Of a stretch of DNA of 64,000 nt, positions 1-64,000 are shown one piece after another. How positions within the stretch are numbered: the first letter of the stretch is position 1; each line of letters begins with the position of its first letter. The DNA lies in assembly GCA_015232315.1 (NCBI GenBank), contig JADFZZ010000006.1, positions 94,600 to 158,599 on the forward strand, written 5' to 3'. The DNA comes from SAR324 cluster bacterium. Its GTDB lineage: Bacteria > SAR324 > NAC60-12. A model generated the notes under the pieces. The model did not search any database and was not told the origin of the DNA. It saw nothing but the letters and a program-made list of their open reading frames with translations. Position numbers and translations under genes: made by a program.

Positions 1-481
1 TGTAAGTTTTTATTTCAATTTTGCTTTGAGGATGGTTGGAAATGGCGCCAATGACTGAAAAAAATATGGCAAAAATGGGTACTAATGATAACAGTGAGAC
101 AAAAGTTAAAGACTGTGCCGTTTCAAGCAATCGTTTTTTCCAGATGTTTTGTATTAGAATTCTGAAAAACCGATAGATAGTGACACTCTTTTTATAAGTA
201 AAAGTGTGGGTTACTAGAAATTTATTGAGGGTTTTCGAACTGAGTCTGAAATGATTTAAAATTCTAGGGAATTCTGTCATGGGTATTTTTACATCCTGTT
301 CTTTTTGTTTGATTCGTGTATAAGCCAGCAAGGTATTGCAAAAGATTGGCCTTGATTCTGTGCTTTTGTAAATGAGTTCGAATCAATGCGGAATTTATCG
401 ATATTGATCGAAAGGGTTGCTCTTCTTCGGAATAGTTTTTCTGTCCAAATTTGAATCACCTCTGTTTCTTAAAGGGATAGT

Positions 482-2251
482 ATGAGCCAAGATAAAACAA
501 ATATAACAAGTACCAATCCTGATTCAGGAAAAAATACTAACAAAACTAAAAGTCCATCCAATCCAGAGACTAAAGTGGTACAGGAACCAATGGCACCATT
601 GTATCCTAAAAGCTATCCATCAATTAATCCTGCGACCGGGGAACTCAATAGTGATGTGGAATGTACGCCTTTAGATGCTTTTCCCAAAATTTTTAATGAT
701 GCCAGAAAAGCTCAGGAAATTTGGGCTGAAATGAGCTTTGACCAGCGCAAGGAACACATTTTGCGGATGCGTGATTATTTGATTGAAAACGCTGAGGCTA
801 TTTCGCGTGTGATTGCTAAAGATACTGGAAAAACCCTTTCGGATGGTTTTCAGACAGAAGTTTTACCATCAATTTTTGCGACAGATTGGTATGCAAAAAA
901 GACCCATAGATTTCTCAAAAAAGAACGGGTTGCTCCCTCAAACGTTCTTTTTGCTAACAAACAAAGTTACATTTTAAGAATGCCTTTGGGTGTGGTGGGA
1001 ATTATTACACCATGGAATTATCCTTTTGCTATTCCCTGGAGCGAAATTGTCATGGCGTTGATGGCTGGTAATGGGGTTGTGTTTAAAACATCAGAAGACA
1101 CTCCGCTGGTTGGTCAAGAAATTCAGAAAGTGATTGATGCGGGACAACTGCCCAAAGGCTTGTGCCGATTTGTGATGGGAGAAGGATCACAAGTTTCAAA
1201 AGCGATGTTTGAAAATGGGGTGAATAAAATATTCTTTACTGGAAGTGTCCGGGTGGGAAAACTGTTGATGAAACAAGGTTCTGAGTATCTGGTTCCCGTG
1301 TCTCTTGAACTCGGTGGAAATGACGCTGCAATTATTCTGGAAGATGCTAATCTTGAACGAGCCGCTAATGGTGTTGTATGGGCTGGATTTCAGAATAGCG
1401 GACAAACGTGTGCAGGTGTGGAACGGGTTTATGTTCAAGAATCCATTTATGAAGAATTTATGAAATTGGTTCGAGAAAAAACTATCCAGCTTCGTCAAGG
1501 TGCTGATACCGGCAAATTTGATATTGATGTCGGTTCCATGACAACAGTAAGACAACTAGAGACGGTTCGACGCCATGTTGATGACGCATTGAAAAAAGGA
1601 GCGGTTATTACAGCTCAAACCAAAGTAAAAACTACAAAAGGAAACTTCTATCCTGCTACGGTATTGGAAAATGTTAATCACACCATGGCTGTCATGATGG
1701 AGGAAACATTTGGTCCGTTGATCGCGTGTATGAAATTCAAATCGGATGACGAAGCTATCTCACTGGCCAATGATTCCGATCTTGGCTTGACTTCAAGTGT
1801 CTGGACTATGGACTCTGAACGAGGACAGTTTATTGCCAAAAAACTGGAAACAGGAATTACAACAATAAATGACCACGTCTTTACGCATGGTCTACCCGAA
1901 TTGCCTTGGTTAGGTTGGAAAAACAGTGGTATTGGCTCAACACATTCTCACCTTGGATTAGAAGAAATGACCAAACCCAAGGTGGTTAATTATGATCTTG
2001 CTCCAAATCTGAATTCAAATCTATGGTGGTTTCCACATCGAAAAATTACGTTTGATGCCTTGATCGATACACCAAAACTGATTTTTGGAAGTTTGCAGGA
2101 ACGTGCAGATTCGTTGTCGAAGATCATGCCAAAACTGATCAGAGATCCTCTTGTAAAAGAAAAGTTGTTTTTTGTTCTCAAGCGAACAGGACTTCGAGTG
2201 AGAAAAACTATTTCAGAAATAAATGAAATGCCTTCAGATGACGACAATTAG
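482..2251 (+). CDS. Aldehyde dehydrogenase family protein (NAD(P)-dependent), with unusual N- and C-terminal extensions
   Basis: ALDH hallmark motifs: ELGGND (glutamate active-site region) and GQTCAGVERVYV (catalytic Cys). Length of 589 aa exceeds the typical ~480 aa. The first ~50 aa are S/T/N/P/K-rich low complexity and there is a ~100-aa C-terminal tail. Confidence 0.85.
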   Translation: MSQDKTNITSTNPDSGKNTNKTKSPSNPETKVVQEPMAPLYPKSYPSINPATGELNSDVECTPLDAFPKIFNDARKAQEIWAEMSFDQRKEHILRMRDYLIENAEAISRVIAKDTGKTLSDGFQTEVLPSIFATDWYAKKTHRFLKKERVAPSNVLFANKQSYILRMPLGVVGIITPWNYPFAIPWSEIVMALMAGNGVVFKTSEDTPLVGQEIQKVIDAGQLPKGLCRFVMGEGSQVSKAMFENGVNKIFFTGSVRVGKLLMKQGSEYLVPVSLELGGNDAAIILEDANLERAANGVVWAGFQNSGQTCAGVERVYVQESIYEEFMKLVREKTIQLRQGADTGKFDIDVGSMTTVRQLETVRRHVDDALKKGAVITAQTKVKTTKGNFYPATVLENVNHTMAVMMEETFGPLIACMKFKSDDEAISLANDSDLGLTSSVWTMDSERGQFIAKKLETGITTINDHVFTHGLPELPWLGWKNSGIGSTHSHLGLEEMTKPKVVNYDLAPNLNSNLWWFPHRKITFDALIDTPKLIFGSLQERADSLSKIMPKLIRDPLVKEKLFFVLKRTGLRVRKTISEINEMPSDDDN

Positions 2252-2261
2252 GGAGCAACTC

Positions 2262-2990
2262 TTATTTTGAAACAGGAACCAAAATTTTTTGGTAGCTTAA
2301 CCGGGTTCCTGTTACCATTTCTACTATTCCAAGATCAATTCGAACAGAATCGCCATTTTCAATCGCAGACAATGTGAGAGGGATTAGTGCTTCTGTTTCC
2401 TGTTTTCCTTTAAGCCAATAATAAGCAACAGGGATATTCAGGGGTGTCTGATTTTTCCACACATGGAAGGAAACTTTAAAAAAGCGCGAAACAATATCAG
2501 GGTTTACAACCTTATATATGAGTTCACCATTCAAATTATTGACTTCCGGGTGAAGTGATGACGGTTTAAAAGTGAACCGAGAAACAAAAATATCTTTTTC
2601 ACCGGGTATTCTGTACCTGGAGTAAATTCTTTCCAGAGCACCTTTCCAGATTTTCTTGACATAATCGGTTTCACTAAGATGCATGCGTTTCATCAAAACA
2701 GGAACATCATTTTCAGAGCCGAACATTCCCAAAAAAAATGCTAGACGCCAGCGAATATTTTCGTCAAGAGTTTCGTTGTCGACCTTTTGCCGGATTACTC
2801 CTAATGAGAATTCAGGAAACAATAAAAATGCATCCATTGCACGAATTCTTGTCGCAAGTGAATAATCACCAAGTTCAGTCAGCCATTGATTTCTAAGATT
2901 GTTCTGAACCATCTCTTCAATCATACTCGCGGAGATATGACTGGAAAATAAAACAAATATAATAATAAGAAAATTGCGTTTTAATATCAT
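2262..2990 (-). CDS. Hypothetical secreted protein
   Basis: 242-aa ORF with N-terminal signal-peptide-like segment MILKRNFLIIIFVLFSSHISAS. No recognisable catalytic motif. Convergent with the upstream ALDH gene. Confidence 0.45.
   Translation of the reverse strand: MILKRNFLIIIFVLFSSHISASMIEEMVQNNLRNQWLTELGDYSLATRIRAMDAFLLFPEFSLGVIRQKVDNETLDENIRWRLAFFLGMFGSENDVPVLMKRMHLSETDYVKKIWKGALERIYSRYRIPGEKDIFVSRFTFKPSSLHPEVNNLNGELIYKVVNPDIVSRFFKVSFHVWKNQTPLNIPVAYYWLKGKQETEALIPLTLSAIENGDSVRIDLGIVEMVTGTRLSYQKILVPVSK
2271..2313. terminator. Inverted repeat between convergent genes (possible bidirectional terminator)
   Basis: AACAGGAACC (2271-2280) and its reverse complement GGTTCCTGTT (~2304-2313) form a 10-bp stem with a ~23-nt loop just past the ALDH stop. 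It overlaps the last codons of the convergent 2262..2990 ORF. Confidence 0.2.
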
Positions 2991-3013
2991 CGATCTTTTA
3001 TCAGGGAAATTGT

Positions 3014-3430
3014 ATGGAACATATTCAATATGAAATAAACGCCTTTGTCAGCGCAGAGGAATTTATAAAATTGCTTCATGCGTCAACGTTAGCATCACGA
3101 AGGCCTGTTGATGATCAAGGTTGTATCGAAAGTATGTTGAAACACGCAAATTTAATTGTTTCAGCAAGGTCAGGTTGCCAACTGGTAGGGATCGCAAGAT
3201 CGGTCACCGATTTTAGCTACTGTTGTTATCTTTCTGATTTAGCCGTAGATCATTCTTGTCAAAAACAAGGAATTGGCAAACAATTGATTTACTGGACTCA
3301 AAAACAACTTGGGCCTAAATGCAAGATCATTTTGCTCTCAGCTCCCGGAGCCGTGAACTATTATCCTCATATTGGTTTCTTCAAACATGAGCAGGCATGG
3401 ATCTTACCTCCTGAGGTGGAACTGAAATAA
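3014..3430 (+). CDS. GNAT family N-acetyltransferase
   Basis: 138 aa. Contains the acetyl-CoA binding motif QKQGIGKQLI (Q/R-x-x-G-x-G/A) typical of the GNAT fold. Confidence 0.7.
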   Translation: MEHIQYEINAFVSAEEFIKLLHASTLASRRPVDDQGCIESMLKHANLIVSARSGCQLVGIARSVTDFSYCCYLSDLAVDHSCQKQGIGKQLIYWTQKQLGPKCKIILLSAPGAVNYYPHIGFFKHEQAWILPPEVELK

Positions 3431-3515
3431 ATCATTAAAATCAAATGCTTTATCCTGTTTAGCAAGGTTGTGCTAATTTAAAAATAATTCCTGAAATATT
3501 TTCAAGGATTGTTCC

Positions 3516-4763
3516 ATGCACCAGCAAATATTCTCTTCTCAAATATCCAGATTGCCAGTTTGGGCAATATTTCAGCGATTTTTTTTAAATCACCCTTCTG
3601 AATTATTGGTTCATGCTATTGCAACTCTTGGTCTTATGGCCAGAATTTCCTGGAAAGAGCAGGGTTTTCAGCACGAAGAAATCCAGTATATGGCTAGTCA
3701 ACTGGCTGAAATTCTAAATATTAGCCAGGAAGAAGTTAATTCATTGATACTTGAACTCAAAGCAATTCAATGGCGAACTTCTTTTGCTGAAAAGCAACTT
3801 TTTGAGCAATTTTTCAGGTTTGAGTGTGATCGTTCTACCAGAAATGCCTTGTTGAGATCATTGCTGGGAATGGCTGGTTGTGACAAAGCTCTGACGGAGC
3901 GTGAATGTGCCATCATCTTGAGAACAGTGCAATCCATTGGACTTTCCCTGACGGAGTATAAAATGGCTGTTTTGCCATATACGTCTGTTCTTGTATCGGC
4001 TCAGGCTGGATTGAATAAATATATTTTAAATGCAGCAGGTAATGAAAATGTACAAATATATTGCCAGAATAAAATCGTGACTCAGGAGTTGGAAAATATA
4101 TCTCTGGCAGAATTGACCTTTAGAAGTAATAAGAAAATATCTGTTGGTACTTTGATTCAGATTAGTCTTTTTTCCTATATATCCATTATATCTTATGTGT
4201 CACGTGCAAAGAAAGAAGATGGTCAGTGGGTGATCAGCCTTGATTTGGATCTTAATCCTGTGGAGTGTGGGTATTTGGATAATCTGCTCCACATGGGGTC
4301 AATCAATCAGCCTGAAATCAGCCTGAAAACGACATTTGCATCTTGCCAACAATTGCCTGAACAACTGCTGGGATACTTATGGAATAGTATGCCTGATTCC
4401 AGAGCAGATATGGCTATGTCTTTGAAGAAAATGATTGAATCCCGGAAAGTGCTACCCAATTTGATTTTCAGTGATATTCAGGCTTGGCATGCTGATTTAC
4501 TGAAAACACAGATGGAAAAACGAAATATTTTGTTTGGCAATCCGGATTGGGATGTGATTGGACAACAACTGGATCAGGAATTTTCTGAGCCATTGTCAGT
4601 GATTATAAAGCTTCAATTACTGAGTCTGATCCGATGGATATTGCCCAAGGGATTATGGAAAAAAAAGGTGTTTTCGACATCGGAAATGGCAGTTATCAAA
4701 CCTATGATGGAACAATTAGGATTATCCCCTGAAAAATGGAGTTTAGAGAGGGCTGCAATATGA
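3516..4763 (+). CDS. Hypothetical protein (N-terminal region weakly TerB/DjlA-N-like), first gene of an SBP-cyclase operon
   Basis: 415-aa ORF without hallmark catalytic motifs. Its stop overlaps the start of the downstream solute-binding protein gene (ATGA at 4760-4763), indicating translational coupling. Confidence 0.45.
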   Translation: MHQQIFSSQISRLPVWAIFQRFFLNHPSELLVHAIATLGLMARISWKEQGFQHEEIQYMASQLAEILNISQEEVNSLILELKAIQWRTSFAEKQLFEQFFRFECDRSTRNALLRSLLGMAGCDKALTERECAIILRTVQSIGLSLTEYKMAVLPYTSVLVSAQAGLNKYILNAAGNENVQIYCQNKIVTQELENISLAELTFRSNKKISVGTLIQISLFSYISIISYVSRAKKEDGQWVISLDLDLNPVECGYLDNLLHMGSINQPEISLKTTFASCQQLPEQLLGYLWNSMPDSRADMAMSLKKMIESRKVLPNLIFSDIQAWHADLLKTQMEKRNILFGNPDWDVIGQQLDQEFSEPLSVIIKLQLLSLIRWILPKGLWKKKVFSTSEMAVIKPMMEQLGLSPEKWSLERAAI

Positions 4764-6343
4764 GGTGTGGGTTCTCAGATGCTATTTTCAGGAAAATATT
4801 GCAATCGGGATTTCTGGTTTTTACAATCATGATCATGGGTCTGATTCCTGATCTCTGGGGGATAACTCCACAGTATGGTGGAACATTTATTTACCGGGCG
4901 CCAGATAAGGTTCAAATACTTGATCCGCCTAGAATTGAAGACAATGTCAGTTATAATATTTCAGGCAATATCTATGAGGGTTTAGTACGATATCAGGGTG
5001 AGTCTGCGATTATTGAACCTTCCTTGGCCACACGTTGGGAAGTCTCAAAAGATGGATTGTATTGGACGTTTTTTTTGAGACATGAAGTAGTTTTTCATGA
5101 CAATACAAAGCTTAACGCAAATGCTGTCTTATTTTCATTCATGAGACAGATGGATGAGCATCATCCGTATTATCGAGATGATTTTCTTTATAAAGATGTC
5201 ATTTTCAGCCATGTAAAATCCCTTAGCGTTCTGGATGAATACACCATACAGTTTGAACTTTCCAAACCGTTCAGTCCATTTTTGCATCTACTGACTATGC
5301 CTCCAGCAAGGATCGTATCTCCCGATGCTGTCATGAAAAATCCAGATGAGTTTGGACTGCATCCTGTGGGAACGGGTCCTTTTTATGTCAAGGAATGGAC
5401 TGAGCGTGATTTGGTGCTTGAACCATTCGGTGCGCATTGGGAGGGGCGTCCTTATCTGGATCGGGTCATCATTCAACCTGCAAAATATTTGAAGACGATG
5501 CTTCTAAGTATGAGGCAAGGTAATCTTCACCTTTCAGAAGGGGTTACCAGTCGTGAACTATTATGGGTTCGTGGTGATTCTGAAATAAAAATGAAAAAAA
5601 CCGCGGCCAATTCGATCAAATTTATAGTTTTCCACACCCAAAAACCTCCATTAAACGACATTAGAATCCGTCGAGCTCTTCAAGATGTTTTGAACCGCAA
5701 AGGTTTGGTGAGTTGGTTATGGCAAGATAATGCGCTGCCGACCAATTCACCTGTTCCCCCAAGCAACTGGGCCTACAAAGCGGTTGATATTCCTGTGCAG
5801 AATCTTGAAAAAGCTAAAGAGTTGCTGAATGAAGTCATAACAGAACCGTTATCACTGAAAGTGGTTATGTTGCAAACCCGTGATACAGCATGGGAACGTT
5901 TTTTTGAGAGTTTTTCAGCGGCATGTTCACAGGTGAATGTTCAATTGAATGTGAAGACGTTAAAAGGAAAAGACTATCTTCAGGCAATGAAAACCGGCGA
6001 TTATGATCTAATCTGGATGGGATGGTCTGGAGATCATGCGGATCCTGACAATTTTGTCTATCCCTTGCTTCATTCCATTAATGCGTATCCGGGAAGTTTT
6101 TCAAATTTATCTTATTACAGTAATCCCGTTATGGATGAATTGATTGAAAATGCTCAACGGGAAACCGTCATGGAAAAACGTCAACAGCTATATTATAAAA
6201 TTCAGGAAATACTGGTTGAAGAAATTCCATGGATTCCGATACTTGTTCCACAGAATATTTATCTGTATCACCATTCTGTTCAGGATGTCAGTGTTACTGT
6301 GACCGGGAGGGTAAAGCTCGAAAAAATCTGGATTGAGAAATAA
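4760..6343 (+). CDS. ABC-type substrate-binding protein, family 5 (DppA/OppA/NikA-like), orphan (no permease/ATPase genes adjacent)
   Basis: Signal peptide after the M at 4760 (MRCGFSDAIFRKILQSGFLVFTIMIMGLIP). Family-5 SBP-like segments (GTGPFYVKEW, WSGDHADPDNF). Start placed at 4760 because of ATGA coupling with the upstream ORF. Confidence 0.75.
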   Translation: MRCGFSDAIFRKILQSGFLVFTIMIMGLIPDLWGITPQYGGTFIYRAPDKVQILDPPRIEDNVSYNISGNIYEGLVRYQGESAIIEPSLATRWEVSKDGLYWTFFLRHEVVFHDNTKLNANAVLFSFMRQMDEHHPYYRDDFLYKDVIFSHVKSLSVLDEYTIQFELSKPFSPFLHLLTMPPARIVSPDAVMKNPDEFGLHPVGTGPFYVKEWTERDLVLEPFGAHWEGRPYLDRVIIQPAKYLKTMLLSMRQGNLHLSEGVTSRELLWVRGDSEIKMKKTAANSIKFIVFHTQKPPLNDIRIRRALQDVLNRKGLVSWLWQDNALPTNSPVPPSNWAYKAVDIPVQNLEKAKELLNEVITEPLSLKVVMLQTRDTAWERFFESFSAACSQVNVQLNVKTLKGKDYLQAMKTGDYDLIWMGWSGDHADPDNFVYPLLHSINAYPGSFSNLSYYSNPVMDELIENAQRETVMEKRQQLYYKIQEILVEEIPWIPILVPQNIYLYHHSVQDVSVTVTGRVKLEKIWIEK

Positions 6344-6345
6344 TC

Positions 6346-8310
6346 ATGCGTTGGTCCATCAAATATAAAATCATTATCCTTGCTGTTGCGGTATCGTTGT
6401 TGGCGGCATTCGTGGTGACATGGGTGAGCATTCGTCAGGTCACGTTGCAGGTCAACAAACAGTTGAATGAAACAGGCCAGGGCCTTCTTGAAAGCGTGCA
6501 GAATCATATTCGACAGGATCTGGAAAAAGCAGAAAGATTTGCAGATTTATTAGCGACTCATCATCAACTACGTGAATATCTTTTGCATCATGATGCGGAA
6601 ACACTGGTTTCATGGTTGAACAAACAATCTGAAATGGAGATATATGCGTTGCTTGAAATATTTGATCGGGAGGGGAACCGTGTTGCGGTTAACCGATGGC
6701 TGAACAAGGACAGTGATGAATTGACGCCCTATTTGACCGATCAGAAAGACCCTGTTTTACAAGCAGCTCTGAAGTATCAAATATCTGCTGAAATCAAACA
6801 ATTGACACAAGGTTTGTCCATTCGGGTGACAGTTCCGATTGTGGATATTATCACGATTAAGGTTCTGGGGGTTTGTGTGGTGAGTTTCCCCATGAATTAT
6901 GACTGGATAGATCGAATCAGGGCTGAATCTCCCTATCATTTGGCTTTGATTGCCAACAGCCAGTCTAAATTAGCAACCAGCGTGATCACTCCAGAAGGTC
7001 GACGTATGGAAGAACTACCTGTTGAAATTTCCCAAAATATATCGGGCGATTTACCGGGGCAAATTGAACAAATATCATTGTTTGATCATTCCTATATGGT
7101 TCTGTTTGCGCCGATTTATGATCCGCGTTCCATTGCCCAGGGACAAATGATTGCCTTGATGCAGAGAGATTTGATCGAATCCACAACGGAACAGATTCTG
7201 AATGTACTGGTTTTTGTGGCATTGGCCACTGTTTTGGGGTGTGTGATCCTTGGAACTTTTGTTGCATACGGCATGACCAAACCTTTGCAACGTTTGATGG
7301 AAGCCATGCACCGGATTGCTGAAGGGGATCTGGACCAGACCATTAAAGTGAGTTCCAGAGATGAGATTGGTGAGCTAACACAGGCCGCTCAATGGATGCA
7401 GGATGAATTGAGAACCATCCAGGATCTTGTGGACAAGATGTTACAAACATTTCAATTGTTTGTGCCAACTCAGTTTCTAAGACATATCGCACATGATGGC
7501 ATCGAAAATGTGAAGTTGGGAAATGCCCAACAGGAAACAGTCTCTGTCCTGTTTTCAGATATCCGTGGTTTTACGACAATTTCAGAATCCATGTCTCCAC
7601 AGCAGTTGCTGGATTTTCTCAATCTTTTGTTTCGGCAGGTCGGAAAAGCCATTGAACAATATGGTTTTATTGACAAGTTTATTGGAGACGCGGTGATGGC
7701 TGTTTTTGAAGGGGAAGCAGAAGATTACAGCGGAGCGCAAAATGCGGTGACTACCGCGTTGATTATGCAAACAGCGTTGCAGAAATTCAGAAATGAAAAT
7801 CATTCACCCGTAGAAATCGGGATTGGAATTAACACTGGACCTGTGGTGATTGGAACGGTTGGAACCTCAAGCAGGATGGATTCAACTGTGCTGGGAGATA
7901 CCGTCAATCTGGCATCCCGCATGGAAGGGTTGACCAAAAATTATGGAGGGTCGTTGCTGATTTCGGAAAATACATTCAAACAGCTTCCAAACACCCACTG
8001 TTTTCAGATTCGAGCTGTTGACAAGGTTAGAGTGAAAGGTAAAAAAGAACCGATTACTGTGTATGAAGTATTTGATAATGATTCTCCTCCAGTTCTTGAA
8101 AAAAAACTGGGTATTCAGAATTTTCTCGAACAGGGACAAGCATTGTATTACTCTCGGCAGTGGCAAGAAGCTCTCGATTTATTTCAGAAATGTTTCAACC
8201 TTTTCCCGGAAGATGTAGTGAGCCAAATGTATTTGGATCGTTGCCGGGAATTTTTCCATCATCCCCCTCCCGGAGATTGGGATGGTGTCATTAGTATGAA
8301 AACAAAATGA
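6346..8310 (+). CDS. Membrane sensor class-III adenylate/guanylate cyclase with periplasmic sensor domain, HAMP domain and C-terminal TPR-like region
   Basis: N-terminal TM, a ~270-aa periplasmic region and a second TM (LNVLVFVALATVLGCVILGTFVAY). HAMP-like segment (RIAEGDLDQTIKVSSRDEIGELTQAAQWMQDEL). Class III cyclase motifs FSDIRGFTTISE and GDAVMAVF. Starts 3 nt after the SBP stop. Confidence 0.8.
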   Translation: MRWSIKYKIIILAVAVSLLAAFVVTWVSIRQVTLQVNKQLNETGQGLLESVQNHIRQDLEKAERFADLLATHHQLREYLLHHDAETLVSWLNKQSEMEIYALLEIFDREGNRVAVNRWLNKDSDELTPYLTDQKDPVLQAALKYQISAEIKQLTQGLSIRVTVPIVDIITIKVLGVCVVSFPMNYDWIDRIRAESPYHLALIANSQSKLATSVITPEGRRMEELPVEISQNISGDLPGQIEQISLFDHSYMVLFAPIYDPRSIAQGQMIALMQRDLIESTTEQILNVLVFVALATVLGCVILGTFVAYGMTKPLQRLMEAMHRIAEGDLDQTIKVSSRDEIGELTQAAQWMQDELRTIQDLVDKMLQTFQLFVPTQFLRHIAHDGIENVKLGNAQQETVSVLFSDIRGFTTISESMSPQQLLDFLNLLFRQVGKAIEQYGFIDKFIGDAVMAVFEGEAEDYSGAQNAVTTALIMQTALQKFRNENHSPVEIGIGINTGPVVIGTVGTSSRMDSTVLGDTVNLASRMEGLTKNYGGSLLISENTFKQLPNTHCFQIRAVDKVRVKGKKEPITVYEVFDNDSPPVLEKKLGIQNFLEQGQALYYSRQWQEALDLFQKCFNLFPEDVVSQMYLDRCREFFHHPPPGDWDGVISMKTK

Positions 8311-11300
8311 CTACAATTTATCGTTTTGTGTGGATATTAGGGATATGGAGCGTTCTTCATGGCATGATTCCCGGATTGATTTGGGCGGAAGAAGAAGGCT
8401 CAGCTAAGGGTAAACTGGCTGAACTTGAATGGCACACAATCGAAACCAGACACTTTTTCGTCCATTATCATGATGATATCGAAGAACTGGCACGCCTTTG
8501 CACTGTGTATGCTGAAGAATCTCATGAAATTCTCGCCCCCTTGCTGGATTGGGAACCCCAGCAAAAAACACACATGATTATTACCGATATTCTGGATAAT
8601 CAGGATGGCAACGCACGCAATCTCCCTTATCCCATTTTACGAATTTATCCTTATCCGCCAACAATCAACAGTGCCATTGCTGAATATGAGAGCAGTGATT
8701 GGCTGCGTATCCTGATTTTACATGAATATGTCCACATTCTGAATCTGGACACAGTGGCGGGATATTCCAAAGTAGTGAGAGACTGGTTTGGTCGACCGGG
8801 GATTGCGTTCAATCCTTTAGCGGCAACGGGGTTTCTCCATCTGAACAGTCCAAATAACTTTGCTCCTCCCTGGTTGACAGAAGGATTGGCTGTATATCTT
8901 GAAACAGAACTGACTCACTCAGGACGGGGGATTAGTCCTAAGTCAGAAATGCTGTTCAGGATGGGAACGAAATTGAATGATTTGATCAGCCTGGACCAAC
9001 TTGATTTTTATCGTTTGGGATTTCCAGGACAACATGCGTCCAGATATATTTATGGAGCCTATTTCCTTGATTATCTGATCAGTGAAAGATCTCCTGAATA
9101 TGTTGGGAAACTCAATCATCTTCTGGCTGAATGGCCTCCATACATGGGAATACATATGCTGGAAGATGAATCAGGAGCCTATCTGGTAGCGGCTTATGAA
9201 CGTTTTCTGGAATACACCAGGACAGAGCATGAGAAACGGTTGGCGATTCTTGAAACTCAGTCTTTGACCCAGTTTCAGGGAATCCAGACGCATGGTTTTT
9301 TACAACGAAATTTTGCGCTGTCTCCAGATGAACGAAAAATGGCCTTTGTCCTGATTGATGTCAAAGGACAGAAACATTTAAAACTGTGGCGGGAATATCC
9401 ATTGACCGGGGGTTATTTCAGGGAACTGGCTCCGGCAGCAACTCAGGATGACCGATGGATTTATACGACATCTCAGGGAATTCCTGTTGAAGAATTTGAA
9501 ACTTTAACCAATCAGGATGCACTTTCACTCAGTTGGCATCCTTCTGAAAAATATTTATTTTATACCGCCCTGTCTCCAGAAGGAATATATTCATTTCAGG
9601 AGCTTTTCGTTTATGACTTTAAAACCGCAAAAACACATCAACTGACCACAAATGCCAGAATTGGGGATGTGGATGTGTCACCTGACGGCAAATTTCTGAT
9701 TGGTGTTGAAAGCGGGAAAGGGCATCAAAATCTGGTTCTGTATGAATTGACGGAAATCCCTGATTCTGGTGATAAACCACCATTTAAGGCAATGCGTCTG
9801 GATGTCTTGACCAAGCATCAATATTCTCGTGTGAGTCAACCCAAATGGGATCATCAGGGAAAAAGACTGGTGTATTCCCTGTCTGATCGCAAAGGGGATA
9901 CTTTTCTGCCCATTATTGACATGGAATCCCGTCAGGAAATCAAGATTATCTCTCAGGGACACCTCCAATCTAATCCAGTCTGGGAACCTGGGGACAATGC
10001 CATTCTGTTTAGTTCTGATCACACTGGAGTCAGCAATATCTATCGTTACAGTCTGGAGTCAGAGGTCATGCTACCCATCACTCATGTTCTTGGTGGAGCG
10101 TTGGAACCTGTGATTTCAAGGCGAAAGGAAAGACTTTATTTTCAGAATTTTTATGGAGAAGGACTGGAACTGGCGTTTATTGAATGGAAAGCGGGGCAAA
10201 CACGTTCAGAACCTTTGCCACAAATCACGCCTGTCTGGAAGCACCAACCGGAATTGGCTGTGGTGCGGGATGGTTCTGTCACCCAATCTGTGACAGAACC
10301 ACAGGAGCCTTATTCTCCGTGGCAGAGCATGTTTCCGCAGTTCTGGTTTATTTATGCTGAAGATGCTCCGGGAGGTTACGCCTGGGGTTTGATCACAGCC
10401 GGGGTTGATGCGCTGGAAGAACAAGGGTATTACGGTGCGGTAACGTATGGAGAGGGGCAACCTTATTACCGGTTTTCCTATTATACAGACCACTGGTATC
10501 CAAATCTGAGTTTTTCATCTTCATTGCTTCCGCAACGATATTCCAAAATTCCTAATTTGAGACAGGGGTGGGAATTGCTGCAGGAACATGTTGTAGGTAT
10601 TTCCTTCAAGCTGGATGACTGGTCTTTGGGGTTTAATTACCTCAATACCACAGAAACTCCATATGAAGACAGCGGGTTTCTGACTGAAGCCAATAAACGC
10701 GCTACCGAAAAATTGGCTACAGCACAAAATCCTTACCGAAGTGTCGGAGATTATTTCAAGCGTCGGACCTTTACCGGCAATCATCAAGGATTCAATTTGT
10801 TTTCCTCCTATTCTACAGTGTCTCATTTTCCCACGTCAATCAGTGAGGAATCCGGAAGCTATTTTTCGGTTGGTTATACGCATTATCCCACGTCTTTAGG
10901 TGATAATCCTGAAATAAAAACATTGGCCGGGGAAGATTTTGATGCGGCGGTACTGTACATGGAAAATACAGATCCGGGATTCAGCTACGATCAGCTCACA
11001 CCTAGACGGGCAGAAACCCTTGCCAGTCTCCTCCATGCAAAAGAACAACTGGTGTCTAATGAGTATCAATTGCTGACAACCAGTTATGGCCACTTTTTTT
11101 CATCGCCCTGGCCCAGGAATGTGTTCCATTGGAATTTGAATGGGGGGGTTGGATTGAATGGAAGCGAGCTATCTGCGGAATTCATGACCAGAGTCAACAT
11201 TCCAGTTCGTGGTTACAAATATGATCTGGAAACCGCTCGTCAATATATCAGCCAGACCATAGAATGGCGTATGCCGTTAGGGAGTGTTTTCAGAGGAATA

Positions 11301-11606
11301 GGTTTGATCCCTTTTTATTCGGAACAGGTGCATACCGCATTGTTTTATGATTATGCGGTATTTAGTGGGGGGTATACCGCCACAGACATTTATATTGGGG
11401 ATGAATCATTTTTATTACGTGATGACCAGGGGGTGGCCACCCGTCGTGGGACTGGTTTTGAGCTTAAGCTGAGGAGCAAATATGGTTATCGTTTTCCTGT
11501 AGACCTGATTGTCAGGTATTCCTATGCTCCTGATATCAACAATATCGCGGGTATCGACGGCAAGAAGGGCTATCTGCTTGAACTGGATTATGAAACATCG
11601 TTTTAA
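8307..11606 (+). CDS. Large outer-membrane protein: signal peptide, HExxH metallopeptidase-like region, TolB-like beta-propeller repeats, C-terminal beta-barrel
   Basis: ATGA overlap with the cyclase stop (8307-8310). Signal peptide MTTIYRFVWILGIWSVLHG. HEYVH (HExxH) at about residue 140. Repeated propeller-like blades (DVSPDGKFLIGVESGKG, WDHQGKRLVYSLSDRKGD, WEPGDNAILFSSDHTGVSNIYRY). Alternating amphipathic C-terminal strands ending in ...LELDYETSF, an OM beta-barrel terminal Phe signature. Confidence 0.55.
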   Translation: MTTIYRFVWILGIWSVLHGMIPGLIWAEEEGSAKGKLAELEWHTIETRHFFVHYHDDIEELARLCTVYAEESHEILAPLLDWEPQQKTHMIITDILDNQDGNARNLPYPILRIYPYPPTINSAIAEYESSDWLRILILHEYVHILNLDTVAGYSKVVRDWFGRPGIAFNPLAATGFLHLNSPNNFAPPWLTEGLAVYLETELTHSGRGISPKSEMLFRMGTKLNDLISLDQLDFYRLGFPGQHASRYIYGAYFLDYLISERSPEYVGKLNHLLAEWPPYMGIHMLEDESGAYLVAAYERFLEYTRTEHEKRLAILETQSLTQFQGIQTHGFLQRNFALSPDERKMAFVLIDVKGQKHLKLWREYPLTGGYFRELAPAATQDDRWIYTTSQGIPVEEFETLTNQDALSLSWHPSEKYLFYTALSPEGIYSFQELFVYDFKTAKTHQLTTNARIGDVDVSPDGKFLIGVESGKGHQNLVLYELTEIPDSGDKPPFKAMRLDVLTKHQYSRVSQPKWDHQGKRLVYSLSDRKGDTFLPIIDMESRQEIKIISQGHLQSNPVWEPGDNAILFSSDHTGVSNIYRYSLESEVMLPITHVLGGALEPVISRRKERLYFQNFYGEGLELAFIEWKAGQTRSEPLPQITPVWKHQPELAVVRDGSVTQSVTEPQEPYSPWQSMFPQFWFIYAEDAPGGYAWGLITAGVDALEEQGYYGAVTYGEGQPYYRFSYYTDHWYPNLSFSSSLLPQRYSKIPNLRQGWELLQEHVVGISFKLDDWSLGFNYLNTTETPYEDSGFLTEANKRATEKLATAQNPYRSVGDYFKRRTFTGNHQGFNLFSSYSTVSHFPTSISEESGSYFSVGYTHYPTSLGDNPEIKTLAGEDFDAAVLYMENTDPGFSYDQLTPRRAETLASLLHAKEQLVSNEYQLLTTSYGHFFSSPWPRNVFHWNLNGGVGLNGSELSAEFMTRVNIPVRGYKYDLETARQYISQTIEWRMPLGSVFRGIGLIPFYSEQVHTALFYDYAVFSGGYTATDIYIGDESFLLRDDQGVATRRGTGFELKLRSKYGYRFPVDLIVRYSYAPDINNIAGIDGKKGYLLELDYETSF

Positions 11607-11686
11607 TACAGGCTTCAGTTTTGTAAATACTTGTATTATTGTCCATCCCTTTCATGTGTTTTGTTAATTTCTTTAGAGAAAGTAAT

Positions 11687-12376
11687 ATGAAACGATTAAC
11701 TATTCTGGAATGGATCTCATATCTGTCTCTGGCTGGATGCGGGATCTGGATTTTTGTGGCGCCCATTGAATCGGAAATGGGATTTATTCAGAAAATAATG
11801 TATTTGCATTTGCCTTCAGTTCTGGTCACATATCTGGCTTTTTTTGTGGCCTTTGCCTGCAGTATTGCTTATTTGTGGAAACGGGACATTGTTTATGATC
11901 AGGTAGCCCGGTCTTCCGCGGAAGTCGGATTAATTTTTTGCGGGTTGGTTCTGGTAACAGGATCCATCTGGGGAAAACCAACATGGGGCACTTACTGGGT
12001 ATGGGACGCCAGGCTGACCACAACACTCATTCTGTTTATGATTTTTTCAGGTTATTTCCTGCTACGGATGTTTGCGACAGACCACGAACAGCAAGCAAGA
12101 CTTGCTGCAATTCTGGCGATTGTGGGATTTCTTGATATTCCTATCGTTCACCAGTCTGTCAAATGGTGGCGAACATTGCATCAGCCCACGACCTTGTTTA
12201 AAACAGAAAATGGTCAGGCTGCGGCATCTATTCCCAATGAACTGCTGATGCCACTCATGGCCTCGATGCTGGCGGCGTTAGTGTTTTACGTATTTCTGTT
12301 TTTAATGCGGTATGAGGTGGAAAAACGCCATCATGAACTTCAGGAAAAAATTGCGGATCAGCATTTTCATTCATAA
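11687..12376 (+). CDS. ccmC: Cytochrome c-type biogenesis heme exporter protein CcmC
   Basis: Tryptophan-rich WWD motif WGKPTWGTYWVWDARLTTTLILF. Multi-TM protein of ~230 aa. Start moved to the internal ATG at 11687 (MKRLTILEW...) preceded by a weak RBS. The ORF track's 11639 start adds an unlikely N-terminus. Confidence 0.8.
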   Translation: MKRLTILEWISYLSLAGCGIWIFVAPIESEMGFIQKIMYLHLPSVLVTYLAFFVAFACSIAYLWKRDIVYDQVARSSAEVGLIFCGLVLVTGSIWGKPTWGTYWVWDARLTTTLILFMIFSGYFLLRMFATDHEQQARLAAILAIVGFLDIPIVHQSVKWWRTLHQPTTLFKTENGQAAASIPNELLMPLMASMLAALVFYVFLFLMRYEVEKRHHELQEKIADQHFHS

Positions 12377-12396
12377 ACTATTGCCAAGGTGTTTTT

Positions 12397-12546
12397 ATGC
12401 CAATGAATCTCGATTATGTCCTTGCTTCATACGGAATTACATGTGGAGTTTTTTTGATTTACATCGTTGTGATGAAATTAAAATTACGTGAATATAACAA
12501 ACAGATGGGGGCGCACCCTGAATCAGAAAATGGAGACAAATTATGA
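12397..12546 (+). CDS. ccmD: Small single-TM protein, probable heme exporter protein CcmD (49 aa; absent from the ORF track because it is under 60 aa)
   Basis: ORF ATG at 12397, TGA at 12544-12546, translating MPMNLDYVLASYGITCGVFLIYIVVMKLKLREYNKQMGAHPESENGDKL. One hydrophobic helix followed by basic residues. It lies between ccmC and ccmE and overlaps the ccmE start codon (ATGA), the canonical position and size for ccmD. Confidence 0.5.
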   Translation: MPMNLDYVLASYGITCGVFLIYIVVMKLKLREYNKQMGAHPESENGDKL

Positions 12547-12977
12547 AAACAAAATATAAATTTTTAATTGGCGGACTAGTTGTATTCGGCGCGATTGTGG
12601 CACTGTCCATTGTTGGGCTTCAGGAAATGACGGTCTTTTTTTATACACCTCAGGAAATTCTGGCCGCGCCAGATGATTTTCAGGAAAAAACAATTCGAAT
12701 TGGTGCCATGGTGGAGAAGGGATCTATCGATTGGGATGCTGGAAAAATTAAACTGGCATTCAGAATGACAGAAGACTCTCAACATTATATTCCTGTAGTA
12801 TATCATGGGGTCAAACCTGATATGTTCAAAGAAGGACAGGGGGTTGTGGTGCAGGGGCAACTTGAGGGAGATACTTTTTATGCGGATGAATTACTGGTGA
12901 AACATAGCGAAGATTATAAACTCGAAGCGGGTGACCATAAAAATAAACAAGAAATGTACAAATCTTTGATGCAGTAA
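12543..12977 (+). CDS. ccmE: Cytochrome c-type biogenesis protein CcmE (periplasmic heme chaperone)
   Basis: N-terminal TM anchor then an OB-fold region with the conserved FRMTED-like and LVKHSEDY (heme-binding His) segments. 144 aa, typical CcmE size. Confidence 0.85.
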   Translation: MKTKYKFLIGGLVVFGAIVALSIVGLQEMTVFFYTPQEILAAPDDFQEKTIRIGAMVEKGSIDWDAGKIKLAFRMTEDSQHYIPVVYHGVKPDMFKEGQGVVVQGQLEGDTFYADELLVKHSEDYKLEAGDHKNKQEMYKSLMQ

Positions 12978-12992
12978 CCCCGGTCTCTTCTC

Positions 12993-15209
12993 ATGTCTGC
13001 CATTATCCGGGAAATCAAACAGCGTCTTGGGGATTTGCTGGAAACAGATCCCCGAATCCGCAATCGGCTGTTAGCAACAGTTGTTCTGTTGTTTTTGATC
13101 ATTTTTCTTGTTTTTTTTGATATCCAACAGGGATTTTCAGAATGGGAAAATATCAATTCCAAATTGAGCATTTTTGTAGCTCTCAACATCAATCTGGTGT
13201 TGTTGGTTCTGGTATTTTATCTCATTCTCAAAAACATTCTGAAACTGGCCTATGAACGTCACAAGCATGCTATTGGCGTTAATTTAAAAACAAAACTGAT
13301 CATTTCATTTCTCCTCCTCTCATTTCCAGCAACAATTTTCCATTTGTTCGCCAGTGGTTTTATCGCCTCAACACTGGAAAACTGGCTCACTGGTCAGCAT
13401 AAATCCGTCATACATAATGCTCAGAAAGTTGCGGATGCTTATCATCGAAATCTGAAAAACATCATGGATTTACAAGGGTGGGTGGTTGAAGCGAACCTTC
13501 AGCGTCATCCTGAACTTCTGGAATATCCCTCTTCACTGGATCATATTCTTACCAAGGAAATGGGGGAAGGGATTATTCTTTATAATCAGAATCATGAAAT
13601 GATGTATCAGGCATTGCGCAATACAGATTCCCAGAAATACTGGAAACCTTTGTCATCGACAGAATGGGAACAAATTGATATAGCGCCGGTTGCCTGGCTG
13701 GTAGAAGAATTGGAGGATCGGTTTATTTATCGTCATTTAAGAAATATGAAAGTCAGGGAACAGCGTTGGATACTGGAAATATTTCTGCCGGCCACCAAAA
13801 GTGTGACATTGGCCATCAATGAAATTGCTGAACAGGAACAGAATTCCAAGGTGATTTTTGAGTCGGAACAATTGGTCAAACAATACTATGTCATCATCTT
13901 TCTGTTCATGACCTTGTTTATCATTTTTGTGGCAATCTGGCTTGCTTTCTATCTGGCGCGGGGGTTTGTGAATCCCATTGAAAAACTTGCGATCGCGACC
14001 CAGCAGGTTGCTGAGGGGGCGTTGGGATATCAGGTCGAGAAATCAACCATGATGCTTGATCGTGATTTTGAGTTATTGATTGATTCGTTCAACTCCATGA
14101 GTAATCAATTGCTCGAAAATCAGTTGGCGTTAGCTCAGACCACGGAAAATCTTAGAAAAAGCCATATAATTCTTGAAGAACACACACGGTTTGTGGAACT
14201 GGTGCTGGAAAATATAAAAACCGGAGTGATGTCTGTTGATATGGAAGGAAGGGTTAATGGGTTGAACCGGGCGGCATTGTCGTTGCTGGAAGTTAAAATG
14301 AAAGATTATCACAATATCCATTATAGGGATTTATTATCCACGGATGCTCTGGAACCTCTGGATGAAATGTTCCACCAGATTCAGCAACAAACAGATTTCA
14401 CCATATCAAGAAATTTGAGTATGACCAAAAGCGGAGTGCCGGTTCATGTTTCTATGACCGCGTTGATTTTAAAAAATCCGGAAGGTAATACCGAAGGGAT
14501 GATTGCTGTGTTTGAAAATATTACGGAAATACAACGCTTGCAGCGGGCACGAGCATGGCGTGAAGTCGCACGCAGAATTGCTCATGAAATCAAAAATCCT
14601 TTAACCCCCATTCAGCTTTCTGCAGAAAGAATCCGGCATAAATACAGCCGATTGATTGAGGATGGAGATACGCTGGATAAATCAACGAAAACTATTATTC
14701 GGGAAGTAGAACAGCTTAAAAAAATGGTCAGTGAGTTTTCAAAATTCGCACGATTGCCTGAATCTAATCCTCAACAAGACAATCTCAATGACATTATTGA
14801 GGAAACAGTCCAATTGTATCATGCGATTCCACCGGAAATTGTTTTAAAAACCAGACTTTCACCCAAGCTTCCCAGATTTTCCGTGGACCGTGAACAGATC
14901 AAACGTGTGTTTATTAATCTCATTGACAATGCGATTGCCGCTATTGATAAGAGTGGTGAAATTCTGATACAGACAGAATATGATGCTGTGTTTAAAATCG
15001 TTCGCATTGATGTGATTGACTCTGGTCCCGGAATTGATCCTGCCATCCTTAATCGTTTATTTGAACCCTATGCGACCACAAAAAAACATGGGACAGGTTT
15101 GGGGTTAACCATTGCGAGTCAAATTATCTCGGATCATCAGGGATTTATTCGCCACAAAAAACCGAAAAATGGAGGAGCCTGCTTTTCAATTGAACTACCT
15201 GCTGTGTAA
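12993..15209 (+). CDS. NtrY-like sensor histidine kinase (multi-TM N-terminus, HAMP, PAS, HisKA, HATPase_c)
   Basis: H-box HEIKNPLTPIQLSAE, N/G boxes DNAIAAI, DSGPGI and GTGLGLTI. Four N-terminal TM segments and ~740 aa length match the NtrY architecture. No response regulator gene is adjacent. Confidence 0.8.
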   Translation: MSAIIREIKQRLGDLLETDPRIRNRLLATVVLLFLIIFLVFFDIQQGFSEWENINSKLSIFVALNINLVLLVLVFYLILKNILKLAYERHKHAIGVNLKTKLIISFLLLSFPATIFHLFASGFIASTLENWLTGQHKSVIHNAQKVADAYHRNLKNIMDLQGWVVEANLQRHPELLEYPSSLDHILTKEMGEGIILYNQNHEMMYQALRNTDSQKYWKPLSSTEWEQIDIAPVAWLVEELEDRFIYRHLRNMKVREQRWILEIFLPATKSVTLAINEIAEQEQNSKVIFESEQLVKQYYVIIFLFMTLFIIFVAIWLAFYLARGFVNPIEKLAIATQQVAEGALGYQVEKSTMMLDRDFELLIDSFNSMSNQLLENQLALAQTTENLRKSHIILEEHTRFVELVLENIKTGVMSVDMEGRVNGLNRAALSLLEVKMKDYHNIHYRDLLSTDALEPLDEMFHQIQQQTDFTISRNLSMTKSGVPVHVSMTALILKNPEGNTEGMIAVFENITEIQRLQRARAWREVARRIAHEIKNPLTPIQLSAERIRHKYSRLIEDGDTLDKSTKTIIREVEQLKKMVSEFSKFARLPESNPQQDNLNDIIEETVQLYHAIPPEIVLKTRLSPKLPRFSVDREQIKRVFINLIDNAIAAIDKSGEILIQTEYDAVFKIVRIDVIDSGPGIDPAILNRLFEPYATTKKHGTGLGLTIASQIISDHQGFIRHKKPKNGGACFSIELPAV

Positions 15210-16782
15210 GAACCTTGTGCGCCTGATCTTGCTGATAACAGTTGGAAGCTCAATTATATTTTTGTTTGCTGGTAATTCAGCCGGTGCTGATTCAAACTCC
15301 AGAGTCCTTGAAATTGTCGTAACGTCAGACTTACATGGAAATCTGGGGGATGAAACAAATTCATTTTCTCCTGCCGGAATCACGACTCTAGTACCTTTGA
15401 TTCACTCCCTCAGACAAAATAATCCGAATTTAATCCTGCTGGATGCAGGTGATACATTAAATGGTGACAGGCTATCCTATTACATGGATAAGGTGATGGC
15501 TCATCCCGTTCCTCCATGGCCAATCATCCAGCTTATGAACGCTCTTGAGTATGATGCGGTTGTTCCTGGAAATCATGATTTCGATTGGCCTGCTTCCGTT
15601 TTTGTCCGTTCCATCCAAATGTCTCAATTTCCCTGGATTTCAGCCAATATCAAGAATCATTCAATAGAAAACCTGTTTTTAGCCCAATATCGGATTATTC
15701 AACGACAAGGACTAAGGATCGGTATTCTTGGTTTGACAACGCCAGGAGTCCCCTTATGGGTTGATACCTCCAATTTAGGAACATTGGTGGTTGACGACAT
15801 GGTTTCAGCGGCCCGGCATTGGAGTCAGGTTTTAAAACCGCAGGTAGATATTTTGATAGGTTTGTTTCATAGCGGCGAAGAAGCTGATTATGATTATCAG
15901 GAAAGCTTGCTAAAACAGATTCCAATGCCAAATGCATCAGGAATAATCGCGGATTCTATCTCTGATTTTGATCTGATCATTGCAGGACATACGCATAAAA
16001 TATTCCCTCGAACTCAAAAATCGATGCCCGGTTCTTTCATTATGCCGTTGATACTTCCGGGAAGTCATGGCGAAGGACTCATGGATATTCAACTGCACCT
16101 GAAATTCATAAATGGAAGATGGAATGTGACTCAAACAATGGCTGAATTTAAAAGGCCTCTTAAAAAATCTCTCACAGACCAAAGTAATAAAACTCTTGCG
16201 TATCTTGACCCATGGATGAAGGGGGTTAATCAATATTTTGATGCAAAGACTGCAATCCAATTTGTAAAGGATCCTGCAAAAATAGAACTGGAATCCTGTG
16301 GTCGTCAGTTATCGTATGACGCATTGGTTTATTTTGAAGGGAATGGAGATGCCGCGGTGCTTTCAAATTGGAAATGGAACAGGATGCCAAAAAAAATTGC
16401 AGGAATCTACCTTTCCAGAAAACATTTGTTTGATTGGATGCCATACTTTAATAAGATTGTGAGAGCTTCAATTAGTGGGAGTCAACTTACAATGCTGAAA
16501 CGATTGGAGCGGAAAAAGCAAAAACGTCCTGGAAGGCAGATTTATGTTGTTCCAGACCTGGATCAAAAAAAATTGGTTGCTGACCAGTTTTATTCCATAT
16601 GGTTCACCAATTATCACTGGAATGGCGGATCAGGAATTACACTGGAAAGCTTGATTGAACCGGAACAGAAGCGCAATTTGAGTCAGCAGATTCTTCAGGA
16701 ATATATCTTTTATTATCTCCGGAAATTTCCAGAACAATTACCAGAGATTTGTAAAGGTTTTTTGAAATCTGTTGGGGATTAA
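15169..16782 (+). CDS. Secreted bifunctional metallophosphatase / 5'-nucleotidase family protein
   Basis: Calcineurin-like motifs DLHGN, DAGDTLNGD, GNHDFD and GHTHK. Signal-peptide-like LILLITVGSSIIFLFAGNSAGA. Start is uncertain: the ATG at 15169 overlaps the kinase by 41 nt, and a GTG at 15217 is an alternative. Confidence 0.55.
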   Translation: MEEPAFQLNYLLCKNLVRLILLITVGSSIIFLFAGNSAGADSNSRVLEIVVTSDLHGNLGDETNSFSPAGITTLVPLIHSLRQNNPNLILLDAGDTLNGDRLSYYMDKVMAHPVPPWPIIQLMNALEYDAVVPGNHDFDWPASVFVRSIQMSQFPWISANIKNHSIENLFLAQYRIIQRQGLRIGILGLTTPGVPLWVDTSNLGTLVVDDMVSAARHWSQVLKPQVDILIGLFHSGEEADYDYQESLLKQIPMPNASGIIADSISDFDLIIAGHTHKIFPRTQKSMPGSFIMPLILPGSHGEGLMDIQLHLKFINGRWNVTQTMAEFKRPLKKSLTDQSNKTLAYLDPWMKGVNQYFDAKTAIQFVKDPAKIELESCGRQLSYDALVYFEGNGDAAVLSNWKWNRMPKKIAGIYLSRKHLFDWMPYFNKIVRASISGSQLTMLKRLERKKQKRPGRQIYVVPDLDQKKLVADQFYSIWFTNYHWNGGSGITLESLIEPEQKRNLSQQILQEYIFYYLRKFPEQLPEICKGFLKSVGD

Positions 16783-17870
16783 GGATGTGTTTGTTGTTTG
16801 ACAAAGTTATGAAGCCATGTTTTAGAACACAGGTTGGGATCCTGACTCCATTGATAGAATAATTCCTTTAGCGCTGTCCATTGGCTCAAAGCTGGATGAT
16901 TTGAGAGAAGTTGGAAAATATCATGGATCGTTCCGGGAATGGCATCCAGAAAATAAAATTTCCCTTTTTGCGACGGAAGAAAACCATACGTGCCAAGGGA
17001 ACGTAACCGTCGAATCAATACAAAATTATAAAGAGTCTCTGTAAATTCAGCGTGAGACGGTTTCATCGTAGACGGAAGTTCATCCAGATATGTTTCAATT
17101 AATAGTTGTCGGAGCGGTTCGTTCAATCGAGCTTTGGAGGCATAAAGCATGGTGGCAACATCATAATGAATTGCACCGGGGCATCCAGATTGATAATCAA
17201 TAAAACAGGGGTGATTCTTTTTCCACATGATATTTCTGGACTGGAAATCCCGATATACAAAGGATTGGCGTTCAATCTTGTCCAGTTGTAAAGCCAGTTG
17301 CTCCAGTTCCTGTTGAATCATGCCTGATTTGGGGTAATTGCTGGCAAACAGATTCCAGAAATATTGCTCAAAATACCTCAAGTCTGTCATAAAAGTATTG
17401 TAATCCAGGATTTTATCCATATAGCAAAATTGATAATCAAGCCCTTGATGACCCTGCAATTGAAGCTTCGGAAGCCAGTGTATGACCTGATGGTAATAAT
17501 TCTGGATCAGTTTGGCATCCTGTGGATTGTCGGGATCAAGTGGTTGAAGCATATCCGCCAGAGTGATGTCACCCAGATCTTCAAGCAGATAACAGCCATG
17601 ATTTAGATCCGTTTGATAAATATCTGGTACAGGAATGCCATATTGGGCAAAGTGACGCGATAACAGAATAAAAGCTTCATTTTCCAAACGATGTGAGTTG
17701 GTCACACCGACAAAAGAAAAACCATCAGGACGAAAGAAACGATAAATCTCTCTATCTGAACCATCTCCCTTCAGTGGCTTGGGATCGGATATTTGGGAGC
17801 CAAAATGTTGTTTTGCCAAGTTTGTTAAAGATTGTAGCATTATTCGGTTCTCAGCAAGTAATGTAGTCAA
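16779..17870 (-). CDS. Aminoglycoside-phosphotransferase-fold (APH/choline-kinase family) kinase, possibly an AmgK-like sugar kinase
   Basis: Brenner-type catalytic motif region HYDVATMLY and DYQSGCPG within a 363-aa protein. Fold assignment only; substrate not inferable. Confidence 0.55.
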   Translation of the reverse strand: MTTLLAENRIMLQSLTNLAKQHFGSQISDPKPLKGDGSDREIYRFFRPDGFSFVGVTNSHRLENEAFILLSRHFAQYGIPVPDIYQTDLNHGCYLLEDLGDITLADMLQPLDPDNPQDAKLIQNYYHQVIHWLPKLQLQGHQGLDYQFCYMDKILDYNTFMTDLRYFEQYFWNLFASNYPKSGMIQQELEQLALQLDKIERQSFVYRDFQSRNIMWKKNHPCFIDYQSGCPGAIHYDVATMLYASKARLNEPLRQLLIETYLDELPSTMKPSHAEFTETLYNFVLIRRLRSLGTYGFLPSQKGKFYFLDAIPGTIHDIFQLLSNHPALSQWTALKELFYQWSQDPNLCSKTWLHNFVKQQTHP

Positions 17871-17951
17871 ATATTTTATAATTGTGTTTCTCTGATGTGC
17901 GGTTTTTCCAGACTACTAACCAGAAATTCTTTTGCAAGGCCGCATGATTCC

Positions 17952-20738
17952 ATGAGGGCTGTAATTAGTTTTTTTGTTATCATTTTCTGGTTGTTGCCGC
18001 TACAAAATTTATTTGCCCAGAATAATGACTGGCCTCATTATAAAATTGAGGTTCACTATCACGATGAATCCAGGGTGTTGCAAGGAAAATGTTCAATCAC
18101 CTTTAACCCTCAGATTTATTCTGGACGTGAATTGATAGTGAGTTTGCCTATGAACCGTTTTGCTTCGATTGATCACCGGGGCACACGTAAAATTTTGGAA
18201 ACTCCTGTTTTTGCATTAGATTCTTACAGCAGACTGAAAGATGATCCTTTGTTTCCCTATGGGTTCCAAAAAGGATTTACCAAGATTGACTCTCTTACAG
18301 ATACCAACAACCGGCCAATTCCATTTTCCATCGAGAATAACCCGGATCTGCCTGTTGGATACAGCACGGAACATGGACTATTACGAGTTTCTCTTGAAGA
18401 GGCAATTCCTGAAAATACGCTTGTTTTTGAATTTACTACCAAATTGCCGGTACGGTTTCAGGACGGACTTGTCTTTAAGGAATTGATGGTAGTTGAATGG
18501 CACCCAGTTTTGCTGTCCTACAAGCATGGAACATGGATAAAGGATATGATGGAACCATCTCCTGGAATCTATGAAGTCATGTGGACTGCTGATACTACAG
18601 GACTTTTAATCACTTCGGCTGGAGATCTGGAATACGGCCAAGCCAGGCAACATGTCAAACTTGAACAAGTCCAGCCGCTCAAATATTTTCCACTGATTTT
18701 CTCACCGAATTATTCTCGATTGAATACTGGACATCCGGTAATCGAGTCCTATTATTTTTCAGAAGATCTACGTCGTGCCCAATTACTACAGATCTGGGGG
18801 GAAGAATTTCTTGATTATATGGCCTCTGAATTTGATTTGAAGCAACCGTGGGACAAAATCAGAATAGTGGAGGTGAGAGGCAATTATGAAGATATCAGGG
18901 TTGTCAATAATCTCATATTGGTCACGATTCCTCATTACAAACGCAGCACCTTTATGGACAGGCGAGTATTGGGCTTTTTTTCGCGTGGTATGGCAGAATT
19001 ATGGTTTGGTGAGAAGGTTTGGGCCAATGAGGATACGCAATTATGGTTGCATATGGGACTGCCAGCCTTTTTCAGTCTGAAATTTTTTGAATATAAATAT
19101 GGGCTTGACGCTAGAATTTTTGATTTTTTTGACTGGCTGAATCCTCACTATCGGGAGCACTTTTTTGAAAGCATGGTGCGCGGAGTGAATCCGGCTTTGG
19201 AAGTACCGATTATGTCTAAAATTTCAAAGTTATCCGACTATCGGGTCTATCTGAAATTTGCGACTTATAAGACAGCATTGGTATTTTCCATGTTACAGTA
19301 TCTGACCGGAAATGCTGCTTTCAGGAAAGGACTTCGTCATTTTTTTGAAAATAATCAGTATCAGGTGGTGACCTTAAAGGATATTCATCAATCTATGGAG
19401 CAAATGTATCCTGAACCGCTGGATTGGTTTTTTTTGCAATGGTTCTATACCACAGATACAATGGATTACGGGATTCGTGAATTCACGTATGATGAATTGC
19501 CAGCGGGAGGATATGAAGTCAGGGTTGTTATTGAAAAAAAAGACAAAGGACAGATGCCGGTTGATGTTGTTATTGAAACCGAAGATGAGCAGGTGATCCA
19601 TAAACGCGCATTGGGAAATCAGGATATTGAGATGATCCGATTTATTACCGTCTCTCCTCCTGTATCCATATCTTTGGATCCTGATGAAATATTATTGGAG
19701 ACTGATAGACAAAACAACCAATCATTTCATTATTTCAGAGTCCGTTTTGCGTTTGACTGGCAGAAAAACAGGGAAATTCTGATCACGTTGGTTCCTAGAG
19801 GAAGCAGTAATGCATTTGATGGCAACCATATTGGTTTGGAAACCAGACATGTTATTGGTGATTATATCTATAATGTGACACCTGGCTATGGAACAAAAAA
19901 CGAACAGCTTACCTATCAATCCTCTGTTGAACGAAGGAATTTGTTGGGAATTAAGGGGTTTGTCGCCAATGTTAATCTTTCCCGGATTGGAGGTATTTTA
20001 TCGAAAGGAGTGGGACTCCTTTATAGTTCGCCTCAACATCAGGAAAAATACTCTTACAATTATGCCGTCAATCTGGCCCAGCAAGCAGCTTTTAAAGCCA
20101 GAAAAACGTCGTCAGGTATCTCTTCAGATATCATTGAAACAGGGGATACCAGCAATATTTCCATATCACATACCAGCAACATTGGATTTGGAAATATATA
20201 TTATCTGGAATTCAATCTGGGATTCGAAAAACCAGTTCTCGCATTGGGGTCTGATTTTGACTACACACTTTGGACTGCTAAAATCCAGCATGCGATCAAA
20301 ACAGGTTTTCGTAAAAGAATTGACTGGGAATGGATAGGGGGAACGACCCAAGGAACCAGTCCATTACAGAAACATCACCAACTTGGCAGTCCAACGGTAT
20401 TGAGAGGTTATCCCCAAAGGACAATCCTGCGGGATGAAAATTTGCTGGCAATGCGGTGTGATTTTTCATTTCCGGTTATTTCTTCACAGTGGTGGGGGGA
20501 TATCTCATCACTTGGAGTTTTAGGAGGTATTTTTTATGATATGGGTAAAGTTTGGGGTAATGATGTGAATCCTGCGGATGTACCACTTCGTCAGGATGTT
20601 GGTGTTGGTCTGGTATGGAACATCAATGCCGTTTCATTGGCAGAAGCCCCCTTGAAAATTGAAGTTGCCTACCCTCTCAATGATCCGGAATTTACCAAGC
20701 CACAGCTTATTCTATTTGAAGTATTAAGCATTTTTTAA
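17952..20738 (+). CDS. Large outer-membrane protein with N-terminal gluzincin/M1-peptidase-like domain (zinc motif degenerate) and C-terminal beta-barrel
   Basis: Start set at the internal ATG at 17952, giving signal peptide MRAVISFFVIIFWLLPLQNLFAQ. The segment GMAELWFGEKVWANEDTQLWLHMGL resembles the M1 HExxH-x18-E region but lacks the two His. C-terminal ~350 aa are alternating beta-strand-like and end in ...FEVLSIF. Confidence 0.5.
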   Translation: MRAVISFFVIIFWLLPLQNLFAQNNDWPHYKIEVHYHDESRVLQGKCSITFNPQIYSGRELIVSLPMNRFASIDHRGTRKILETPVFALDSYSRLKDDPLFPYGFQKGFTKIDSLTDTNNRPIPFSIENNPDLPVGYSTEHGLLRVSLEEAIPENTLVFEFTTKLPVRFQDGLVFKELMVVEWHPVLLSYKHGTWIKDMMEPSPGIYEVMWTADTTGLLITSAGDLEYGQARQHVKLEQVQPLKYFPLIFSPNYSRLNTGHPVIESYYFSEDLRRAQLLQIWGEEFLDYMASEFDLKQPWDKIRIVEVRGNYEDIRVVNNLILVTIPHYKRSTFMDRRVLGFFSRGMAELWFGEKVWANEDTQLWLHMGLPAFFSLKFFEYKYGLDARIFDFFDWLNPHYREHFFESMVRGVNPALEVPIMSKISKLSDYRVYLKFATYKTALVFSMLQYLTGNAAFRKGLRHFFENNQYQVVTLKDIHQSMEQMYPEPLDWFFLQWFYTTDTMDYGIREFTYDELPAGGYEVRVVIEKKDKGQMPVDVVIETEDEQVIHKRALGNQDIEMIRFITVSPPVSISLDPDEILLETDRQNNQSFHYFRVRFAFDWQKNREILITLVPRGSSNAFDGNHIGLETRHVIGDYIYNVTPGYGTKNEQLTYQSSVERRNLLGIKGFVANVNLSRIGGILSKGVGLLYSSPQHQEKYSYNYAVNLAQQAAFKARKTSSGISSDIIETGDTSNISISHTSNIGFGNIYYLEFNLGFEKPVLALGSDFDYTLWTAKIQHAIKTGFRKRIDWEWIGGTTQGTSPLQKHHQLGSPTVLRGYPQRTILRDENLLAMRCDFSFPVISSQWWGDISSLGVLGGIFYDMGKVWGNDVNPADVPLRQDVGVGLVWNINAVSLAEAPLKIEVAYPLNDPEFTKPQLILFEVLSIF

Positions 20739-21088
20739 GGTTCTATCCTGAGTGTCGTTTGTGTTTCCTGATGCCCAAGAATAACGAATCCAGAATCTAT
20801 TTTCAAAATCCTGTAGGATTTTGCTTCTTCTCCTGTTTTCAGAATATATTTTAGGTCGTTAATCTGAATATAAGCGTGTGCAATGCCATCAATTCTTCCA
20901 ATCGCCAGAAGTTTTGGTTCTGACTGATTTGCTACAGATTTTGCTGAATCTGAAGGTTTTGGTGCACTTGCGGGAACAGGCTTAGTCGGTTGAATCAGGC
21001 TGGAAAAAGGATCCCTTTCCTGAGCCGATGTTGATGATGGGAACATTAATAAAAAAAGGATCAGCGTAGTTGGAATGAAGGGTATCAT
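20735..21088 (-). CDS. PilP/GspC-like small periplasmic pilus/secretion assembly protein
   Basis: 117 aa with signal peptide, an early RDPF motif (common in PilP), a Pro/Ala/Ser-rich linker and a C-terminal beta-rich domain. Directly downstream of the PilO-like gene. Confidence 0.4.
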   Translation of the reverse strand: MIPFIPTTLILFLLMFPSSTSAQERDPFSSLIQPTKPVPASAPKPSDSAKSVANQSEPKLLAIGRIDGIAHAYIQINDLKYILKTGEEAKSYRILKIDSGFVILGHQETQTTLRIEP

Positions 21089-21098
21089 GGTTCAAGGA

Positions 21099-21707
21099 TT
21101 ATTGAAGGTTGATCGCATTCGGCGATTGAGTTTGGGATAAGGCATAACGATGATAGACACTCAGGGAAATGTTGATTTTTAAATCTGGTGTGACTGTTTT
21201 TGAAACCTGATTCTCAATGTGAAGTTTTCGGATGTTGATCAGGATAGGAAGTTCCTGAATTTTTTTAATAAACTGGATCAATTGACGGTATTGGCCGGTT
21301 AGTTCCAGAACAATGCTAAGTTCAGCATAATGTTCAAACGGTTTTTCAGGGGGGATAACCTGCCGTAACAGTTTGATTTGGCTTTCTTTGACTACTTTAA
21401 AAAGATGCTGATTTAATTCAGCAATATTCCATTCCAGCGGGAGCGCTCTGTCGATAAGTTGCATTTGCTCCTGAATCCTTTGTTTTTCAGCCTCAAAATG
21501 TGTTTGATGCCGCTCATATTGTTGTAGTTCATTCAGAGCCTGAACAGATTCCGTGAGTTTTTTTTCCAATCGGGTTTTGTCGTTTAATGCGGGTCTGAGT
21601 TTCAGATTATAAAACATCATCATGCATAATATAATGCCCAGAATGATTAGAAGCAGTTTTTTTTGTTCATGATTCCAATTGCCTGGAATTGATAAAATAG
21701 TATTCAT
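21099..21707 (-). CDS. PilO/GspM-like bitopic inner-membrane assembly protein
   Basis: Topology: short cytoplasmic N-terminus, single TM (LLLIILGIILCMMMFY), coiled-coil segment, periplasmic domain. 202 aa. Matches PilO/GspM organisation. Confidence 0.5.
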   Translation of the reverse strand: MNTILSIPGNWNHEQKKLLLIILGIILCMMMFYNLKLRPALNDKTRLEKKLTESVQALNELQQYERHQTHFEAEKQRIQEQMQLIDRALPLEWNIAELNQHLFKVVKESQIKLLRQVIPPEKPFEHYAELSIVLELTGQYRQLIQFIKKIQELPILINIRKLHIENQVSKTVTPDLKINISLSVYHRYALSQTQSPNAINLQ

Positions 21708-21722
21708 CAGGATTGTTCAGTT

Positions 21723-23651
21723 ATGTCAGTATTGATATTAGTTCAGCTTATTACATTTATGGGGATATTCTTTCTGGCTCGCCTGGTTTTCCTTATATAT
21801 TACTGGGAATTTTTTGACAAATATTCTTTCAATGAATTGTTGTGGAGTTTTATTCATGGCGTCAGGTTTGATCTGGTTGTGATCCTTAAGTTATCACTCG
21901 TACTGCTAATACCAGTGTTGTTGAGCTATGGAAAGATTCAACGTATATTTCTCAGAATTCTCCCCTATTATCTTTGGGGATGCATGTTCTTTTTTCTATT
22001 ATTGCATGTATCGGATCTGACATATTATCGTACAATCGGAAGACGACTTTCTTTTGAGTTTTTCACAATTGGGGGAGACATCCTGCCTGTTGCTAAGTTA
22101 GCGTTTACGTCATTTTTTTGGGAGTCCGCAGGGGGTGTGCTGGTTACAGTTCTGTTTACATGGGGCTGGTTTCGGTTATGGAGAGCAATCTCTCAGAATA
22201 GAAATTCTGGTTTGAAACCCTCCCTTGTGAACTGGGGGCAACGGTTGGTTTTACTTGTTGTTCTGGCTATCGGGGCTAGAGGTGGGCTACAGAGCAAACC
22301 GTTATCCCAATCAATGGCCTTTCAAAATGAACCACTGCCGCTTGGACATCTGACATTGAGTGCTCCATTCACGGTGATGGAGCAAATGACCATGGACAGG
22401 ATCCATAAATTAGCATGGTTATCAGAGGATGACTCTTTGAAAATTGCCAGGAATCTGGTGAAAAATCACAAAACCAATGAGATTTTTCTGGACAAGGAAC
22501 ATGCGTTTTATCGGATATCCCAACAGGAACATACCACCGGACAAAAGCCATTGAATGTGGTCGTAATTATGCTGGAAAGCTGGACTGCACGGTACATGGC
22601 GTCTTTTGGGGGACCTGTTGCATCGACTCCAAATTTTGATAGTTTGTGTAAAAAAGGCCAGGTCTTTGATCAATTTTATGCCAATGGATCGCGTTCCATT
22701 ATTGGTATTGCCTCAGTTCTGGCCTCTATTCCGGGATTCACGGACGCTCAGGTTATCATGGGGGCGTTCACACAAAATACCATGACTTCGTTTCCACAAA
22801 TTCTGGAACAAAATGGCTATCAAACGCTCTTCCTTCATGGTGGGTTTGAAGGAAGCCTGGGAATTCATGATTTTGCGAGAAAACTTGGTTATGATAAGGT
22901 AATCGCTAAAGAAAATTTTGAAAATCCTGACAACAAATGGGATGGTTTATGGGGGATCTGGGATCATTTTCAATTTGAGAGATTCAAACAGGAACTGGAT
23001 TCGTTACAGGAACCATTTCATGGGGCAATTTTTACATCATCGTCCCACCAGCCCTTTCATCTTCCTGATCCTGAATTTTCTGTTTTTGATTCTTCAGTTC
23101 CAGATTATGAATGGTTAAATGCCCTGCACTATTCAGATTGGGCTCTAGGACAGTTTTTTGAACAAGCCAAGTCTTCATCGTGGTTTAAGAATACGGTGTT
23201 TGTTATTACAGCGGATCACACCATCTGGGCACATCGTGGAAAGGCGGTCGAAAATGCTCACATACCGTTGTTGATATATTCACCCTCAGAAGTCATTGCT
23301 CCGGGAATAAATCATACCATAGGTTCCCAAGTGGATATATTGCCATCCATGATAGATTTGCTAGGCCTTTCGACGGCTCATTCGTCTATGGGGAAAAGCC
23401 TGTTTTCAGAAACCAGTGAGTCCTTTGCCTTGTTTAATTCTGTCATCTATTTGTGGATCACACCAGATTATGCACTCAGCTTTGTGGATAACAAGTTAGC
23501 ATCCATCTATAATAATCATACAAAAGTTTTGCAGGAAAAAATCAATTTTACAAAACTGCCTTCGGACATTCAGTCTGAAATCCGCACATACCTAGGCTAT
23601 ACCCAGACAGCGCATAATACGCTCATTACCAATTCTATTGCGCCCTGGTAG
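21723..23651 (+). CDS. Membrane-anchored alkaline-phosphatase/sulfatase-superfamily transferase (LtaS/OpgB/EptA-like)
   Basis: Five N-terminal TM helices followed by a sulfatase-like domain (VVIMLESWTARYMASFGG, ITADHT). Architecture matches phosphoglycerol / phosphoethanolamine transferases. Confidence 0.7.
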   Translation: MSVLILVQLITFMGIFFLARLVFLIYYWEFFDKYSFNELLWSFIHGVRFDLVVILKLSLVLLIPVLLSYGKIQRIFLRILPYYLWGCMFFFLLLHVSDLTYYRTIGRRLSFEFFTIGGDILPVAKLAFTSFFWESAGGVLVTVLFTWGWFRLWRAISQNRNSGLKPSLVNWGQRLVLLVVLAIGARGGLQSKPLSQSMAFQNEPLPLGHLTLSAPFTVMEQMTMDRIHKLAWLSEDDSLKIARNLVKNHKTNEIFLDKEHAFYRISQQEHTTGQKPLNVVVIMLESWTARYMASFGGPVASTPNFDSLCKKGQVFDQFYANGSRSIIGIASVLASIPGFTDAQVIMGAFTQNTMTSFPQILEQNGYQTLFLHGGFEGSLGIHDFARKLGYDKVIAKENFENPDNKWDGLWGIWDHFQFERFKQELDSLQEPFHGAIFTSSSHQPFHLPDPEFSVFDSSVPDYEWLNALHYSDWALGQFFEQAKSSSWFKNTVFVITADHTIWAHRGKAVENAHIPLLIYSPSEVIAPGINHTIGSQVDILPSMIDLLGLSTAHSSMGKSLFSETSESFALFNSVIYLWITPDYALSFVDNKLASIYNNHTKVLQEKINFTKLPSDIQSEIRTYLGYTQTAHNTLITNSIAPW

Positions 23652-23655
23652 GTTG

Positions 23656-24897
23656 TTATTGAAAAATTGTATGTTTCAATTCGATATTCAAAACAAATTC
23701 TGTGACTTCTCTCTGATAAAGTTCGACTTTTTGTTGTAATTTAAAATGAACGTTTTGGATGAGTGAATTACTTTTCAATGAGACAAGCACTTGCGGAATT
23801 AATTCCGGATCAATCGTGAAGAGTGCCACCTCTACTTTGCCATCCTGATAATCCAGCGATTTAACCCAGACACCTTGAATGGGCGAAATGATTTGATCCA
23901 GAACAGAGTGCGCCAGCGAAGAATAGGTCTTTAAATGTTGATAAAGCGCATTGACCTGAAGAAAATGGTTTTGCTGTGCGGTATAATCATTGAGAAGTTG
24001 GAGTTGAATTCGACGTTCATCCGTTTTAAGCATGGCCTGCGTCAATTCGGTTTTGATATGATCTATGGAATTGCGAGTGTATTGATGCCAAATAAGAATT
24101 CCTGAAATTAATAGGGAGGGGACTGCAATTAACAGGGATTTTTGATATTTTGCGAGATTCTGTGATTTCTGTACATTCCAGGAAAAAGGATGTCGGGTTG
24201 AGGTTTGGGAAAATTGCCCTTGGGAAATTAAATTTTCAATGGTCAGAGTATTTGTCGCCTCATCTTGATTAACAGAGATCGTTAGACAGGTTAGTTGTTG
24301 AGTCTCCAACTGTTTCATATCTGCGAGCAGCAGTAATGCCTGTTGCCGGTCAGTTGCATGGATATTTACCCATTGCTGAATTTTTCCTCGTTGGGTTTGG
24401 ATAAACGTGTATTTAGCGGCTGTTTCGAGAAGAATATGATGGTTAGGATATTGCTGTAATTCTGGAATGCACAAATAAGTGAGTGGTATTGATTCAATAG
24501 GGGTTCGAGACAGTTTTTGCAGAACTTTAATCAATGCTTGTGTTGCGAAGGACATCATCGAACAGAATAACGCACCGAATTGTGTGCCATCTTCTAAAAA
24601 ACAGAAACCCACAGAAGAATCCAGTATATGAGGGGTTTGGAACCGATTCCTGATATATTGGGTAATTTCTTCGTTGTTTAAGGATGTGAATAACTGTTCA
24701 TGGGAATTCATCACCCAGGGATATTCAAGCAATAGAATAATTTTTGAATATTTTTTTTGAGGGAATAGTTCGGCAATGGATTGGGGTGAATTATCGGATG
24801 GATACGTGGTAGAAAATATTTGTTTTCCATTTGATAGCCCCCACACTTGGTGGGGCCCCAGGATCAGATAAAAAATATCTTTTGAGAATAACCGCAT
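23656..24897 (-). CDS. GspL-like or PilM-PilN fusion-like assembly protein (cytoplasmic actin-like domain, TM, periplasmic domain)
   Basis: ~250-aa cytoplasmic N-domain, single TM (LLIAVPSLLISGILIW) near residue 255, then coiled coil plus ~130-aa periplasmic domain. Sits between the prepilin peptidase and PilO/PilP-like genes. Confidence 0.45.
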   Translation of the reverse strand: MRLFSKDIFYLILGPHQVWGLSNGKQIFSTTYPSDNSPQSIAELFPQKKYSKIILLLEYPWVMNSHEQLFTSLNNEEITQYIRNRFQTPHILDSSVGFCFLEDGTQFGALFCSMMSFATQALIKVLQKLSRTPIESIPLTYLCIPELQQYPNHHILLETAAKYTFIQTQRGKIQQWVNIHATDRQQALLLLADMKQLETQQLTCLTISVNQDEATNTLTIENLISQGQFSQTSTRHPFSWNVQKSQNLAKYQKSLLIAVPSLLISGILIWHQYTRNSIDHIKTELTQAMLKTDERRIQLQLLNDYTAQQNHFLQVNALYQHLKTYSSLAHSVLDQIISPIQGVWVKSLDYQDGKVEVALFTIDPELIPQVLVSLKSNSLIQNVHFKLQQKVELYQREVTEFVLNIELKHTIFQ

Positions 24898-24925
24898 CAG
24901 TATTCGGCGTTAATATAAATCACAA

Positions 24926-25705
24926 TTATTCAAAAATGAAAGGCTTCATGATATTGGTCAATGGATGATCAATATGTTGAATCAAATAGACCAAACTGCC
25001 TCCCAGACATAAAAAAGGAGCAAAAGGGATTTGAGTGCTTCCAACGGGCTGTTTTTTGATGATCAACACACCCACACCTATTATTAAGCCACTGATTGCC
25101 GCCAGTAAAACCACCAGACTTAATCCTTGCCAACCCGTCCATAGTGCAACCAGTCCCAGCACAGCCGCGTCTCCATCGCCCAATCCTGGCCGGCGCCTCA
25201 GGGTTTCATAAAAAAAACCAATAAAATAAAAAGCTCCCGCAGCCACTAGCATGCCTGTCAGAAAAGATAAAAGCTGATTGGTTTCAAACAGAATAATCCA
25301 GGTGACACGCAGACAAATTCCTCCTACAATGATCCGTGGTTCTATGGTCATTGTATTCCAGTCGATGACGGCAATGATGATCAGCAGATATAGCAACAGC
25401 AATTCATTAATTATTGACAGAGAATAGCCACGCCAGAGAAACAACCCAATAGTTCCCATGAACGTCAGACATTCAATCAGCAATGGTTGAAGGGGGAGTG
25501 GATTGTCGCAGGATTGGCATTTTTTTCCAGCAAGCCAGTATCCTGCCAGTGGAATATTCAACAAAACCGGGAGTTGGTTCTGGCAGGAGTTGCATGTGCC
25601 GAGAGAAAATAAGGGGAGATCATCAGGCATACGTTGAATACACCGGTTCAGAATAATGCTGCTGAAACCTCCCAGAATGATAATGCCTAAAAACTCAAGG
25701 ATCAT
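24926..25705 (-). CDS. pilD: Prepilin peptidase (A24 family, PilD/GspO-like)
   Basis: N-terminal tetracysteine zinc motif CNSC...CQSC, multi-TM body with conserved Asp-containing segments (AVIDW, GLGDGDAAVLG). 259 aa. Confidence 0.7.
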   Translation of the reverse strand: MILEFLGIIILGGFSSIILNRCIQRMPDDLPLFSLGTCNSCQNQLPVLLNIPLAGYWLAGKKCQSCDNPLPLQPLLIECLTFMGTIGLFLWRGYSLSIINELLLLYLLIIIAVIDWNTMTIEPRIIVGGICLRVTWIILFETNQLLSFLTGMLVAAGAFYFIGFFYETLRRRPGLGDGDAAVLGLVALWTGWQGLSLVVLLAAISGLIIGVGVLIIKKQPVGSTQIPFAPFLCLGGSLVYLIQHIDHPLTNIMKPFIFE

Positions 25706-25707
25706 GT

Positions 25708-26706
25708 TTATTTTACAGGAGAAATTTCGCCTGTATTACCATCAATATGATAATGACGAGTTTTTGAAGCTGATTTTATTTTTATCAATATGCTTCCTTC
25801 TCCAATGTCATCTGCTTTTGCATCATCCGGAACGGCCCAGATTGTGACGTTTCCATCAAATTCCTGGTCTTGGTATCGTGGAGAGTTTATTTCAATAGGA
25901 AAACGGACAAAACCACTTGCATCCAGTTCCACACTTTCCGGGAACTGGATATTGGGGTAATTGCTTCGTAGATAGAGTTTTCCAGTTCTTCCCAGATTTT
26001 GACCTGTTTGCACGTTGCCAAGCTGGATAGACAAGCGGATTGTTGATTGCTGTGTTTTTGTGAAATCAACGTCATAGGAATCGGCTGTGATGAATAATTT
26101 ATAGGGAATATCTTCAATTTTTTTAGATAGATCATCAGTGCTGGAAATGGAAACCACTCTTTTTCCAGGAACAAGTTCTATGGAGGAGTTTTTGTTATCC
26201 ACAGAGATCAGCCCTTCTGTCAGCGCAATAGAGGAGGCTGTTTCATTGGTTGAAACTCTAAGAGATGTTCCTTTAACTCCAATTGTTGCAGTGGGTGTTT
26301 TGATGGAAGTTTGCTGCCGACTTTTTTGCATTTTCCCCCAAAAGGATCCCATTTTCATAAAAAAATTGTAGCGAAAAGAACGTTGTTCAGTTTCTTGTTC
26401 TTTTCCTGTTTCAATCATGAACTGGGTGTTTTCAAAAAGTCTAATTTCAGAACCATCTCTGAACAGGACTGTCACTCGTCCGCCCTGACCCGTTATGATG
26501 GTATCATCCTGATAAAGCAAGAGCCCTTCTCGGCCCATTGTGCGTTTATTCATTTTTGAAATTTGCACCTCCACTTTTCCATTAACCTTGGTCAAGGTCG
26601 CGACAGCCGTGGGATTTTGAGCGAAAAGAGTGTTTGTCATCAATGTGACGGTAATCACTACAACCGAAAGAATTAGTTTTGTTGGATATCGCATATATTT
26701 TTTCAT
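25708..26706 (-). CDS. Secreted FecR-domain-like protein
   Basis: Signal peptide (LILSVVVITVTLMTNTLFAQ). Beta-rich region with FecR-like pattern (GKVEVQ...LYQDDTIITGQGGRVTVLFRDGSEIRLFENTQF). Weak assignment. Confidence 0.4.
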   Translation of the reverse strand: MKKYMRYPTKLILSVVVITVTLMTNTLFAQNPTAVATLTKVNGKVEVQISKMNKRTMGREGLLLYQDDTIITGQGGRVTVLFRDGSEIRLFENTQFMIETGKEQETEQRSFRYNFFMKMGSFWGKMQKSRQQTSIKTPTATIGVKGTSLRVSTNETASSIALTEGLISVDNKNSSIELVPGKRVVSISSTDDLSKKIEDIPYKLFITADSYDVDFTKTQQSTIRLSIQLGNVQTGQNLGRTGKLYLRSNYPNIQFPESVELDASGFVRFPIEINSPRYQDQEFDGNVTIWAVPDDAKADDIGEGSILIKIKSASKTRHYHIDGNTGEISPVK

Positions 26707-26718
26707 AAGTCCTCTTGG

Positions 26719-27492
26719 TTAATGGCCACGTTGTCTTTTTGTAAATTCTAAGAGTGGAGGAACAACTGAATCAGCATTCAATAATCCGTTCATATAATCA
26801 ATTTTTGGTAAAATCAAATATCTTCCATGGGGCATCGACCGCCCGGCTTCACGAACCGACAAAAATATTGGTTCTGATGTGCTGGTAAACAACATCGCAT
26901 GGGTTGTCATTGCGGGTAGATGCGATTCAACACCTTGCCATTGCGCACTTGTCTCCAAGGAATTGATGTAGGCCTGACTAGAACCGCAAATAATTTTCTG
27001 CTGAATATCTTCTGCAAGATTCCATTCCTGATGATTATTCAAATAATTTTTGATCAATCCTTCACGGATCAGTTGGATGTTTGCTGTTAATGAAGAATTT
27101 TCTCCAGTATTGGCATAAGGATGCATTCCAAAAATTGAAAGAGAACGTAAATGCTGTGTATGATAGGCTGCCATCATGAATCCTACCTGTGCGCCTATTC
27201 CAAAACCTAAAAAATGAAAGCTGTCAATTCCGAGTTCGGCTTTGATGGCCAACACATGCTCAATTCTGGATTCAATTTTATAAAACTCAGGTTCTTCCGG
27301 TGAATCACTATTTCCTTGTCCCAATGGGTCAATCAAGACCAGTCGGAAGTGATCTCCCAAAAGATCCACATAATAAGATTTATACCAGCAGTCCAGAGTT
27401 AGGAATGCTGGTGCATGCAGAATCAGGAATGGGCCTTTATCTCCTTCAACTTCATAGTAAATACGCTGTTTTTGACTTACAACAATAGGCAT
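26719..27492 (-). CDS. Alpha/beta-hydrolase-fold protein (nucleophile elbow atypical)
   Basis: HGxP-like start (ILHAPAFLTLD) and an elbow-like FHFLGFGIGAQVG in which the usual Ser is replaced by Gly. Fold-level call only; may be non-catalytic or use a different nucleophile. Confidence 0.5.
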   Translation of the reverse strand: MPIVVSQKQRIYYEVEGDKGPFLILHAPAFLTLDCWYKSYYVDLLGDHFRLVLIDPLGQGNSDSPEEPEFYKIESRIEHVLAIKAELGIDSFHFLGFGIGAQVGFMMAAYHTQHLRSLSIFGMHPYANTGENSSLTANIQLIREGLIKNYLNNHQEWNLAEDIQQKIICGSSQAYINSLETSAQWQGVESHLPAMTTHAMLFTSTSEPIFLSVREAGRSMPHGRYLILPKIDYMNGLLNADSVVPPLLEFTKRQRGH

Positions 27493-27540
27493 AATTCTCG
27501 TTTAAATGGACATGCGAAGTAAAATTAGGGTTCAAATAAA

Positions 27541-28305
27541 TCAATGGGTTTGAGCAGAACCTGGATGATTGATCATACTGGCAGCATATCCCGCTCCAAA
27601 TCCATTGTCGATATTAACAACCATGACTCCGGGAGCACAACTGTTCAGCATGGCTAATAATGCGGCAATTCCTCCAGTGCCAGTGCCATATCCAATAGAG
27701 GTTGGAACGGCAATCACTGGACATGAAACCAATCCCCCCACAACACTGGGTAAGGCTCCATCCATTCCAGCAACCACAATAATTACCTTTGCCTGATTTA
27801 TAAAATGCATCTGGTCAATCAGGCGATGAATTCCTGCGACACCAACATCAGCGATGATCTCAGTTTTATTTCCCATGATTCGGGCCGTTTCAAGAGCCTC
27901 TTCAGCTACTGGTAAATCAGAAGTTCCGGCTGTTAAAATCAGAATATTTCCGTGGTTAGATTCATGACGACCTTGTATCAGCGATAATGTTTGGGCAACA
28001 GAATTATAGTGTCCTGAAATATTCTGCTTTTTGAGATTCTCCCATTTTTCAGGGGCTAACCGGGTGACAAGCACTTTCATATGAACAGCGCAATGGGCCT
28101 TCAAAATTTTCGTAAGTTGATCGACAGTTTTGTCTTTGGCATAAATCACTTCGGGAAAACCTTTCCGCAGTTCACGCCCATGGTCCAGTTTTGCAAATCC
28201 CAGGTTTTGGTAGCTCATAGACTGGACCTTGTCTAACGCGTCAACAGGCTCGATTTGCTGGTGTTTTATGGCTTCAAAAAGTTCTAGCCAGGATGTTTGC
28301 TTCAT
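27541..28305 (-). CDS. LarB-like / PurE-fold (AIR carboxylase-like) protein
   Basis: C-terminal PurE-like segment ILILTAGTSDLPVAEEALETARIMGNKTEIIADVGVAGIHRL and glycine-rich GYGTGTGGIAALLAMLNSCAPGVMVVNIDNGFGAG, with an ~100-aa N-terminal extension as in LarB proteins. No larA/larC/larE are nearby. Confidence 0.55.
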   Translation of the reverse strand: MKQTSWLELFEAIKHQQIEPVDALDKVQSMSYQNLGFAKLDHGRELRKGFPEVIYAKDKTVDQLTKILKAHCAVHMKVLVTRLAPEKWENLKKQNISGHYNSVAQTLSLIQGRHESNHGNILILTAGTSDLPVAEEALETARIMGNKTEIIADVGVAGIHRLIDQMHFINQAKVIIVVAGMDGALPSVVGGLVSCPVIAVPTSIGYGTGTGGIAALLAMLNSCAPGVMVVNIDNGFGAGYAASMINHPGSAQTH

Positions 28306-28308
28306 ACC

Positions 28309-29310
28309 TTAAATTGTTTGAGAAATTTCATGTTCCATTTCAGCAATAAACTCCAAATCTTCAGGTTTCGGATGGTGTCGCCAACGTCGATGAAACCAGG
28401 CCCATTGAGATGGATTTTTTTTGATTAAAGATTCCATGTGCTGATTTAATTTATAAGTTAATTGATAAATATTGGATTTTTGTGGAGAACGGATCACCGG
28501 GATACGGCCATAACGTTCAAAATGCAGATGAAAGGTCCCATCAGGTTGCCGTAAAATGGTGTAACTCACTATCACAGAACCATATCTGAGTGCGAGGGAC
28601 GAGACACTGATCGGTGTTTGCGCAGGTCGTCCAAAAAAAGGAATAAACATGCTGGGAACATTGGTGTCCTGATCAATGGCAACCAGAAAAATTTCTTTGT
28701 TTTTAAAACATTCCAGAATGGATTTGATGGTATTGTCAGCCCCCCGTGGAATCAATTGGATATTTTGCCTTCCTCTTGATTGCTGGAGTTTTGTGTTGAT
28801 CCGTTCATCCGGATAATTGGTAGTGGCCGCTTTGGCGGGGTATCCCTTCTGGATCAGATAGGGAACAATCAACTCCCAGTTGCCCATATGCATGGCAAGC
28901 AATACAACCCCCTGTTGTTCTGCATAGGCCTGATCCAGAACTTCAGGATTATCCACATGAATGTATTGATCAACTTTGTGAATCAATTGTTCAATAGCAA
29001 AAAACTCCAGCATGCCCTGCCCAAAATGCATAAAGCAATCTTTGGTGCATTGTCGGATCTGTTCGCTCGAGAGTTCCGGGAAAACCAGAGAAAGTTGTTT
29101 CTCAGCAATTCCACGATCTTTTTTGAGCAGAATGAAAGCCAACAAACCAATTATTTTCCCGGCTTTCTGGAGTGTTTTCAGTGAATATGTATTTCCGATT
29201 TTTTCAAAAAAACAAAAAAAGGCGAATTCAATATTTCTGCGGAACCGCAAAGTCCATTTGGGACGCTTCTTTTTGAACTGTTCATAGGAAACAGGGTTTG
29301 TTTCTGTCAT
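28309..29310 (-). CDS. Lipid A biosynthesis lauroyl/myristoyl acyltransferase family (LpxL/HtrB-like)
   Basis: 333 aa with N-terminal membrane anchor and the LpxL-family HMGNWE (HX4E-like) catalytic motif in LLAMHMGNWELIVP. Confidence 0.65.
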   Translation of the reverse strand: MTETNPVSYEQFKKKRPKWTLRFRRNIEFAFFCFFEKIGNTYSLKTLQKAGKIIGLLAFILLKKDRGIAEKQLSLVFPELSSEQIRQCTKDCFMHFGQGMLEFFAIEQLIHKVDQYIHVDNPEVLDQAYAEQQGVVLLAMHMGNWELIVPYLIQKGYPAKAATTNYPDERINTKLQQSRGRQNIQLIPRGADNTIKSILECFKNKEIFLVAIDQDTNVPSMFIPFFGRPAQTPISVSSLALRYGSVIVSYTILRQPDGTFHLHFERYGRIPVIRSPQKSNIYQLTYKLNQHMESLIKKNPSQWAWFHRRWRHHPKPEDLEFIAEMEHEISQTI

Positions 29311-29317
29311 TGCAATA

Positions 29318-30700
29318 TCAGACCTTCAGTGTTTGAAGAATAAACGCTTTGATGGCGGATGCTTTCGCTGGCAATACACTAACCCTGGATTCCTTGTCAG
29401 TTAATTCTGCTAAAGATTCAGGCAGTTCAGGATTTTTTCCGATAGCTTGTGTGACAGCATCTCCAAATTTTGCAGGATGTGCTGTTGCCAGACAAATGAC
29501 AGGTCCTGATAACTGTATTTTTTTAGCGGCACAAATGCCTACGGCTGTGTGTGGGTCAACCAAATATTGATGGATTGAATATTCCTGTTTGATGGTTTCC
29601 AATGTTTCTATCTGACTGGCTCGTTCAGCAGTCATTTCATTGTTTGCTTTTTTGAGCCATGAGTCATCCAGCGTTAGTTTTCCAGTATCATGAAATGTGT
29701 TCATCCATGAATTCAATTGTTTGGAAGAGTTATTGCCCAGGTAATACAAGAATCTTTCAAAGTTGCTGGATATTTGAATATCCATAGAGGGACTCCAGGT
29801 TGGAACAACTGTGTCCGTATGATATTTTCCGGTGGTGAAAAGACGGTATAAAATATCATTCTGATTGGTTGCGACAATCAGTTTGTCAATGGGGAGGCCC
29901 ATTTTTTTTGCATAAAATCCTGCAAGAACATCACCAAAATTTCCTGTGGGGACAGAAAAATTAACAGGATCTCCGACGCGAGGCACTACTCGAAAATAAG
30001 CATAAAAATAATAAACAATTTGAGCCAGGATCCTGGCCCAGTTGATGGAATTGACCGCACCAAGATGATACGTTTGTTTGAAATCCTGATCATTGAACAA
30101 TGTTTTAACAATGTTTTGTGCGTCATCGAAAGTGCCTTCAACAGCAATATTGTGAATATTTTTATCCAGGACAGTTGTCATCTGTTTTTCCTGAATCAGA
30201 CTCACTCTTCCTTGGGGATGAAGCATGAAGACTTCAATATTTTTTTTACCTCTTAAGCCGTAAATGGCCGCACTGCCAGTGTCGCCAGAGGTCGCACCAA
30301 GGACCGTCAGTTGATGGGCTCGTTTTTCCAGAAAATATTCAAACAGGTTGCCTAAAAATTGTAAGGCAACGTCTTTGAACGCAAAGGTGGGGCCATGAAA
30401 CAATTCCAGAATCCATAGTGAGCCTGACTGCCGAACGGGTGTGATCTCAGCGTGGCGGAAAGACTGATAACTTTTCTGGATCATGAGCTTGAGTGTTGCT
30501 GAATCAATTTCATCTTCGATAAACATGCCAAGAATTTTGTGGCTTAATTCGGCAAAAGAAAGTGACTTGAGTGCTTGGAGTTGATCAACAAATGGAATTT
30601 CAGATGGAATGATAAGTCCACCATCATCCGCCAGACCTGTCATTACGGCATCTTCAAAAGATAAATTCTTTACCTGACCACGAGTGCTTAGATATTTCAT
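29318..30700 (-). CDS. thrC: Threonine synthase (long form)
   Basis: PLP-lysine motif FHGPTFAFKDVALQFLGN characteristic of ThrC. 460 aa. Confidence 0.85.
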   Translation of the reverse strand: MKYLSTRGQVKNLSFEDAVMTGLADDGGLIIPSEIPFVDQLQALKSLSFAELSHKILGMFIEDEIDSATLKLMIQKSYQSFRHAEITPVRQSGSLWILELFHGPTFAFKDVALQFLGNLFEYFLEKRAHQLTVLGATSGDTGSAAIYGLRGKKNIEVFMLHPQGRVSLIQEKQMTTVLDKNIHNIAVEGTFDDAQNIVKTLFNDQDFKQTYHLGAVNSINWARILAQIVYYFYAYFRVVPRVGDPVNFSVPTGNFGDVLAGFYAKKMGLPIDKLIVATNQNDILYRLFTTGKYHTDTVVPTWSPSMDIQISSNFERFLYYLGNNSSKQLNSWMNTFHDTGKLTLDDSWLKKANNEMTAERASQIETLETIKQEYSIHQYLVDPHTAVGICAAKKIQLSGPVICLATAHPAKFGDAVTQAIGKNPELPESLAELTDKESRVSVLPAKASAIKAFILQTLKV

Positions 30701-30876
30701 TTGCTCCTTTTATCAAAAAGATGATCAATGAATCAAAACGGTTTGTTGTTAACCAGAGCGTTGGGAAAAGTCCAGTTCAACCCTGATATTCATGGGAGAA
30801 GGTACGTAAATAGCCTTGAAACATCTCTGAGGATACCTATGATTTATCAAAATATTGACGTATTATCGGAGATTAC

Positions 30877-31434
30877 ATGCAATTTAGTTCATTAATATTA
30901 AAACTCTTTTTGCTGATTATCGGAGTAGTCGGTGCTGTCAGTGGCACCTATGCGGCATTTCCTGTAATGCCAGAAATTCAGGCCTACCACAGTTGGGGAA
31001 CTCGAAACAGCAATTACAGTTCAATCGCGGCTGGAATATCGCTTTTTTTATCAACAAATTATGCTTCGGCAGACCGAACACTCCATATTCTGAAAATTAC
31101 AGTTCCTGCTGACGTAGCGGATGTGAATATGAGGGTTGGCGGCTGGTTTATGGATTCTGAAGGCAATGGCGTTGAACTTGGAATACATGACCAATGGCAC
31201 AAATCGGGTGAAACACGTGGTGCATCTCTTTCTCTCAGGCACATTCGCTGGGACAAAACCCATATAGGTGCATCACCCCTGGGAAAAACAACGGCAAACA
31301 TGATTCATCTGGGATGGAGTTCAGGAAAGACAGTCATGAGTTTTCTGTTTGGAATTGATTTTGTCTCAATCAATACGCCCAACGATTCGTTTGCGGAAGC
31401 TCAATTTATGGCAGGAGCCCGAACCGCCTTTTGA
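30877..31434 (+). CDS. Small secreted protein, possible 8-strand outer-membrane beta-barrel
   Basis: Signal peptide (LILKLFLLIIGVVGAVSGTYAA), alternating hydrophobic pattern, C-terminal ...ARTAF ending in Phe. Weak. Confidence 0.35.
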   Translation: MQFSSLILKLFLLIIGVVGAVSGTYAAFPVMPEIQAYHSWGTRNSNYSSIAAGISLFLSTNYASADRTLHILKITVPADVADVNMRVGGWFMDSEGNGVELGIHDQWHKSGETRGASLSLRHIRWDKTHIGASPLGKTTANMIHLGWSSGKTVMSFLFGIDFVSINTPNDSFAEAQFMAGARTAF

Positions 31435-33858
31435 TCACGGAATAAACGGTACAAAGGATTTGAGTCTCGCTTGTTCATCTTTACTCAAAATATGATCTGA
31501 TCGTAAAACATCAATTATTTTTTCATGCTCTCTGTGTCCCATTACATCCACTCCATCATATCCAAGCATCACTCGTATTAATCGTCGGTAAATATTTTTA
31601 GGGGTTTCAAGCATTCTTTGCGTGAACCGGATGAAGGGTTCGGCGTTTCTTGGAATATCAAAAGATTGATTTGAATCATCAAAATGATATTTTTGTCCAT
31701 GAGAATCAAAATATCCATAGGGCATGAATTTCATTTGTAAAAAGTTCATGATAAGATCTCTGGCATCCTGACTGCTAAGAACTTCCTCGAGATAATCCTG
31801 TTCTGATTCTGTGGAGTTAGGATCAAATGCTGATTCCAAGCGTTCCATATAGTCAACCACAACATGGGGTTGTTCAAGAACTTTCAATAACGCCAGCGAG
31901 CGTTCTGAGCCTATCTTGGAGCATGCATCTTTAAGCCGACGCATCACATCGGAGATAAAGGGTTCAAAGCTTGCGCCTGTTGTTTTCTTTGTTAATTCAA
32001 CAATTGATGGTGAGGCGAAAGCGTCTTGGACAACGGCGGTCTGTGCGGCCGCGACCTGTTTTTGTGAGGATTCAAATGCTGCGGCGAGTTTAGTTTTTTC
32101 CTGTAACTCATTCAATCGGAGACTTATCTGATCCTGGATTTGTGACATTTGCGTGTGTAATTCTTCACAAAACATTTTTTCTTTTTTTGAATTATCCAAC
32201 AAAACATTATCAATAAACCAATCAAGATCAGAGGCCATGTTGCTAATTTTTTTAAGCAAAGGATCTGGTGCAGTGGAGTGTTCTTTCAAAATTTGGCTGA
32301 CAGATTCAATAAATAGAGATGGTGTGCTGGTTGATTTATAGCATGCCAGGACTTTCTGATAGACAATAAAAATAGTTTTGATGGCTTCAGTCATCAAGGA
32401 AAAGCTACTGGTAACATTTCCGAGTGCGATGCAGGCAGAAGTGAGTTCTGCCTGATCTTCGTAAGCTTCTCGAAGTAATTTTCTGCTGGTGGTGGGTGAC
32501 AGGGACATGATATTGTCCAGATTTTTGATGGTACCAATAATTTTTTCATCATAATGGTTAATATCTTCACCTGCCTGCTCCAGAATTTTCAAATCATTGA
32601 GGAGTCCATTCTCAATATTTTTCTGGAACAGACCTGCCTGACAAATCACTTGTTGCAATTTTTGAATGTGTTCTTTTCTTGAATCAAAAACATTCAGACT
32701 TTTTCTGAGCAGTCCATGGATGACTGTAAGTGCCTTATTTAAAAAATCGGGTAACAATTGAGACGTCGTGGAAAGTTGATACACTTTTCCGAAAGATATG
32801 GACAAATTGTGAAGCAGTAACGCCATTTTCCTTAAATCATTGTCCATCGAAGAGAGTGTTAAAACAAAAAATTGCAAAAGTTTCATCTCTCTAGTAACTT
32901 GTCGTAAAAATTGCTCGACAACCGATTCTGGTTCTTTTGAACGGGCTTGGGATAATTCAACCAGAATATCTGAACGTTCACGAAGAAATCTCACGGACTC
33001 CAGTGGAATATAATATTCACGGAAACGGATCCATAGTTCTTCCAAGGTTTCTTTTTTGAGATGAATGCTATGCCGCAGTAAAGAATTAGATGATTCTGAT
33101 TCATAGGTGCTGATTTTTAATTCAAGCTTGCCAAGAGTCATAAAAACATCAGAAACATTGGTTGGTACAATTTCTTGTGCAGATTGTTGTTTTAATACTC
33201 CTGAAAAATATTGTTGCTGTATCCTGGTCAGAGTTTGAACTTCCTTGAAGTATTTCTGGATATTTTGCAAATCGTTCAATGAAAATGTGTAATTACTTTT
33301 GCTCCATTGGGTTTGCTTCATGAGTTGACTGCAAAGCTGTTGAATGCTGTTACATAAACCCAGTATGGTCGTCTTTTGGGCAATCGTGATGCTCACAGGA
33401 AGTGAAAGATAGGTAAACAGGTTTTTTCGCTCAAGATTATCTTTTATGATCTGGGCTTCCTGACCCGATTGTTTAATTTTTTGTAAAATACTGATTCCTT
33501 CTGGAAAAACATGGCTGATTCCGTATTCGACATGAAAATTAATGCTGTATATCAGATTTTCGATATTTTTTATCAACGATAAAAAAAAATCTGATTGAAG
33601 CTCAAAATGTCGTGGAGTTCGACATTTTTCGTTGATTTCATTCATGAGTTTATTGATCTGATCCAATGCCATTGCAATGTGTGTCTGGTCATCTTGATGC
33701 AAGACACACAAAGTTGGTTCCAGAATGTTTTTTACAAAGTTATTGATTTCAAGAACTTGATGTTGCGCTTGTTGAATGGGAAAGATTGTCTGTTTATTTT
33801 CTCTGATAACAGACTGCATATTTTTTAAACGATTCAAGACTTCAAAATTATCAGACAC
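31435..33858 (-). CDS. Large (807 aa) all-alpha-helical hypothetical protein, no signal peptide
   Basis: Long uninterrupted ORF rich in L/Q/K/E/S with coiled-coil/helical-repeat character. No recognisable enzymatic motif. Its stop abuts (1 nt) the convergent small barrel gene. Confidence 0.5.
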   Translation of the reverse strand: MSDNFEVLNRLKNMQSVIRENKQTIFPIQQAQHQVLEINNFVKNILEPTLCVLHQDDQTHIAMALDQINKLMNEINEKCRTPRHFELQSDFFLSLIKNIENLIYSINFHVEYGISHVFPEGISILQKIKQSGQEAQIIKDNLERKNLFTYLSLPVSITIAQKTTILGLCNSIQQLCSQLMKQTQWSKSNYTFSLNDLQNIQKYFKEVQTLTRIQQQYFSGVLKQQSAQEIVPTNVSDVFMTLGKLELKISTYESESSNSLLRHSIHLKKETLEELWIRFREYYIPLESVRFLRERSDILVELSQARSKEPESVVEQFLRQVTREMKLLQFFVLTLSSMDNDLRKMALLLHNLSISFGKVYQLSTTSQLLPDFLNKALTVIHGLLRKSLNVFDSRKEHIQKLQQVICQAGLFQKNIENGLLNDLKILEQAGEDINHYDEKIIGTIKNLDNIMSLSPTTSRKLLREAYEDQAELTSACIALGNVTSSFSLMTEAIKTIFIVYQKVLACYKSTSTPSLFIESVSQILKEHSTAPDPLLKKISNMASDLDWFIDNVLLDNSKKEKMFCEELHTQMSQIQDQISLRLNELQEKTKLAAAFESSQKQVAAAQTAVVQDAFASPSIVELTKKTTGASFEPFISDVMRRLKDACSKIGSERSLALLKVLEQPHVVVDYMERLESAFDPNSTESEQDYLEEVLSSQDARDLIMNFLQMKFMPYGYFDSHGQKYHFDDSNQSFDIPRNAEPFIRFTQRMLETPKNIYRRLIRVMLGYDGVDVMGHREHEKIIDVLRSDHILSKDEQARLKSFVPFIP

Positions 33859-33916
33859 AATCCCTCTTTTTATATATTTTGATCAATCCAGCCTTTAAGA
33901 GCATGGAGACTATTGT

Positions 33917-35869
33917 ATGAAGACCTTATTAGATAATCTGACAACTCCCCAGGAAATTCAACAATTTACTATTGATGAACTGGAACAGTTGGCTTACGAA
34001 TGTCGACAACGTATCGTGGAAGTTACCAGTAAACAAGGCGGACATCTGGCATCATCCCTAGGCGCACTTGAAATTACGGTTGCCTTGTTCAAATTGTTTG
34101 ATTTTAGATTCGACCGTGTTGTCTGGGATGTTGGACATCAAGCCTATGCACATAAATTATTAACAGGCAGGCATAAAAATTTTGATAGCCTTACTCAAAA
34201 AGGAGGTATCAAAAAATTTCTATCTTCTCAAGAAAGTCCTTATGATCATTTTGGAGCCGGGCATGCTTCCACCTCGATTTCAGCCGCCTTAGGCATGGCG
34301 ATTGGTCGGGATCTGAAAAACGAAAAACATCATGTAATCGCAATAATCGGGGATGGTTCATTAACTGGCGGATTAGCCTTTGAAGCCTTGAATCATAACG
34401 GCTATCTCGGAAAAAACCTCATCATTATTATCAATGACAATGGTATCAGTATTGACCCAAATGTTGGAGCGCTTTCCAAAGTGATTACCAATCTGACCTC
34501 ATCACATCCTTATAATAATTTTCGTAACACCGTTTGGGAGTTTACAGGCAAGATTCCCTTTTCAGGAATTGTTCGGGGAGGATTGCATAAGTTTATAGCC
34601 TCATTAAAAACATTTTTAACGCCAGGTACTTTATTTGAACAATTGGGGTGGCGGTATTTTGGTCCGGTTGATGGACATAACCTGCATGATCTGCTTGAAA
34701 TACTGTCCAGGGCTAAAGAATTGGAAGGTCCGATTGTGATTCATGTGCTCACAAAAAAAGGAAAAGGGTATCTGTTTTCTGAACAGGATGCGTATAAGTA
34801 TCATGGTGTGACTCCGTTTGTACCTGAGAGTGGAGAGTTTATAAAGAAAGCCACTGCGAATACCAGTGAAAAAAGCTATACGGAAATATTTGCTCAAAAA
34901 CTGGATGAGATCATGGCGGAAGATGAACTGGTTGTTGCAATCAGTGCCGCAATGATGAGCGGGACTGGTATTAGAGGTCTCCAGGAAAAATATCCTGACC
35001 GAATTTTGGATGTCGGCATTGCTGAAGGTCATGCCGTGACCTCTGCCGCAGGAATGGCTACAAAGGGCATCAAACCTTTTGTGACGATTTATTCAACTTT
35101 TTTGCAACGGGCCTTTGATCATATCATTCATGATGTAGCCCTTCAGCAGTTACCTGTCAAATTCATGCTTGATCGCGCAGGACTGGTAGGCGCGGATGGT
35201 CCGACTCATCATGGGGTGTATGATTTGACATATTTACGCATGATGCCTTCCATGGTGATTATGGTTCCCAAAAATGGTGCTGAACTGCGTTTGATGATCG
35301 ATTTTGCTTATCATTATTCACAGGGACCGATCGCATTGAGATACCCTAGAGGTAGTTCTGATGAACTGGATGAAAGTCTATGCGCCCCCATTGAACTGGG
35401 ATGTTCGGAAATCATTAAGCAGGGATCCGATATTGCAATTTTTGCAGCGGGTACAATGGTTCAGAATGCCATAGATGTTGCTCAACTTTTGGAGGAACAA
35501 GGATATATGGCCGCAGTCATCAACATCCGTTTTGTGAAACCTCTGGATGTGAATATGGTCAAAAAATTTGCCTCAGAAACAAAACTGGTTGTGAGCCTGG
35601 AAGAAAATTCTGCAATTGGTGGGATGGGAAGCGCGATTCTGGAATGTTTGTCAGAAAACAATATATTGGTTGATTCTCTGGTTTTAGGCGTGCCAGACAA
35701 TTTTATCAGTCAGGGAACACAATCTCAGCAAAGAGAAGAGTGTGGCCTTGATGTTGCGAATATTTTGTCATCAATTCTTGGTAAAATCGAGCACTCGGCA
35801 AAATTTGAAAAGAAAAAGACCAAACCTCTAAAAAAAACTATGATTGTTCATGATCCGATTTTGAATTGA
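33917..35869 (+). CDS. dxs: 1-deoxy-D-xylulose-5-phosphate synthase
   Basis: TPP-binding GDG motif region [37 protein letters not shown] and the transketolase-like C-terminus. 650 aa. Confidence 0.9.
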
Positions 35870-37524
35870 GAAACAGATGATATCAGCGCACTTGTGTTTT
35901 CCTGTAATCCCTGAACAGAAAGATCTTGTGCTTCAACAATGGCTTTAATGTCTTTAGTAGAGCTTGCGTTAGTGGAGGACAATTTTCTCAATAAAGTGAT
36001 TTCATTGAAGGTTTCATGCACCAGTGTGCTTTGTTCTTTGGCCGCTTGGGTGATTTGAGCCACACTTTCAGTGGACGCATGTACCAGTTCACTCACTTCA
36101 TTGAGTATGCTTTGGACATTTTTGACAGCCTCATCGCCATCATGCACCCTGTCGACACTTTCTGTAATTAATCCCTGAATATTTACAGTGGCGTTGGTTG
36201 AACGTTCAGCCAGTTCTCTCACATGCTGAGCCACAACAGCAAATCCCTTTCCATGTTCGCCTGCCTTGGCCGCTTCAATAGCCGCATTCAATGATAACAG
36301 ATTTGTCTGTTTGGCGATGCCACGGATATCACCAAGAATCCCACCGATTTTTTTAGTACTGTCATTGATTCTGTGCATGCTCTCAACCATGTTATTCATG
36401 CTCTCAACACCAGTTCCCACAAGATCTTCCATTTCTCTGGAGCGCCGAGAAGTCACCGCCGCGTTTTCAGCAATTGCTGCACTGGCAATATCTAGTTGTG
36501 TAATTTGCTGGTTGACACGTTCTGTACTTTGATCCGAACTATCAAGGCTTGCTGCAATTTCCTGTGTGGAGACAAGCATACGGTTGGATGACTGGACAAG
36601 GTCTGTGGTTGATCGGTTAACCATGGATGTAATTTCAGCAATGGCTCTGACAATATCATATACCTGACGAAGAAATCGATTCAGATAGACGCTGATATTT
36701 CCTATTTCATCCCGTGTTTCGACATAAAGCCTTCTGGTCAGGTCTCCCTCACCTGAGGATATTCCGGATAAAGCCCGGGAAAGTTGTTGAACAGGAATAA
36801 TCAACATTTTGAGTGTTTCATACAGACAATAGGAGAATACGGACATCAACATGGCAAATGCGCAAAAAAGACGCATGAAAATCAATTGGGCAGAATTATC
36901 TGAAATGCTGACAAGATATGCGGCATCAATCATGTAAAGAATGGAGAATCCTAACGGTAGAATCGTGTTTAAAACCATTCGTTTCGTTAACGAACCATAG
37001 TTGATTTCTGTATACTGCCGAACCATTTTTTCAACATTGACGTACCCTAAAAGAATCATGAAGTATGTAAGCGTTACCATATGAGCCGGAACAGAGAAGG
37101 CTATTTCAATGGTGAGCAGACCTCTGAGTTGTAAGAGTCCTACCATTGTGATAATGCCCATAACCAGGAATATGCTCACCGTTTTTACAACTTTTGAAGG
37201 AACTTGATAAATGTTTTCAGGAGTCAACTTACGGAACACCGCAAAATACAGAACAATATTCATAAGTAAAATCATGGTGGGGCCTGAAAAAAACCATGCG
37301 CTCCACAAAGATTGGGTATCAGGACCAAAAAAATCACCACGTAAAAAGGCGGCCAGAATTTTTTGTGAGAGCGCAAAACTGGAAAGCGTTCCAAACACCG
37401 GCATCACATACACGGTACCAATAAAAAATTTCCATTGGATCGCAGATGCCAGTTCGTATTTTCTTCTCGAAAAAAACCAGGCACCCATGGCCAGGGTTAA
37501 AAATAGAATGATTAAATGCTTCAT
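35848..37524 (-). CDS. Methyl-accepting chemotaxis protein (two TM helices, HAMP, MCP signalling domain)
   Basis: Highly conserved MCP signalling core [34 protein letters not shown]. Convergent with dxs and overlaps it by ~22 nt. Confidence 0.85.
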
Positions 37525-37792
37525 AGCAGGACTCCTGTTTCCTGGAGATAGTTAGTCAATTTACTGTTGTGTGATGTTCTTCAAATCGCATACCAAATTC
37601 TATCAATTCCCACAACTGATTTGCCAGAATAAAATCAGAATTATTGTTTATTTCATGAAAATGCTCTGAATCAGTATCATCCCAATAAATGCGCTTGAAA
37701 TGTTATTCTCTTATCTTTATGGTGCGCCAAGCCAAAGCTGACTGCTGGTTAGCTTGGGGTTTGGGCTGATACTTACTTGACGTTCCTTCATG

Positions 37793-37819
37793 CGATTTTC
37801 CTTGCCTGAAGGGAAATCG
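37793..37819. other. Strong hairpin inside a 400-nt intergenic region (candidate structured-RNA element)
   Basis: cgattttcctt / gcctg / aagggaaatcg forms an 11-bp stem with one mismatch and a 5-nt loop. No T-run follows on either strand, so it is not a canonical intrinsic terminator. Confidence 0.25.
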
Positions 37820-37926
37820 ACAGAGTAAACAGCTTGCATTTCCTGGCCGGGGCAGACGCAGGTCAATTTAACCAGATTTCTCCGAAGCTCCATTATTTTT
37901 TTAATTCTTAGCAAGGGAATATCGCT

Positions 37927-38250
37927 ATGTCGAACGATTTATTGGCAAAATTGGGAGAAAAAGTACAAAACGCTGTTGCAACCATTGAACAATTGAAATC
38001 AGAAATTGATGAATTGCGAGAGCGAAATAGTCAATTAGAAGCAGAAAAAGAAGAATGGGATAATAAGTTATCCGCTTTACTGGATCAGTTCGACAATCTG
38101 GATACTGACGAAGAAGAGTACGAAGAAGACGAAGAGGAAGAGTACGAAGAAGATGAAGATGACGAGGAATACGAGGGGGAAGAGGACGAGGAGGAGATCC
38201 TGGAAGAAGAGGATTCCGCAGAAGACACATATACCGAACGCTCAGCCTGA
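37927..38250 (+). CDS. zapB: ZapB-like coiled-coil cell-division protein with a poly-acidic C-terminal tail
   Basis: The N-terminal 60 aa (LAKLGEKVQNAVATIEQLKSEIDELRERNSQLEAEKEEWDNKLSALL) follow the same heptad pattern as E. coli ZapB ([29 protein letters not shown]...W...LQALL). C-terminal 45 aa are almost entirely D/E/Y (EEYEEDEEEEYEEDEDDEEYEGEEDEEE). Confidence 0.5.
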   Translation: MSNDLLAKLGEKVQNAVATIEQLKSEIDELRERNSQLEAEKEEWDNKLSALLDQFDNLDTDEEEYEEDEEEEYEEDEDDEEYEGEEDEEEILEEEDSAEDTYTERSA

Positions 38251-38302
38251 GAAATGCTATAAAAAAATTACTTTCTCTGGATTGATGTAAGGAAAAATAG
38301 AG

Positions 38303-39916
38303 GTGCTCTATCGGTGTGGTCAAATTTTAACTCTTTGGATGGCCTTGTGGACAATTACCTGCGTTTATTCAGGAGTTGTTTATAGTGCCTCGGAAAAACC
38401 TGGAGTTGGGGTATTATCGGTTCAAGCGGTATATCCCTCAAATGGTTTTGAATGGCTGGGAGACTTTATCCAGGAAGAATTGACCCATCAACTGCTTCTC
38501 AATGAAAAATATGCGGTGATGCATACCTCCGTTATGCATCAGTGGCATCATAGCTTATTTTTTTCATCTGCCTCCTCAGTATCATTTGATAGTCTTCAAA
38601 AAATGGGGCTCCAATTTTTAATGGAGCTCTCATTTCAAAAAGTGATGAATCACGTGGCACTCACGTGGCACTTATATTTTTTTGAAAACAATCAATTTAT
38701 CGTTCAAACCCACCAAAGTTTTCAAAAATTTGCTGATCCAGACACTTTTATCCAGAGTTTAGTCAGCAGTTTGGTCTTATATCATCCTGCATTTTCTACT
38801 TTACGTTTTTTCCCTCAGAACACACAATGGTCAGGTATTGAAGCCTATTATCAATGGCGGCAGATTATGCCTGAATCTCCTCAGGACCCTGAATGGCTGT
38901 CATCCGAAAACCAATTGAAATCATTTCAGGTAACTTATCCGTTTCTGACACGATTGGTTCAATATGATCTGGCTAAACATTATATTATTGAGAGTCAATT
39001 TTCAGATAATTCATCATCGATAGTTCAGGCCTTACAAGCAATTCAGGAAGCTGTGAAATCGGATCCTAAAAATGATCAGTACCGACTTTTACTGAGCTTG
39101 ATTTACTGGTATCAGGATCAAAAACACCTGGCCAAGGCCGAGTCTGTCATTGCAAATGCGTCAAATCCCTTGAATGGTATTGCCTGGATATTATATGGTA
39201 TGACAATAGGAAAGCATCTTTTGGATGGGGAACAATTCATTCGTAAGGGGTTGATATACTACCCGTTTTTAAAAGATGAAACAACGCCATTTTCGGTGTA
39301 CTATCGTTTGTATACTACCTTAAAACCATGGTTTTTTGAAAAAACCGTCAACGATTCCTCGATTAAGAAAAATCCTTATGAATTGGGAGTTGAGGCGTTC
39401 AACAATCAGCAGTGGGAACAGGCTCAAAACTATTTCGAAGAGTCGCTGAAAACAGAAAACTCACTGGATGTACAATTATATTTGGCCAAGATCAAAATCG
39501 AACGTAATCTTTATCATGAGGCCTTATCTCAATTGACAGATCTGCAAAAAAGTAATCCTCAACATGATCTCATTATTTATTATTTAGGATACATTCAGGA
39601 ACAATTAGGCTATTTCAAGGAAGCTGAGACGCTGTACCGTCAGGCTCTTGAAATAGCACGAGACAATCCTCAGATTTTGTTTCGTCTAGGGACTGTTTTG
39701 ATCAAGGTTGGTAAACTGGATGACGCACAGAATATAATGGAAGGCGTTAGTAAAAAATATCCGGATTATCCAAAAATCTGGTGGAATTTGGGGATTTTAT
39801 ATATGCAAAAAAAAGCATTTTCTAAAGCACAGGTTGCATTGGAAGAATCTCTCAGACGTGATCCTGACAATAAAAAAATTCAAAATTTACTCAACAAAGC
39901 AAAACAATCTCAATGA
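38303..39916 (+). CDS. TPR-repeat protein
   Basis: C-terminal half contains multiple 34-aa TPR-like repeats (e.g. AWILYGMTIGKHL..., YYLGYIQEQLGYFKEAETLYRQALEIARDNPQILFRLGTVLIKVGKLDDAQ). Confidence 0.6.
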   Translation: MLYRCGQILTLWMALWTITCVYSGVVYSASEKPGVGVLSVQAVYPSNGFEWLGDFIQEELTHQLLLNEKYAVMHTSVMHQWHHSLFFSSASSVSFDSLQKMGLQFLMELSFQKVMNHVALTWHLYFFENNQFIVQTHQSFQKFADPDTFIQSLVSSLVLYHPAFSTLRFFPQNTQWSGIEAYYQWRQIMPESPQDPEWLSSENQLKSFQVTYPFLTRLVQYDLAKHYIIESQFSDNSSSIVQALQAIQEAVKSDPKNDQYRLLLSLIYWYQDQKHLAKAESVIANASNPLNGIAWILYGMTIGKHLLDGEQFIRKGLIYYPFLKDETTPFSVYYRLYTTLKPWFFEKTVNDSSIKKNPYELGVEAFNNQQWEQAQNYFEESLKTENSLDVQLYLAKIKIERNLYHEALSQLTDLQKSNPQHDLIIYYLGYIQEQLGYFKEAETLYRQALEIARDNPQILFRLGTVLIKVGKLDDAQNIMEGVSKKYPDYPKIWWNLGILYMQKKAFSKAQVALEESLRRDPDNKKIQNLLNKAKQSQ

Positions 39917-40843
39917 GTGTATATGGTTCAACCTGTATCAGCATCTAAAAAAATCCAAAAACCAAGGTGGCTGAAAGTTCCATTTCCAGGAGGTCCCCGT
40001 TATGCCTGGATCAAAGATAAAGTAGTCTCTCTTGAGTTGAGTACTGTTTGTGAAGAAGCACGTTGTCCCAATATTGGTGAATGCTGGAACGGTGGTACTG
40101 CAACCTTTATGCTGATGGGCGACACTTGCACAAGAGGGTGCAGGTTTTGCTCAGTACATTCTGCAAAGGAACCCGCTCCTCTTGACGAAAAAGAACCTCA
40201 GAAACTGGCTGAAACCTTGGGACAAATGAAATTAACGTATGTTGTTCTTACAACCGTGGACCGTGATGATTTGCCGGATCAGGGGGCTGGACATATTGCG
40301 GGCTGTATTCGTGCGGTCAAAATTAAAAATCCTGAGTTGCTGATTGAAATTCTGATTCCGGATTTTAGGGGTGAGATGCCACTGGTTCAAAAAGTTTTGC
40401 AGGCCAAACCGTCAGTACTTGCTCATAATATTGAAACTGTGGAGCGGTTGACCCAGAAAGTCCGTGATCGAAGGGCCGGATATCATCAATCGCTGGAAGT
40501 ACTGGGATATATAAAAAAAATGAATCCAGAGCAACTGACAAAATCATCAATCATGCTGGGACTTGGGGAAACCCGAGATGAAGTGATTCAGACCATGCGG
40601 GATTTGAGAGATCAAAACGTTAACTTTCTGACTATTGGCCAATATCTTCAGCCATCCACCAAACATCTTGATGTTGAGCATTATGTGAGTCCTGAAGAAT
40701 TTGGGAATCTGGAAAACCTGGGGCTCGAAATGGGGTTTGAATATGTCGCATCCGGGCCGCTGGTCAGAAGTTCCTATAAAGCAGCAGAATATTTTATTGC
40801 ACGTAAATTGAAAAACTCTTCATCAGGCAATTATGCTACTTGA
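39917..40843 (+). CDS. lipA: Lipoyl synthase
   Basis: Auxiliary cluster motif [12 protein letters not shown] and radical-SAM motif CTRGCRFC. 308 aa. Confidence 0.9.
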
Positions 40844-42119
40844 TGCACCTCTTACACTTCCACATTTGTCCGGTATTGGCGGCCATGTTTGTCTGCCGGG
40901 ATCAAAAAGCATGTCAAACCGGGCCTTGTTATTAAGTGCTTTGGCTCGTGGAGAGACAATTGTTGAAAATATTCTGGATAGCGATGATGTCCGGTATATG
41001 GTTCAGGCTCTGGAAACATTGGGGCTTCAATTAACCAATAACTGGGACCAGCATTGGATAAAAATTCAGGGCTGCGCTGGAATTTGGCCAGTCAAGGGAA
41101 CCGAGTTGTTTTTAGGAAATGCTGGAACGGCGATTCGTCCTTTGACGGTGGCTGTCGCATTGGGGGATGGACGTTTTGTTCTGGATGGTGTTCCCAGAAT
41201 GAGAGAGCGACCGATTCAGGATTTACTGGACGCAATGAATACTTTGGGCATGCAGGTCAGAAGCCTTCACGAGACAGGCTGTCCTCCAGTTGAGGTGATT
41301 GCCAGCGGGATTCCCGGGGGAGTAACAGAATTGAGTGGTGCGATCAGCAGTCAATTTCTGACAGCGCTTCTCATGGTTGCTCCTTATGCCAAAAAAGATG
41401 TGACCATTAAAATTAAAGACAAGCTGGTTTCAGTTCCCTATGTTGTTATGACTCTTGAAATGATGAAACACTTTGGTGTGAAGGTTGAGCATAAAAATTT
41501 TGAACAGTTTTATATTCAGCACGGTCAGGTTTATCAATCACCAGGACATTTTTATGTCGAAGGTGACGCCTCCTCAGCGTCTTATTTTTTGGCTGGGGCC
41601 GCGATTACTGGAAAAACTGTAACAGTGGAAGGCTGTGGCAAGATGAGTCTTCAGGGAGATGTCAATTTTGCGGATGTTCTTGCTCAAATGGGGGCAACGG
41701 TAGAATGGACTCCGCATTCTGTGACGGTAACAGGAAATGGATTGCAAGGTGTAGATATTGATATGAATACCATGCCTGATGCCGCCATGACGTTAGCTGT
41801 TGCGGCGTTATTTGCCAATGGGCCGACACGAATCAGGAATATCTATAACTGGCGATTGAAAGAAACAGAACGCTTGCATGCTGTTTCAACAGAATTGCGA
41901 AAATTGGGTGCTGACATTGAGGAAGGTGTTGATTATCTGGTGATTGAACCGCCGCCACAAATAAAAAGTACGTCAATTGAGACTTATGATGACCACCGGA
42001 TGGCAATGGCGTTCTCTTTGGCAGCCTGTGGTGAAGGGCAAATCACTATTAATCAACCGGATTGTGTTTCAAAAACTTTTCCTGATTATTTTGATGTATT
42101 GCTATCACTTCAGTGCTGA
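40833..42119 (+). CDS. aroA: 3-phosphoshikimate 1-carboxyvinyltransferase (EPSP synthase)
   Basis: [15 protein letters not shown]-terminal signature and the conserved [13 protein letters not shown] loop. 428 aa. Overlaps the lipA end by 11 nt. Confidence 0.9.
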
Positions 42120-42121
42120 TG

Positions 42122-43207
42122 TCAATTGATGGTCAAGACTCCGTAATCGCCTGCGGCAGTAGTGCTTGAATACTTTTTAACCACGCCATTTGTCAAACTG
42201 TCAACACCGCTGTCTGTTCTTTTAGGATCATGGTGGCATAAAAGAACCATCCCAACACCTGCCATTTTACACAGAGAAACTGCATACTCATCACATCCAT
42301 GTCCCCAGCCTGTATACATTGATTTGTACTCATCAATTTTATACTGACAGTCAAGCATCAAACAATCTGCTCCTTTGACGTGTTGCAATAAGCTTTGGGA
42401 AACACTTTCTTGTAATTCATGATCTGTCAGAAATACAAATTTTTGTCCTCCCGGCATTTCCAACGCATAACTGATAGTAGTGTCAGGATGAAAAGTAGTA
42501 TGCATGAATACTTTGACACATTCCTTGAGCGGAACAGTGACTTTGCTACGCATTTCATTTTTATAATGAATTCTGGAAATGTTGACTGTGGCATTGGGAT
42601 GTTCTGTTTTATTCAGATAACTGACTTTTGAGATCCAGCCAATACCAAGAACATCTTTATGCAGAAGGCCGACCTGGGTGGTTGGCTGAGCAACGTTTTG
42701 AAATTGAAAATGATAACCGATTTGCTGAAATGGGATAGGAAAAAAAGGTTTACGAAAGGCTCCATTAGCCACGGCTTCTTGAGGTCCAATGAGTTTGTCC
42801 TTAGGACCGAACATATATAAACATGTCTGTTCAATAAAAGGAAAGCCTGTGAAGGGAAGGCCTACAATGTGATCCCAGTGATAATGGGTAAATCCCACCA
42901 TTACCGCATGATCAACGCTTCTAAAAATGTTGCTGATAAAAGGACCTGCCGCTTCTCCGGCTGGTTGCATGCCGCCACCGGCATCCAAGAAAAATTTGAG
43001 ATCGGGATGAAAATACTTACTCTTGATTTCAAGACAGGTGGTGTTACCACCATAATGCATTTTGTTTGGTGCACAAACATCTTTAGAGCCTCTGGTGCCC
43101 CATGTGACCACACCGATAGCATCTGAGCAAGGTTGCTGTACATACTGAATGGCAGATTGCTGACGTCTGACTAAATCTGGATCCAGATAATATTTTTTTG
43201 TAGACAT
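42122..43207 (-). CDS. MBL-fold metallo-hydrolase
   Basis: HxHxDH motif (FTHYHWDHIVGL) of the metallo-beta-lactamase superfamily. 361 aa. Confidence 0.65.
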   Translation of the reverse strand: MSTKKYYLDPDLVRRQQSAIQYVQQPCSDAIGVVTWGTRGSKDVCAPNKMHYGGNTTCLEIKSKYFHPDLKFFLDAGGGMQPAGEAAGPFISNIFRSVDHAVMVGFTHYHWDHIVGLPFTGFPFIEQTCLYMFGPKDKLIGPQEAVANGAFRKPFFPIPFQQIGYHFQFQNVAQPTTQVGLLHKDVLGIGWISKVSYLNKTEHPNATVNISRIHYKNEMRSKVTVPLKECVKVFMHTTFHPDTTISYALEMPGGQKFVFLTDHELQESVSQSLLQHVKGADCLMLDCQYKIDEYKSMYTGWGHGCDEYAVSLCKMAGVGMVLLCHHDPKRTDSGVDSLTNGVVKKYSSTTAAGDYGVLTIN

Positions 43208-43311
43208 CCATCCCTTTGTGACAAATCAAAGTCGGTGAATATAACCTGAATTTCAAGAATTATTGCTTTATAACTTGTTCAATATAGATGCGCAACCAAA
43301 AATTCATGGAG

Positions 43312-44334
43312 TCATGTATTTTGGAAAGGAAGAAAGCGGGTAAGACTGACCGCTGTATTAATCATGGTCTGAAGTAATTTTCCTCCAACTGGCCCTAATA
43401 AAATCATGGTTTTAAGAAAATCGCATATGATTGAATTTTTATATCCAGCAGGAAGTTCCTGCAGAAATACCAATTTTTTTTGTGCATCATGATTCAGTTT
43501 GTTGATCAAATCGTAGCTGATATCCAAAATGACCGTTTTTTGAATAATGGTATAATCAATTTTTTCATGATGGACCCAGTTCCGCATTACTCCTTCACGG
43601 TGTGCCCAATCCAGAAGTTGCTTTTCTTCTTTATATCGCATCAATGATTTGCTGTTTGTTTGAGAAGCATTTGCATTGTGTCTTCGATATCGAAAGACGG
43701 GTGTAGCCGTCGCACAGATACGATATCCATGGAATAATACACGAAACCAGTACTCCCAATCCTGTACTTGTCCGTATGCAGGATTAAAGCCTCCTATCAC
43801 ATCAACCATTTTTTTTCTAAAAAAAACACTGGGGCAATTAATGTAAGCTCCTGTTAATAATTTGGAAAATTCAAATTCAGGAGAATGATAAATTTCTTGT
43901 TGGCGAAAATATTTATTTTGTTTATAGAGTTCAACAGGCGAATTTACAGGTTCCGATTTTTCGTTGATTGTGATGGCTGGACAATGAGCAAGGGCTGCGT
44001 CTGGATATTTAAGGATGAGACTTCTCATTGTTTCCAGATATGTGGGTTCATATTCATCATCAAAGTGCAGAAGTGTGAAAAATGGTGTTTTGACCAAATC
44101 CACGGATCTGTTCCAGTTTGAGGTAATTCCTGCATTGGCGTATTCAAAGATCTCAAGATGAGGCAATACAATTTCAGAATGACGAACTAGATCTACAGAA
44201 TTATCCTTAGAACCATCGTCCACCACATATATTAAAAAATTTTGATATGTTTGCTGGCTCAGACTTTTAAGTGCACGAAGTATATAATGTGCACCATTAT
44301 AATTAGGAATCAATACAGTGATGTCTGGTTGCAT
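43312..44334 (-). CDS. Glycosyltransferase family 2
   Basis: N-terminal GT-A signature VLIPNYNGAHYIL...YVVDDGSKD (DxD-containing). Confidence 0.7.
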   Translation of the reverse strand: MQPDITVLIPNYNGAHYILRALKSLSQQTYQNFLIYVVDDGSKDNSVDLVRHSEIVLPHLEIFEYANAGITSNWNRSVDLVKTPFFTLLHFDDEYEPTYLETMRSLILKYPDAALAHCPAITINEKSEPVNSPVELYKQNKYFRQQEIYHSPEFEFSKLLTGAYINCPSVFFRKKMVDVIGGFNPAYGQVQDWEYWFRVLFHGYRICATATPVFRYRRHNANASQTNSKSLMRYKEEKQLLDWAHREGVMRNWVHHEKIDYTIIQKTVILDISYDLINKLNHDAQKKLVFLQELPAGYKNSIICDFLKTMILLGPVGGKLLQTMINTAVSLTRFLPFQNT

Positions 44335-44396
44335 GAGGCGATTATAGCAGGAATGAATGGAAAATCTTGAGTCAGGAGAGCAGATACTGACATGCT

Positions 44397-45299
44397 CTAT
44401 TGGGCATTTTGTACGGATTCAAGCGGATAATACTGGTCCAGAATCAAATCATGATTGCGATTCCATACTGTGACTCTCACGGCTTTGTATTTTGGAGAAT
44501 AAGTATATTCCTTGAAAAAACGTTTGAACCGGCGGATGGAATATGAAGTAGCCTCTGTTTCCTTAAAGGGAATATCCATTTTTAGTTGAGTCTGGTTCAC
44601 CAATAGCACACGGATATAACCAGACTGTATATCATCAGTCAGATTGTAGAGGTGGAGTTGAATTGCCATCTTGGTTTTTTCAGGGTCGATTTCGAATTGG
44701 AACTGATCAATCTTAACTTCAAAAGCATCTTTGGTTCCAATATTGATTGCACTGACACTGGCTTGAGGGGTTTGTAAGGAAGGCCCTTCACTATCTTCCT
44801 GTTGTTGGTATTGCATCAACTGTTTTTTGAGAGATTCAATCTGTTGCAGATAAAGCGTTTTTTGTGTTTGTAGTTCTTTGATAAAACCTTCTTTTTTTTG
44901 AAGCTGTTCCTGGACTTCCGTGATTTTGGCAACAAAGACATTCTCTTTGCTTTGAGATTCAGAATTCAATGGTTGTTTTTCCGCAATCATTGCCTTCAAT
45001 TTTTGTAATTCAGTGTCATAATGGCTTTCAAGCTGACTTAGTGATTCCTGCAATTTTTCGGACTTTTGTTTTTCATCGTAATTAAGTTGCTGTACTTCCT
45101 GTATTTTAGCGTTATAGGCAAAGTACTGGTAGGTTGAAAAACAAGCCATGATCACAAAAATCAGGCCGATCAGCAAAAAAATTGATTTCAAATGATTGCT
45201 GTTCAATTGCCAGTTCTTTTTTGATCCAATGATATAGATTGATGTTTCCAGTTGTCCCATATCCGCTTCAGGATGAAATAATAAAAAGTCACTGTTCAA
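44397..45299 (-). CDS. Hypothetical bitopic membrane protein with long coiled coil and C-terminal beta-rich domain
   Basis: TM segment IFLLIGLIFVIMACF, ~130-aa Q/E/K-rich coiled coil, ~100-aa C-terminal domain. No motif recognised. Confidence 0.4.
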   Translation of the reverse strand: MNSDFLLFHPEADMGQLETSIYIIGSKKNWQLNSNHLKSIFLLIGLIFVIMACFSTYQYFAYNAKIQEVQQLNYDEKQKSEKLQESLSQLESHYDTELQKLKAMIAEKQPLNSESQSKENVFVAKITEVQEQLQKKEGFIKELQTQKTLYLQQIESLKKQLMQYQQQEDSEGPSLQTPQASVSAINIGTKDAFEVKIDQFQFEIDPEKTKMAIQLHLYNLTDDIQSGYIRVLLVNQTQLKMDIPFKETEATSYSIRRFKRFFKEYTYSPKYKAVRVTVWNRNHDLILDQYYPLESVQNAQ

Positions 45300-45309
45300 T
45301 CAGACTTGT

Positions 45310-46461
45310 CTATGGCAAGTCCATGTTCTCCGCCAGACGATAAATTTGTCCACCGACAGAGTCAAGAATTCCGGTGAGTTCTAATTCAACTAGTATGCCT
45401 AACAATCGATCAATCGGAATTTTTGACGCAATATGAATGGAATCGATGGTTTCGACCCCATGATGAATGGTTTCAAGAGCCAACCATTGTTCAGCAGAAT
45501 AATTACTTTTGTCCAGCAATTGTTTGTTTTTTTGTGCAAAGTCAAAAGAGGTTTGGTCTGATTTATTGCCGCACAGTTGGAGTTCTTCAAGAATTTCTGA
45601 GCCTGATACCACCAGTTTTGCCGCAGATGATGCGATTAATTGATTGGGCCCGGCACTGGTGGGCGAATCTACAGGTCCTGGAAGCGCAAAAACCTCCCGA
45701 TTCTGGTTCAGAGCAAACCCGGCAGTGATTCGGGCACCGCTTTTAATTTTTGATTCAGTGATTGTGGTCCCCAGAGAAAGTCCGCTGATAATTCTGTTGC
45801 GAATAGGAAAATTACGGGCAAGAGGTTTCAATGCCAGGGGAAATTCAGAGATCAATGCACCTTGTTTAGTGATTTCATGGGCCAGTGGAATATTTTCAGG
45901 CGGATAGATATGTTGTAGACCTCCAGCCAGAACAGCGATTGTTTTTAGCCCCAATTCCAGGGCGGTCTCATGGGCAACCGTATCAATTCCCCGTGCGAGA
46001 CCACTCACCACAACCGTGTCTGGACGAATTTGGGCAATTTCCTCAATCAGCCGTTTGGTGTGGCGTTTGCCATAAACAGTACAGGTTCGCGAACCTACGA
46101 ATGCGAGGCAAGGGGCTTGGGGCGATGGCAGAGAGCCTTTGCAGTACAGCACAAGTGGGGGCGATGCGATTTCTTTCAAAAGTTTAGGATAATTTTCAGA
46201 TTCATAGCATATCAATTTGAGGTCAGAATCTGATTCAAATAACCGTTTTTCAATCAGAAAACTTCTTGTATTTTGAGCTTGGGTAATGGCCAGGGCCAAA
46301 CTGTGAGGGATACCTGACTTTTGTTGAATTTGTTCTGCAGGCGAATGAATCAGCTCTGATACTGAAGAGTATTGGGATAGTAATCGGTTGAGGGTTTTTA
46401 TTCCGAGTCCTGAAACCAGATTGAGTGCAAGCCAGTCTAATTCAAGCATTTTAAAAACCAT
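45310..46461 (-). CDS. dprA: DNA-processing protein DprA (Smf)
   Basis: Rossmann-like DprA core with VVSGLARGIDTVAHETAL and the C-terminal winged-helix-like tail. 383 aa. Confidence 0.8.
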   Translation of the reverse strand: MVFKMLELDWLALNLVSGLGIKTLNRLLSQYSSVSELIHSPAEQIQQKSGIPHSLALAITQAQNTRSFLIEKRLFESDSDLKLICYESENYPKLLKEIASPPLVLYCKGSLPSPQAPCLAFVGSRTCTVYGKRHTKRLIEEIAQIRPDTVVVSGLARGIDTVAHETALELGLKTIAVLAGGLQHIYPPENIPLAHEITKQGALISEFPLALKPLARNFPIRNRIISGLSLGTTITESKIKSGARITAGFALNQNREVFALPGPVDSPTSAGPNQLIASSAAKLVVSGSEILEELQLCGNKSDQTSFDFAQKNKQLLDKSNYSAEQWLALETIHHGVETIDSIHIASKIPIDRLLGILVELELTGILDSVGGQIYRLAENMDLP

Positions 46462-46906
46462 TTTTCATATTGCGGGCAATTTCTATTTTTGCCTCATCTT
46501 TTTTGAGACTTTCACGTTTGTCATGAAGTTTTTTACCTTTGACCAGCGCAATTTCAACCTTTACCAGCCCATGTTTGAAATACATCTTCAGAGGGATCAG
46601 CGTGAGTCCTTTTTCGCGGGATTGACCATAAAGTTTACGAATTTCCTGTTTGCGAAGCAGCAATTTTCTGGCTTGAAGGGGATCATGGTTATTGCGGTTT
46701 CCAAAATCGTAGTGATTGATATGTGCGTTGATAAGAAAGACTTCCATTGCAGGACTTACCGCACAATAACTTTCTGAAATATTGGCCTTGCCCAGGCGAA
46801 GGCTTTTTACCTCTGTTCCTCGCAGTTCAATGCCGGTTTCAAATGTCTGAACGATTTCATATTCAAAATGTGCCTTGCGGTTAGTTACAATGATTTTGAT
46901 ATTCAT
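46451..46906 (-). CDS. smpB: SsrA-binding protein SmpB
   Basis: IVTNRKAHFEYEIVQTFETGIELRGTEVKSLRLGKANISESYC aligns closely with the conserved SmpB N-terminus. 151 aa. Confidence 0.85.
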   Translation of the reverse strand: MNIKIIVTNRKAHFEYEIVQTFETGIELRGTEVKSLRLGKANISESYCAVSPAMEVFLINAHINHYDFGNRNNHDPLQARKLLLRKQEIRKLYGQSREKGLTLIPLKMYFKHGLVKVEIALVKGKKLHDKRESLKKDEAKIEIARNMKNGF

Positions 46907-47232
46907 GGCACCCTTTTCAATAAAGTCTGGATATATTCTCCCAAATATATTGAGGCAACTTCATCCACATCAAAAAAATGAACTCCGATTTCATTACAAT
47001 CATTATTTTTCTGAAACCAGCGAATCTCACTTTCAAGAACCAGATCTGTAGAAAAACAAATATTCAGGCGATCTCCAGGCTGGCAGGGTTCATTCCAGTC
47101 CAGACAAGCGCCACCAAGGGAAATATTTCTAATTGTCACCCGGTGGTTGTTCCCTGATGCTGTTTTTACAAGGAATTCCTGGTTAATGATAAATCTTTGC
47201 TGATTGCGCTGATGGATGTTTTTCGATGTCAT
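46903..47232 (-). CDS. PilZ-domain protein (c-di-GMP receptor-type)
   Basis: RxxxR motif (RNQQR) and D/NxSxGG motif (RNISLGGA) with the expected spacing. 109 aa. 4-nt overlap with smpB. Confidence 0.65.
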   Translation of the reverse strand: MTSKNIHQRNQQRFIINQEFLVKTASGNNHRVTIRNISLGGACLDWNEPCQPGDRLNICFSTDLVLESEIRWFQKNNDCNEIGVHFFDVDEVASIYLGEYIQTLLKRVP

Positions 47233-47250
47233 TGGATTATATGAAATGGT

Positions 47251-49545
47251 TTATGATTGTCTGCGAAGATCATATTTCTTGCGTGTTTCCTGGTTAGACA
47301 ACACTTCATACGCATTTTTAATCTGTAGTGTCATCTGCTCTGCCTGCTGTTTTACCCATTCAAAATCCGAACTTTGATGACGATCAGGATGATACTCTTT
47401 CAGTTTTTTATAGAAAGCTTTTTTAATGTCATCTGCACTGGCAGATTTTGGAACTCCGAGAATTTCATAGTAATCAGGTTTAATGCTTTCTGAATTCTTT
47501 TCCATTTTCGGGGGAGGATCTTCTTTTTTTTGTTCCTGCTGTTGTTTTTCAAATTTAAAACTCCGGAGAGTCTGCAAAATAAACAAAGTTTGTGAGGTGA
47601 GTTGATTATAATTTGCGTTGGGAGATGACGCTTTTTTTTGAATAATGCGTAATTCAGCCTCGAAATCCAGGAACTGTGTGCCATATTTTTGATGAATGTC
47701 CGCTTTTTGTGCCAGTTTAAGAAATTCCATGGTTTTGGACCAAGTCTCCTCATAGTGTTTAGGATTACCAAGGGGTTTTTGTGAGGTCGCTTGTTGTTGT
47801 TTAATTTTTGTATGCAATGGCGGTTTGAGTTTGGGTTCATCGTCATCCGGCTCCATTTTGAACCGGTGTATCCACAAATGTCGGGATCGATAGGCAAATA
47901 TTCCTGCTCCTGCAAGGATTGAAAGTGCCACCATAGTGGTCAAAATATCCCATGCAAGATTTTGCTGGTCATGGGTTTCCACCTCATCAAGCAATGAAAG
48001 AGCCTGAGGGTGTTCAGGTGCGAGTTTCAGCGCATCATTGAGCAAATTTTTTGCCACAGTCCAGTTGCTGGAACGCATCCACTTTTGAGCACTCTGGATT
48101 TTCAGTTCAATTTGTGATTCTTTTTCAATGAACTCAATTTGTTGCCTGGCCTCACTGTAAAACTTACTTTGTTCCGGTACCTGTTGAAATAATTGAATTG
48201 CCTGCTGGGAATCGGCGTTCTTCATGGCTGTTTGAGCCTGTTCCATTAAAATCTGATCCTGATGCTCTTTAATTCGTTGAAGTGCGTCCATCGCTTCAGG
48301 ATGTTGAGGGGATAGAACCAGAATATCATCAACCCAACGTTGGGCTTCCTGCCATTGTCCTGCGATTTCAGCCGCATTGAGGCTGTCCAGTAAGGATGAT
48401 AATTGGTTGTTGGTCAAGGTTGTTGCGGGAATAGGCAGAATGTCAGGAAGTTCATCCAGATGGTTACGGTATCTCCGGGCTGTTTCATTGGCGCCCGCTA
48501 ATTGAAGTTTCCGAATATAATCTTTGGGATCTTCATGTGTGACTGTGGAAGATACCACCATTTTTTGCTCAGGTGTAACGGTCACAATATATTTTCCTGT
48601 TGGACTCACAGCCAGAGCATTGGCGTGCGCCAAAGCCAGTTTATTCAAAATCTGCCCATCTTTTTTGATAATATAAGCAGAAAATTCATTGGATTTATTC
48701 CTGGTTGTGATCACCATGATTTTATCGTCATAAACAGGATACAGTCCCAAAGCCTGCTCATCTTTCAGATTGGCTGAAATCTGATGGATTTTAATTCTAC
48801 TTTTCACATGTCCCCATACAAGATTGTTTTCACTATCGAGGGACAGCAGAATATTTGGGCGCACAAAGTAAGCGCCAACGACAGGAAAATGATGATAATC
48901 AATTTCTGCCAGTTTGTCTGATTGATAGGGGGCGTAGGTTAGAATTCGGTTGTTATGGGGAAAGAACACGGCCAATAGTTGTTGTTCCGGAGAATAAGCA
49001 AATCCGGAAGCTGGCATTTCACTTTTTAAAATTACACGTGATTGCGGTGTGTTTGTCTGGAGTTCATGAAAATTCAAGTCATCAATCCACCTCAGTGATT
49101 TATCAGGAAAATTGAAAGACGGGCGGGCTATGTGGGATCCCTGATACTCAAAAACTTGATGACTAACTGGATCAACAGGCTGGGAAGAAACAGAAATCGC
49201 ATCGATGTTCCATATCTGGATCTTGTTTTGATGAGCCAATACCAGTTGCTGTAGATAGGGAGCAAAAGTTAAAAACTGAAAATTTTCACCACGGGATTTG
49301 AAATGAGAAATTTCTTTAGCGGTTTGGCGATCATAAAGATATATTTCGGTCTTGCCATTGATGACCAGTCCTGCGGCTATAAGCGACTCATCATAGCTGA
49401 TCGCAAGCGAAGCAGAAGCAGGTAATTTGATCTCCTGAACTGTCTGGAGAAAAGTTGTCGGGGTTTCCGCTGTTGTGGACATGGCCGATAACAAGCAAAG
49501 TCCAATAGCGGTAATCCATGAGAACACATATTTATTGAGAGACAT
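47251..49545 (-). CDS. Membrane-anchored protein with N-terminal beta-propeller-like region, TPR repeats and a C-terminal J domain (DnaJ-like co-chaperone)
   Basis: C-terminal J domain DYYEILGVPKSASADDIKKAFYKKLKEYHPDRH (HPD tripeptide present). Signal/anchor at N-terminus, a TM near residue 545 (ILTTMVALSILAGAGIFAY) and TPR-like helices between. Start set at the internal Met (MSLNKYVF...) to avoid overlap with the UXS gene. Confidence 0.6.
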   Translation of the reverse strand: MSLNKYVFSWITAIGLCLLSAMSTTAETPTTFLQTVQEIKLPASASLAISYDESLIAAGLVINGKTEIYLYDRQTAKEISHFKSRGENFQFLTFAPYLQQLVLAHQNKIQIWNIDAISVSSQPVDPVSHQVFEYQGSHIARPSFNFPDKSLRWIDDLNFHELQTNTPQSRVILKSEMPASGFAYSPEQQLLAVFFPHNNRILTYAPYQSDKLAEIDYHHFPVVGAYFVRPNILLSLDSENNLVWGHVKSRIKIHQISANLKDEQALGLYPVYDDKIMVITTRNKSNEFSAYIIKKDGQILNKLALAHANALAVSPTGKYIVTVTPEQKMVVSSTVTHEDPKDYIRKLQLAGANETARRYRNHLDELPDILPIPATTLTNNQLSSLLDSLNAAEIAGQWQEAQRWVDDILVLSPQHPEAMDALQRIKEHQDQILMEQAQTAMKNADSQQAIQLFQQVPEQSKFYSEARQQIEFIEKESQIELKIQSAQKWMRSSNWTVAKNLLNDALKLAPEHPQALSLLDEVETHDQQNLAWDILTTMVALSILAGAGIFAYRSRHLWIHRFKMEPDDDEPKLKPPLHTKIKQQQATSQKPLGNPKHYEETWSKTMEFLKLAQKADIHQKYGTQFLDFEAELRIIQKKASSPNANYNQLTSQTLFILQTLRSFKFEKQQQEQKKEDPPPKMEKNSESIKPDYYEILGVPKSASADDIKKAFYKKLKEYHPDRHQSSDFEWVKQQAEQMTLQIKNAYEVLSNQETRKKYDLRRQS

Positions 49546-49555
49546 AAGGCCATTG

Positions 49556-50494
49556 TTATGTACTGCTGAGAATGCGATCAAAATAAGCAATGGTGTGTTT
49601 CAAGCCCTCATCCAGAGAAACTATTGGTTCCCAGCCAAGTTCTTTTTTTGCGAGGGAAATATCAGGTTTCCTTCGCGTCGGGTCATCCTGACGCCGGTCA
49701 ATTTGTTCAATCACAGATTTTGAATTGGTCAAGTTGATGACTTTTCGGGCCAATTCCATCATAGTGAATTCTCCAGGATTACCGATATTGACAGGTCCAG
49801 TAAAATTGTCCTTGTTCATCATGCGCATGATAACTTCTACCAGATCAGAAACATATGAAAAAGATCGAGTTTGTTCACCATCACCGTGAAGCACCAAAGG
49901 TTGCCCTTTCAAGGCGGCAACAATAAAATTACTGACGACCCTGCCATCTTCAAGATGCATACGTGGACCATAAGTGTTAAAAATACGGACAATTTTTGTA
50001 TCCACATGATTTTGTCGATGATAATCCATCATAAGAGTTTCTGCGACTCTCTTCCCTTCGTCATAACAACTCCTGATTCCAATGGGATTGACAGACCCCC
50101 AGTAGTTTTCAGTTTGGGGATGGATTTCTGGATCTCCATAAATTTCTGATGTGGATGCTTGAAGTATCCTGGCTTTTACCCGTTTAGCGAGTCCAAGCAT
50201 ATTGATTGCACCCATGATGCTGGTTTTAATCGTTTTGACGGGATTGTATTGGTAATGTACGGGTGACGCCGGGCATGCAAAATTAAAGATCCAGTCAACT
50301 TCCAACAGAATTGGTTCAACCACATCATGACGAATCAGTTCAAATTGGGGGTTGTCGAGCAAGTGAGCGATGTTTCGTTTTTGTCCTGTGTAAAAATTAT
50401 CCAGGCAAATCACTTCATGCCCATCGTCAATTAAGCGGTCACATAAAAATGATCCGATAAATCCCGCACCACCAGTGACTAATACGCGTTTCAT
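49556..50494 (-). CDS. UDP-glucuronate decarboxylase (UDP-xylose synthase), SDR family
   Basis: N-terminal [45 protein letters not shown], typical of UXS/ArnA-C enzymes. Catalytic YxxxK present (YDEGKR). Confidence 0.85.
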
Positions 50495-50766
50495 AGTAAA
50501 CCTTGAAAAATAGTTGAAAGATTAATCCGTTAATTCATTTACTGAGCCAACTCGTGTTGTAATTGCTATTTGCCAAGGAGGATCTTGAATAAATACAGAT
50601 TAATGCTTGAAGTTGTTTCATTTTCAATAATGAAAAAACGGAAATATTCCGGAAGGTCAGACGACCTTGTCGATCTGTTGATGAAATGATTTTGGGAAAA
50701 GCAATGATCCATAGGCAAAAAAATCCACCATGCAGAGCTGTTTGCGATAGTTCATAGGCCTGATAA

Positions 50767-51939
50767 TCAATTCTTCCGGAGTTCATCCAGGTTAAACCAG
50801 ACGGTGTCCAGATCTTTATGAACCCGGTATACCCATGATTCTCCCCAGTAAAGATAACAACTGGTTTCTGCTTTGAGCAAATGCCACATGGCTTCTTCCA
50901 TCTGATACTGTCGATGGGGATCTTGGAGTTTATCACCAAGGACCTCTTTGAGGTAATATAAAGTCGCGCTAGTGTCATGAATTCGTCTTAACGCGTCTTT
51001 TTGTGCTTCAGATCCAGTCCATTGGACAAAACCAATTCCACTATGTTCTCCAGTATTCCATGAGCCAGAATGAACACGCACTTCTCCCCACCAACCATGC
51101 TGATTGATGTATTCATGAATAAAAATCGGTTTGGCTGGTGCCGTTCCCAGACGCACATTGTTTAGAAACTCAAGGTAAAAAGAATTCCAGAAATTGGCGG
51201 AATTGGCTGCGTTTCTGAACCATTCTCCATTTTCTCCATCAGTGCAAGTTACCACCAACGACGGGAAATCACACCATTGGGTTCGTTCCTGGAGTTCATG
51301 GGCAAACCATTCATAATTCATCCCTGATTCCTGAGCCTTAGACAAATCACGATCCCGGACAACAACGATAATTTCATCCTGTCCATAACGGGCAATATGG
51401 GGACGATATCGTAATTCTTCCCATTTCATTGGATGAAGGGGTTCAACATGTTCGCAGTCCACCAGGACATATTGGTAGCCAAAATGTTTGAGCAACGGGA
51501 TCATTTCCATACAAAAGCCCATTTCAGGGGGCCAAAATCCGGGGAAATAATTTCGGAAAAAAATATGTTTGGCCAGCCCGATCCATCTCAACAGATGCTC
51601 TTCACGGTCTTTGGAAGGAATAAGCGGAAGTACAGGGTGATAATAGGCATTTCCTAAAATTTGAATAATTTTTTCATTTTGAAGAAACCACAGAAGATCA
51701 CCACATTTGATGGTGTTATACACAAGATCTTGAAATTGCCGATTCGCTAAAGTTTCCAACAAGGTACCGGACATTGCCAGATGCACACGGGCAACATCCT
51801 CGAAGGCCCATAAGGTCCTTGGGATACGATCCAGCGCATACAAAATATCTTTTGCTTCCCATGGCTGGTTTTCCCATAAATCTTCCAAGTTTCTAGTTGG
51901 TTGATGTAAATTAAGAACTAGTCCATGATAATGTTCCAT
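50767..51939 (-). CDS. Glycoside hydrolase family 57 protein
   Basis: GH57 conserved regions: HGLVLNLHQP (region I), FWPPEMGF (region III, nucleophile Glu), TCTDGENGEW (region IV, acid/base Asp). Confidence 0.7.
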   Translation of the reverse strand: MEHYHGLVLNLHQPTRNLEDLWENQPWEAKDILYALDRIPRTLWAFEDVARVHLAMSGTLLETLANRQFQDLVYNTIKCGDLLWFLQNEKIIQILGNAYYHPVLPLIPSKDREEHLLRWIGLAKHIFFRNYFPGFWPPEMGFCMEMIPLLKHFGYQYVLVDCEHVEPLHPMKWEELRYRPHIARYGQDEIIVVVRDRDLSKAQESGMNYEWFAHELQERTQWCDFPSLVVTCTDGENGEWFRNAANSANFWNSFYLEFLNNVRLGTAPAKPIFIHEYINQHGWWGEVRVHSGSWNTGEHSGIGFVQWTGSEAQKDALRRIHDTSATLYYLKEVLGDKLQDPHRQYQMEEAMWHLLKAETSCYLYWGESWVYRVHKDLDTVWFNLDELRKN

Positions 51940-52083
51940 AAAAGACCTTCCTTTTTACCTGGCGAAATGTTAATCATCCCAATGATTTGAAAAGCATCTA
52001 ACTCTGACAATCACTATTTTTCAAACCAAAAATTTATAGTGCTGTTTATTAATTCACATAGTCTGAATGATTTGTGAGGTTTT

Positions 52084-53556
52084 ATGTATATTGTCATGAT
52101 TGCGTCTGAATGTGCTCCTGTTGCTAAAATTGGGGGTTTAGGTGATGTTGTGTATGGATTAAGCCGCGAAATGGAATTGCGAGGCAATACAGTCGAAATT
52201 ATCCTGCCAAAATATGATTGCATACAATATGAACATATTGGGGAGATGAAAATTGATCACCAGGATCTTTGGGTTCCCTGGTATGATGGGGCCATACATT
52301 GTACAGTATGGAGTGGATATGTTCATGGTCGGAAATGTTATTTTATTGAACCTCATTCTTCGGACCATTTTTTTGATCGGGGTGCTTTTTATGGCTTTGC
52401 GGATGAGGCGATGAGATTTGCGTTTTTCAGCAAAGCATCCTTGGAGTTTCTCTTGAAATCAAATAAACGTCCTGACATCATTCATTGTCATGATTGGCAG
52501 ACAGGATTGGTACCTGTCATGCTATTTGAAATCTATAAATATCATGGTTTGTCTAATCAAAGAGTTTGTTACACAATTCATAATTTCAAGCACCAGGGAA
52601 TAGTCGGTTCTGAAATTTTACGGGCGACAGGTTTGAACCATGAAGCCTATTATTATGATTATGAGCGCCTCAGAGATAATTTTAATGCCAATGCAATCAA
52701 TTTTATGAAGGGGGGAATTGTCTATTCCAATTTTATTACCACCGTATCTCCTCAGCATGCATGGGAATCTCAGTATACGGATCAGGGACACGGAATGGGC
52801 CACACTATTCATGTGCATCGTCACAAATTTGGCGGGATTCTAAACGGATTGGATTATGAAGTCTGGAATCCTGAAAGTGATCCGCATATTCCATTTCATT
52901 ACTCAATGAACGATGTGGAACTAAAATATAAAAACAAGGAGGCATTGCGCCGAAGAATGATGCTGAAAGATGGTTACAAGCCGATTGTGGCGTATGTCGG
53001 TCGTCTGGATACTCAGAAGGGGGTTCATCTTATCAGGCATGGTGCCTTTTATTCCTTATGGAAAGGGGTTCAGTTTGTATTGCTGGGCGTGAGTCCTGAG
53101 TTGGGCATCAATGATCACTTCTGGCATCTCAAAACATATTTGAACGACAATCCCGACTGTCATTTTGAAATAGGGTTTGATGAGCAGTTGGCTCATTTGA
53201 TATATGCGGGAGCTGATATGATCATTGTGCCCAGCATTTATGAACCCTGTGGCCTGACACAGATGATCGCACTGCGTTATGGCACGGTTCCTATTGTGCG
53301 AGCCGTTGGTGGATTGGTGGATACTGTGTTTGACAGGGATTATTCCTATAAGCAACCTGCGGAACGTAACGGCTATTTGTTTGAACATCCTGATTTTGAA
53401 GGGTTGGAATCAGCCCTGAACCGGGCTATTGGATTGTGGTATTCCTGCCCGGAAGACTTCAGATATCTGATGCAGAATGGGATGCGTTATGATTATTCAT
53501 GGAATCATTCAGGTCAGCATTACCAGAATATTTATAATTATATATGTCACAAATAA
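52084..53556 (+). CDS. glgA: Glycogen (starch) synthase, GT5
   Basis: N-terminal ADP-glucose-binding motif SECAPVAKIGGLGDVVYGL (KxGGL) and the GT-B C-terminal domain. 490 aa. Confidence 0.9.
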   Translation: MYIVMIASECAPVAKIGGLGDVVYGLSREMELRGNTVEIILPKYDCIQYEHIGEMKIDHQDLWVPWYDGAIHCTVWSGYVHGRKCYFIEPHSSDHFFDRGAFYGFADEAMRFAFFSKASLEFLLKSNKRPDIIHCHDWQTGLVPVMLFEIYKYHGLSNQRVCYTIHNFKHQGIVGSEILRATGLNHEAYYYDYERLRDNFNANAINFMKGGIVYSNFITTVSPQHAWESQYTDQGHGMGHTIHVHRHKFGGILNGLDYEVWNPESDPHIPFHYSMNDVELKYKNKEALRRRMMLKDGYKPIVAYVGRLDTQKGVHLIRHGAFYSLWKGVQFVLLGVSPELGINDHFWHLKTYLNDNPDCHFEIGFDEQLAHLIYAGADMIIVPSIYEPCGLTQMIALRYGTVPIVRAVGGLVDTVFDRDYSYKQPAERNGYLFEHPDFEGLESALNRAIGLWYSCPEDFRYLMQNGMRYDYSWNHSGQHYQNIYNYICHK

Positions 53557-53573
53557 TCGTAGAGGAGGAAACC

Positions 53574-55037
53574 ATGGCAGCTATTGAAGAATATGTAAAT
53601 AACCTTCCTAATATATCAGGACAGGAATCATTGGTGGAAGCATCAATCCAGCAAAGTAGAGGCAAAAAGCTGTTTGTGGACAAGGCCGGGATGAATTTTG
53701 AGCATTTAAAAAGTGTATTTGCGGTAGCGCTTCATATGCAACAGCCTTTAATTCCTGCTGGAGGGAACGATCTCAAGACCGCTGAAATTATCAGTAACCT
53801 TAAATATATGATGGACAATCAGCATCTTGGCGATAATCATAATGCCCCTGTTTTTCAATGGTGCTACAAACGAATGGGCGAAATAATTCCACAACTGATT
53901 TCAGAAGGAAAAAAACCAAGAGTCATGCTTGAATATACAGGCGTCCTCTTTCATGGACTGAGGAATATGGGTGCGCATGATGTGATTGATGCCTTGAAAA
54001 CAATTACATGTCGGCCTGAATATCAGGACTGTGTGGAATGGTTGGGATGCCCATGGGGACATGCCGTGGCTCCTTCGACTCCTGTCCAGGATTTTCGTCT
54101 GCATGTAAAAGCCTGGCAGCATCATTTTGCCGCCATTTTTGGTTTTGAAGCATTGGAACGGGTAAGAGGGTTTTCTCCTTCGGAAATGGCTCTGCCCAAT
54201 CATCCTGATGTGGCCTATGAATTTGTGAAAACGCTCAAGGATTGTGGGTATCAATGGGTTCTGGTTCAGGAGCATACTGTAGAAATGGCAGAAAATGGAG
54301 GGGGTATTCAACAGAAACATCTTCCACATCAACTTGTTTGTAAAAATTCAAAAGGTGATTCTGCCAGTATCATCGCCATCATCAAAACACAGGGGAGTGA
54401 CACCAAACTGGTTGCGCAAATGCAACCTTATTATGAGGCAAAAAGCCTGAATCAATGGCAGTTGTGCGGCAAATCAATTCCTCCACTGGTTACTCAGATT
54501 GCGGATGGTGAAAATGGGGGGGTGATGATGAATGAGTTTCCATCAAAGTATATTGAGGTGATCCGGGAATGTTCCCATTCACAGGTTCCGGCAATGAACG
54601 TGAGTGAATATCTGGAATATTTATTCGGGATGGGGATTAAAGAACAGGACTTACCCAAAATCCAACCGGTGATGCAACATCATATCTGGGCACGTTTTAC
54701 CCCTGGTAATGGTGCCGACCGCCTAAGAGAGGTGATTGAAGCATTGAAAAAAGAGGACCAGCGGTTTCATATGGATGGTGGAAGCTGGACCAATAATATT
54801 TCATGGGTACATGGATATGACAATGTGTTGGGGCCTATGGAGCAGGTGAGTTCTCTCTTTTTTGAAAAAGTATTGAAAACTTCAGTTTCCACCAATTCTC
54901 ATGCCTATCGAAATGCCCTGTTTCATTTGTTGTCCTCGCAAACCAGTTGTTATCGATATTGGGGACAGGGACTATGGACAGACTATGGACAGGAAATTTG
55001 CAGAAGGGCTATTGAGATCCTGAATCATGATTTCTGA
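53574..55037 (+). CDS. GH57-family-like protein (second copy, divergent)
   Basis: GH57-like regions FSPSEMAL and VTQIADGENGGVMMNEF. Start set at ATG 53574, which has a strong AGGAGG RBS 7 nt upstream. The ORF track's start at 53544 lacks an RBS. Confidence 0.5.
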   Translation: MAAIEEYVNNLPNISGQESLVEASIQQSRGKKLFVDKAGMNFEHLKSVFAVALHMQQPLIPAGGNDLKTAEIISNLKYMMDNQHLGDNHNAPVFQWCYKRMGEIIPQLISEGKKPRVMLEYTGVLFHGLRNMGAHDVIDALKTITCRPEYQDCVEWLGCPWGHAVAPSTPVQDFRLHVKAWQHHFAAIFGFEALERVRGFSPSEMALPNHPDVAYEFVKTLKDCGYQWVLVQEHTVEMAENGGGIQQKHLPHQLVCKNSKGDSASIIAIIKTQGSDTKLVAQMQPYYEAKSLNQWQLCGKSIPPLVTQIADGENGGVMMNEFPSKYIEVIRECSHSQVPAMNVSEYLEYLFGMGIKEQDLPKIQPVMQHHIWARFTPGNGADRLREVIEALKKEDQRFHMDGGSWTNNISWVHGYDNVLGPMEQVSSLFFEKVLKTSVSTNSHAYRNALFHLLSSQTSCYRYWGQGLWTDYGQEICRRAIEILNHDF

Positions 55038-55927
55038 AAGGCTGTGACAGGAAGTTTTTTTTCAAAAATAACGCAATTCCCTTTTTCGTTCCATCGCAGA
55101 GAGTCTGTCATGGAACGGACTAAATAAAGCCCTTTTCCAGAACTGGCCAGTAGAATTGTCGGATCTGTGAGGTCTGGTAATTTTGAGGTGTTAAATCCGT
55201 TGCCTTCATCTTCAATCTCAAATACAAATCGATCGCTCATTAAAAGATATCGAATCAAGACCTTTTTGTTTGCGTACTCTGGTAGCAGTTCCCGTTCTTT
55301 TTTTAAGCGGTTATATTCATCCCAGTTGTCTTCTTTGACTTGAGATGACAATCCGAAATTTCCATGCATGATCGCATTCGTAATGCATTCCGTCAGACAT
55401 AACACCAAATTGAAATCATGCATCTTGTAGCATTTGATCAAGGGCTCAATCCTGGCTTCAAAGTATGCAATAATGCGATAAGCCAGATTCATTTGACTGG
55501 GAATTTCCATTTGAGTCTGATCCTGGATCAAATAATTAATGGCATTATGAACCAGTTTTTTTCCATTGATTTTATCGGAAACTTTTTCAAGGGAATCAGC
55601 GAGAGCTTTGATTTTGAAAGGTTTGAGAATAAAATCTTCAGCACCCAGTTTAAGGGCTTCTATGGAAAGGTTGATGTCCCCGTGACCTGTGATGAACATG
55701 ACTGATAAATCAGCATAGTCCTGTCGGAGTTTTTTGATAAACTCAATACCACTCATGACAGGCATTTTAATATCTGTAAGTACCAGCTCTACTGTATCCG
55801 TTTGAAGATACTTAAGTCCTTCCATAGCATTTCCTGCCTGAATTACATGATGATGATAACGATCAGTCAATGCTGTTGCCAGCATTTGACGAAAGCTGTC
55901 TTCATCATCAACAAGCAGAATCTTCAT
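55025..55927 (-). CDS. Response-regulator receiver domain fused to an RsbW/SpoIIAB-like HATPase (anti-sigma-factor-type serine kinase)
   Basis: REC motifs (MKILLVDDE..., DIKMPVMSGIEF) followed by a GHKL-type segment (ECITNAIMHGNFG, DEGNGF). 300 aa. Confidence 0.65.
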   Translation of the reverse strand: MKILLVDDEDSFRQMLATALTDRYHHHVIQAGNAMEGLKYLQTDTVELVLTDIKMPVMSGIEFIKKLRQDYADLSVMFITGHGDINLSIEALKLGAEDFILKPFKIKALADSLEKVSDKINGKKLVHNAINYLIQDQTQMEIPSQMNLAYRIIAYFEARIEPLIKCYKMHDFNLVLCLTECITNAIMHGNFGLSSQVKEDNWDEYNRLKKERELLPEYANKKVLIRYLLMSDRFVFEIEDEGNGFNTSKLPDLTDPTILLASSGKGLYLVRSMTDSLRWNEKGNCVIFEKKLPVTAFQKS

Positions 55928-56307
55928 TCTTCACCTCTTGTGAAGATCAGTCCGTTATCCAGTGTGTCGAAGATACTCAAGATTTTATCAAGGCCCAGCA
56001 TATTGAGAATCCGGGATGTTTTATTATTAAGCTGGCAAAGTGCATATTTTTTGTTGGAATCCTTGGTTTTTTTAAACGCAAAAACAAGAACAGCGATTCC
56101 ATTAGAATCAATGTTTGTCATTTCCTCACAATCCAGCAATATGCTTTTGATTGTAGAATCCTGAAGAATTTTGATTAAATATCCTTTAAATTCATCACCT
56201 TTTTCCAGAGCCAGATGCCCTTTGATTTTGACTACACAACAGTCATTATTCATATAATGTGAAACTTCAAATTCCATAAAACCTCCTGAGTATGAATAAG
56301 AATACAT
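55924..56307 (-). CDS. STAS-domain anti-sigma-factor antagonist (SpoIIAA/RsbV-like)
   Basis: 127 aa STAS-like (VVKIKGHLALEKGDEFKGYL...LLDCEEMTNIDSNGIAVLV). Stop overlaps the start of the downstream REC-RsbW gene (ATGA on the minus strand). Confidence 0.65.
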   Translation of the reverse strand: MYSYSYSGGFMEFEVSHYMNNDCCVVKIKGHLALEKGDEFKGYLIKILQDSTIKSILLDCEEMTNIDSNGIAVLVFAFKKTKDSNKKYALCQLNNKTSRILNMLGLDKILSIFDTLDNGLIFTRGEE

Positions 56308-56667
56308 CTAGACTACAGAAAAATGAAAGCATCAGTCAAAATAATTCTCTCATGATCAATAAACTTTAGTTGATGGCTGAGAAAAAACATTGTTTTTCCG
56401 TTGGAAATGACAACTCTCCGCAGGTTTATAATTAACTTGTGAACCTAAAATATGTTGAGTAAGTTCTGGTTTCAAGGGGTTTAATAAAATAACGTATTAA
56501 CATATTGTAATTGTTTATTATTAAAAATGTTAAATGTTTTTTTTGAGGAGTCTCTGGTGAAGGAGTATCACAAAATAAATGAATAAAAAATTGTAAGTGA
56601 TATGCAATAAAGAGGGGGGCCTGATGCTAGAGGCACTCAATCCTATAATTTTCTAAAAAGGAACGCA

Positions 56668-58011
56668 ATGAAAGGGCGATGGTTGTTAGCGGGGGTTATT
56701 TTATTGAGTCAGGTTTTTGTCTTAGCGGCTCAGGAAAAACTGGATGATGGTTTATATGCTAAAATGGAAACAGGCAAAGGCCTGATTTTGATAAGATTGT
56801 TCTATGAAAAAGCACCCATGACCGTTGCTAACTTTATCGGCTTGGCTGAAGGTAAAAAAGCATGGATTGATCCCATCAATGGCGAATCCAAAAATACAAA
56901 ATTTTATGATGGTCTTACATTTCATCGTGTCGTGAAGGATTTTGTGATTCAGGGGGGGGATCCTTTAGGCAATGGAAGTGGTGGTCCAGGGTATCAGTTT
57001 GGGGATGAGTTCAATGAGGATCTCAAACACGACAAGCCGGGAATTCTATCAATGGCTAATGCCGGACCTGGTACAAATGGAAGTCAGTTTTTCATCACAC
57101 ACAAGGCGACGCCATGGCTGGACAACCGACATTCTGTTTTTGGTGAGGTTGTACAGGGAATGGATGTGGTGCTGAAGATTGAACAAGGTGATTTGATTAA
57201 ATCGGTGACGATTCTCAGGGAAGGAAGCAAGGCCAAGGCCTTTGATATAGCGGAAATTGATAAAAAGGCACAAAAAGACGCAGAAAAACAGGCGGAAGCC
57301 AACAAAAAAACACTTCCCTCTTTTTCCGGTGTGATTGACCCGCAAAGAGTTCCATCCGCAGAACAGACCGAGGTGGATGAAGTGGCGCTGGACATGCTTG
57401 TGATTACCTATAAAGGTGCTAAAACACCTAAGCCACATATATATTATGATAAAGCCGGGGCCTTGGACGTCTCAAAAAAATTAGTTCAACTGGCTCGGCA
57501 AAAAAATGGAGATTTCCGTGATCTTATCCAGAAATTTTCGGACTTACCCCAACAAACTACGGTTCCTGTATTGAAAAAGTCCGACCCTCAATTGCCCGCG
57601 TTTCTGCATACTGCGTTTCGATTGAAAGAAGGACAGGTGAGTGATCCCATTGATAGTCCAATGGGGTATTTGCTTTTTAAAAGAATTCCGTTGGAATATG
57701 CAAATGCCAGTCATATCCTGATTTCTTATCAAGGTGCTGTGGGTTCAAAACAGAAACGTACCAAGGATGAAGCTATGGAGCGGGCTCGCCAGGTTCTAAA
57801 AGATGCGTTGGCAAAAAAAGATTTTGCGGAACTTGCCAAAACTTATTCTGATGGCCCAACAGCGCCGAATGGTGGTCAATTGGGAAAATTCGCAAGAGGT
57901 ATGATGGTTCCTTCCTTTGAGGATGAAGTGTTTCGAACAAAATCAGGTGATGTCAGCGCCAATATTGTAGAAACTCCTTTTGGTTACCACATTATAAAAA
58001 GAGAGGAATGA
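56668..58011 (+). CDS. Secreted dual PPIase: cyclophilin domain, degenerate parvulin-like domain, C-terminal parvulin domain
   Basis: Signal peptide (WLLAGVILLSQVFVLAAQ). Cyclophilin core FHRVVKDFVIQGGDPLGNGSGGPGYQFGDEF...SMANAGPGTNGSQFFIT. C-terminal parvulin SHILISYQGA...GGQLGKFARGMMVPSFEDEVF...PFGYHIIKRE. Confidence 0.8.
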   Translation: MKGRWLLAGVILLSQVFVLAAQEKLDDGLYAKMETGKGLILIRLFYEKAPMTVANFIGLAEGKKAWIDPINGESKNTKFYDGLTFHRVVKDFVIQGGDPLGNGSGGPGYQFGDEFNEDLKHDKPGILSMANAGPGTNGSQFFITHKATPWLDNRHSVFGEVVQGMDVVLKIEQGDLIKSVTILREGSKAKAFDIAEIDKKAQKDAEKQAEANKKTLPSFSGVIDPQRVPSAEQTEVDEVALDMLVITYKGAKTPKPHIYYDKAGALDVSKKLVQLARQKNGDFRDLIQKFSDLPQQTTVPVLKKSDPQLPAFLHTAFRLKEGQVSDPIDSPMGYLLFKRIPLEYANASHILISYQGAVGSKQKRTKDEAMERARQVLKDALAKKDFAELAKTYSDGPTAPNGGQLGKFARGMMVPSFEDEVFRTKSGDVSANIVETPFGYHIIKREE

Positions 58012-61000
58012 AGTCTCTCTATCGGCGTATTGCTATTCTATTAGTACTTTTGTGCTGGGGGACTTCAGGATTAGGCAGTCCCGCGGAAAAAGGATTGTAT
58101 GCCGAAATCAATACACCGCAAGGAACGATCTGGATTGAATTATTTTTTGAAACAGCCCCTGTTTGGGTTGCCAATTTTGTCGGGCTGATCAATGAGACTC
58201 CTTCATGGAAGCTTCATTTTCCAAAGTCTGCGGGAAAATACTCAGAATCTATCCAGTTTGATCGGGTAATTCCCGGCTTGTTTGCTCAGGCGGGAAGTTC
58301 CTGGAATCTTGGCTATGTGATCTCTCCTGGAACTCAGGAACCTTTGTATCAGGAAAGTGCTGGCATGTTGTCCATGATCAACCGTGGCTCTTATGTGGAT
58401 CCCGGGCAATTCATAATCACTCATCAAGTCATTCCCAGATACGATGGAATCCATCCATTTTTTGGAAAAGTCATCGAGGGCCTGGATATCATTATAAAAA
58501 TGAGGCAGGGAATGCCTGTCACAGGGATAAGGATTGTGCCTGTGGGCGACAGGGCGGGTTCTTTTGATCCAGAACAATATGGACAACATATTTTTTATCA
58601 AACGGCTCTCATTCAATCCGGGATAGATTCGGCTTATTTTGAAAAGCCGGTTGATCCAGCTAAGATTCCTTCTCCCAATCAGCAAGTGGTTGATAATGTT
58701 TCGCTGGAATTGCTGGTCGTTGGATATCAGTCTGATGCGAATTCCCCTCCGTTGAATCTTTCACGGGACCAGGCACAACACCTGGCAACTCAATTGACTG
58801 ATGCCGGCCGACGAAAAGAAGTAGATTTTCAGGAATTGATTCTCAGGCATTCAACCTTACCTCAGCATAATATAATTCCTTCTCTTCAGTATTCAGATTC
58901 TCTTCCTAGTTTTTTGTATGATGCGTTTTCATTGAGACTTGGTCAGGTGAGTGCCCCGGTTGATTCTCCACTTGGATTTGTAATTTATAAAAGGGTATCT
59001 CCAGTAAATTTTGAGATAAATCAAATTTTGATCACTCATCGTCAAAGTGACCCGGTGCAATCCAGGAGTCGCATGGAAGCCTTGGAATTGGCTGGTCAGA
59101 TATTGGAAGAAATCCAATCGACACAATATTACAAAATAAACAACGATGTTTTTTCTATTCTCCAGTCGGTAGAAATTCCCAGAGAATATTTAGCCCGCTT
59201 AAAAAGTCTGAATGGACGGAATTTTCGTAAAAAACATAAATTTTTATGTGCGGTTCGCCAGGCAATGTATCCAATATCTACAAAAGAATATTCAATTATT
59301 AAAAGTTTTTTAACGTCATTTCCTCAAGTAAAGGTGAGCGCAGAAAAATTGAAAGAATTGTCGGAAATGGATATCTCATCCCAGACCCTTGAGGCATTGA
59401 TCATTAACAATGATCGTGTCTATTTAGATCAGAACCAGTTTTTTTGTGGACTTGCCGAAACGTTGGAGACACTGGAAAATGAACATTTCAGTATGCAGAT
59501 TCTGGGTTATTCAGATTTTGGTGTTAAGTTCAAAATCACCCCAAGCACTCTTGAAAAAATTAAAAATAATAGTGGTTTTTATCAGCTCTTGGTGAATCTT
59601 GAAACAATGAGAGGTCAACAGTTTTTATCAGAAAACACACTGTTAGATGCAATTGAAAAACAGGTTGGAAATGAGATTAAAAACCGCTTTTCGATTATCG
59701 TATTACAACATGTGGAGCGAAAATTTGAGTTAACGGAAGATTCCATTGAACAGATTCAGGAATCTCATGATTTTGCAGGATTTCTTCAAAAATTGCGTTT
59801 TTTAGATAAAAAGGATTTTCAGAATAAGTATGATTTTGATGCTTCTTTAAGAACTGCTTTAGGACAGAACTCTGCGGATCGTTATAAGAAACTGATCTAC
59901 AAACATGTTAAAAAAGTCTTTTCAATGTCGAGTACAATCATGTCCGCATTGGATGAATCTCTGTTCCCTGGTGATGTGGCTGTGGCGTTGAGTGCTCTTC
60001 AAGCACACAAATATTCCACAAAAAATGAATTATGGGCGACTATTCAAAAGATACTTGGAACTAATCCTTTATGGATGTATCAAAGTTTTTTTGAAACTTA
60101 TATTGAGCATAAAATCTTTTTAAGAAGTACAGATCTTTCCAGAATGCAAAAAGGGCTTTCCTCAAAGCAGATAACAGAAAAATTATCTGGGGTTCTGAAT
60201 CAGTTTTATAAAGGGCGCTATGCCTTTATAGGCGCGATAGAGAGAAGAATTGGAAAAGATGCGACAAATCGCTATAAAACGTTGCTGCTTAAAAAGGCCC
60301 AAACTAAAAATGGGTATAAGTTGACATCCACGATGCTTCAGGAAATTCTGAATAATCAGGATTTCGATACTATCATTGGGAAACTTCAACCAATTATGGA
60401 TATGGAGTTCGATGGAGATATTGCCTTTGAACAAACTATTTCTCAGTATCTTGATGCGGAATCGCTGCAAAACTACAGACCTTTGTTGAAGGAATATACT
60501 GAATCCTACTTCAAACTTTCAGATGGTTTGTTCAGTGATATTAAAAAAATACCTGATAAAGAACAGTTTTTCAAAAAACTGGCGGCAATCATCAATCAGG
60601 AGTACACCTCTAAAACTGCGTTAGTTTCAACGGTTCAGGCATCATTAGGACCATACTTGTTTTTGTGGTATAAAAATGTTTTTGATGAATCTGTTCAAAC
60701 CATTTACAGAATAAATTCTGATGTGATTGAACAAATTGCGAAGGATGGTGATTTTGACAGGATTCTTCAGGGGGTGAAAAAAGTGGAAGGTATTCCTTTT
60801 GCGACTTTGGCTTTATTTAAGGATGCTCTGGTAAATATGATAGGGGTTGAAGCGACTGAACGATATATAGACCTCTTGGCTCAACAAGCATCAATACCCG
60901 TTCCATTGATTCTTTCTTCCACATCAATGCGTAGCATCCAGAAAGAAGGGGATACCGATGTTTTGTTAAACAAATTGAAGTTGTTGATGGATCAAACATT

Positions 61001-61286
61001 TAAAAGTTCGACGGAATTGGCTGAAACTCTGACTGAAACTCTGGGGCATAGTATGGCAACATGCTATTCCTCATTAGTGCGGGATTATTCTCATTATGGC
61101 TTTGCTGAACTTGCTCAAAAATACTCAGAAGCTTTATCATCAGTTCAGGGAGGTCAATTGGGAATGATATCACAAGGTATGTTGATGCCTGAAATGGAAA
61201 ATGAAATTTTGCGTCTGGAATCGGAGGAAATAAGTGATATTATTGAATCAAACACAGGGTTTCATATCATTAAAAGACTTCGATAA
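58008..61286 (+). CDS. Large secreted paralogue: degenerate cyclophilin-like domain, parvulin-like domain, about six ~100-aa helical repeats, C-terminal parvulin domain
   Basis: ATGA overlap with the upstream gene. Cyclophilin-like region with QAGS in place of QGGD (FDRVIPGLFAQAGSSWNLGYV). Internal repeats carrying G-x4-RY-x2-LL and DFD-x2-L-x2-L motifs (e.g. ALGQNSADRYKKLIYKHV, RIGKDATNRYKTLLLKKA, MIGVEATERYIDLLAQQA). C-terminal parvulin GGQLGMISQGMLMPEMENEIL...TGFHIIKRL. Confidence 0.6.
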   Translation: MKSLYRRIAILLVLLCWGTSGLGSPAEKGLYAEINTPQGTIWIELFFETAPVWVANFVGLINETPSWKLHFPKSAGKYSESIQFDRVIPGLFAQAGSSWNLGYVISPGTQEPLYQESAGMLSMINRGSYVDPGQFIITHQVIPRYDGIHPFFGKVIEGLDIIIKMRQGMPVTGIRIVPVGDRAGSFDPEQYGQHIFYQTALIQSGIDSAYFEKPVDPAKIPSPNQQVVDNVSLELLVVGYQSDANSPPLNLSRDQAQHLATQLTDAGRRKEVDFQELILRHSTLPQHNIIPSLQYSDSLPSFLYDAFSLRLGQVSAPVDSPLGFVIYKRVSPVNFEINQILITHRQSDPVQSRSRMEALELAGQILEEIQSTQYYKINNDVFSILQSVEIPREYLARLKSLNGRNFRKKHKFLCAVRQAMYPISTKEYSIIKSFLTSFPQVKVSAEKLKELSEMDISSQTLEALIINNDRVYLDQNQFFCGLAETLETLENEHFSMQILGYSDFGVKFKITPSTLEKIKNNSGFYQLLVNLETMRGQQFLSENTLLDAIEKQVGNEIKNRFSIIVLQHVERKFELTEDSIEQIQESHDFAGFLQKLRFLDKKDFQNKYDFDASLRTALGQNSADRYKKLIYKHVKKVFSMSSTIMSALDESLFPGDVAVALSALQAHKYSTKNELWATIQKILGTNPLWMYQSFFETYIEHKIFLRSTDLSRMQKGLSSKQITEKLSGVLNQFYKGRYAFIGAIERRIGKDATNRYKTLLLKKAQTKNGYKLTSTMLQEILNNQDFDTIIGKLQPIMDMEFDGDIAFEQTISQYLDAESLQNYRPLLKEYTESYFKLSDGLFSDIKKIPDKEQFFKKLAAIINQEYTSKTALVSTVQASLGPYLFLWYKNVFDESVQTIYRINSDVIEQIAKDGDFDRILQGVKKVEGIPFATLALFKDALVNMIGVEATERYIDLLAQQASIPVPLILSSTSMRSIQKEGDTDVLLNKLKLLMDQTFKSSTELAETLTETLGHSMATCYSSLVRDYSHYGFAELAQKYSEALSSVQGGQLGMISQGMLMPEMENEILRLESEEISDIIESNTGFHIIKRLR

Positions 61287-61303
61287 TTAAGCATAAAGGC
61301 CTT

Positions 61304-62038
61304 ATGACACGAACTCCAGATACCGCCGCAATTGTAGTGATAGGGAACGAAATACTTTCCGGGAAGGTAAAAGACAGCAATTCCTATTATCTATGTCAGG
61401 AATTACGATTTCTGGGTGTGGATGTGCATAGAATCCTGACAGTACCGGATGAGATTGATTTAGTAGGGAAACTTGTCAAGGAGTATGCACAACAATTCAC
61501 GTGGGTGTTTACCAGTGGTGGAATTGGCCCAACTCATGATGACATCACCATTGAGTCGATTGCGAAAGCGTTTGGGGTGGCAACAGAAGAGTCGCCACGT
61601 TTGGCTCAACTGATCAGAGATTATTACAAAGATCAATGCACCCCGGCTCATTTGCGGATGGCAAAGATCCCTAAAGGGGCACAGTTGCTGGAATATGAAA
61701 CGCTTTCTGCTCCTCAACTCCAGTTTCATAATATAATTATTTTTCCAGGTATTCCTGAGTTATTGCGAGAGCGTTTCAATGGGATCAAGGAAATGTTTCG
61801 TCAAGATCCAATTTTTTTACGTGAAATCTTCATGAAAATTGATGAAAGCCTGATTTCAGAATTATTGGATAAAACCATGATGAATTATCCTGCATTGTTG
61901 TTAGGGTCTTATCCCACGTTATGGCGTAAGGATTACACCTTGAAATTGACTCTTGAATCAAGGGAAAAATCATATTTACAGGAAGCTTTTGATTATCTCA
62001 TGGACCATCTTCCTAAAGATAAAATGGTTCAATTTTAG
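61304..62038 (+). CDS. CinA-N-terminal-like / molybdopterin-binding (MoCF_biosynth) domain protein
   Basis: AAIVVIGNEILSGKVKDSNSYYLCQELRFLGVDV...FTSGGIGPTHDDIT matches the MogA/MoaB/CinA-N fold signature (GGxGxxxxD). Confidence 0.55.
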   Translation: MTRTPDTAAIVVIGNEILSGKVKDSNSYYLCQELRFLGVDVHRILTVPDEIDLVGKLVKEYAQQFTWVFTSGGIGPTHDDITIESIAKAFGVATEESPRLAQLIRDYYKDQCTPAHLRMAKIPKGAQLLEYETLSAPQLQFHNIIIFPGIPELLRERFNGIKEMFRQDPIFLREIFMKIDESLISELLDKTMMNYPALLLGSYPTLWRKDYTLKLTLESREKSYLQEAFDYLMDHLPKDKMVQF

Positions 62039-62063
62039 AATAACCTTTACTGGCGGGTAAGCT

Positions 62064-63707
62064 ATGACTCCCAAACAATTGGCTGAACATTTTCGTCGTC
62101 GTCTGCCTCTGATTCATGTTGTCCTGGATGGATGGGGAATTGGGGAACAGAATGAAACCAACGCAATGTATCATGCAAAAATCCCTGTAATGAATAATCT
62201 GATGAAACAGTTTCCCAACACACAATTATTTGCACATGGCAAGTATGTAGGTTTGCCAAGCGAAACAGATCTTGGTGGGTCAGAAGTCGGACATCTGACT
62301 ATGGGGGCTGGAATGGTTTTGGAACAAGGTCCCTCTTTGATTCAGAATATGATTGAATCAGGTGAATTCAACAATAGTCCAGTTCTGAATAAAATGATCC
62401 AGAACTGCTTATCTCACCAGACACCGCTACATCTCCTGGGATTGTTATCGGATGGCAATATTCATAGCCACATAAGTCATTTTATCGCCATTATCAAACA
62501 TGCCTTCAATAGTGGTGTCAAACAACTTTATGTCCATGCTCTGCTGGATGGCCGAGATGTCGCTATTCAGTCAGCTACGGATTATACGCAGGTTCTGGAG
62601 CAATTGTTTCATGAACTTAAATCCCAGAGACCTGAAGTGGATTATGCGTTTGCCAGTGGGGGCGGCAGGGAAGCCGTCACAATGGATAGAGATGAAAACT
62701 GGAAAAGCGTTGAAGCTGGTTGGAATCTGCATATTCGAGGGAAGAGTGACCATTATTTTGAGTCAATGGATCAGGCGATTTCTTTTTTTAGAGAGCAGGA
62801 CCCTAACATAATAGATCAGGCCTTGCCCGGTTTTGTGATCACTCGGAATGGAAAACCAATAGGTCCGATTCAAGATAATCATTCATTAATTTTTGTGAAT
62901 TTTCGGGCGGATCGGGCGATTGAGTTTACAAGAGCTGTTGTTGATGATGATTTTAAGCATTTTGATCGTTCACCTCGTCCCAAAATAGAATTTGCTGGCA
63001 TGATGATTTATGACCAGGACACTCAAACTCCAGAAAATTTTATTGTTGGATCTGTGTCAGTTGAATCTCCATTTGGAAAAAGAATCCTTGAACACAATAA
63101 AATGCAGTTCAGATTGACTGAAACTCAAAAATTTCCTCATGTTACTTTTTTCTTTAATGGTGGCTATCGTGAACCGTTAGACAGAAAAAAAGAGACATAC
63201 CACTTGATTGAATCTGATAAAATTCCTTCGTTTGATCTAAAACCTCAAATGAAGGCCATGGAAATTGCGGATCAGGCTGTAAAGTATATACTGTCAGATC
63301 AATATGACTATGGATTGATTAATTTTGCCAATGCCGACATGGTCGGGCATTCAGGTAATTTGGAAGCCGCTATCAAGGCGGTTGAATTAGTTGATATTCA
63401 ACTGTCAAAAATTATAAAAGCCATTGAACAAAAAAATGGTTTGCTTGTCGTTACCGCAGATCATGGAAATGCGGATCAGATGAAATCATTCAATAAAAAG
63501 AAACAGTGCTGGGAACCAAACACCAAACATTCACTCAATCCAGTACCATTCATTATTTATGATCCGCTGTATGATAGCAGTTATAAACTGAAACCCCTAA
63601 ACCATGAAACCCAATTGAATTTGAGTAATATAGCCGCAACAAATTTTATTCTTATGGGAGAAGAACATCCATCGGATATCAATGAGTCTTTATTTGATTT
63701 CAGTTGA
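62064..63707 (+). CDS. gpmI: 2,3-bisphosphoglycerate-independent phosphoglycerate mutase
   Basis: VLDGWGIG, HLLGLLSDGNIHSH, ALLDGRDV and ADHGNAD motifs of iPGM. 547 aa. Confidence 0.9.
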   Translation: MTPKQLAEHFRRRLPLIHVVLDGWGIGEQNETNAMYHAKIPVMNNLMKQFPNTQLFAHGKYVGLPSETDLGGSEVGHLTMGAGMVLEQGPSLIQNMIESGEFNNSPVLNKMIQNCLSHQTPLHLLGLLSDGNIHSHISHFIAIIKHAFNSGVKQLYVHALLDGRDVAIQSATDYTQVLEQLFHELKSQRPEVDYAFASGGGREAVTMDRDENWKSVEAGWNLHIRGKSDHYFESMDQAISFFREQDPNIIDQALPGFVITRNGKPIGPIQDNHSLIFVNFRADRAIEFTRAVVDDDFKHFDRSPRPKIEFAGMMIYDQDTQTPENFIVGSVSVESPFGKRILEHNKMQFRLTETQKFPHVTFFFNGGYREPLDRKKETYHLIESDKIPSFDLKPQMKAMEIADQAVKYILSDQYDYGLINFANADMVGHSGNLEAAIKAVELVDIQLSKIIKAIEQKNGLLVVTADHGNADQMKSFNKKKQCWEPNTKHSLNPVPFIIYDPLYDSSYKLKPLNHETQLNLSNIAATNFILMGEEHPSDINESLFDFS

Positions 63708-63736
63708 TTTTGATAAACCTGATTGAAAGTTGATTT

Positions 63737-64000
63737 ATGAAAAATATTGTATGCATTGGTGCCGGGTACGTTGGTGGTCCCACCATGGCTGTGATTGCGG
63801 AACATTGTTCAGCATATAAAATCACAGTAGTAGACATCAATCAGAATCGAATTGATCGTTGGAATTCGCCTAATCTTCCAATTTATGAACCTGGTTTGCA
63901 GGAAGTTGTAGAAAAACAACGTGGTAAAAATCTGTTTTTCAGTACGGATGTTGCCGGGGCATTGACCGAGGCGGATATTGTATTTGTTGCCACGAATACT
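63737..64000 (+). CDS. UDP-glucose/GDP-mannose dehydrogenase family protein (probable UDP-glucose 6-dehydrogenase), 5' part only; continues beyond the window
   Basis: N-terminal NAD-binding Rossmann motif [21 protein letters not shown]...[18 protein letters not shown]. Truncated by the window end. Confidence 0.7.

What the first reader, a model, noticed from the sequence alone, without database searches (positions are those of the whole stretch)
3516..11606. Operon coupling an orphan solute-binding protein to a periplasmic-sensor HAMP nucleotidyl cyclase and a giant OM peptidase-like barrel protein
Four + strand genes are joined by start/stop overlaps or 3-nt gaps: the hypothetical protein to the SBP by ATGA at 4760, the SBP to the cyclase by a 3-nt gap, and the cyclase to the OM protein by ATGA at 8307. 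The family-5 SBP has no ABC permease or ATPase genes anywhere nearby. The adjacent cyclase has its own ~270-aa periplasmic domain between two TM helices. This arrangement fits an SBP acting as a ligand-presenting co-sensor for a cAMP/cGMP-producing transmembrane cyclase, in the way SBPs are known to feed some histidine kinases and chemoreceptors. Here the putative output is coupled to a 1099-aa outer-membrane protein. I do not recognise this combination as a described system.
Basis: partly seen in the sequence, partly recalled or inferred. Interest (0 to 1): 0.7.

Follow-up and report, generated by a model that had tools for sequence, protein, structure and literature searches.

The report
Binding-protein-coupled adenylate cyclase operon in SAR324
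A rare group of uncultured marine SAR324 bacteria always encodes a peptide-type periplasmic binding protein, with no transporter genes nearby, directly in front of a membrane adenylate cyclase whose outer sensor domain is modelled to look like LuxQ, which suggests (but does not prove) that cAMP production here is controlled through a binding-protein co-sensor, a combination not listed among known systems.

Summary
Four + strand genes are tightly joined: ATGA overlaps at 4760 and 8307, and a 2-nt gap (not 3) at 6344-6345. They encode a TerB protein with a degenerate PilZ-like region, a DppA/AibA-like family-5 SBP with a signal peptide, a receptor cyclase and a 1099-aa Omp85-barrel protein.

- **Cyclase:** TM, ~256-aa periplasmic tandem-PAS/dCache domain, TM, HAMP, class IIIb catalytic domain (Lys-Thr, so cAMP), TPR.
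- **Large protein:** invariant HExxH...E peptidase, TolB-like propeller and Omp85 barrel.
- **No ABC transporter:** no permease or ATPase domain occurs anywhere in the 64 kb.
- **SBP-cyclase pair:** it is present in all seven related loci found, all attributable ones SAR324, in at least four genomic contexts. One is a duplicated pair whose cyclase has lost catalytic residues but kept the periplasmic domain.
- **Large protein linkage:** it neighbours the pair in five lineages, convergently in four, and is missing from two. It belongs to the catalogued WD40-Omp85 subfamily, so its link to the pair is weak.

Best reading: an SBP-dependent adenylate cyclase, a new variant of LuxPQ/ChiS-type sensing. 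Everything rests on comparative and structural inference. No interaction or activity was tested.

The parts
3516..4763 (+). TerB-domain protein (415 aa), apparently cytoplasmic. The TerB domain is aa 35-149 (nt 3618-3962). A degenerate PilZ-like region lies at about aa 165-255 (nt ~4008-4280).
   Evidence: Pfam TerB E 2e-8, above its cut-off. Orthologues in L002, L004 and L006 also hit PilZ (E 1.5e-4 to 4.3e-4, at or just under the cut-off) and carry RxxxR (RSFER/RSFKR) and D/NxSxxG (DISMSG/NISLSG). The window copy has AGNEN and NISLAE instead. It is only 22-25% identical to its orthologues. No TM helix stands out; the one hydrophobic stretch lies inside the PilZ-like region.
4760..6343 (+). 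Periplasmic family-5 solute-binding protein (527 aa) of the DppA/AibA type, with an N-terminal signal sequence.
   Evidence: SBP_bac_5 E 2e-77. The best NCBIfam matches (DppA, SapA, GsiB, NikA) are all far below their equivalog cut-offs. Best PDB match is 6ofq, H. pylori HbpA/AI-2 binding protein A (E 3e-67), then DppA. D425 aligns with DppA D408, and R374 aligns with an Arg of 6ofq; both are invariant in four orthologues. The orthogroup is sharply bounded: 50-65% identity, then 36% or less.
6346..8310 (+). Receptor-type class IIIb adenylate cyclase (654 aa). Parts: TM1 nt 6370-6426; periplasmic tandem-PAS/dCache domain 6427-7194; TM2 7195-7251; HAMP 7261-7413; catalytic domain 7528-8061; TPR 8128-8214.
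8307..11606 (+). WD40-Omp85 type outer-membrane protein (1099 aa). Parts: signal peptide; gluzincin-like peptidase domain aa 42-315 (nt 8430-9251); TolB-like propeller aa 332-626 (nt 9300-10184); Omp85 barrel aa 666-1097 (nt 10302-11597), ending in Phe.
   Evidence: AF2 model with pLDDT 88.6 and pTM 0.86. Foldseek top hits are TolB. In a 45-sequence alignment H139, E140, H143, E192 (HExxH...E) and R968, G969 are invariant; R968-G969 lie in the sequence VRGY (aa 967-970), which I recognise as the Omp85 loop-6 motif. The family profile hits the barrel region of an Omp85-type PDB chain, 9ccg (7.5e-8), TamA (0.011) and TolB (5e-32). Distant homologues carry PF01103, and one carries PF13485. Membership of the SBP-cyclase module is uncertain.

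Best explanation
The conserved core is a two-gene sensory unit.

**Proposed mechanism.**
1. A secreted DppA/AibA-like binding protein captures a small periplasmic ligand. This is probably a peptide-like molecule with free amino and carboxyl groups.
2. The binding protein docks on the LuxQ-like tandem-PAS periplasmic domain of the adjacent membrane cyclase.
3. The change is passed through TM2, HAMP and the linker helix to a homodimeric class IIIb catalytic domain.
4. cAMP synthesis is switched up or down.

**What is shown.** Gene coupling, domain composition, intact catalytic and pocket residues, conserved pairing, lack of transporter genes nearby, and a modelled fold.

**What is inferred.** The SBP-sensor contact, the ligand class, the direction of regulation and cAMP as the product.

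**Accessory genes.**
- The TerB-PilZ gene is a frequent, fast-evolving accessory of the operon. Its role is unknown. In sister genomes it may tie the unit to c-di-GMP.
- The Omp85-peptidase gene is a frequent neighbour. In this genome it is co-transcribed by overlap, but it is not a constant member.
For: **Pairing.**
- An SBP gene sits directly upstream of every member of this cyclase family found: the window, L001, L002, L004/L005, L006, L033 and the paralogue in L032.
- The called genes overlap by 1-4 nt in L001, L002, L004 and L033. The window has a 2-nt gap and L032 a 66-nt gap. The exact junction in L006 was not resolved.
- Flanking genes differ between the window, the L002/L004/L006 group, L001 and L032.

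**Duplication as a unit.** In L032 the SBP is 48-51% identical to the others and the periplasmic domain 42-45%. The catalytic region has dropped to 28-30%, with D405E, D448G, T514A and N521R. Selection there therefore acts on the SBP plus the periplasmic domain, not on catalysis.

**No transporter.** No ABC permease or ATPase lies in the 64 kb or next to the pair in the other loci.

**Fold.** The periplasmic domain is best matched by LuxQ, including LuxQ in its LuxP complex.

**SBP relatives and pocket.** The closest solved relative is H. pylori AibA, listed in the review as the SBP partner of the Cache-type chemoreceptor TlpB. The pocket Asp equivalent to DppA D408 is invariant.

**Precedent.** SBP_bac_5 proteins already signal through dCache-like sensors, as in CBP-ChiS (PMC8050422).

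**Specificity.** The two nearest non-SAR324 dCache_3-HAMP cyclases examined have no SBP neighbour. The pairing is therefore a derived trait of this clade, not a general habit of such cyclases.
Against: - No interaction, ligand or enzyme activity was tested.
Part of the synteny could therefore be inherited order.
- Adjacent sbp and sensor genes have been shown not to interact in P. aeruginosa (PMC11113362).
- Orphan family-5 SBPs can use a distant permease; E. coli MppA using the Opp permease is the example I know of, from my own knowledge. I could not search whole SAR324 genomes for dppBCDF.
- The correlation between SBP and periplasmic-domain identities (r = 0.96) comes from six related taxa and mostly reflects shared phylogeny.
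Confidence: 0.55

Rival explanations
1. The SBP is an ordinary transport protein that has lost its local transporter and serves a Dpp/Opp-type ABC permease encoded elsewhere. The cyclase senses its own ligand directly in its dCache pocket. The two genes are co-transcribed only because both respond to the same nutrient.
For: - The binding pocket looks intact.
- Orphan family-5 SBPs that use a distant permease exist; MppA with Opp is an example from my own knowledge.
- Adjacency of sbp and sensor genes is not always functional (PMC11113362).
Against: - The pair stays tightly coupled in seven loci and four or more contexts, with no transporter gene ever joining it.
- The pair was duplicated as a unit. 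The periplasmic domain was kept while catalysis decayed.
- The SBP orthogroup is separated from all transport-type relatives by a gap from 50% identity to 36% or less.
Confidence: 0.2
2. All four genes form one envelope-proteolysis sensing pathway. The Omp85-anchored metallopeptidase and propeller cleave envelope or external proteins. The released peptides are captured by the SBP and reported as cAMP. The TerB-PilZ protein links the pathway to c-di-GMP.
For: - The cyclase and Omp85 genes overlap by ATGA in the window.
- The Omp85 homologue lies next to the pair in five lineages.
- In L012 the closest homologue (49% identity) lies just downstream of another cyclase, a cyclase-TPR-PilZ fusion.
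- The peptidase site HExxH...E is invariant in 45 homologues.
- The SBP is of the peptide-binding type.
Against: - The Omp85 gene is convergent, so not co-transcribed, in four of the five lineages.
- It is absent next to the pair in L001 and L032.
- In the genome of L001 the copy closest to those of L002, L004 and L006 (53-55% identity) sits on another contig beside a PAS kinase. Another copy sits beside a giant adhesin-like gene.
- The wider family, in Gemmatimonadota, Myxococcota and other groups, is far more widespread than the cyclase.
Confidence: 0.12
3. The gene order is inherited from a common ancestor and has no functional meaning. The four genes have unrelated roles.
For: All attributable loci come from one clade of SAR324. 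L002, L004 and L006 share the same flanking genes (IspD, secretin, FxsA, UbiD).
Against: - Proteins are only 44-55% identical between the window and the others, and flanking genes differ between four groups of loci. Yet SBP and cyclase remain tightly coupled.
- The pair also survives as a duplicated unit.
Confidence: 0.08

Closest known systems
LuxP-LuxQ (Vibrio AI-2 sensing)
   Different: LuxP is not a family-5 SBP (own knowledge). LuxQ is a hybrid histidine kinase, whereas the output here is a class IIIb adenylate cyclase behind a HAMP domain. Sequence identity is only 14%.
CBP-ChiS (Vibrio chitin sensing) and AibA-TlpB (H. pylori AI-2 chemotaxis)
   Same: Both use family-5 (SBP_bac_5) binding proteins that signal through dCache-like or sCache receptors (PMC8050422). 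H. pylori AibA/HbpA (6ofq) is the closest solved relative of the window SBP.
   Different: The review tags CBP as associated with both transporter and signalling genes, and AibA with transporter genes; the window SBP has no transporter genes nearby. Their outputs are a histidine kinase and a chemoreceptor, not cAMP synthesis.
NspS-MbaA (V. cholerae polyamine sensing)
   Same: An SBP tagged in the review as associated with signalling genes, whose partner is a second-messenger enzyme with a dCache-like periplasmic domain. This is the closest precedent in logic: an SBP controlling a nucleotide second messenger.
   Different: The SBP family is SBP_bac_8, and the output is GGDEF-EAL (c-di-GMP) rather than a class III cyclase (cAMP).
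HAMP-containing class IIIb adenylate cyclases (mycobacterial Rv1319c/Rv3645 type; P. aeruginosa CyaB catalytic domain)
   Same: A HAMP domain followed by a class IIIb catalytic domain with the Lys-Thr substrate pair. CyaB (3r5g) is the best PDB match to the catalytic domain.
   Different: To my knowledge (not tested here), those enzymes have short or different membrane anchors and no dedicated SBP partner gene.
WD40-Omp85 subfamily (Heinz & Lithgow 2014, PMC4104836)
   Same: An Omp85 barrel with an N-terminal TolB-like propeller in place of POTRA domains. A later paper summarises the subfamily as having 'divergent WD40 and peptidase domains'.
   Different: The subfamily is defined only by bioinformatics and its function is unknown. 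The link to a cyclase operon seen here has not been reported.

Membership tests
Class III nucleotidyl cyclase, subclass IIIb adenylate cyclase | Guanylate_cyc (PF00211) catalytic domain above the curated cut-off | tested here: met
   111.6 bits against a cut-off of 21.9, aa 395-572. Best PDB match is CyaB, 3r5g, E 4.5e-29.
Class III nucleotidyl cyclase, subclass IIIb adenylate cyclase | Two metal-binding Asp residues plus the transition-state Asn and Arg | tested here: met
   D405, D448, N521 and R525 are present and invariant in the orthologues. Their assignment rests on the motif context FSDIRGFT, IGDAVM and VNLASR (own knowledge of the family).
Class III nucleotidyl cyclase, subclass IIIb adenylate cyclase | Adenine-specifying Lys with Thr in place of Asp (the IIIb pair) | tested here: met
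   K444 and T514 are invariant in the orthologues. The query's RMDSTVLG aligns with CyaB's RMDYTIIG.
Class III nucleotidyl cyclase, subclass IIIb adenylate cyclase | Dimerisation and measurable ATP-to-cAMP activity | not testable with these tools
   Needs an enzyme assay or cya-minus complementation.
ABC-importer substrate-binding protein, family 5 (Dpp/Opp/Nik type) | SBP_bac_5 fold with a secretion signal | tested here: met
   PF00496 at 261 bits. Hydrophobic N-terminus in all copies; L032 has a classic signal peptide ending VQA-QD.
ABC-importer substrate-binding protein, family 5 (Dpp/Opp/Nik type) | Encoded with cognate permease (BPD_transp_1) and ATPase (ABC_tran) genes | tested here: not met
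   None in the 64-kb window. None beside the SBP in L001, L002, L004 or L032. The only ABC_tran gene in L032 has two ABC_tran domains plus ABC_tran_CTD, which I read as ABC-F type rather than an importer.
ABC-importer substrate-binding protein, family 5 (Dpp/Opp/Nik type) | Equivalog-level match to a named SBP (DppA, NikA, OppA, GsiB, SapA) | tested here: not met
   The best match, DppA, scores 192.6 bits against a cut-off of 1005. All others are also far below their cut-offs.
SBP-dependent transmembrane sensor (LuxPQ / CBP-ChiS / NspS-MbaA type) | sbp gene adjacent to the receptor gene, conserved across genomes | tested here: met
   7 of 7 loci. Called genes overlap by 1-4 nt in four loci, with a 2-nt gap in the window and a 66-nt gap in L032.
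SBP-dependent transmembrane sensor (LuxPQ / CBP-ChiS / NspS-MbaA type) | Receptor has a folded extracytoplasmic PAS/Cache-type domain between two TM helices | tested here: met
SBP-dependent transmembrane sensor (LuxPQ / CBP-ChiS / NspS-MbaA type) | Physical SBP-receptor contact and SBP- or ligand-dependent output | not testable with these tools
   No multimer prediction or experiment was available. This is the decisive missing test.
Omp85 superfamily (WD40-Omp85 subfamily) | C-terminal Omp85-type beta-barrel | tested here: met
   The AF2 model shows an all-beta region at aa 666-1097. The family profile hits the barrel region of the Omp85-type chain 9ccg at E 7.5e-8 and TamA at 0.011. PF01103 is recorded on many homologues. 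The window protein alone gives no PF01103 hit at E <= 0.01.
Omp85 superfamily (WD40-Omp85 subfamily) | Conserved (V)RG(Y/F) loop-6 motif and a C-terminal aromatic residue | tested here: met
   The sequence reads VRGY at aa 967-970. R968 and G969 are invariant in 45 sequences. The protein ends ...YETSF. That this is the loop-6 motif is from my own knowledge.
Omp85 superfamily (WD40-Omp85 subfamily) | N-terminal POTRA domains (BamA/TamA/TpsB type) | tested here: not met
   The N-terminal part is a peptidase domain followed by a TolB-like propeller. It is therefore not BamA or TamA. It fits the WD40-Omp85 subfamily.
Gluzincin (clan MA) zinc metallopeptidase | HExxH motif plus a downstream Glu ligand | tested here: met
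   H139, E140, H143 and E192 are invariant in 45 homologues. The window protein itself has no Pfam peptidase hit. One homologue carries PF13485. Activity was not tested.
PilZ c-di-GMP receptor domain (first gene) | RxxxR and D/NxSxxG binding motifs | tested here: not met
   The window has AGNEN and NISLAE, and no Pfam PilZ hit even at E <= 5. Orthologues in L002, L004 and L006 have both motifs and PilZ hits at E 1.5e-4 to 4.3e-4.
TerB domain family (first gene) | PF05099 match above the cut-off | tested here: met
   35 bits against a cut-off of 24.4, aa 35-149. Orthologues score 39-46 bits.

The most novel reading that the evidence does not exclude
The four genes form a previously undescribed envelope pathway. 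An Omp85-anchored zinc peptidase with a propeller generates peptides from misfolded envelope proteins or external proteins. A dedicated DppA-like binding protein reads these peptides and drives a LuxQ-like receptor adenylate cyclase. Catalytically dead cyclase paralogues, each with its own SBP, act as heterodimer partners or decoys. The TerB-PilZ protein cross-wires the pathway to c-di-GMP.
Probability: 0.1. Interest if true: 0.8.

Novelty: new variant of a known kind. Interest (0 to 1): 0.55.

Why it matters
SBP-mediated signalling is established for chemoreceptors, histidine kinases, GGDEF/EAL enzymes and Ser/Thr kinases. The 2021 review of the field lists no adenylate cyclase. A confirmed SBP-dependent class III cyclase would add cAMP to the outputs that periplasmic binding proteins can control.

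It would also be a split, bacterial counterpart of animal receptor guanylate cyclases, whose extracellular domain is, to my knowledge, itself of the periplasmic-binding-protein fold.

The system is easy to test, because cyclase output can be read in an E. coli cya-minus strain. That could also reveal what small molecule an abundant, uncultured deep-ocean lineage (SAR324) monitors.

The paired pseudo-cyclase paralogues are a natural experiment on which half of the receptor is under selection.

Tried and rejected
- **Look-up of the window's own cyclase.** Neither the window cyclase nor its 100% match P0001 was on record, so I could not extend beyond the window ends.
- **Metagenome scan with the SBP alignment.** It returned only generic family-5 SBPs at 39% identity or less and added nothing.
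- **Genome scan with the periplasmic-plus-HAMP alignment.** It gave only four species-level loci, all SAR324. This was useful as a rarity estimate but added only one new context.
- **The 945-aa HAMP protein upstream of the SBP in L001.** I asked whether it shares the cyclase's periplasmic domain, which would have been strong support. It does not; only the HAMP region matches weakly.
- **Two-paralogue model for the Omp85 genes.** A clean split into a cyclase-linked paralogue and a separate one is not supported. P0126 is closer to the L002/L004/L006 copies than the window copy is.
- **Foldseek on the whole 1099-aa model.** Results were dominated by propeller hits and said nothing about the barrel or the peptidase domain. 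Those rest on the profile search and invariant motifs.
- **Promoter and terminator scan.** Counts were no better than shuffled sequence, so there is no evidence on transcript ends.
- **Rfam and tRNA scans of the window.** Nothing found.
- **The second peptidase-Omp85 gene at 17895-20738.** It shows no sequence similarity to the 1099-aa protein.
- **Mirror-tree correlation of SBP against periplasmic domain.** r = 0.96, but I treat it as uninformative with six related taxa.
- **Literature searches.** SAR324 with adenylate cyclase, and SBP with adenylyl cyclase, HAMP and Cache, found no description of such a system.

Full report
**1. What is in the sequence**

The window comes from a SAR324 cluster MAG. 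The cyclase and the large protein have 100% matches named as SAR324 proteins. Four + strand ORFs occupy 3516-11606.

I read the junctions directly:
- ATGA at 4760-4763 joins gene 1 to the SBP.
- The SBP stop TAA at 6341-6343 is followed by 'tc' and the cyclase ATG at 6346. This is a 2-nt gap, not the 3 nt reported.
- ATGA at 8307-8310 joins the cyclase to the fourth gene.
- After the fourth gene there are 80 nt before ccmC and then ccmE.

Upstream lie a GNAT acetyltransferase gene (+), an unknown gene on the minus strand (2262-2990) and an aldehyde dehydrogenase gene. Nothing further upstream can therefore share the transcript. The promoter and terminator scan gave no more sites than shuffled sequence. 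Rfam and tRNA scans found nothing.

**2. The four proteins**

*Gene 1 (415 aa).* It has a TerB domain (E 2e-8). Its orthologues in three sister genomes also hit PilZ at or just under the Pfam cut-off and carry both c-di-GMP-binding motifs (RxxxR and D/NxSxxG). The window copy has lost both motifs. It is the fastest-evolving member, at 22-25% identity to its orthologues, against 50-55% for the SBP and 51-52% for the cyclase.

*Gene 2 (527 aa).* It is a family-5 SBP (E 2e-77) with a hydrophobic N-terminal signal.
- It resembles DppA, SapA, GsiB and NikA but reaches none of their equivalog cut-offs.
- Its closest solved relative is H. pylori HbpA, also called AI-2 binding protein A (6ofq, E 3e-67), ahead of DppA.
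- The residue aligned with DppA Asp408 is D425. From my own recollection of the DppA structures, Asp408 holds the peptide's amino terminus.
- R374 aligns with an Arg of 6ofq. Both D425 and R374 are invariant in the orthologues.
- The pocket therefore looks functional and peptide-like. This is an inference.

*Gene 3 (654 aa).*
- TM helices lie at aa 9-27 and 284-302.
- It has a HAMP domain, a Guanylate_cyc domain and a C-terminal TPR.
- All six canonical catalytic positions are present and invariant in the orthologues: D405 and D448 (metal), K444 and T514 (substrate), N521 and R525.
- Lys-Thr is the class IIIb adenylate cyclase pair. The best PDB match is P. aeruginosa CyaB. The expected product is cAMP.
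- The periplasmic part gave sub-threshold dCache_3 and dCache_1 hits.
- An AlphaFold2 model of aa 29-282 (pLDDT 81.6, pTM 0.80) shows a long helix followed by two PAS-like alpha/beta modules.
- The domain is therefore folded and of the tandem-PAS/dCache type. The small margin over direct-binding sensors means the fold does not settle how it senses.

*Gene 4 (1099 aa).* It has a signal peptide and gave a confident AlphaFold2 model (pLDDT 88.6, pTM 0.86). The model has three parts: an alpha/beta domain (aa 42-315), a propeller (332-626) and a large barrel (666-1097).
- Foldseek and the profile search identify the propeller as TolB-like.
- In a 45-sequence alignment the invariant columns include H139, E140, H143 and E192 (HExxH...E, a gluzincin site).
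- R968 and G969 are also invariant. They lie in VRGY, which I recognise as the Omp85 loop-6 motif.
- The family profile hits the barrel region of an Omp85-type PDB chain, 9ccg (E 7.5e-8), and TamA (0.011).
- Many distant homologues carry PF01103, and one is named a BamA/TamA family protein.
- This architecture matches the WD40-Omp85 subfamily catalogued by Heinz and Lithgow in 2014. A 2024 paper summarises that subfamily as having WD40 and peptidase domains.
- The protein is therefore a member of a known but functionally uncharacterised kind.

**3. No transporter**

No LSGGQ or EAA motif occurs in any ORF of 100 aa or more. Pfam scans of 44 window ORFs, covering every ORF of 150 aa or more except small overlapping ones, show no ABC_tran or BPD_transp domain. 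They also show no cNMP-binding protein.

**4. Comparative evidence for the SBP-cyclase pair**

Full-length orthologues of the cyclase (51-54% identity) exist only in a handful of SAR324 assemblies and two unnamed contigs.
- A scan of one genome per GTDB species with the periplasmic-plus-HAMP alignment found four loci, all SAR324.
- A phmmer search of 1.84 billion cluster representatives with the periplasmic domain found only three clusters at E <= 1e-30.
- The weak hits beyond those that I scanned are mostly HAMP histidine kinases, several with dCache_3 or sCache_3 hits, plus one SpoIIE phosphatase.

In every locus where a member of this cyclase family could be inspected, a family-5 SBP orthologue lies directly upstream.

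| Locus | Upstream of the SBP | SBP-cyclase junction (called genes) | Omp85 homologue |
|---|---|---|---|
| Window | TerB gene, ATGA overlap | 2-nt gap | Same strand, ATGA overlap |
| L001 | 945-aa HAMP protein, DctP | 1-nt overlap | Not adjacent |
| L002 | TerB-PilZ, then REC-HATPase_c_2 | 4-nt overlap | Convergent, 1558 aa |
| L004/L005 | TerB-PilZ | 4-nt overlap | Convergent, 1074 aa |
| L006 | TerB-like | Not resolved | Convergent, ~1100 aa |
| L033 | Contig end | 4-nt overlap | Convergent, cut by contig end |
| L032 (paralogue pair) | Divergent REC-cNMP_binding kinase-like gene | 66-nt gap | Not adjacent |

The flanking genes fall into at least four unrelated sets: the window, the L002/L004/L006 group, L001 and L032. 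The SBP orthogroup is sharply bounded, with 50-65% identity inside it and 36% or less to everything else.

The two nearest non-SAR324 cyclases of the same overall architecture have no SBP neighbour.

*The L032 paralogue.* This is the most telling case.
- Its SBP is 48-51% identical to the others and its periplasmic domain 42-45%. That is about as conserved as between true orthologues.
- The catalytic region has fallen to 28-30%.
- Four of the six catalytic positions are replaced: D405E, D448G, T514A and N521R.
- A third cluster, P0331, shows similar replacements at the aligned catalytic motifs, as I read the alignment. Its genomic context could not be looked up.

The SBP and the periplasmic domain have therefore been kept together, while enzymatic output was dispensable in the copy. 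This is what a physical partnership predicts.

**5. The accessory genes**

*TerB(-PilZ).* It lies upstream in four of the six lineages where the region upstream of the SBP could be inspected. It directly overlaps the SBP gene in the window and in L004.

*The Omp85 protein.*
- A homologue at 45-46% identity is the immediate neighbour of the cyclase in five lineages, but on the opposite strand in four of them.
- It is absent beside the pair in L001 and L032.
- In the L001 genome a copy 53-55% identical to those of L002, L004 and L006 sits on another contig, next to a PAS kinase and a response regulator.
- Another SAR324 copy sits next to a giant Big_5/Laminin_G protein.
- In L012 the closest homologue (49%) follows a different cyclase, one carrying TPR and a C-terminal PilZ domain.

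Cyclase, PilZ and this Omp85 protein therefore recur near each other in this clade. The Omp85 gene is nevertheless neither constant nor consistently co-transcribed. I treat it as a possible partner, not a demonstrated one.

**6. Mechanism and rivals**

The best-supported explanation (confidence about 0.55) is an SBP-dependent receptor adenylate cyclase. Ligand-loaded (or ligand-free) SBP docks on the LuxQ-like domain. HAMP and the linker helix transmit the change. The class IIIb dimer then changes its cAMP output.

The rivals are:
- a transport SBP using a distant permease, with the cyclase sensing directly (about 0.2);
- a four-gene proteolysis-to-cAMP pathway that includes the Omp85 peptidase (about 0.12);
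- inherited gene order without function (about 0.08).

A published caution applies. In P. aeruginosa, adjacent sbp and sensor kinase genes were found not to interact (PMC11113362).

**7. Comparison with what is known, and novelty**

The 2021 review of SBP signalling lists four receptor families stimulated by SBPs: chemoreceptors, sensor kinases, GGDEF/EAL enzymes and Ser/Thr kinases. It lists no adenylate cyclase. My other literature searches found none either.

The closest precedents are:
- LuxP-LuxQ, for the fold of the sensor;
- CBP-ChiS and AibA-TlpB, for the SBP family;
- NspS-MbaA, for an SBP controlling a second-messenger enzyme.

The finding is thus a new variant of a known kind. It is confined to a small clade of uncultured bacteria and supported only by inference. 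It should be straightforward to test in E. coli. Interest: 0.55.

Noticed in passing
window 17895-20738 (+): A second peptidase-Omp85 fusion lies about 6 kb downstream. It is a 947-aa protein with a Peptidase_M1 domain (aa 304-516) and an Omp85 barrel (aa 703-937). BLASTP shows no similarity to the 1099-aa protein. Two different metallopeptidase-Omp85 proteins within 12 kb is unusual.
   Followed up: partly
L032 11654-13660 (GCA_015231535.1, contig JADGBI010000103), and protein P0331: These are catalytically degenerate paralogues of the cyclase ('pseudo-cyclases'). They keep the LuxQ-like periplasmic domain but have lost the metal-binding Asp residues. The L032 copy has its own SBP paralogue directly upstream.
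   Followed up: partly
L032 7111-9648 (-): An 845-aa REC, cNMP_binding, PAS, Hpt, HATPase_c protein is encoded divergently from the paralogous SBP/pseudo-cyclase pair. It is a possible cyclic-nucleotide-responsive partner. No cNMP-binding gene was found in the window itself.
   Followed up: no
L012 2-1519 (+), Logan DRR203932 contig: A cyclase-TPR-PilZ fusion, cut at the contig end, lies directly upstream of the closest homologue (49%) of the large Omp85 protein. This links cyclase, PilZ and the Omp85 protein a second time.
   Followed up: partly
window 55025-55927 (-); L002 7519-8403; C-terminal part of L001 5521-8358: REC plus HATPase_c_2 (anti-sigma-kinase-like) proteins recur near the module. 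One is inserted between TerB-PilZ and the SBP in L002. L001 has a 945-aa HAMP protein directly upstream of the SBP whose C-terminal part looks REC-like and HATPase_c_2-like by eye (only HAMP was confirmed by Pfam). A 36%-identical copy lies about 50 kb away in the window.
   Followed up: partly
window 56668-58011 and 58008-61286 (+): Two overlapping genes encode cyclophilin-parvulin (Pro_isomerase plus PPIC rotamase) fusion proteins. The second is 1092 aa, with a long unannotated middle region.
   Followed up: no
L002 11984-16660 (-): The Omp85-peptidase homologue in this genome carries an extra N-terminal extension of about 480 aa with SH3 domains, giving 1558 aa in total.
   Followed up: no
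window 3516-4763 compared with L002, L004 and L006 orthologues: The window's TerB protein has lost both c-di-GMP-binding PilZ motifs that its orthologues retain. It is far more diverged (22-25% identity) than the co-transcribed SBP and cyclase.
   Followed up: partly

Follow-up and report, generated by a model that had tools for sequence, protein, structure and literature searches.

The window is a 64,000-nucleotide stretch of DNA from a SAR324 cluster bacterium, and within it we analysed an open reading frame on the forward strand whose product has the same sequence as HQM11_07005, a 'hypothetical protein' of a SAR324 cluster bacterium MAG. The ATG of this gene overlaps the TGA stop codon of an upstream cyclase gene by 4 nt (ATGA at 8307-8310). 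A scan for promoters and terminators gave counts equal to the shuffle expectation. The GC content is even (0.38-0.45 over 24 kb), and horizontal acquisition was discarded on this basis. The features of the locus are the following:

3516-4763, forward strand: TerB gene, upstream neighbour, given for context
4736-6343, forward strand: SBP_bac_5 gene, upstream neighbour, given for context
6346-8310, forward strand: dCache-HAMP-cyclase-TPR gene, upstream neighbour, given for context
8307..11606, forward strand: whole open reading frame, 1099 aa plus stop, ATG start, C-terminus ...LDYETSF
8307..8387, forward strand: putative Sec signal peptide, aa 1-27, read from the sequence, with likely cleavage after LIWA
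8412..9260, forward strand: predicted gluzincin-type zinc metallopeptidase domain, aa ~36-318 (Foldseek, family profile, Pfam Peptidase_MA_2 in homologues)
8721..8735, forward strand: HEYVH zinc-binding/catalytic motif (H139, E140, H143), aa 139-143, invariant in the family
8871..8903, forward strand: WLTEGLAVYLE helix with E192, the putative third zinc ligand (invariant; aligned to ColG)
9045..9047, forward strand: Y247 of a YxYG motif, candidate transition-state-stabilising Tyr (invariant; role by analogy with M1/M9 enzymes)
9300..10184, forward strand: six-bladed PD40/TolB-like beta-propeller, aa 332-626 (Pfam/NCBIfam/PDB, family profile, model, Foldseek)
10185..10346, forward strand: short linker with one helix, aa 627-680 (AlphaFold2 model; below POTRA size)
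10347..11603, forward strand: predicted 16-stranded Omp85-type outer-membrane barrel, aa 681-1099, ending in Phe (homologue Pfam, family profile, model)
11205..11216, forward strand: VRGY, aa 967-970, Omp85 loop-6 (V/I)RG(F/Y) motif between strands 11 and 12 (conservation, profile alignment)

The coordinates of the 1099-aa frame coincide with those originally predicted. Its N-terminus, MTTIYRFVWILGIWSVLHGMIPGLIWA followed by EEE, resembles a Sec signal, as judged by reading the sequence; the putative signal peptide is covered by a lone helix (aa 2-30) in the AlphaFold2 model, and a hydrophobic leader also opens the homologues. The full-length model (pLDDT 88, pTM 0.86) contains three modules. 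The original prediction had described the protein as a metallopeptidase region, a TolB-like propeller and a C-terminal barrel joined in one chain, and this architecture was upheld by the AlphaFold2 model and the family profiles: a barrel and a peptidase-like fold are both predicted, and the HExxH is conserved in homologues. When the query was used alone, the Pfam, NCBIfam and PDB searches returned PD40/TolB matches only, and the protein stayed under the Pfam/NCBIfam thresholds for Omp85 and for every peptidase family; the Omp85 and peptidase assignments rest on family profiles and the predicted structure.

The HEYVH motif, previously noticed about 140 aa into the protein, lies at aa 139-143, and its residues H139, E140 and H143 are kept in all 40 homologues (18-49% identity), as are E192 and Y247. 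As far as the sequences can tell, conservation of an HExxH at such levels of identity is far beyond chance occurrence. A third zinc ligand had been expected 18-25 residues after the HExxH, but there is no conserved Glu in that interval, and the invariant E192 is found at +49. The distance from H143 to E192 is 49 residues in this protein, which carries a lineage-specific insertion between the two sites, and about 34 in most family members; the corresponding spacing in M1 and M9 enzymes is shorter than the one observed here. The family profile matches the collagenases ColG, ColT and ColH in the PDB, and its alignment to collagenase G pairs HEYVH, WLTEG and YxYG with HEYTH, WFDEG and YNYG, so that E192 falls on the Glu of the ColG segment WFDEGTAEF. 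We also modelled the N-terminal domain (aa 1-330) separately (pLDDT 79) and compared it with known structures by Foldseek. All 26 matches at E<=1e-3 were M9/M1 gluzincins (best E 6e-5; TM 0.36-0.46), and the matches listed (top 50) comprised M9 collagenase peptidase domains and M1 aminopeptidases only, which agrees with the peptidase-like N-terminal fold that had been proposed.

Pfam Peptidase_MA_2 matches three of the 40 homologues. The Pfam M1 and M9 models gave no match; PF01433 (M1) was absent from the query and from the 40 homologues, and the GxMEN exopeptidase motif of M1 was not present upstream of the HExxH in the query. On motif and Pfam grounds, the domain is outside M1 and is M1-like in fold only. 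According to the sequence and the predicted structure, it has the features of a clan MA(E) gluzincin, namely an HExxH with a Glu in a downstream helix and a thermolysin-like fold, and the site formed by H139-E140-x-x-H143, E192 and Y247 is apparently active. A neighbouring M1-like Omp85 fusion in the window belongs to a family that has lost the zinc ligands throughout; their retention in the protein studied here, in contrast, looks like the outcome of selection for catalysis.

The second module includes the several PD40/TolB-like blades that had been recognised in the sequence, and both the domain searches and the model bear them out; the 24 strands of aa 332-626 in the AlphaFold2 model correspond to six four-stranded blades. 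TolB was matched with the family profile at E 1e-33, and the top 50 Foldseek matches of the full-length model were to propellers only, the best being those of TolB and of S9 peptidases. The score for TIGR02800 (TolB) is 60.6 bits, where the cutoff is 343, and the match spans profile positions 237-360 only. The protein was not considered a true TolB, since it has the propeller alone in common with it and lacks the N-terminal TolA-binding domain. A tricorn protease was likewise rejected, given that the matches were faint and at the level of the propeller only.

The C-terminal region, where alternating strands ending in Phe had been noted, is all beta from aa 681 to 1097, with 16 long strands (AlphaFold2 DSSP, counted from the secondary-structure string), and the terminal residue is Phe. 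Pfam Omp85 (PF01103) matches 21 of the 40 homologues, and a homologue from Anaeromyxobacter terrae scores 31.6 bits, above the gathering cutoff of 24. The 40-sequence family profile matched BamA barrels in the PDB with E values of 1e-7 to 1e-5, among others 4k3c at 9e-8 across the entire barrel; a C-terminal profile of 13 sequences was less sensitive and recovered a single PDB Omp85 chain. The family alignment has an invariant G969 and an R968 conserved to at least 90%, and VRGY is aligned with the LRGY segment of 9ccg, an Omp85 structure. A predicted extra hairpin specific to the lineage (aa 1023-1040) would be located in an extracellular loop of the barrel. From the profiles and the predicted structure, the barrel is a BamA-type member of the Omp85 superfamily. 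The original prediction had set the protein apart from Omp85, TonB-dependent receptors and autotransporters; the first of these exclusions is contradicted by the Pfam matches in 21 of 40 homologues, the BamA profile matches and the VRGY motif, whereas the other two stand, since neither class has Pfam support and the barrel is that of Omp85. No member of the set of 40 has a POTRA match in Pfam, and the gap between the propeller and strand 1 is 54 residues; the absence of POTRA rules out an orthologue of BamA, TamA or TpsB.

An Omp85 subfamily termed 'WD40-like' was defined by Heinz & Lithgow in 2014 (PMC4104836), with members that combine PF07676 (PD40) repeats and PF01103 (Omp85). In the Phyre table for these members, a BamA/TamA barrel, a TolB propeller and an M1 aminopeptidase (1z5h, 4kxd, 4fgm) are reported, the aminopeptidase matches at 99% (PMC4104836). 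Judged by its architecture against Tables S2/S3 of that work, the SAR324 protein is placed among the WD40-like Omp85 members; this placement was made by matching predicted architecture and Pfam content with those of the named members (D0MEQ5, H1XQ58, D5CSQ4 and others). The combination of peptidase, TolB propeller and Omp85 barrel, regarded in the original prediction as not commonly annotated, had thus been catalogued already in 2014 (PMC4104836). A 2024 listing still gives the subfamily as uncharacterised, a literature search on the Omp85 and PD40 combination returned nothing, and the literature contains no experiments on any member of the WD40-like family. The SAR324 protein is a new, unannotated member of a kind that is itself known but unstudied.

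The family comprises 3364 clusters (50% identity) at E<=1e-30 and is distributed among Myxococcota, Gallionellaceae, Gammaproteobacteria, SAR324 and others. With a degenerate DNA pattern for HEYVHILHLD, the family motif was located in Gallionellaceae and Myxococcota genomes, and cultured Anaeromyxobacter species bear family members. The SAR324 protein shares its three modules with the WD40-like members, and the taxa overlap; D5CSQ4 and J1SNQ0, both entered in the table of Heinz & Lithgow, we take to come from Sideroxydans (Gallionellaceae) and Myxococcus. It differs from these members in its insertions, one between the HExxH and E192 and the other in the barrel loop at aa 1023-1040, and in being so divergent that the Pfam Omp85 and peptidase models miss it and it is annotated as hypothetical. 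In the same window, the ORF at 15112-16782 (Metallophos) was considered as a 'Metallo-Omp85' of Heinz & Lithgow and rejected, given that the Omp85 domain is absent.

Outer-membrane biogenesis (BamA, TamA) and two-partner secretion are the roles for which the Omp85 scaffold is chiefly known, and we know of no enzyme-bearing Omp85 branch that has been studied except PlpD. PlpD of Pseudomonas aeruginosa likewise joins an N-terminal hydrolase to a 16-stranded Omp85 barrel and reuses the scaffold for a function other than assembly, but it carries a patatin lipase and one POTRA, whereas the SAR324 protein has a zinc peptidase and a propeller and no POTRA (PMC11116518). The nearest functional analogue may be BepA, an M48 zinc peptidase of E. 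coli with an HExxH motif, which is docked on the Omp85 protein BamA in the periplasm and acts there on outer-membrane proteins that are unfolded or have stalled (PMC8423444). The likeness would concern the proposed function only: BepA is soluble, an M48 protein in its own right with a TPR domain, while the SAR324 protein is an M9/M1-like gluzincin covalently joined to the barrel and carries a PD40 propeller in place of TPR. With the catalytic domains of M9 clostridial collagenases and M1 enzymes it shares the thermolysin-like gluzincin fold, the HExxH, the Glu of the W-x-x-E-G helix and a conserved Tyr, at ~12-18% identity and without GxMEN or the N- and C-terminal domains of M1. Its six-bladed PD40 propeller resembles the C-terminal domain of TolB most closely, and the design in which a peptidase is combined with a PD40 propeller is shared with tricorn and the S9 oligopeptidases, although the catalytic domain of the latter enzymes is a serine hydrolase and that of the SAR324 protein is a zinc enzyme.

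The N-terminus of an Omp85 barrel is on the periplasmic side, so the peptidase-propeller module would be held at the inner face of the outer membrane. Taking these results together, we consider it probable, with moderate confidence, that this secreted, POTRA-less WD40-like Omp85 protein is a zinc peptidase tethered to the outer membrane, facing the periplasm and gated by its propeller. By analogy with known fusions, the barrel would serve as the tether in this periplasmic topology, and the propeller may select unfolded polypeptides or oligopeptides or feed them to the zinc site, as the tricorn and S9 propellers do. The most likely job would be the turnover or quality control of envelope proteins at the outer membrane, in a single-chain analogue of BepA docked on BamA; the trimming of imported peptides would be a less likely one. 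There is a precedent for the topology in the patatin domain of PlpD, which is exclusively periplasmic (PMC11116518), and one for the function in BepA, a Zn-peptidase of the periplasm that deals with substrates which have stalled at BAM (PMC8423444).

Two other readings of the architecture were weighed against the tethered periplasmic peptidase. The barrel could be a translocator, in a manner similar to two-partner secretion, that exports the module to the cell surface, where it would degrade proteins or peptides outside the cell as nutrients. The PlpD barrel was itself once believed to be a translocator. TpsB-type Omp85 proteins do translocate proteins, and export was put forward by Heinz & Lithgow for those Omp85 proteins that bear an enzyme (PMC4104836). 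Several SAR324 genomes also have a peptide-binding SBP_bac_5 gene close by. Nevertheless, the barrel groups with BamA-type Omp85 and not with TpsB, the POTRA for substrate handling is absent, about 600 folded residues would have to pass through a 16-stranded barrel, and PlpD, the sole enzyme-Omp85 fusion tested, proved periplasmic (PMC11116518); we therefore regard surface display as unlikely. The idea that the protein inserts or assembles outer-membrane proteins, with the propeller as a built-in BamB-like scaffold and the peptidase-like domain as a chaperone or binding module instead of a hydrolase, is difficult to reconcile with the strict invariance of H139, E140, H143, E192 and Y247, which favours catalysis, or with a propeller that is of the TolB/PD40 type and has six blades against the eight of BamB. 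The absence of POTRA domains also speaks against it. Its barrel is homologous to that of BamA, including the loop-6 motif, a fusion of BamA and BamB was proposed by Heinz & Lithgow (PMC4104836), and BepA too has a non-proteolytic role that promotes assembly (PMC8423444), but on balance we find an assembly factor of this kind very doubtful.

Because the WD40-like branch keeps a complete and invariant gluzincin active site, its members are probably working proteases and not mere scaffolds, as far as their sequences indicate. Branches of this sort, which bear an enzyme and lack POTRA, show that the Omp85 scaffold has been turned to other uses. The WD40-like branch is very large and the cultured Anaeromyxobacter strains make it open to study, while divergent members such as the SAR324 protein slip past the current Pfam/NCBIfam models and end up as hypothetical. 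If a BamA-like barrel and a BepA-like protease are indeed united in a single chain, the protein would offer a compact model for the quality control of outer-membrane proteins.

The original prediction had also suggested that the protein might be a receptor or processing protease for the ligand sensed by the upstream SBP-cyclase pair; in its strongest form, it would be dedicated to making or capturing a peptide ligand for the adjacent SBP_bac_5 protein and dCache-HAMP adenylate/guanylate cyclase. The linkage on which this depends was found in part. The gene and the cyclase gene point in the same direction in the window and share the 4-nt ATGA overlap, and a family member adjoins a cyclase gene in five of seven SAR324 genomes, in three arrangements. 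However, the two genes are transcribed convergently in three of those five genomes, so they do not form one operon there, and GCA_028281495.1 has the SBP-cyclase pair (L089) on one contig and the peptidase-Omp85 gene (L003) on another. Three distant homologues (one in a Thalassolituus genome and two in metagenome assemblies) have unrelated housekeeping neighbours, with no SBP-cyclase pair adjoining in any of the three, and the family is far more widespread than the pair. The family as a whole does not keep its gene neighbours, so the context gives no clue to the substrate. We give little credence to a dedicated role in ligand processing.

A wider version of this idea, restricted to SAR324 and in our opinion a long shot, is that of envelope-spanning signalling: the peptidase tethered to the outer membrane would cut a periplasmic or imported protein, and the resulting peptides would be captured by the SBP_bac_5 protein, whose docking to the dCache domain of the HAMP-cyclase would switch cNMP synthesis. 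If true, it would tie outer-membrane proteolysis to second-messenger signalling. The observations behind it are two, the proximity of the genes in five of seven genomes, in three arrangements, and the ATGA overlap.

The protein under study begins with a hydrophobic leader that, read from the sequence, ends in LIWA followed by EEE, and its C-terminal end is YETSF; the features listed in the original prediction were all found where it had placed them. The GC content is uniform throughout this region, and the ATG shares an ATGA with the TGA stop of the cyclase gene, with which the gene is in tandem.

3516-4763, plus strand, TerB gene, upstream
4736-6343, plus strand, SBP_bac_5 gene, upstream
6346-8310, plus strand, gene for a dCache-HAMP-cyclase-TPR protein, directly upstream
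8307-11606, plus strand, the open reading frame under study, 1099 codons
8721-8735, plus strand, its HEYVH motif (aa 139-143)
11639-12977, plus strand, CcmC-like and CcmE genes (cytochrome c maturation), directly downstream
12993-15209, HAMP-PAS histidine kinase gene, after the CcmC-like and CcmE genes
17895-20738, plus strand, M1-Omp85 open reading frame (947 aa), 6 kb downstream

The protein is 100% identical to the "hypothetical protein" HQM11_07005 of a SAR324 cluster bacterium MAG, and its sequence alone, compared with Pfam, NCBIfam and the PDB, matched nothing but PD40/TolB propeller repeats (aa ~450-635). A database search yielded 90 homologues, including six SAR324-like relatives (43-49% identity) and many proteins of 920-1050 aa with 22-28% identity, among them sequences from Gemmatimonadaceae, Longimicrobiaceae, Myxococcales, Anaeromyxobacter and Thalassolituus. 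Several of the distant ones have a precomputed Pfam Omp85 assignment (PF01103), one carries Peptidase_MA_2, and one bears the name "BamA/TamA family outer membrane protein". When each of 40 family members was scanned with Pfam, PD40 was detected in 35, Omp85 in 21 and Peptidase_MA_2 in 3. Current annotation models overlook the protein, a divergent member. One SAR324 member (L006:8001-12677, protein P0005) reaches 1558 aa, with about 480 residues of SH3-type repeats N-terminal to the peptidase domain.

With the family alignment as input, AlphaFold2 produced a confident model (pLDDT 88, pTM 0.86), in which the anticipated barrel is present.

aa 36-318, mixed alpha/beta domain
aa 332-626, TolB-like propeller, 24 strands forming six four-stranded blades
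aa 627-680, linker of 54 residues
aa 681-1097, barrel region, 16 long strands

Loops with helices follow barrel strands 7 and 9, and the motif VRGY (aa 967-970; nt 11205-11216) sits in the long loop joining strands 11 and 12, which, from its position and motif, we take to be loop 6 of Omp85 proteins. In the alignment, VRGY pairs with LRGY of an Omp85 crystal structure, and ALFYDYA, on the strand after this loop, agrees with the family consensus ALFxDxG. One of the extracellular barrel loops carries an inserted hairpin (aa 1023-1040; window 11373-11426) that the family consensus lacks. Against the PDB, the family profile matched TolB (E 1e-33) and, across the entire C-terminal part, BamA barrels (E 1e-7 to 1e-5). 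No POTRA-sized unit was observed in the model, nor any POTRA match by Pfam in the 40 members. The barrel is of the Omp85 type, without POTRA.

The Omp85/TpsB superfamily comprises ten subfamilies, and one of them, "WD40-like", has the identical three-module architecture (Heinz & Lithgow 2014, PMC4104836). It is defined by PF07676 repeats plus PF01103 (Table S2), and Table S3 gives, for seven members, Phyre matches to BamA/TamA barrels and TolB together with a "best aminopeptidase hit" (1z5h, 4kxd, 4fgm; 98.7-99.4% confidence) (PMC4104836). Since these are the same three modules, the original prediction, correct in part, was wrong both in calling the barrel "not an Omp85", which the Pfam Omp85 assignments, the BamA matches and VRGY also contradict, and in regarding the architecture as no recognised family. 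Papers from 2024 still give this subfamily as uncharacterised, and our literature search found no further paper dealing with it. The protein is a new, hitherto unannotated, divergent member of a known and experimentally untouched architecture, which a specialist can recognise and for which homologues from cultured Anaeromyxobacter could be used in functional tests.

In the 40-sequence family alignment, the sole invariant residues are H139, E140, H143, E192, G193, Y247, G969 and G1050, and HExxH is thus conserved among the homologues. In an alignment of 17 sequences cut by hand to the N-terminal 330 residues, H49, E70, P118, H139, E140, H143, P187, E192, G193, A195 and Y247 are invariant; H49 (in the ETxHF strand; window 8451-8453) and E70 (first helix; window 8514-8516) lie outside the HExxH/E/Y set. 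The N-terminal profile matched the peptidase domains of clostridial collagenases G, T and H (E 0.005-0.07), pairing HEYVH with HEYTH, WLTEGLA with WFDEGTA and YxYG with YNYG. When aa 1-330 were modelled on their own (pLDDT 79) and submitted to Foldseek, all 26 matches at E≤1e-3 and the remainder of the listed top 50 were gluzincins (collagenases T, H and G, IRAP, PepN, ERAP1/2, LTA4H, tricorn factor F3), bearing out the peptidase fold. The putative third zinc ligand, expected 18-25 residues past HExxH, is instead E192, 49 residues after H143; the spacing is about 34 in most relatives. The SAR324 proteins have an additional segment of low model confidence between HExxH and E192 (aa 164-183; window 8796-8855), and this insertion and the barrel hairpin are lineage-specific, missing in most distant homologues. 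The M1 exopeptidase motif GxMEN is not present, and the domain is therefore M1/M9-like by fold and a member of neither family. Judged by its residues, the gluzincin active site is intact and strictly conserved.

PD40 propellers fused to peptidases (tricorn, S9 enzymes) are substrate filters, and by likeness to them the propeller may filter substrates for the peptidase. Most likely the peptidase-propeller module points into the periplasm from its anchor in the outer membrane, because the N-terminus of an Omp85 barrel is periplasmic and because PlpD, the one enzyme-Omp85 fusion tested, keeps its enzyme domain there (PMC11116518); display of the peptidase on the surface, to which the barrel could also tether it, seems unlikely. 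The nearest functional analogue would be the zinc peptidase BepA, which works in the periplasm, docking on BamA and breaking down stalled outer-membrane proteins (PMC8423444). The periplasmic placement, the propeller filter and the analogy with BepA favour the idea that the protein is an outer-membrane-tethered peptidase for envelope-protein turnover or quality control, and we consider this model probable, with moderate confidence. For WD40-like proteins, Heinz & Lithgow proposed, without experiments, a BamA+BamB-like fusion (PMC4104836); a non-catalytic, BAM-like assembly factor would be in keeping with that proposal and, for a protein with these invariant active-site residues, is quite improbable.

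The original prediction also linked the protein to the upstream SBP-cyclase pair. In SAR324, SBP_bac_5 is always directly followed by a dCache/HAMP adenylate/guanylate cyclase gene, often overlapping, usually with TerB upstream and with no adjacent ABC permease (window and relatives' loci L001, L006, L089, L090), and the two look like a solute-binding-protein-dependent cyclase sensor unit. The homologue of our protein is in tandem behind a cyclase-TPR-PilZ gene in L005, adjoins TerB-SBP-cyclase convergently in L001/L002, L006 and L090, and has no cyclase nearby in L007; in GCA_028281495.1, SBP-cyclase (L089) and peptidase-Omp85 (L003) are on separate contigs. Three distant homologues examined have unrelated neighbours, e.g., MutS/arginase or DinB/Na+-H+ exchanger. 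What stays constant is the SBP-cyclase pair; the Omp85 gene is a frequent, non-obligatory neighbour, usually not co-transcribed. With arrangements this variable, a functional link is possible but weak, and it is very doubtful that the protein is a dedicated partner of the pair.

The 947-aa protein contains Pfam Peptidase_M1 (aa 304-516) and Omp85 (aa 703-937) without a propeller, and only its barrel aligns with the family described here. In an alignment with tricorn factor F3, HExxH is replaced by RGMAEL and WLNEG by WLHMG, so that the zinc ligands are lost; the consensus of nine homologues shows the same loss and retains VLRGF in the barrel. Its family is small, comprising 27 clusters whose source names are only SAR324 or "Deltaproteobacteria" ("Deltaproteobacteria TL4"). 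The protein seems to represent a pseudo-M1 Omp85 architecture, outside the ten subfamilies of Heinz & Lithgow (PMC4104836). With the zinc site kept in one protein and its ligands lost in the other, this neighbourhood encodes two distinct peptidase-type Omp85 fusions, one apparently active and one a pseudo-enzyme.

The family of the 1099-aa protein is widely distributed. Its N-terminal profile, searched against 1.84 billion cluster representatives, matched 12,885 at E≤1e-3 and 3,364 at E≤1e-30, and the best matches are mostly 940-1030 aa, the length of the full architecture. The exact coding pattern for HEYVHILHLD was found in 78 species genomes, including cultured Anaeromyxobacter (oryzae, soli, terrae, PSR-1), many Myxococcota and Bradymonadales, as well as Gallionellaceae, Acidiferrobacteraceae and other Gammaproteobacteria, SAR324, and one genome each of Nitrospiria, Spirochaetales and Desulfurivibrio. 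The A. terrae homologue exceeds the Pfam threshold for both PD40 and Omp85.

Elsewhere in the window, an 806-aa open reading frame (31435-33858, minus strand) has no Pfam match at E≤1e-3. Two overlapping plus-strand genes (56668-58011 and 58008-61286) both encode cyclophilin-parvulin (PPIC) fusions; in the second (1092 aa), about 860 residues, mostly without domain assignment, separate the N-terminal cyclophilin from the parvulin at the extreme C-terminus. A 778-aa protein (47251-49590, minus strand) shows weak beta-propeller and TPR matches followed by a C-terminal DnaJ (J) domain, an unusual order.

Follow-up and report, generated by a model that had tools for sequence, protein, structure and literature searches.

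A predicted zinc-less M1-peptidase module fused to an Omp85 barrel in SAR324 bacteria

Background

Omp85 proteins form the core of outer-membrane biogenesis. BamA is recognized by its five POTRA domains and TamA by three, and the accepted subfamilies noNterm, WD40 and Metallo have none. The protein described here resembles these non-POTRA proteins (WD40-Omp85, 'Metallo'-Omp85 and noNterm; PMC4104836) in its 16-stranded barrel, its lid-lock motifs and an N-terminus that is not POTRA, and differs from them in that this N-terminus has the fold of an M1 peptidase, apparently catalytically dead. In the survey supplement of Heinz & Lithgow 2014 (PMC4104836), no architecture contains PF01433. PlpD, the type Vd protein (PMC11116518), also has an enzyme-fold domain N-terminal to an Omp85 barrel. 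Its patatin domain is exclusively periplasmic, and it provides a precedent both for periplasmic residence and for reuse of the scaffold (PMC11116518). However, PlpD has POTRA and an active patatin lipase, whereas the present protein has neither POTRA nor, as far as can be predicted, an active site.

In the degenerate LytM (M23) factors EnvC and NlpD, a metallopeptidase fold of the bacterial envelope has been stripped of its zinc ligands and serves in binding or regulation, although these factors belong to a different fold and family and are not fused to a barrel. BepA (M48; PMC8423444) places a gluzincin-type module beside an Omp85 barrel in the periplasm, where it has a chaperone-like function that is exerted through its edge strand and not by proteolysis. 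BepA is a separate, soluble and active protease composed of M48 and TPR, so the analogy is functional only. The M1 aminopeptidases (PepN, ERAP1, IRAP and F3) share with the present protein domains I to III, the WFG and WLxxG helices and, in its close family, the catalytic Tyr. In contrast to them, it lacks HExxH-x18-E, the GxMEN Glu and helical domain IV, and is joined to a membrane barrel. A literature search for M1+Omp85, Omp85 pseudoenzymes and SAR324 BamA found nothing relevant.

Results

The gene occupies positions 17952 to 20738 of the plus strand in the window, which is the 64,000-nucleotide stretch of SAR324 DNA that was analyzed. It is a complete coding sequence of 928 codons for a pseudo-M1-peptidase/Omp85 fusion, as judged by the open reading frame and its translation, by Pfam M1 and Omp85 matches above the gathering cut-offs, and by 34 full-length homologues. 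The frame stops at 20738, and the protein ends in …LILFEVLSIF. The longest frame opens at 17895, upstream of the Met at 17952, and the residues that follow this Met have the typical form of a Sec signal peptide (MRAVISFFVIIFWLLPLQNLFA/Q). This peptide (aa 1-23, 17952 to 18020, plus strand; MRAVISFFVIIFWLLPLQNLFAQ) contains no lipobox Cys, and its residues 2-20 form a helix in the AF2 model. Alignment of homologues, in which P28, Y30 and V34 are nearly invariant, backs the same start. The GenBank protein (P0001) is identical in sequence and has 862 aa; it begins at Met67 and thereby loses the signal peptide. The GenBank start codon thus appears to be mis-called, and the protein is predicted to be a Sec-exported outer-membrane protein.

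The N-terminal module of about 570 aa comprises a beta domain, a thermolysin-like domain and a beta-sandwich. The first of these (aa 29-270, 18036 to 18761, plus strand) resembles M1 domain I; it is an all-beta segment in the AF2 model, is covered by the Foldseek alignments to PepN, IRAP and ERAP1, and gave no Pfam match when it was searched alone. The thermolysin-like 'catalytic' domain, which is predicted to be dead, lies at aa 273-500 (18768 to 19451, plus strand). It is matched by Pfam Peptidase_M1 over aa 285-497 (E 1.3e-12, 48.2 bits against a cut-off of 27.7) and, in profile searches of the PDB, by F3, IRAP, PSA and ERAP2, with E values down to 5e-12 for F3. The beta-sandwich (aa 506-575, 19467 to 19676, plus strand) resembles M1 domain III, by its AF2 strands and by alignment to the beta-sandwich of F3. 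When the AF2 model of the whole protein (pLDDT 78.8, pTM 0.74) was compared by Foldseek, PepN was found at E 1.9e-20, and PepN, IRAP and ERAP1 fell between E 1e-20 and 1e-17 over about 610 columns. An M1/gluzincin fold had been foreseen in the original prediction, which named a mismatch to that fold as grounds for refuting it; Pfam, PDB profiles and Foldseek all match. Where the long M1 enzymes continue with helical domain IV, the Omp85 barrel follows instead, and the M1 module occupies the place where POTRA domains normally sit in Omp85 proteins.

The zinc site of M1 enzymes is degenerate. The motif HExxHxWFG-x13-E is replaced by RGMAELWFGE-x13-M (18984 to 19055, plus strand), with RGMAELWFGE at aa 345-354. 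In alignment columns and in the HMMER alignment to tricorn-interacting factor F3, R345, G346 and E349 fall on the H, E and H of the M1 motif, and M368 falls on the Glu that is the third zinc ligand, so all four residues are replaced. The whole protein contains no HExxH. These data agree with the proposal that the zinc motif was lost and the domain became a pseudo-peptidase, whereas the trailing Glu that was said to be retained is the position now held by M368. The GxMEN edge-strand motif is likewise degenerate, and reads RVVNN (18897 to 18911, plus strand); N319, which stands for the Glu of M1 enzymes, and N320 are invariant in the SAR324 alignment A1. As for the Tyr that stabilizes the transition state, all sequences of the close SAR324 alignment A1 have Y439, and a second SAR324 sub-clade has another residue in its place (L-x-x-K-A-P). 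Substitutions thus affect both zinc His residues, the catalytic Glu, the Glu that would be the third zinc ligand and the Glu of GxMEN. On these grounds the protein is predicted not to be an M1-type zinc peptidase, and aminopeptidase activity is predicted to be absent.

The same domain carries an insertion motif that is specific to the pseudo-clade, DWLNPHYREHFFES (19131 to 19172, plus strand; alignment), which is modeled by AF2 with low pLDDT (36-54). Within the pseudo-clade its residues E402, H403 and E406 reach 95% conservation or more, and they are not conserved among the active relatives.

A linker, DPDEILLETDRQNNQSFHYFRVRFAFDWQKNRE (aa 576-608, 19677 to 19775, plus strand), is the most conserved segment of the protein, with 71% mean pairwise identity; its residues R596, R598, D602 and W603 are invariant and clade-specific. 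In the AF2 model, the beta-sandwich leads through this linker directly into the barrel, and no POTRA intervenes. Neither POTRA nor patatin was found by Pfam in the whole protein, and POTRA was not found in aa 501-620 at E ≤ 10. Type Vd proteins therefore share only the barrel with this protein.

The C-terminal barrel (aa 609-928, 19776 to 20735, plus strand) matches Pfam Omp85 (PF01103) over aa 684-918 with an E value of 1.5e-9 (38.3 bits against a cut-off of 24), or of 1.4e-10 when the C-terminal fragment is searched alone. AF2 predicts 16 strands between aa 609 and 922, with loop 6 between beta11 and beta12. The lid-lock motifs of Omp85 proteins are defined as (L/M)RG(W/Y) on loop 6 and FxDxG on beta13 (PMC11358297). 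Both have counterparts here: LRGY (aa 817-820, 20400 to 20411, plus strand) lies between beta11 and beta12, as seen in the sequence, the alignment and the model, and FYDMG (aa 861-865, 20532 to 20546, plus strand) lies on beta13 according to the alignment and the model. Conservation reaches 90% or more at R818, G819, F861, D863 and G865. Thus, the C-terminal 320 or so residues are predicted to form an Omp85-superfamily barrel with both lid-lock motifs intact. The expected outer-membrane barrel ending in Phe is recovered by Pfam, by the 16 AF2 strands and by the final LSIF. The proposed term 'giant' does not suit it, however: at about 320 aa and 16 strands the barrel is of the usual Omp85 kind, and it is the N-terminal module of 570 aa that makes the protein large. 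A barrel-only profile (A4) matched no PDB sequence at E ≤ 1, including those of solved BamA and TamA, so the barrel cannot be placed by sequence beside BamA, TamA, PlpD or FhaC. NCBI names the protein 'BamA/TamA family outer membrane protein'. The Pfam matches to the M1 module and the barrel both lie far beyond chance.

Loss of the zinc site is common to about 45 homologues, all of which lack HExxH-x18-E. They form a single clade that is monophyletic in a neighbor-joining tree, and every named member is from SAR324/Lambdaproteobacteria. Two sub-clades, an RG-type and an RA-type, can be told apart among the pseudo-M1-Omp85 proteins. Another degenerate clade (P0186, P0201, P0250, P0253 and P0272) apparently arose independently. 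Among the representatives, the motif is absent in all down to E 1e-97, and the closest intact relative, P0153, follows at E 1.8e-96; 21 intact proteins have a homologous barrel. Pfam finds M1 and Omp85 together in intact P0153, P0159, P0160 and P0162, of which P0159 is from Candidatus Omnitrophota. Loci of Kryptonium, Chlorobiaceae and Ignavibacterium (L016, L019 and L022) encode intact M1 relatives that have no Pfam match to Omp85. Catalytically intact M1-Omp85 fusions are thus predicted in other phyla, in the Omnitrophota by Pfam, and on weaker evidence in Kryptonium, Chlorobiaceae and Ignavibacterium. These proteins match the present one in architecture and in length (about 920-1060 aa); their M1 modules are homologous to its own, and so are their barrels where one is detected. 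They differ in keeping the H-E-H-E residues, are annotated only as 'M1 family aminopeptidase', and are the nearest relatives outside the pseudo-clade. The pseudo-clade adjoins them, and the loss of zinc ligands is probably ancient. The combination of a dead M1 domain with Omp85 has so far been seen only in the SAR324 phylum.

Mean pairwise identity among the homologues is 51% in the catalytic-like domain and 44% in the barrel, and the pseudo-clade has 47 conserved positions of its own. The dead domain is conserved at least as much as the barrel, which argues for a working pseudoenzyme and not for decay.

Another POTRA-less Omp85 protein is encoded in the window at 8307 to 11606 (plus strand), and consists of a zincin domain (HEYVH…E), a TolB-like propeller and a barrel. 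It belongs to the WD40-Omp85 subfamily, which was described in 2014 (PMC4104836). The original prediction regarded the two proteins as sharing an architecture, and as the active and the inactivated member of one lineage-specific family. Their barrels do align (hhalign probability 96.8%, E 2.3e-10, 142 columns that include the RGY and FxDxG motifs), which indicates distant homology. However, hhalign gives the N-terminal modules a probability of 0.5%, and pairwise BLASTP of the two proteins found nothing significant, so the likeness does not extend to the N-terminal domains. The 8307 protein keeps its zinc motif as expected, with H139, E140, H143 and E192 invariant in 30 homologues. Its zincin domain gives a weak Peptidase_MA_2 hint (E 0.064), is not M1, and precedes a PD40/TolB-like beta-propeller that the pseudo-M1 protein lacks according to Pfam and AF2. 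Homologues of the 8307 protein occur in Gemmatimonadota, Myxococcota and others. It is a distant barrel paralogue that belongs to the widespread WD40-Omp85 subfamily, and the idea of a lineage-specific active/inactive pair is not upheld. The true active counterparts of the pseudo-M1 protein appear to be the M1-Omp85 proteins in other phyla.

The divergent neighbor (16779 to 17870, minus strand) encodes an APH-family kinase that matches Pfam APH and, below the cut-off, NCBIfam AmgK (E 2e-14). This AmgK-like gene is syntenic with the fusion gene in three other SAR324 genomes; outside the closer SAR324 lineage this arrangement is not preserved. The amgK-lptD arrangement of Pseudomonas was considered as a parallel and dropped, as a literature search did not find it documented. 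On the other side, a convergent 117-aa reading frame (20735 to 21088, minus strand) shares TTAA at 20735-20738 with the fusion gene, so that the two stop codons overlap by 4 nucleotides, as had been noted. The PilP-like identity proposed for this frame is weakly backed by NCBIfam GspC_delta (E 0.018) and by a PilO/GspM-like gene next to it; searches of Pfam and the PDB gave no match. No conserved operon partner was found in the SAR324 loci, so the fusion gene is apparently a self-contained unit. The active M1-Omp85 relatives are located in unrelated gene contexts. A scan for promoters and terminators around the gene yielded matches at chance level.

Discussion

The best overall explanation, to which we assign a probability of about 0.6, is that the protein is a non-catalytic, polypeptide-binding pseudo-M1 module that sits on the periplasmic side of an Omp85 barrel, to which it is tethered. 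We infer the periplasmic placement by analogy with all Omp85 proteins studied so far, PlpD among them; the highly conserved linker would hold the module under the barrel. Elements of the M1-fold groove (the edge strand at aa 315-326 with its invariant NN, the WFG and Tyr439) might bind an extended polypeptide that is left uncut. The protein could then serve as an outer-membrane-anchored receptor, holdase or scaffold in the assembly or quality control of envelope proteins, in a mode like that of degenerate LytM factors or of chaperone-like BepA at the BAM complex. On this view, the active fusions from which it descends would have been peptidases of the periplasm tethered to the outer membrane. 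It is uncertain that peptides would be bound in the manner canonical for M1, because the second SAR324 sub-clade does not conserve Tyr439, and the GxMEN Glu, which anchors the substrate amino group, is gone.

Alternately, the barrel might export its own pseudo-M1 module to the surface in a type-V-like manner, as a peptide- or protein-binding adhesin or a receptor for nutrient capture. Display of this kind was the historical model for PlpD and type Vd and was raised by Heinz & Lithgow for 'Metallo'-Omp85 (PMC4104836), aminopeptidase passengers on outer-membrane barrels exist (for example, the autotransporter AaaA; PMC6555100), and the lack of POTRA and the highly conserved linker would fit. However, the exclusively periplasmic passenger of PlpD (PMC11116518) argues against it, the extracellular dome is implied by intact LRGY and FYDMG to be closed like that of BamA, and a folded three-domain module of 570 aa would be an ill-suited passenger for a barrel of 16 strands; we regard surface display as unlikely. 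Perhaps the barrel is itself the functional unit, a specialized insertase or translocase paralogue of the BamA/TamA kind, with the dead module as an inert partner scaffold that replaces POTRA and binds no peptides. The conserved Omp85 hallmark motifs and the NCBI name accord with this proposal, and noNterm Omp85 and POTRA-less Sam50 suggest that barrels can work alone (PMC4104836; PMC11358297). It seems rather unlikely nonetheless: an inert spacer would not be expected to be more conserved than the barrel and to contribute 47 clade-specific positions, and the closest relatives are intact peptidase fusions, which suggests that module and barrel already worked together when the zinc site was still intact.

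Two further readings concern the missing active site itself. Catalysis could have been rebuilt with other residues, such as E402-H403-x-x-E406 of the insertion, whose high conservation is confined to the pseudo-clade. In metallopeptidases of other families, HxxE binds metal. However, the insertion comes after the C-terminus of the 'Glu helix', which has 20 residues, and probably lies far from the former zinc site, its modeled position has low confidence, no third ligand is evident, and we know of no M1 precedent for such a change, which together make an enzyme very improbable. That the gene is decaying, non-functional or an artifact of annotation, as the lost catalytic residues and the short GenBank start might hint, is scarcely credible. 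The frame of 928 codons is intact, the signal peptide and the C-terminal beta-signal are present, and more than 45 full-length orthologues (37-55% identity) are strongly conserved across all domains; the pseudogene reading was rejected on the identities in the catalytic-like domain, linker and barrel.

Two more speculative readings are offered tentatively. The protein could be an Omp85 machine specific to the SAR324 phylum, in which a dead M1 peptidase replaces POTRA as the substrate receptor. It would then represent an unrecognized class of outer-membrane assembly, translocation or quality control that arose from a silenced outer-membrane-tethered protease. Or the dead peptidase might bind the stem peptides of peptidoglycan and thereby tether the outer membrane to the cell wall.

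Conclusions

When the superfamily was classified in the 2014 reference work (PMC4104836), no M1-peptidase/Omp85 architecture was listed. The protein bears on how widely the Omp85 scaffold serves purposes other than those of BamA, TamA and TpsB, and PlpD recently showed that new functions are possible. The matched active and dead versions of M1-Omp85 would provide a natural experiment on what a barrel gains from a tethered zincin, and on what remains when catalysis is removed. The analysis also corrects database labels, in that 'M1 family aminopeptidase' appears to be wrong for a protein whose active site is gone, and 'BamA/TamA family' is misleading for one that has no POTRA. SAR324 is an abundant, uncultured phylum of the deep ocean. 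A conserved envelope protein that is restricted to this phylum could serve as a SAR324 lineage marker and may be a clue to the biology of its envelope.

Domain architecture and gene boundaries

The gene at 17952-20738 (+) encodes a 928-amino-acid protein with Pfam matches to Peptidase_M1 (aa 285-497, E 1.3e-12) and Omp85 (aa 684-918, E 1.5e-9), each of which clears its curated cut-off. An AlphaFold2 model built from 26 family members (pLDDT 78.8, pTM 0.74) comprises an N-terminal signal helix, an all-beta domain (aa 29-270), a helical thermolysin-like domain (aa 273-500), a small beta-sandwich (aa 506-575), a short linker (aa 576-608) and 16 transmembrane strands (aa 609-922). With Foldseek, roughly 610 residues within the N-terminal part align to PepN, IRAP, ERAP1/2 and tricorn factor F3 (E 1.9e-20 to about 4e-17), and the alignment takes in M1 domains I-III. 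Whereas long M1 enzymes continue into a helical domain IV, this protein carries the barrel in its place. The original prediction of an M1-like N-terminal domain and a C-terminal outer-membrane (OM) barrel is thereby borne out. The barrel is not "giant", however; its 16 strands are ordinary, and the protein is large because of its putative periplasmic module.

The published lid-lock motifs, (L/M)RG(W/Y) and FxDxG (PMC11358297), are represented by LRGY (aa 817-820) and FYDMG (aa 861-865), both at least 90% conserved across the family. In the model, strands 11 and 12 are joined by a long loop that contains a short helix and LRGY, and FYDMG lies on strand 13; the modelled topology is that of an Omp85 barrel. 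Every Omp85 superfamily feature tested is present except POTRA, for which there is no Pfam match in the protein, even at E<=10 on aa 501-620, and no domain in the model. Several accepted Omp85 subfamilies also lack POTRA. Identity as BamA or TamA was rejected.

The longest reading frame begins at 17895, but the predicted start at 17952 is correct because it yields a classical Sec signal peptide (MRAVISFFVIIFWLLPLQNLFA/Q), shortly followed by P28, Y30 and V34, which are near-invariant across homologues. The 100% identical GenBank protein from a SAR324 cluster MAG (P0001, 862 aa) is annotated from Met67, a mis-called start codon in the public record. This annotation is too short: with aa 1-67 (17952-18152) it loses the signal peptide as well as the first conserved strand. 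The sequence ends in LSIF, in agreement with the predicted terminal Phe.

Loss of the zinc site

In the HMMER alignment to F3 and in column-wise alignment tables, R345, G346 and E349 occupy the H-E-x-x-H positions, as expected from the predicted loss of the zinc motif. The trailing Glu had been thought to persist, but the column of this third zinc ligand holds M368 (WLNEG has become WLHMG). GxMEN is replaced by RVVNN, its Glu exchanged for an invariant Asn. HExxH is absent from the rest of the sequence. The loss extends to the whole pseudo-clade (about 45 relatives without M1 catalytic residues). The WFG and WL..G helix signatures are retained, as is the edge strand of the former GxMEN, in which N319 and N320 do not vary; among the closer relatives alone, the transition-state Tyr (Y439) is retained too. 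The M1 fold is thus present and every catalytic motif tested is missing; judged by its sequence, the protein is a non-peptidase homologue of family M1 rather than an aminopeptidase.

One rival explanation is that the gene is in decay. Across 24 full-length relatives, pairwise identity averages 71% in the linker, 51% in the catalytic-like domain, 44% in both the N-terminal beta domain and the barrel, and 38% in the beta-sandwich. Moreover, there are 47 positions at which conservation is at least 90% within the pseudo-clade and less than 50% in catalytically intact relatives, including the N-domain block LPxNRFxxxDxRG, the insertion motif DWxNPxYREHFxE (aa 394-406) and the linker FRVRFAFDWxKxRE. 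The reverse pattern occurs at only three positions, which are three of the four catalytic residues (E, H, E); the pseudo-clade has lost the first zinc-binding His as well, but the Arg that replaces it is so common there that this position is screened out by the filter. Both the segment conservation and the 47 positions speak against decay, which was rejected. Such conservation reads as a signature of neofunctionalisation, and of a pseudoenzyme.

Relatives and evolution

A word-indexed search returned 34 full-length homologues, all M1+Omp85 and all named as SAR324 or "Deltaproteobacteria" MAGs. When 1.84 billion representatives were searched exhaustively with HMMER, 174 proteins scored E<=1e-30. 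After hmmalign, the zinc motif is missing from all matches down to E about 1e-97, and P0153 (E 1.8e-96) is the first relative to have it intact. Among the top 148 representatives, barrels homologous to that of the 17952 protein occur in 21 H-E-H-E proteins and 30 degenerate ones. The M1+Omp85 architecture has Pfam confirmation in the intact P0153, P0159 (from Candidatus Omnitrophota), P0160 and P0162. GTDB loci of Kryptonium, Chlorobiaceae and Ignavibacterium album encode intact proteins of matching length, with Phe at the C-terminus or at most four residues from it. Of the three, the Kryptonium protein alone has a barrel that matches the family profile (E 4e-15), and Pfam gives no Omp85 match at E<=0.001 for any of them, so these are probable, not proven, M1-Omp85 members. 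In the Chlorobiaceae MAG (L019), an 810-aa SppA-type (S49) signal peptide peptidase (5005-7437 of that locus, +) directly follows the intact gene. This is possibly a functional hint for active relatives; the neighbor is not conserved in the other loci examined.

The phylogenetic distribution had been proposed earlier as a check. In a rough neighbor-joining (NJ) tree the clade is monophyletic, with sub-clades "R-G…" (which includes the 17952 protein) and "R-A-x-L", and the members of both that carry a name belong to SAR324 or Candidatus Lambdaproteobacteria. In the same tree, a second degenerate clade that arose independently (P0186, P0201, P0250, P0253 and P0272, representatives outside the window) has K/R/N-G/S/A-x-x-Y/L/Q/T…E, with the last Glu kept; therefore, catalysis was lost more than once in this architecture. 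The most economical history is that an active, OM-tethered M1-Omp85 peptidase came first, that a single loss of the zinc site followed at the root of a SAR324 lineage, and that the zinc-less protein would then have been kept under strong constraint.

Genomic neighborhood

Genes with housekeeping roles surround the locus (ccmC/ccmE, sensor kinases, sulfatase, lipid A acyltransferase, dxs and others). The divergent neighbor (16779-17870, -) is an APH-family kinase whose best NCBIfam match, below threshold, is AmgK (E 2e-14), a MurNAc/GlcNAc kinase. It is syntenic in three other SAR324 genomes (L001/L005, L004/L008 and L006), and is not found beside the homologue in marine SAR324 loci or in the P0016/P0022 clade, in which the homologue follows purLFMND. 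Active relatives occur in unrelated contexts in the loci examined. Because no operon partner is conserved across the SAR324 and active-relative loci compared, the protein probably works as a self-contained unit.

The predicted 4-nt convergent overlap is real, as TTAA at 20735-20738 belongs to both stop codons. The overlapping 117-aa ORF (20735-21088, -) comprises a signal/TM segment, a Pro-rich linker and a small beta domain. It is at most tentatively "PilP-like": its match to GspC is weak (E 0.018), and a PilO/GspM-like gene (21099-21707, -) precedes it. No pilM, pilN or pilQ adjoins the pair; an opposite-strand sulfatase gene comes next. In L006, too, the PilO gene lies downstream of the M1-Omp85 gene.

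Elsewhere in the window, adjacent genes at 56668-58011 (+) and 58008-61286 (+) encode proteins of 447 and 1092 aa, each a cyclophilin-type PPIase fused with parvulin/SurA-type rotamase domains; these are unusual architectures and may be envelope chaperones. An 807-aa protein (31435-33858, -) matches no Pfam family and only weakly a spirochaete coiled-coil family, and a 413-aa protein without a Pfam family (23656-24897, -) lies just downstream of a prepilin peptidase gene. The TTG-started 556-aa Metallophos ORF (15112-16782, +) overlaps a histidine-kinase gene (12993-15209, +) by ~100 nt, and its true start is probably further downstream.

Comparison with the 8307 gene

The gene at 8307-11606 (+), directly followed by ccmC and ccmE (11639-12376 and 12543-12977; cytochrome c maturation), encodes a second POTRA-less Omp85 protein. 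It is probably an active zincin, as predicted, because H139, E140, H143 and E192 are invariant in its homologues. An M1 identity was rejected: its zincin domain shows no more than a hint of Peptidase_MA_2, and hhalign gives the two N-terminal modules a probability of 0.5%, contrary to their proposed relationship. The zincin domain is followed by a TolB-like beta-propeller (NCBIfam TolB E 1.3e-16; AlphaFold2 pLDDT 86.4; Foldseek TolB matches) and then the barrel. Some homologues score PF01103, and some come from Gemmatimonadota and Myxococcota. The protein is a member of the "WD40-Omp85" subfamily defined by Heinz and Lithgow (PMC4104836). The barrels, whose homology had been set as a test, align over 142 columns in the RGY/FxDxG region (hhalign 96.8%, E 2.3e-10) and are homologous at the superfamily level. 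The two genes thus encode POTRA-less Omp85 proteins with zincin-type modules that belong to different subfamilies, and the suggested active/inactive pair within one family is rejected.

Proposed function

The M1 fold binds extended peptides along an edge strand and a groove beside the zinc site. In this family the edge strand and groove helices are conserved and the catalytic chemistry is gone. BepA offers a close functional precedent: this zincin docks on BAM, and its chaperone-like action on LptD needs its edge strand (PMC8423444). We therefore propose that the pseudo-M1 module may bind polypeptide without catalysis, as a receptor or holdase tethered to the Omp85 barrel, and that the protein would act in envelope-protein assembly or quality control.

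To our knowledge, the N-terminal region is periplasmic in every Omp85 protein studied. The module could instead be displayed on the surface, but the even strand number and intact lid-lock make a periplasmic position, hanging below the barrel, most likely. The patatin domain of PlpD was long believed to be exported and is in fact kept periplasmic (PMC11116518). Another, less likely rival places the function in the barrel alone, with an inert module; the catalytic-like domain is, however, more conserved than the barrel. A rebuilt active site is a further and improbable rival.

PF01433 is absent from the domain architectures tabulated in the 2014 Omp85 superfamily survey (PMC4104836), full-text literature searches gave no paper that deals with an M1-Omp85 fusion or an Omp85-linked pseudoenzyme, and M1-Omp85 sequences in public databases carry only generic, partly misleading names. 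The protein joins a known design, Omp85 with an alternative N-terminal module, to a pseudoenzyme. The protein would be more significant if SAR324 bacteria employ it instead of, or beside, canonical OMP-assembly factors.
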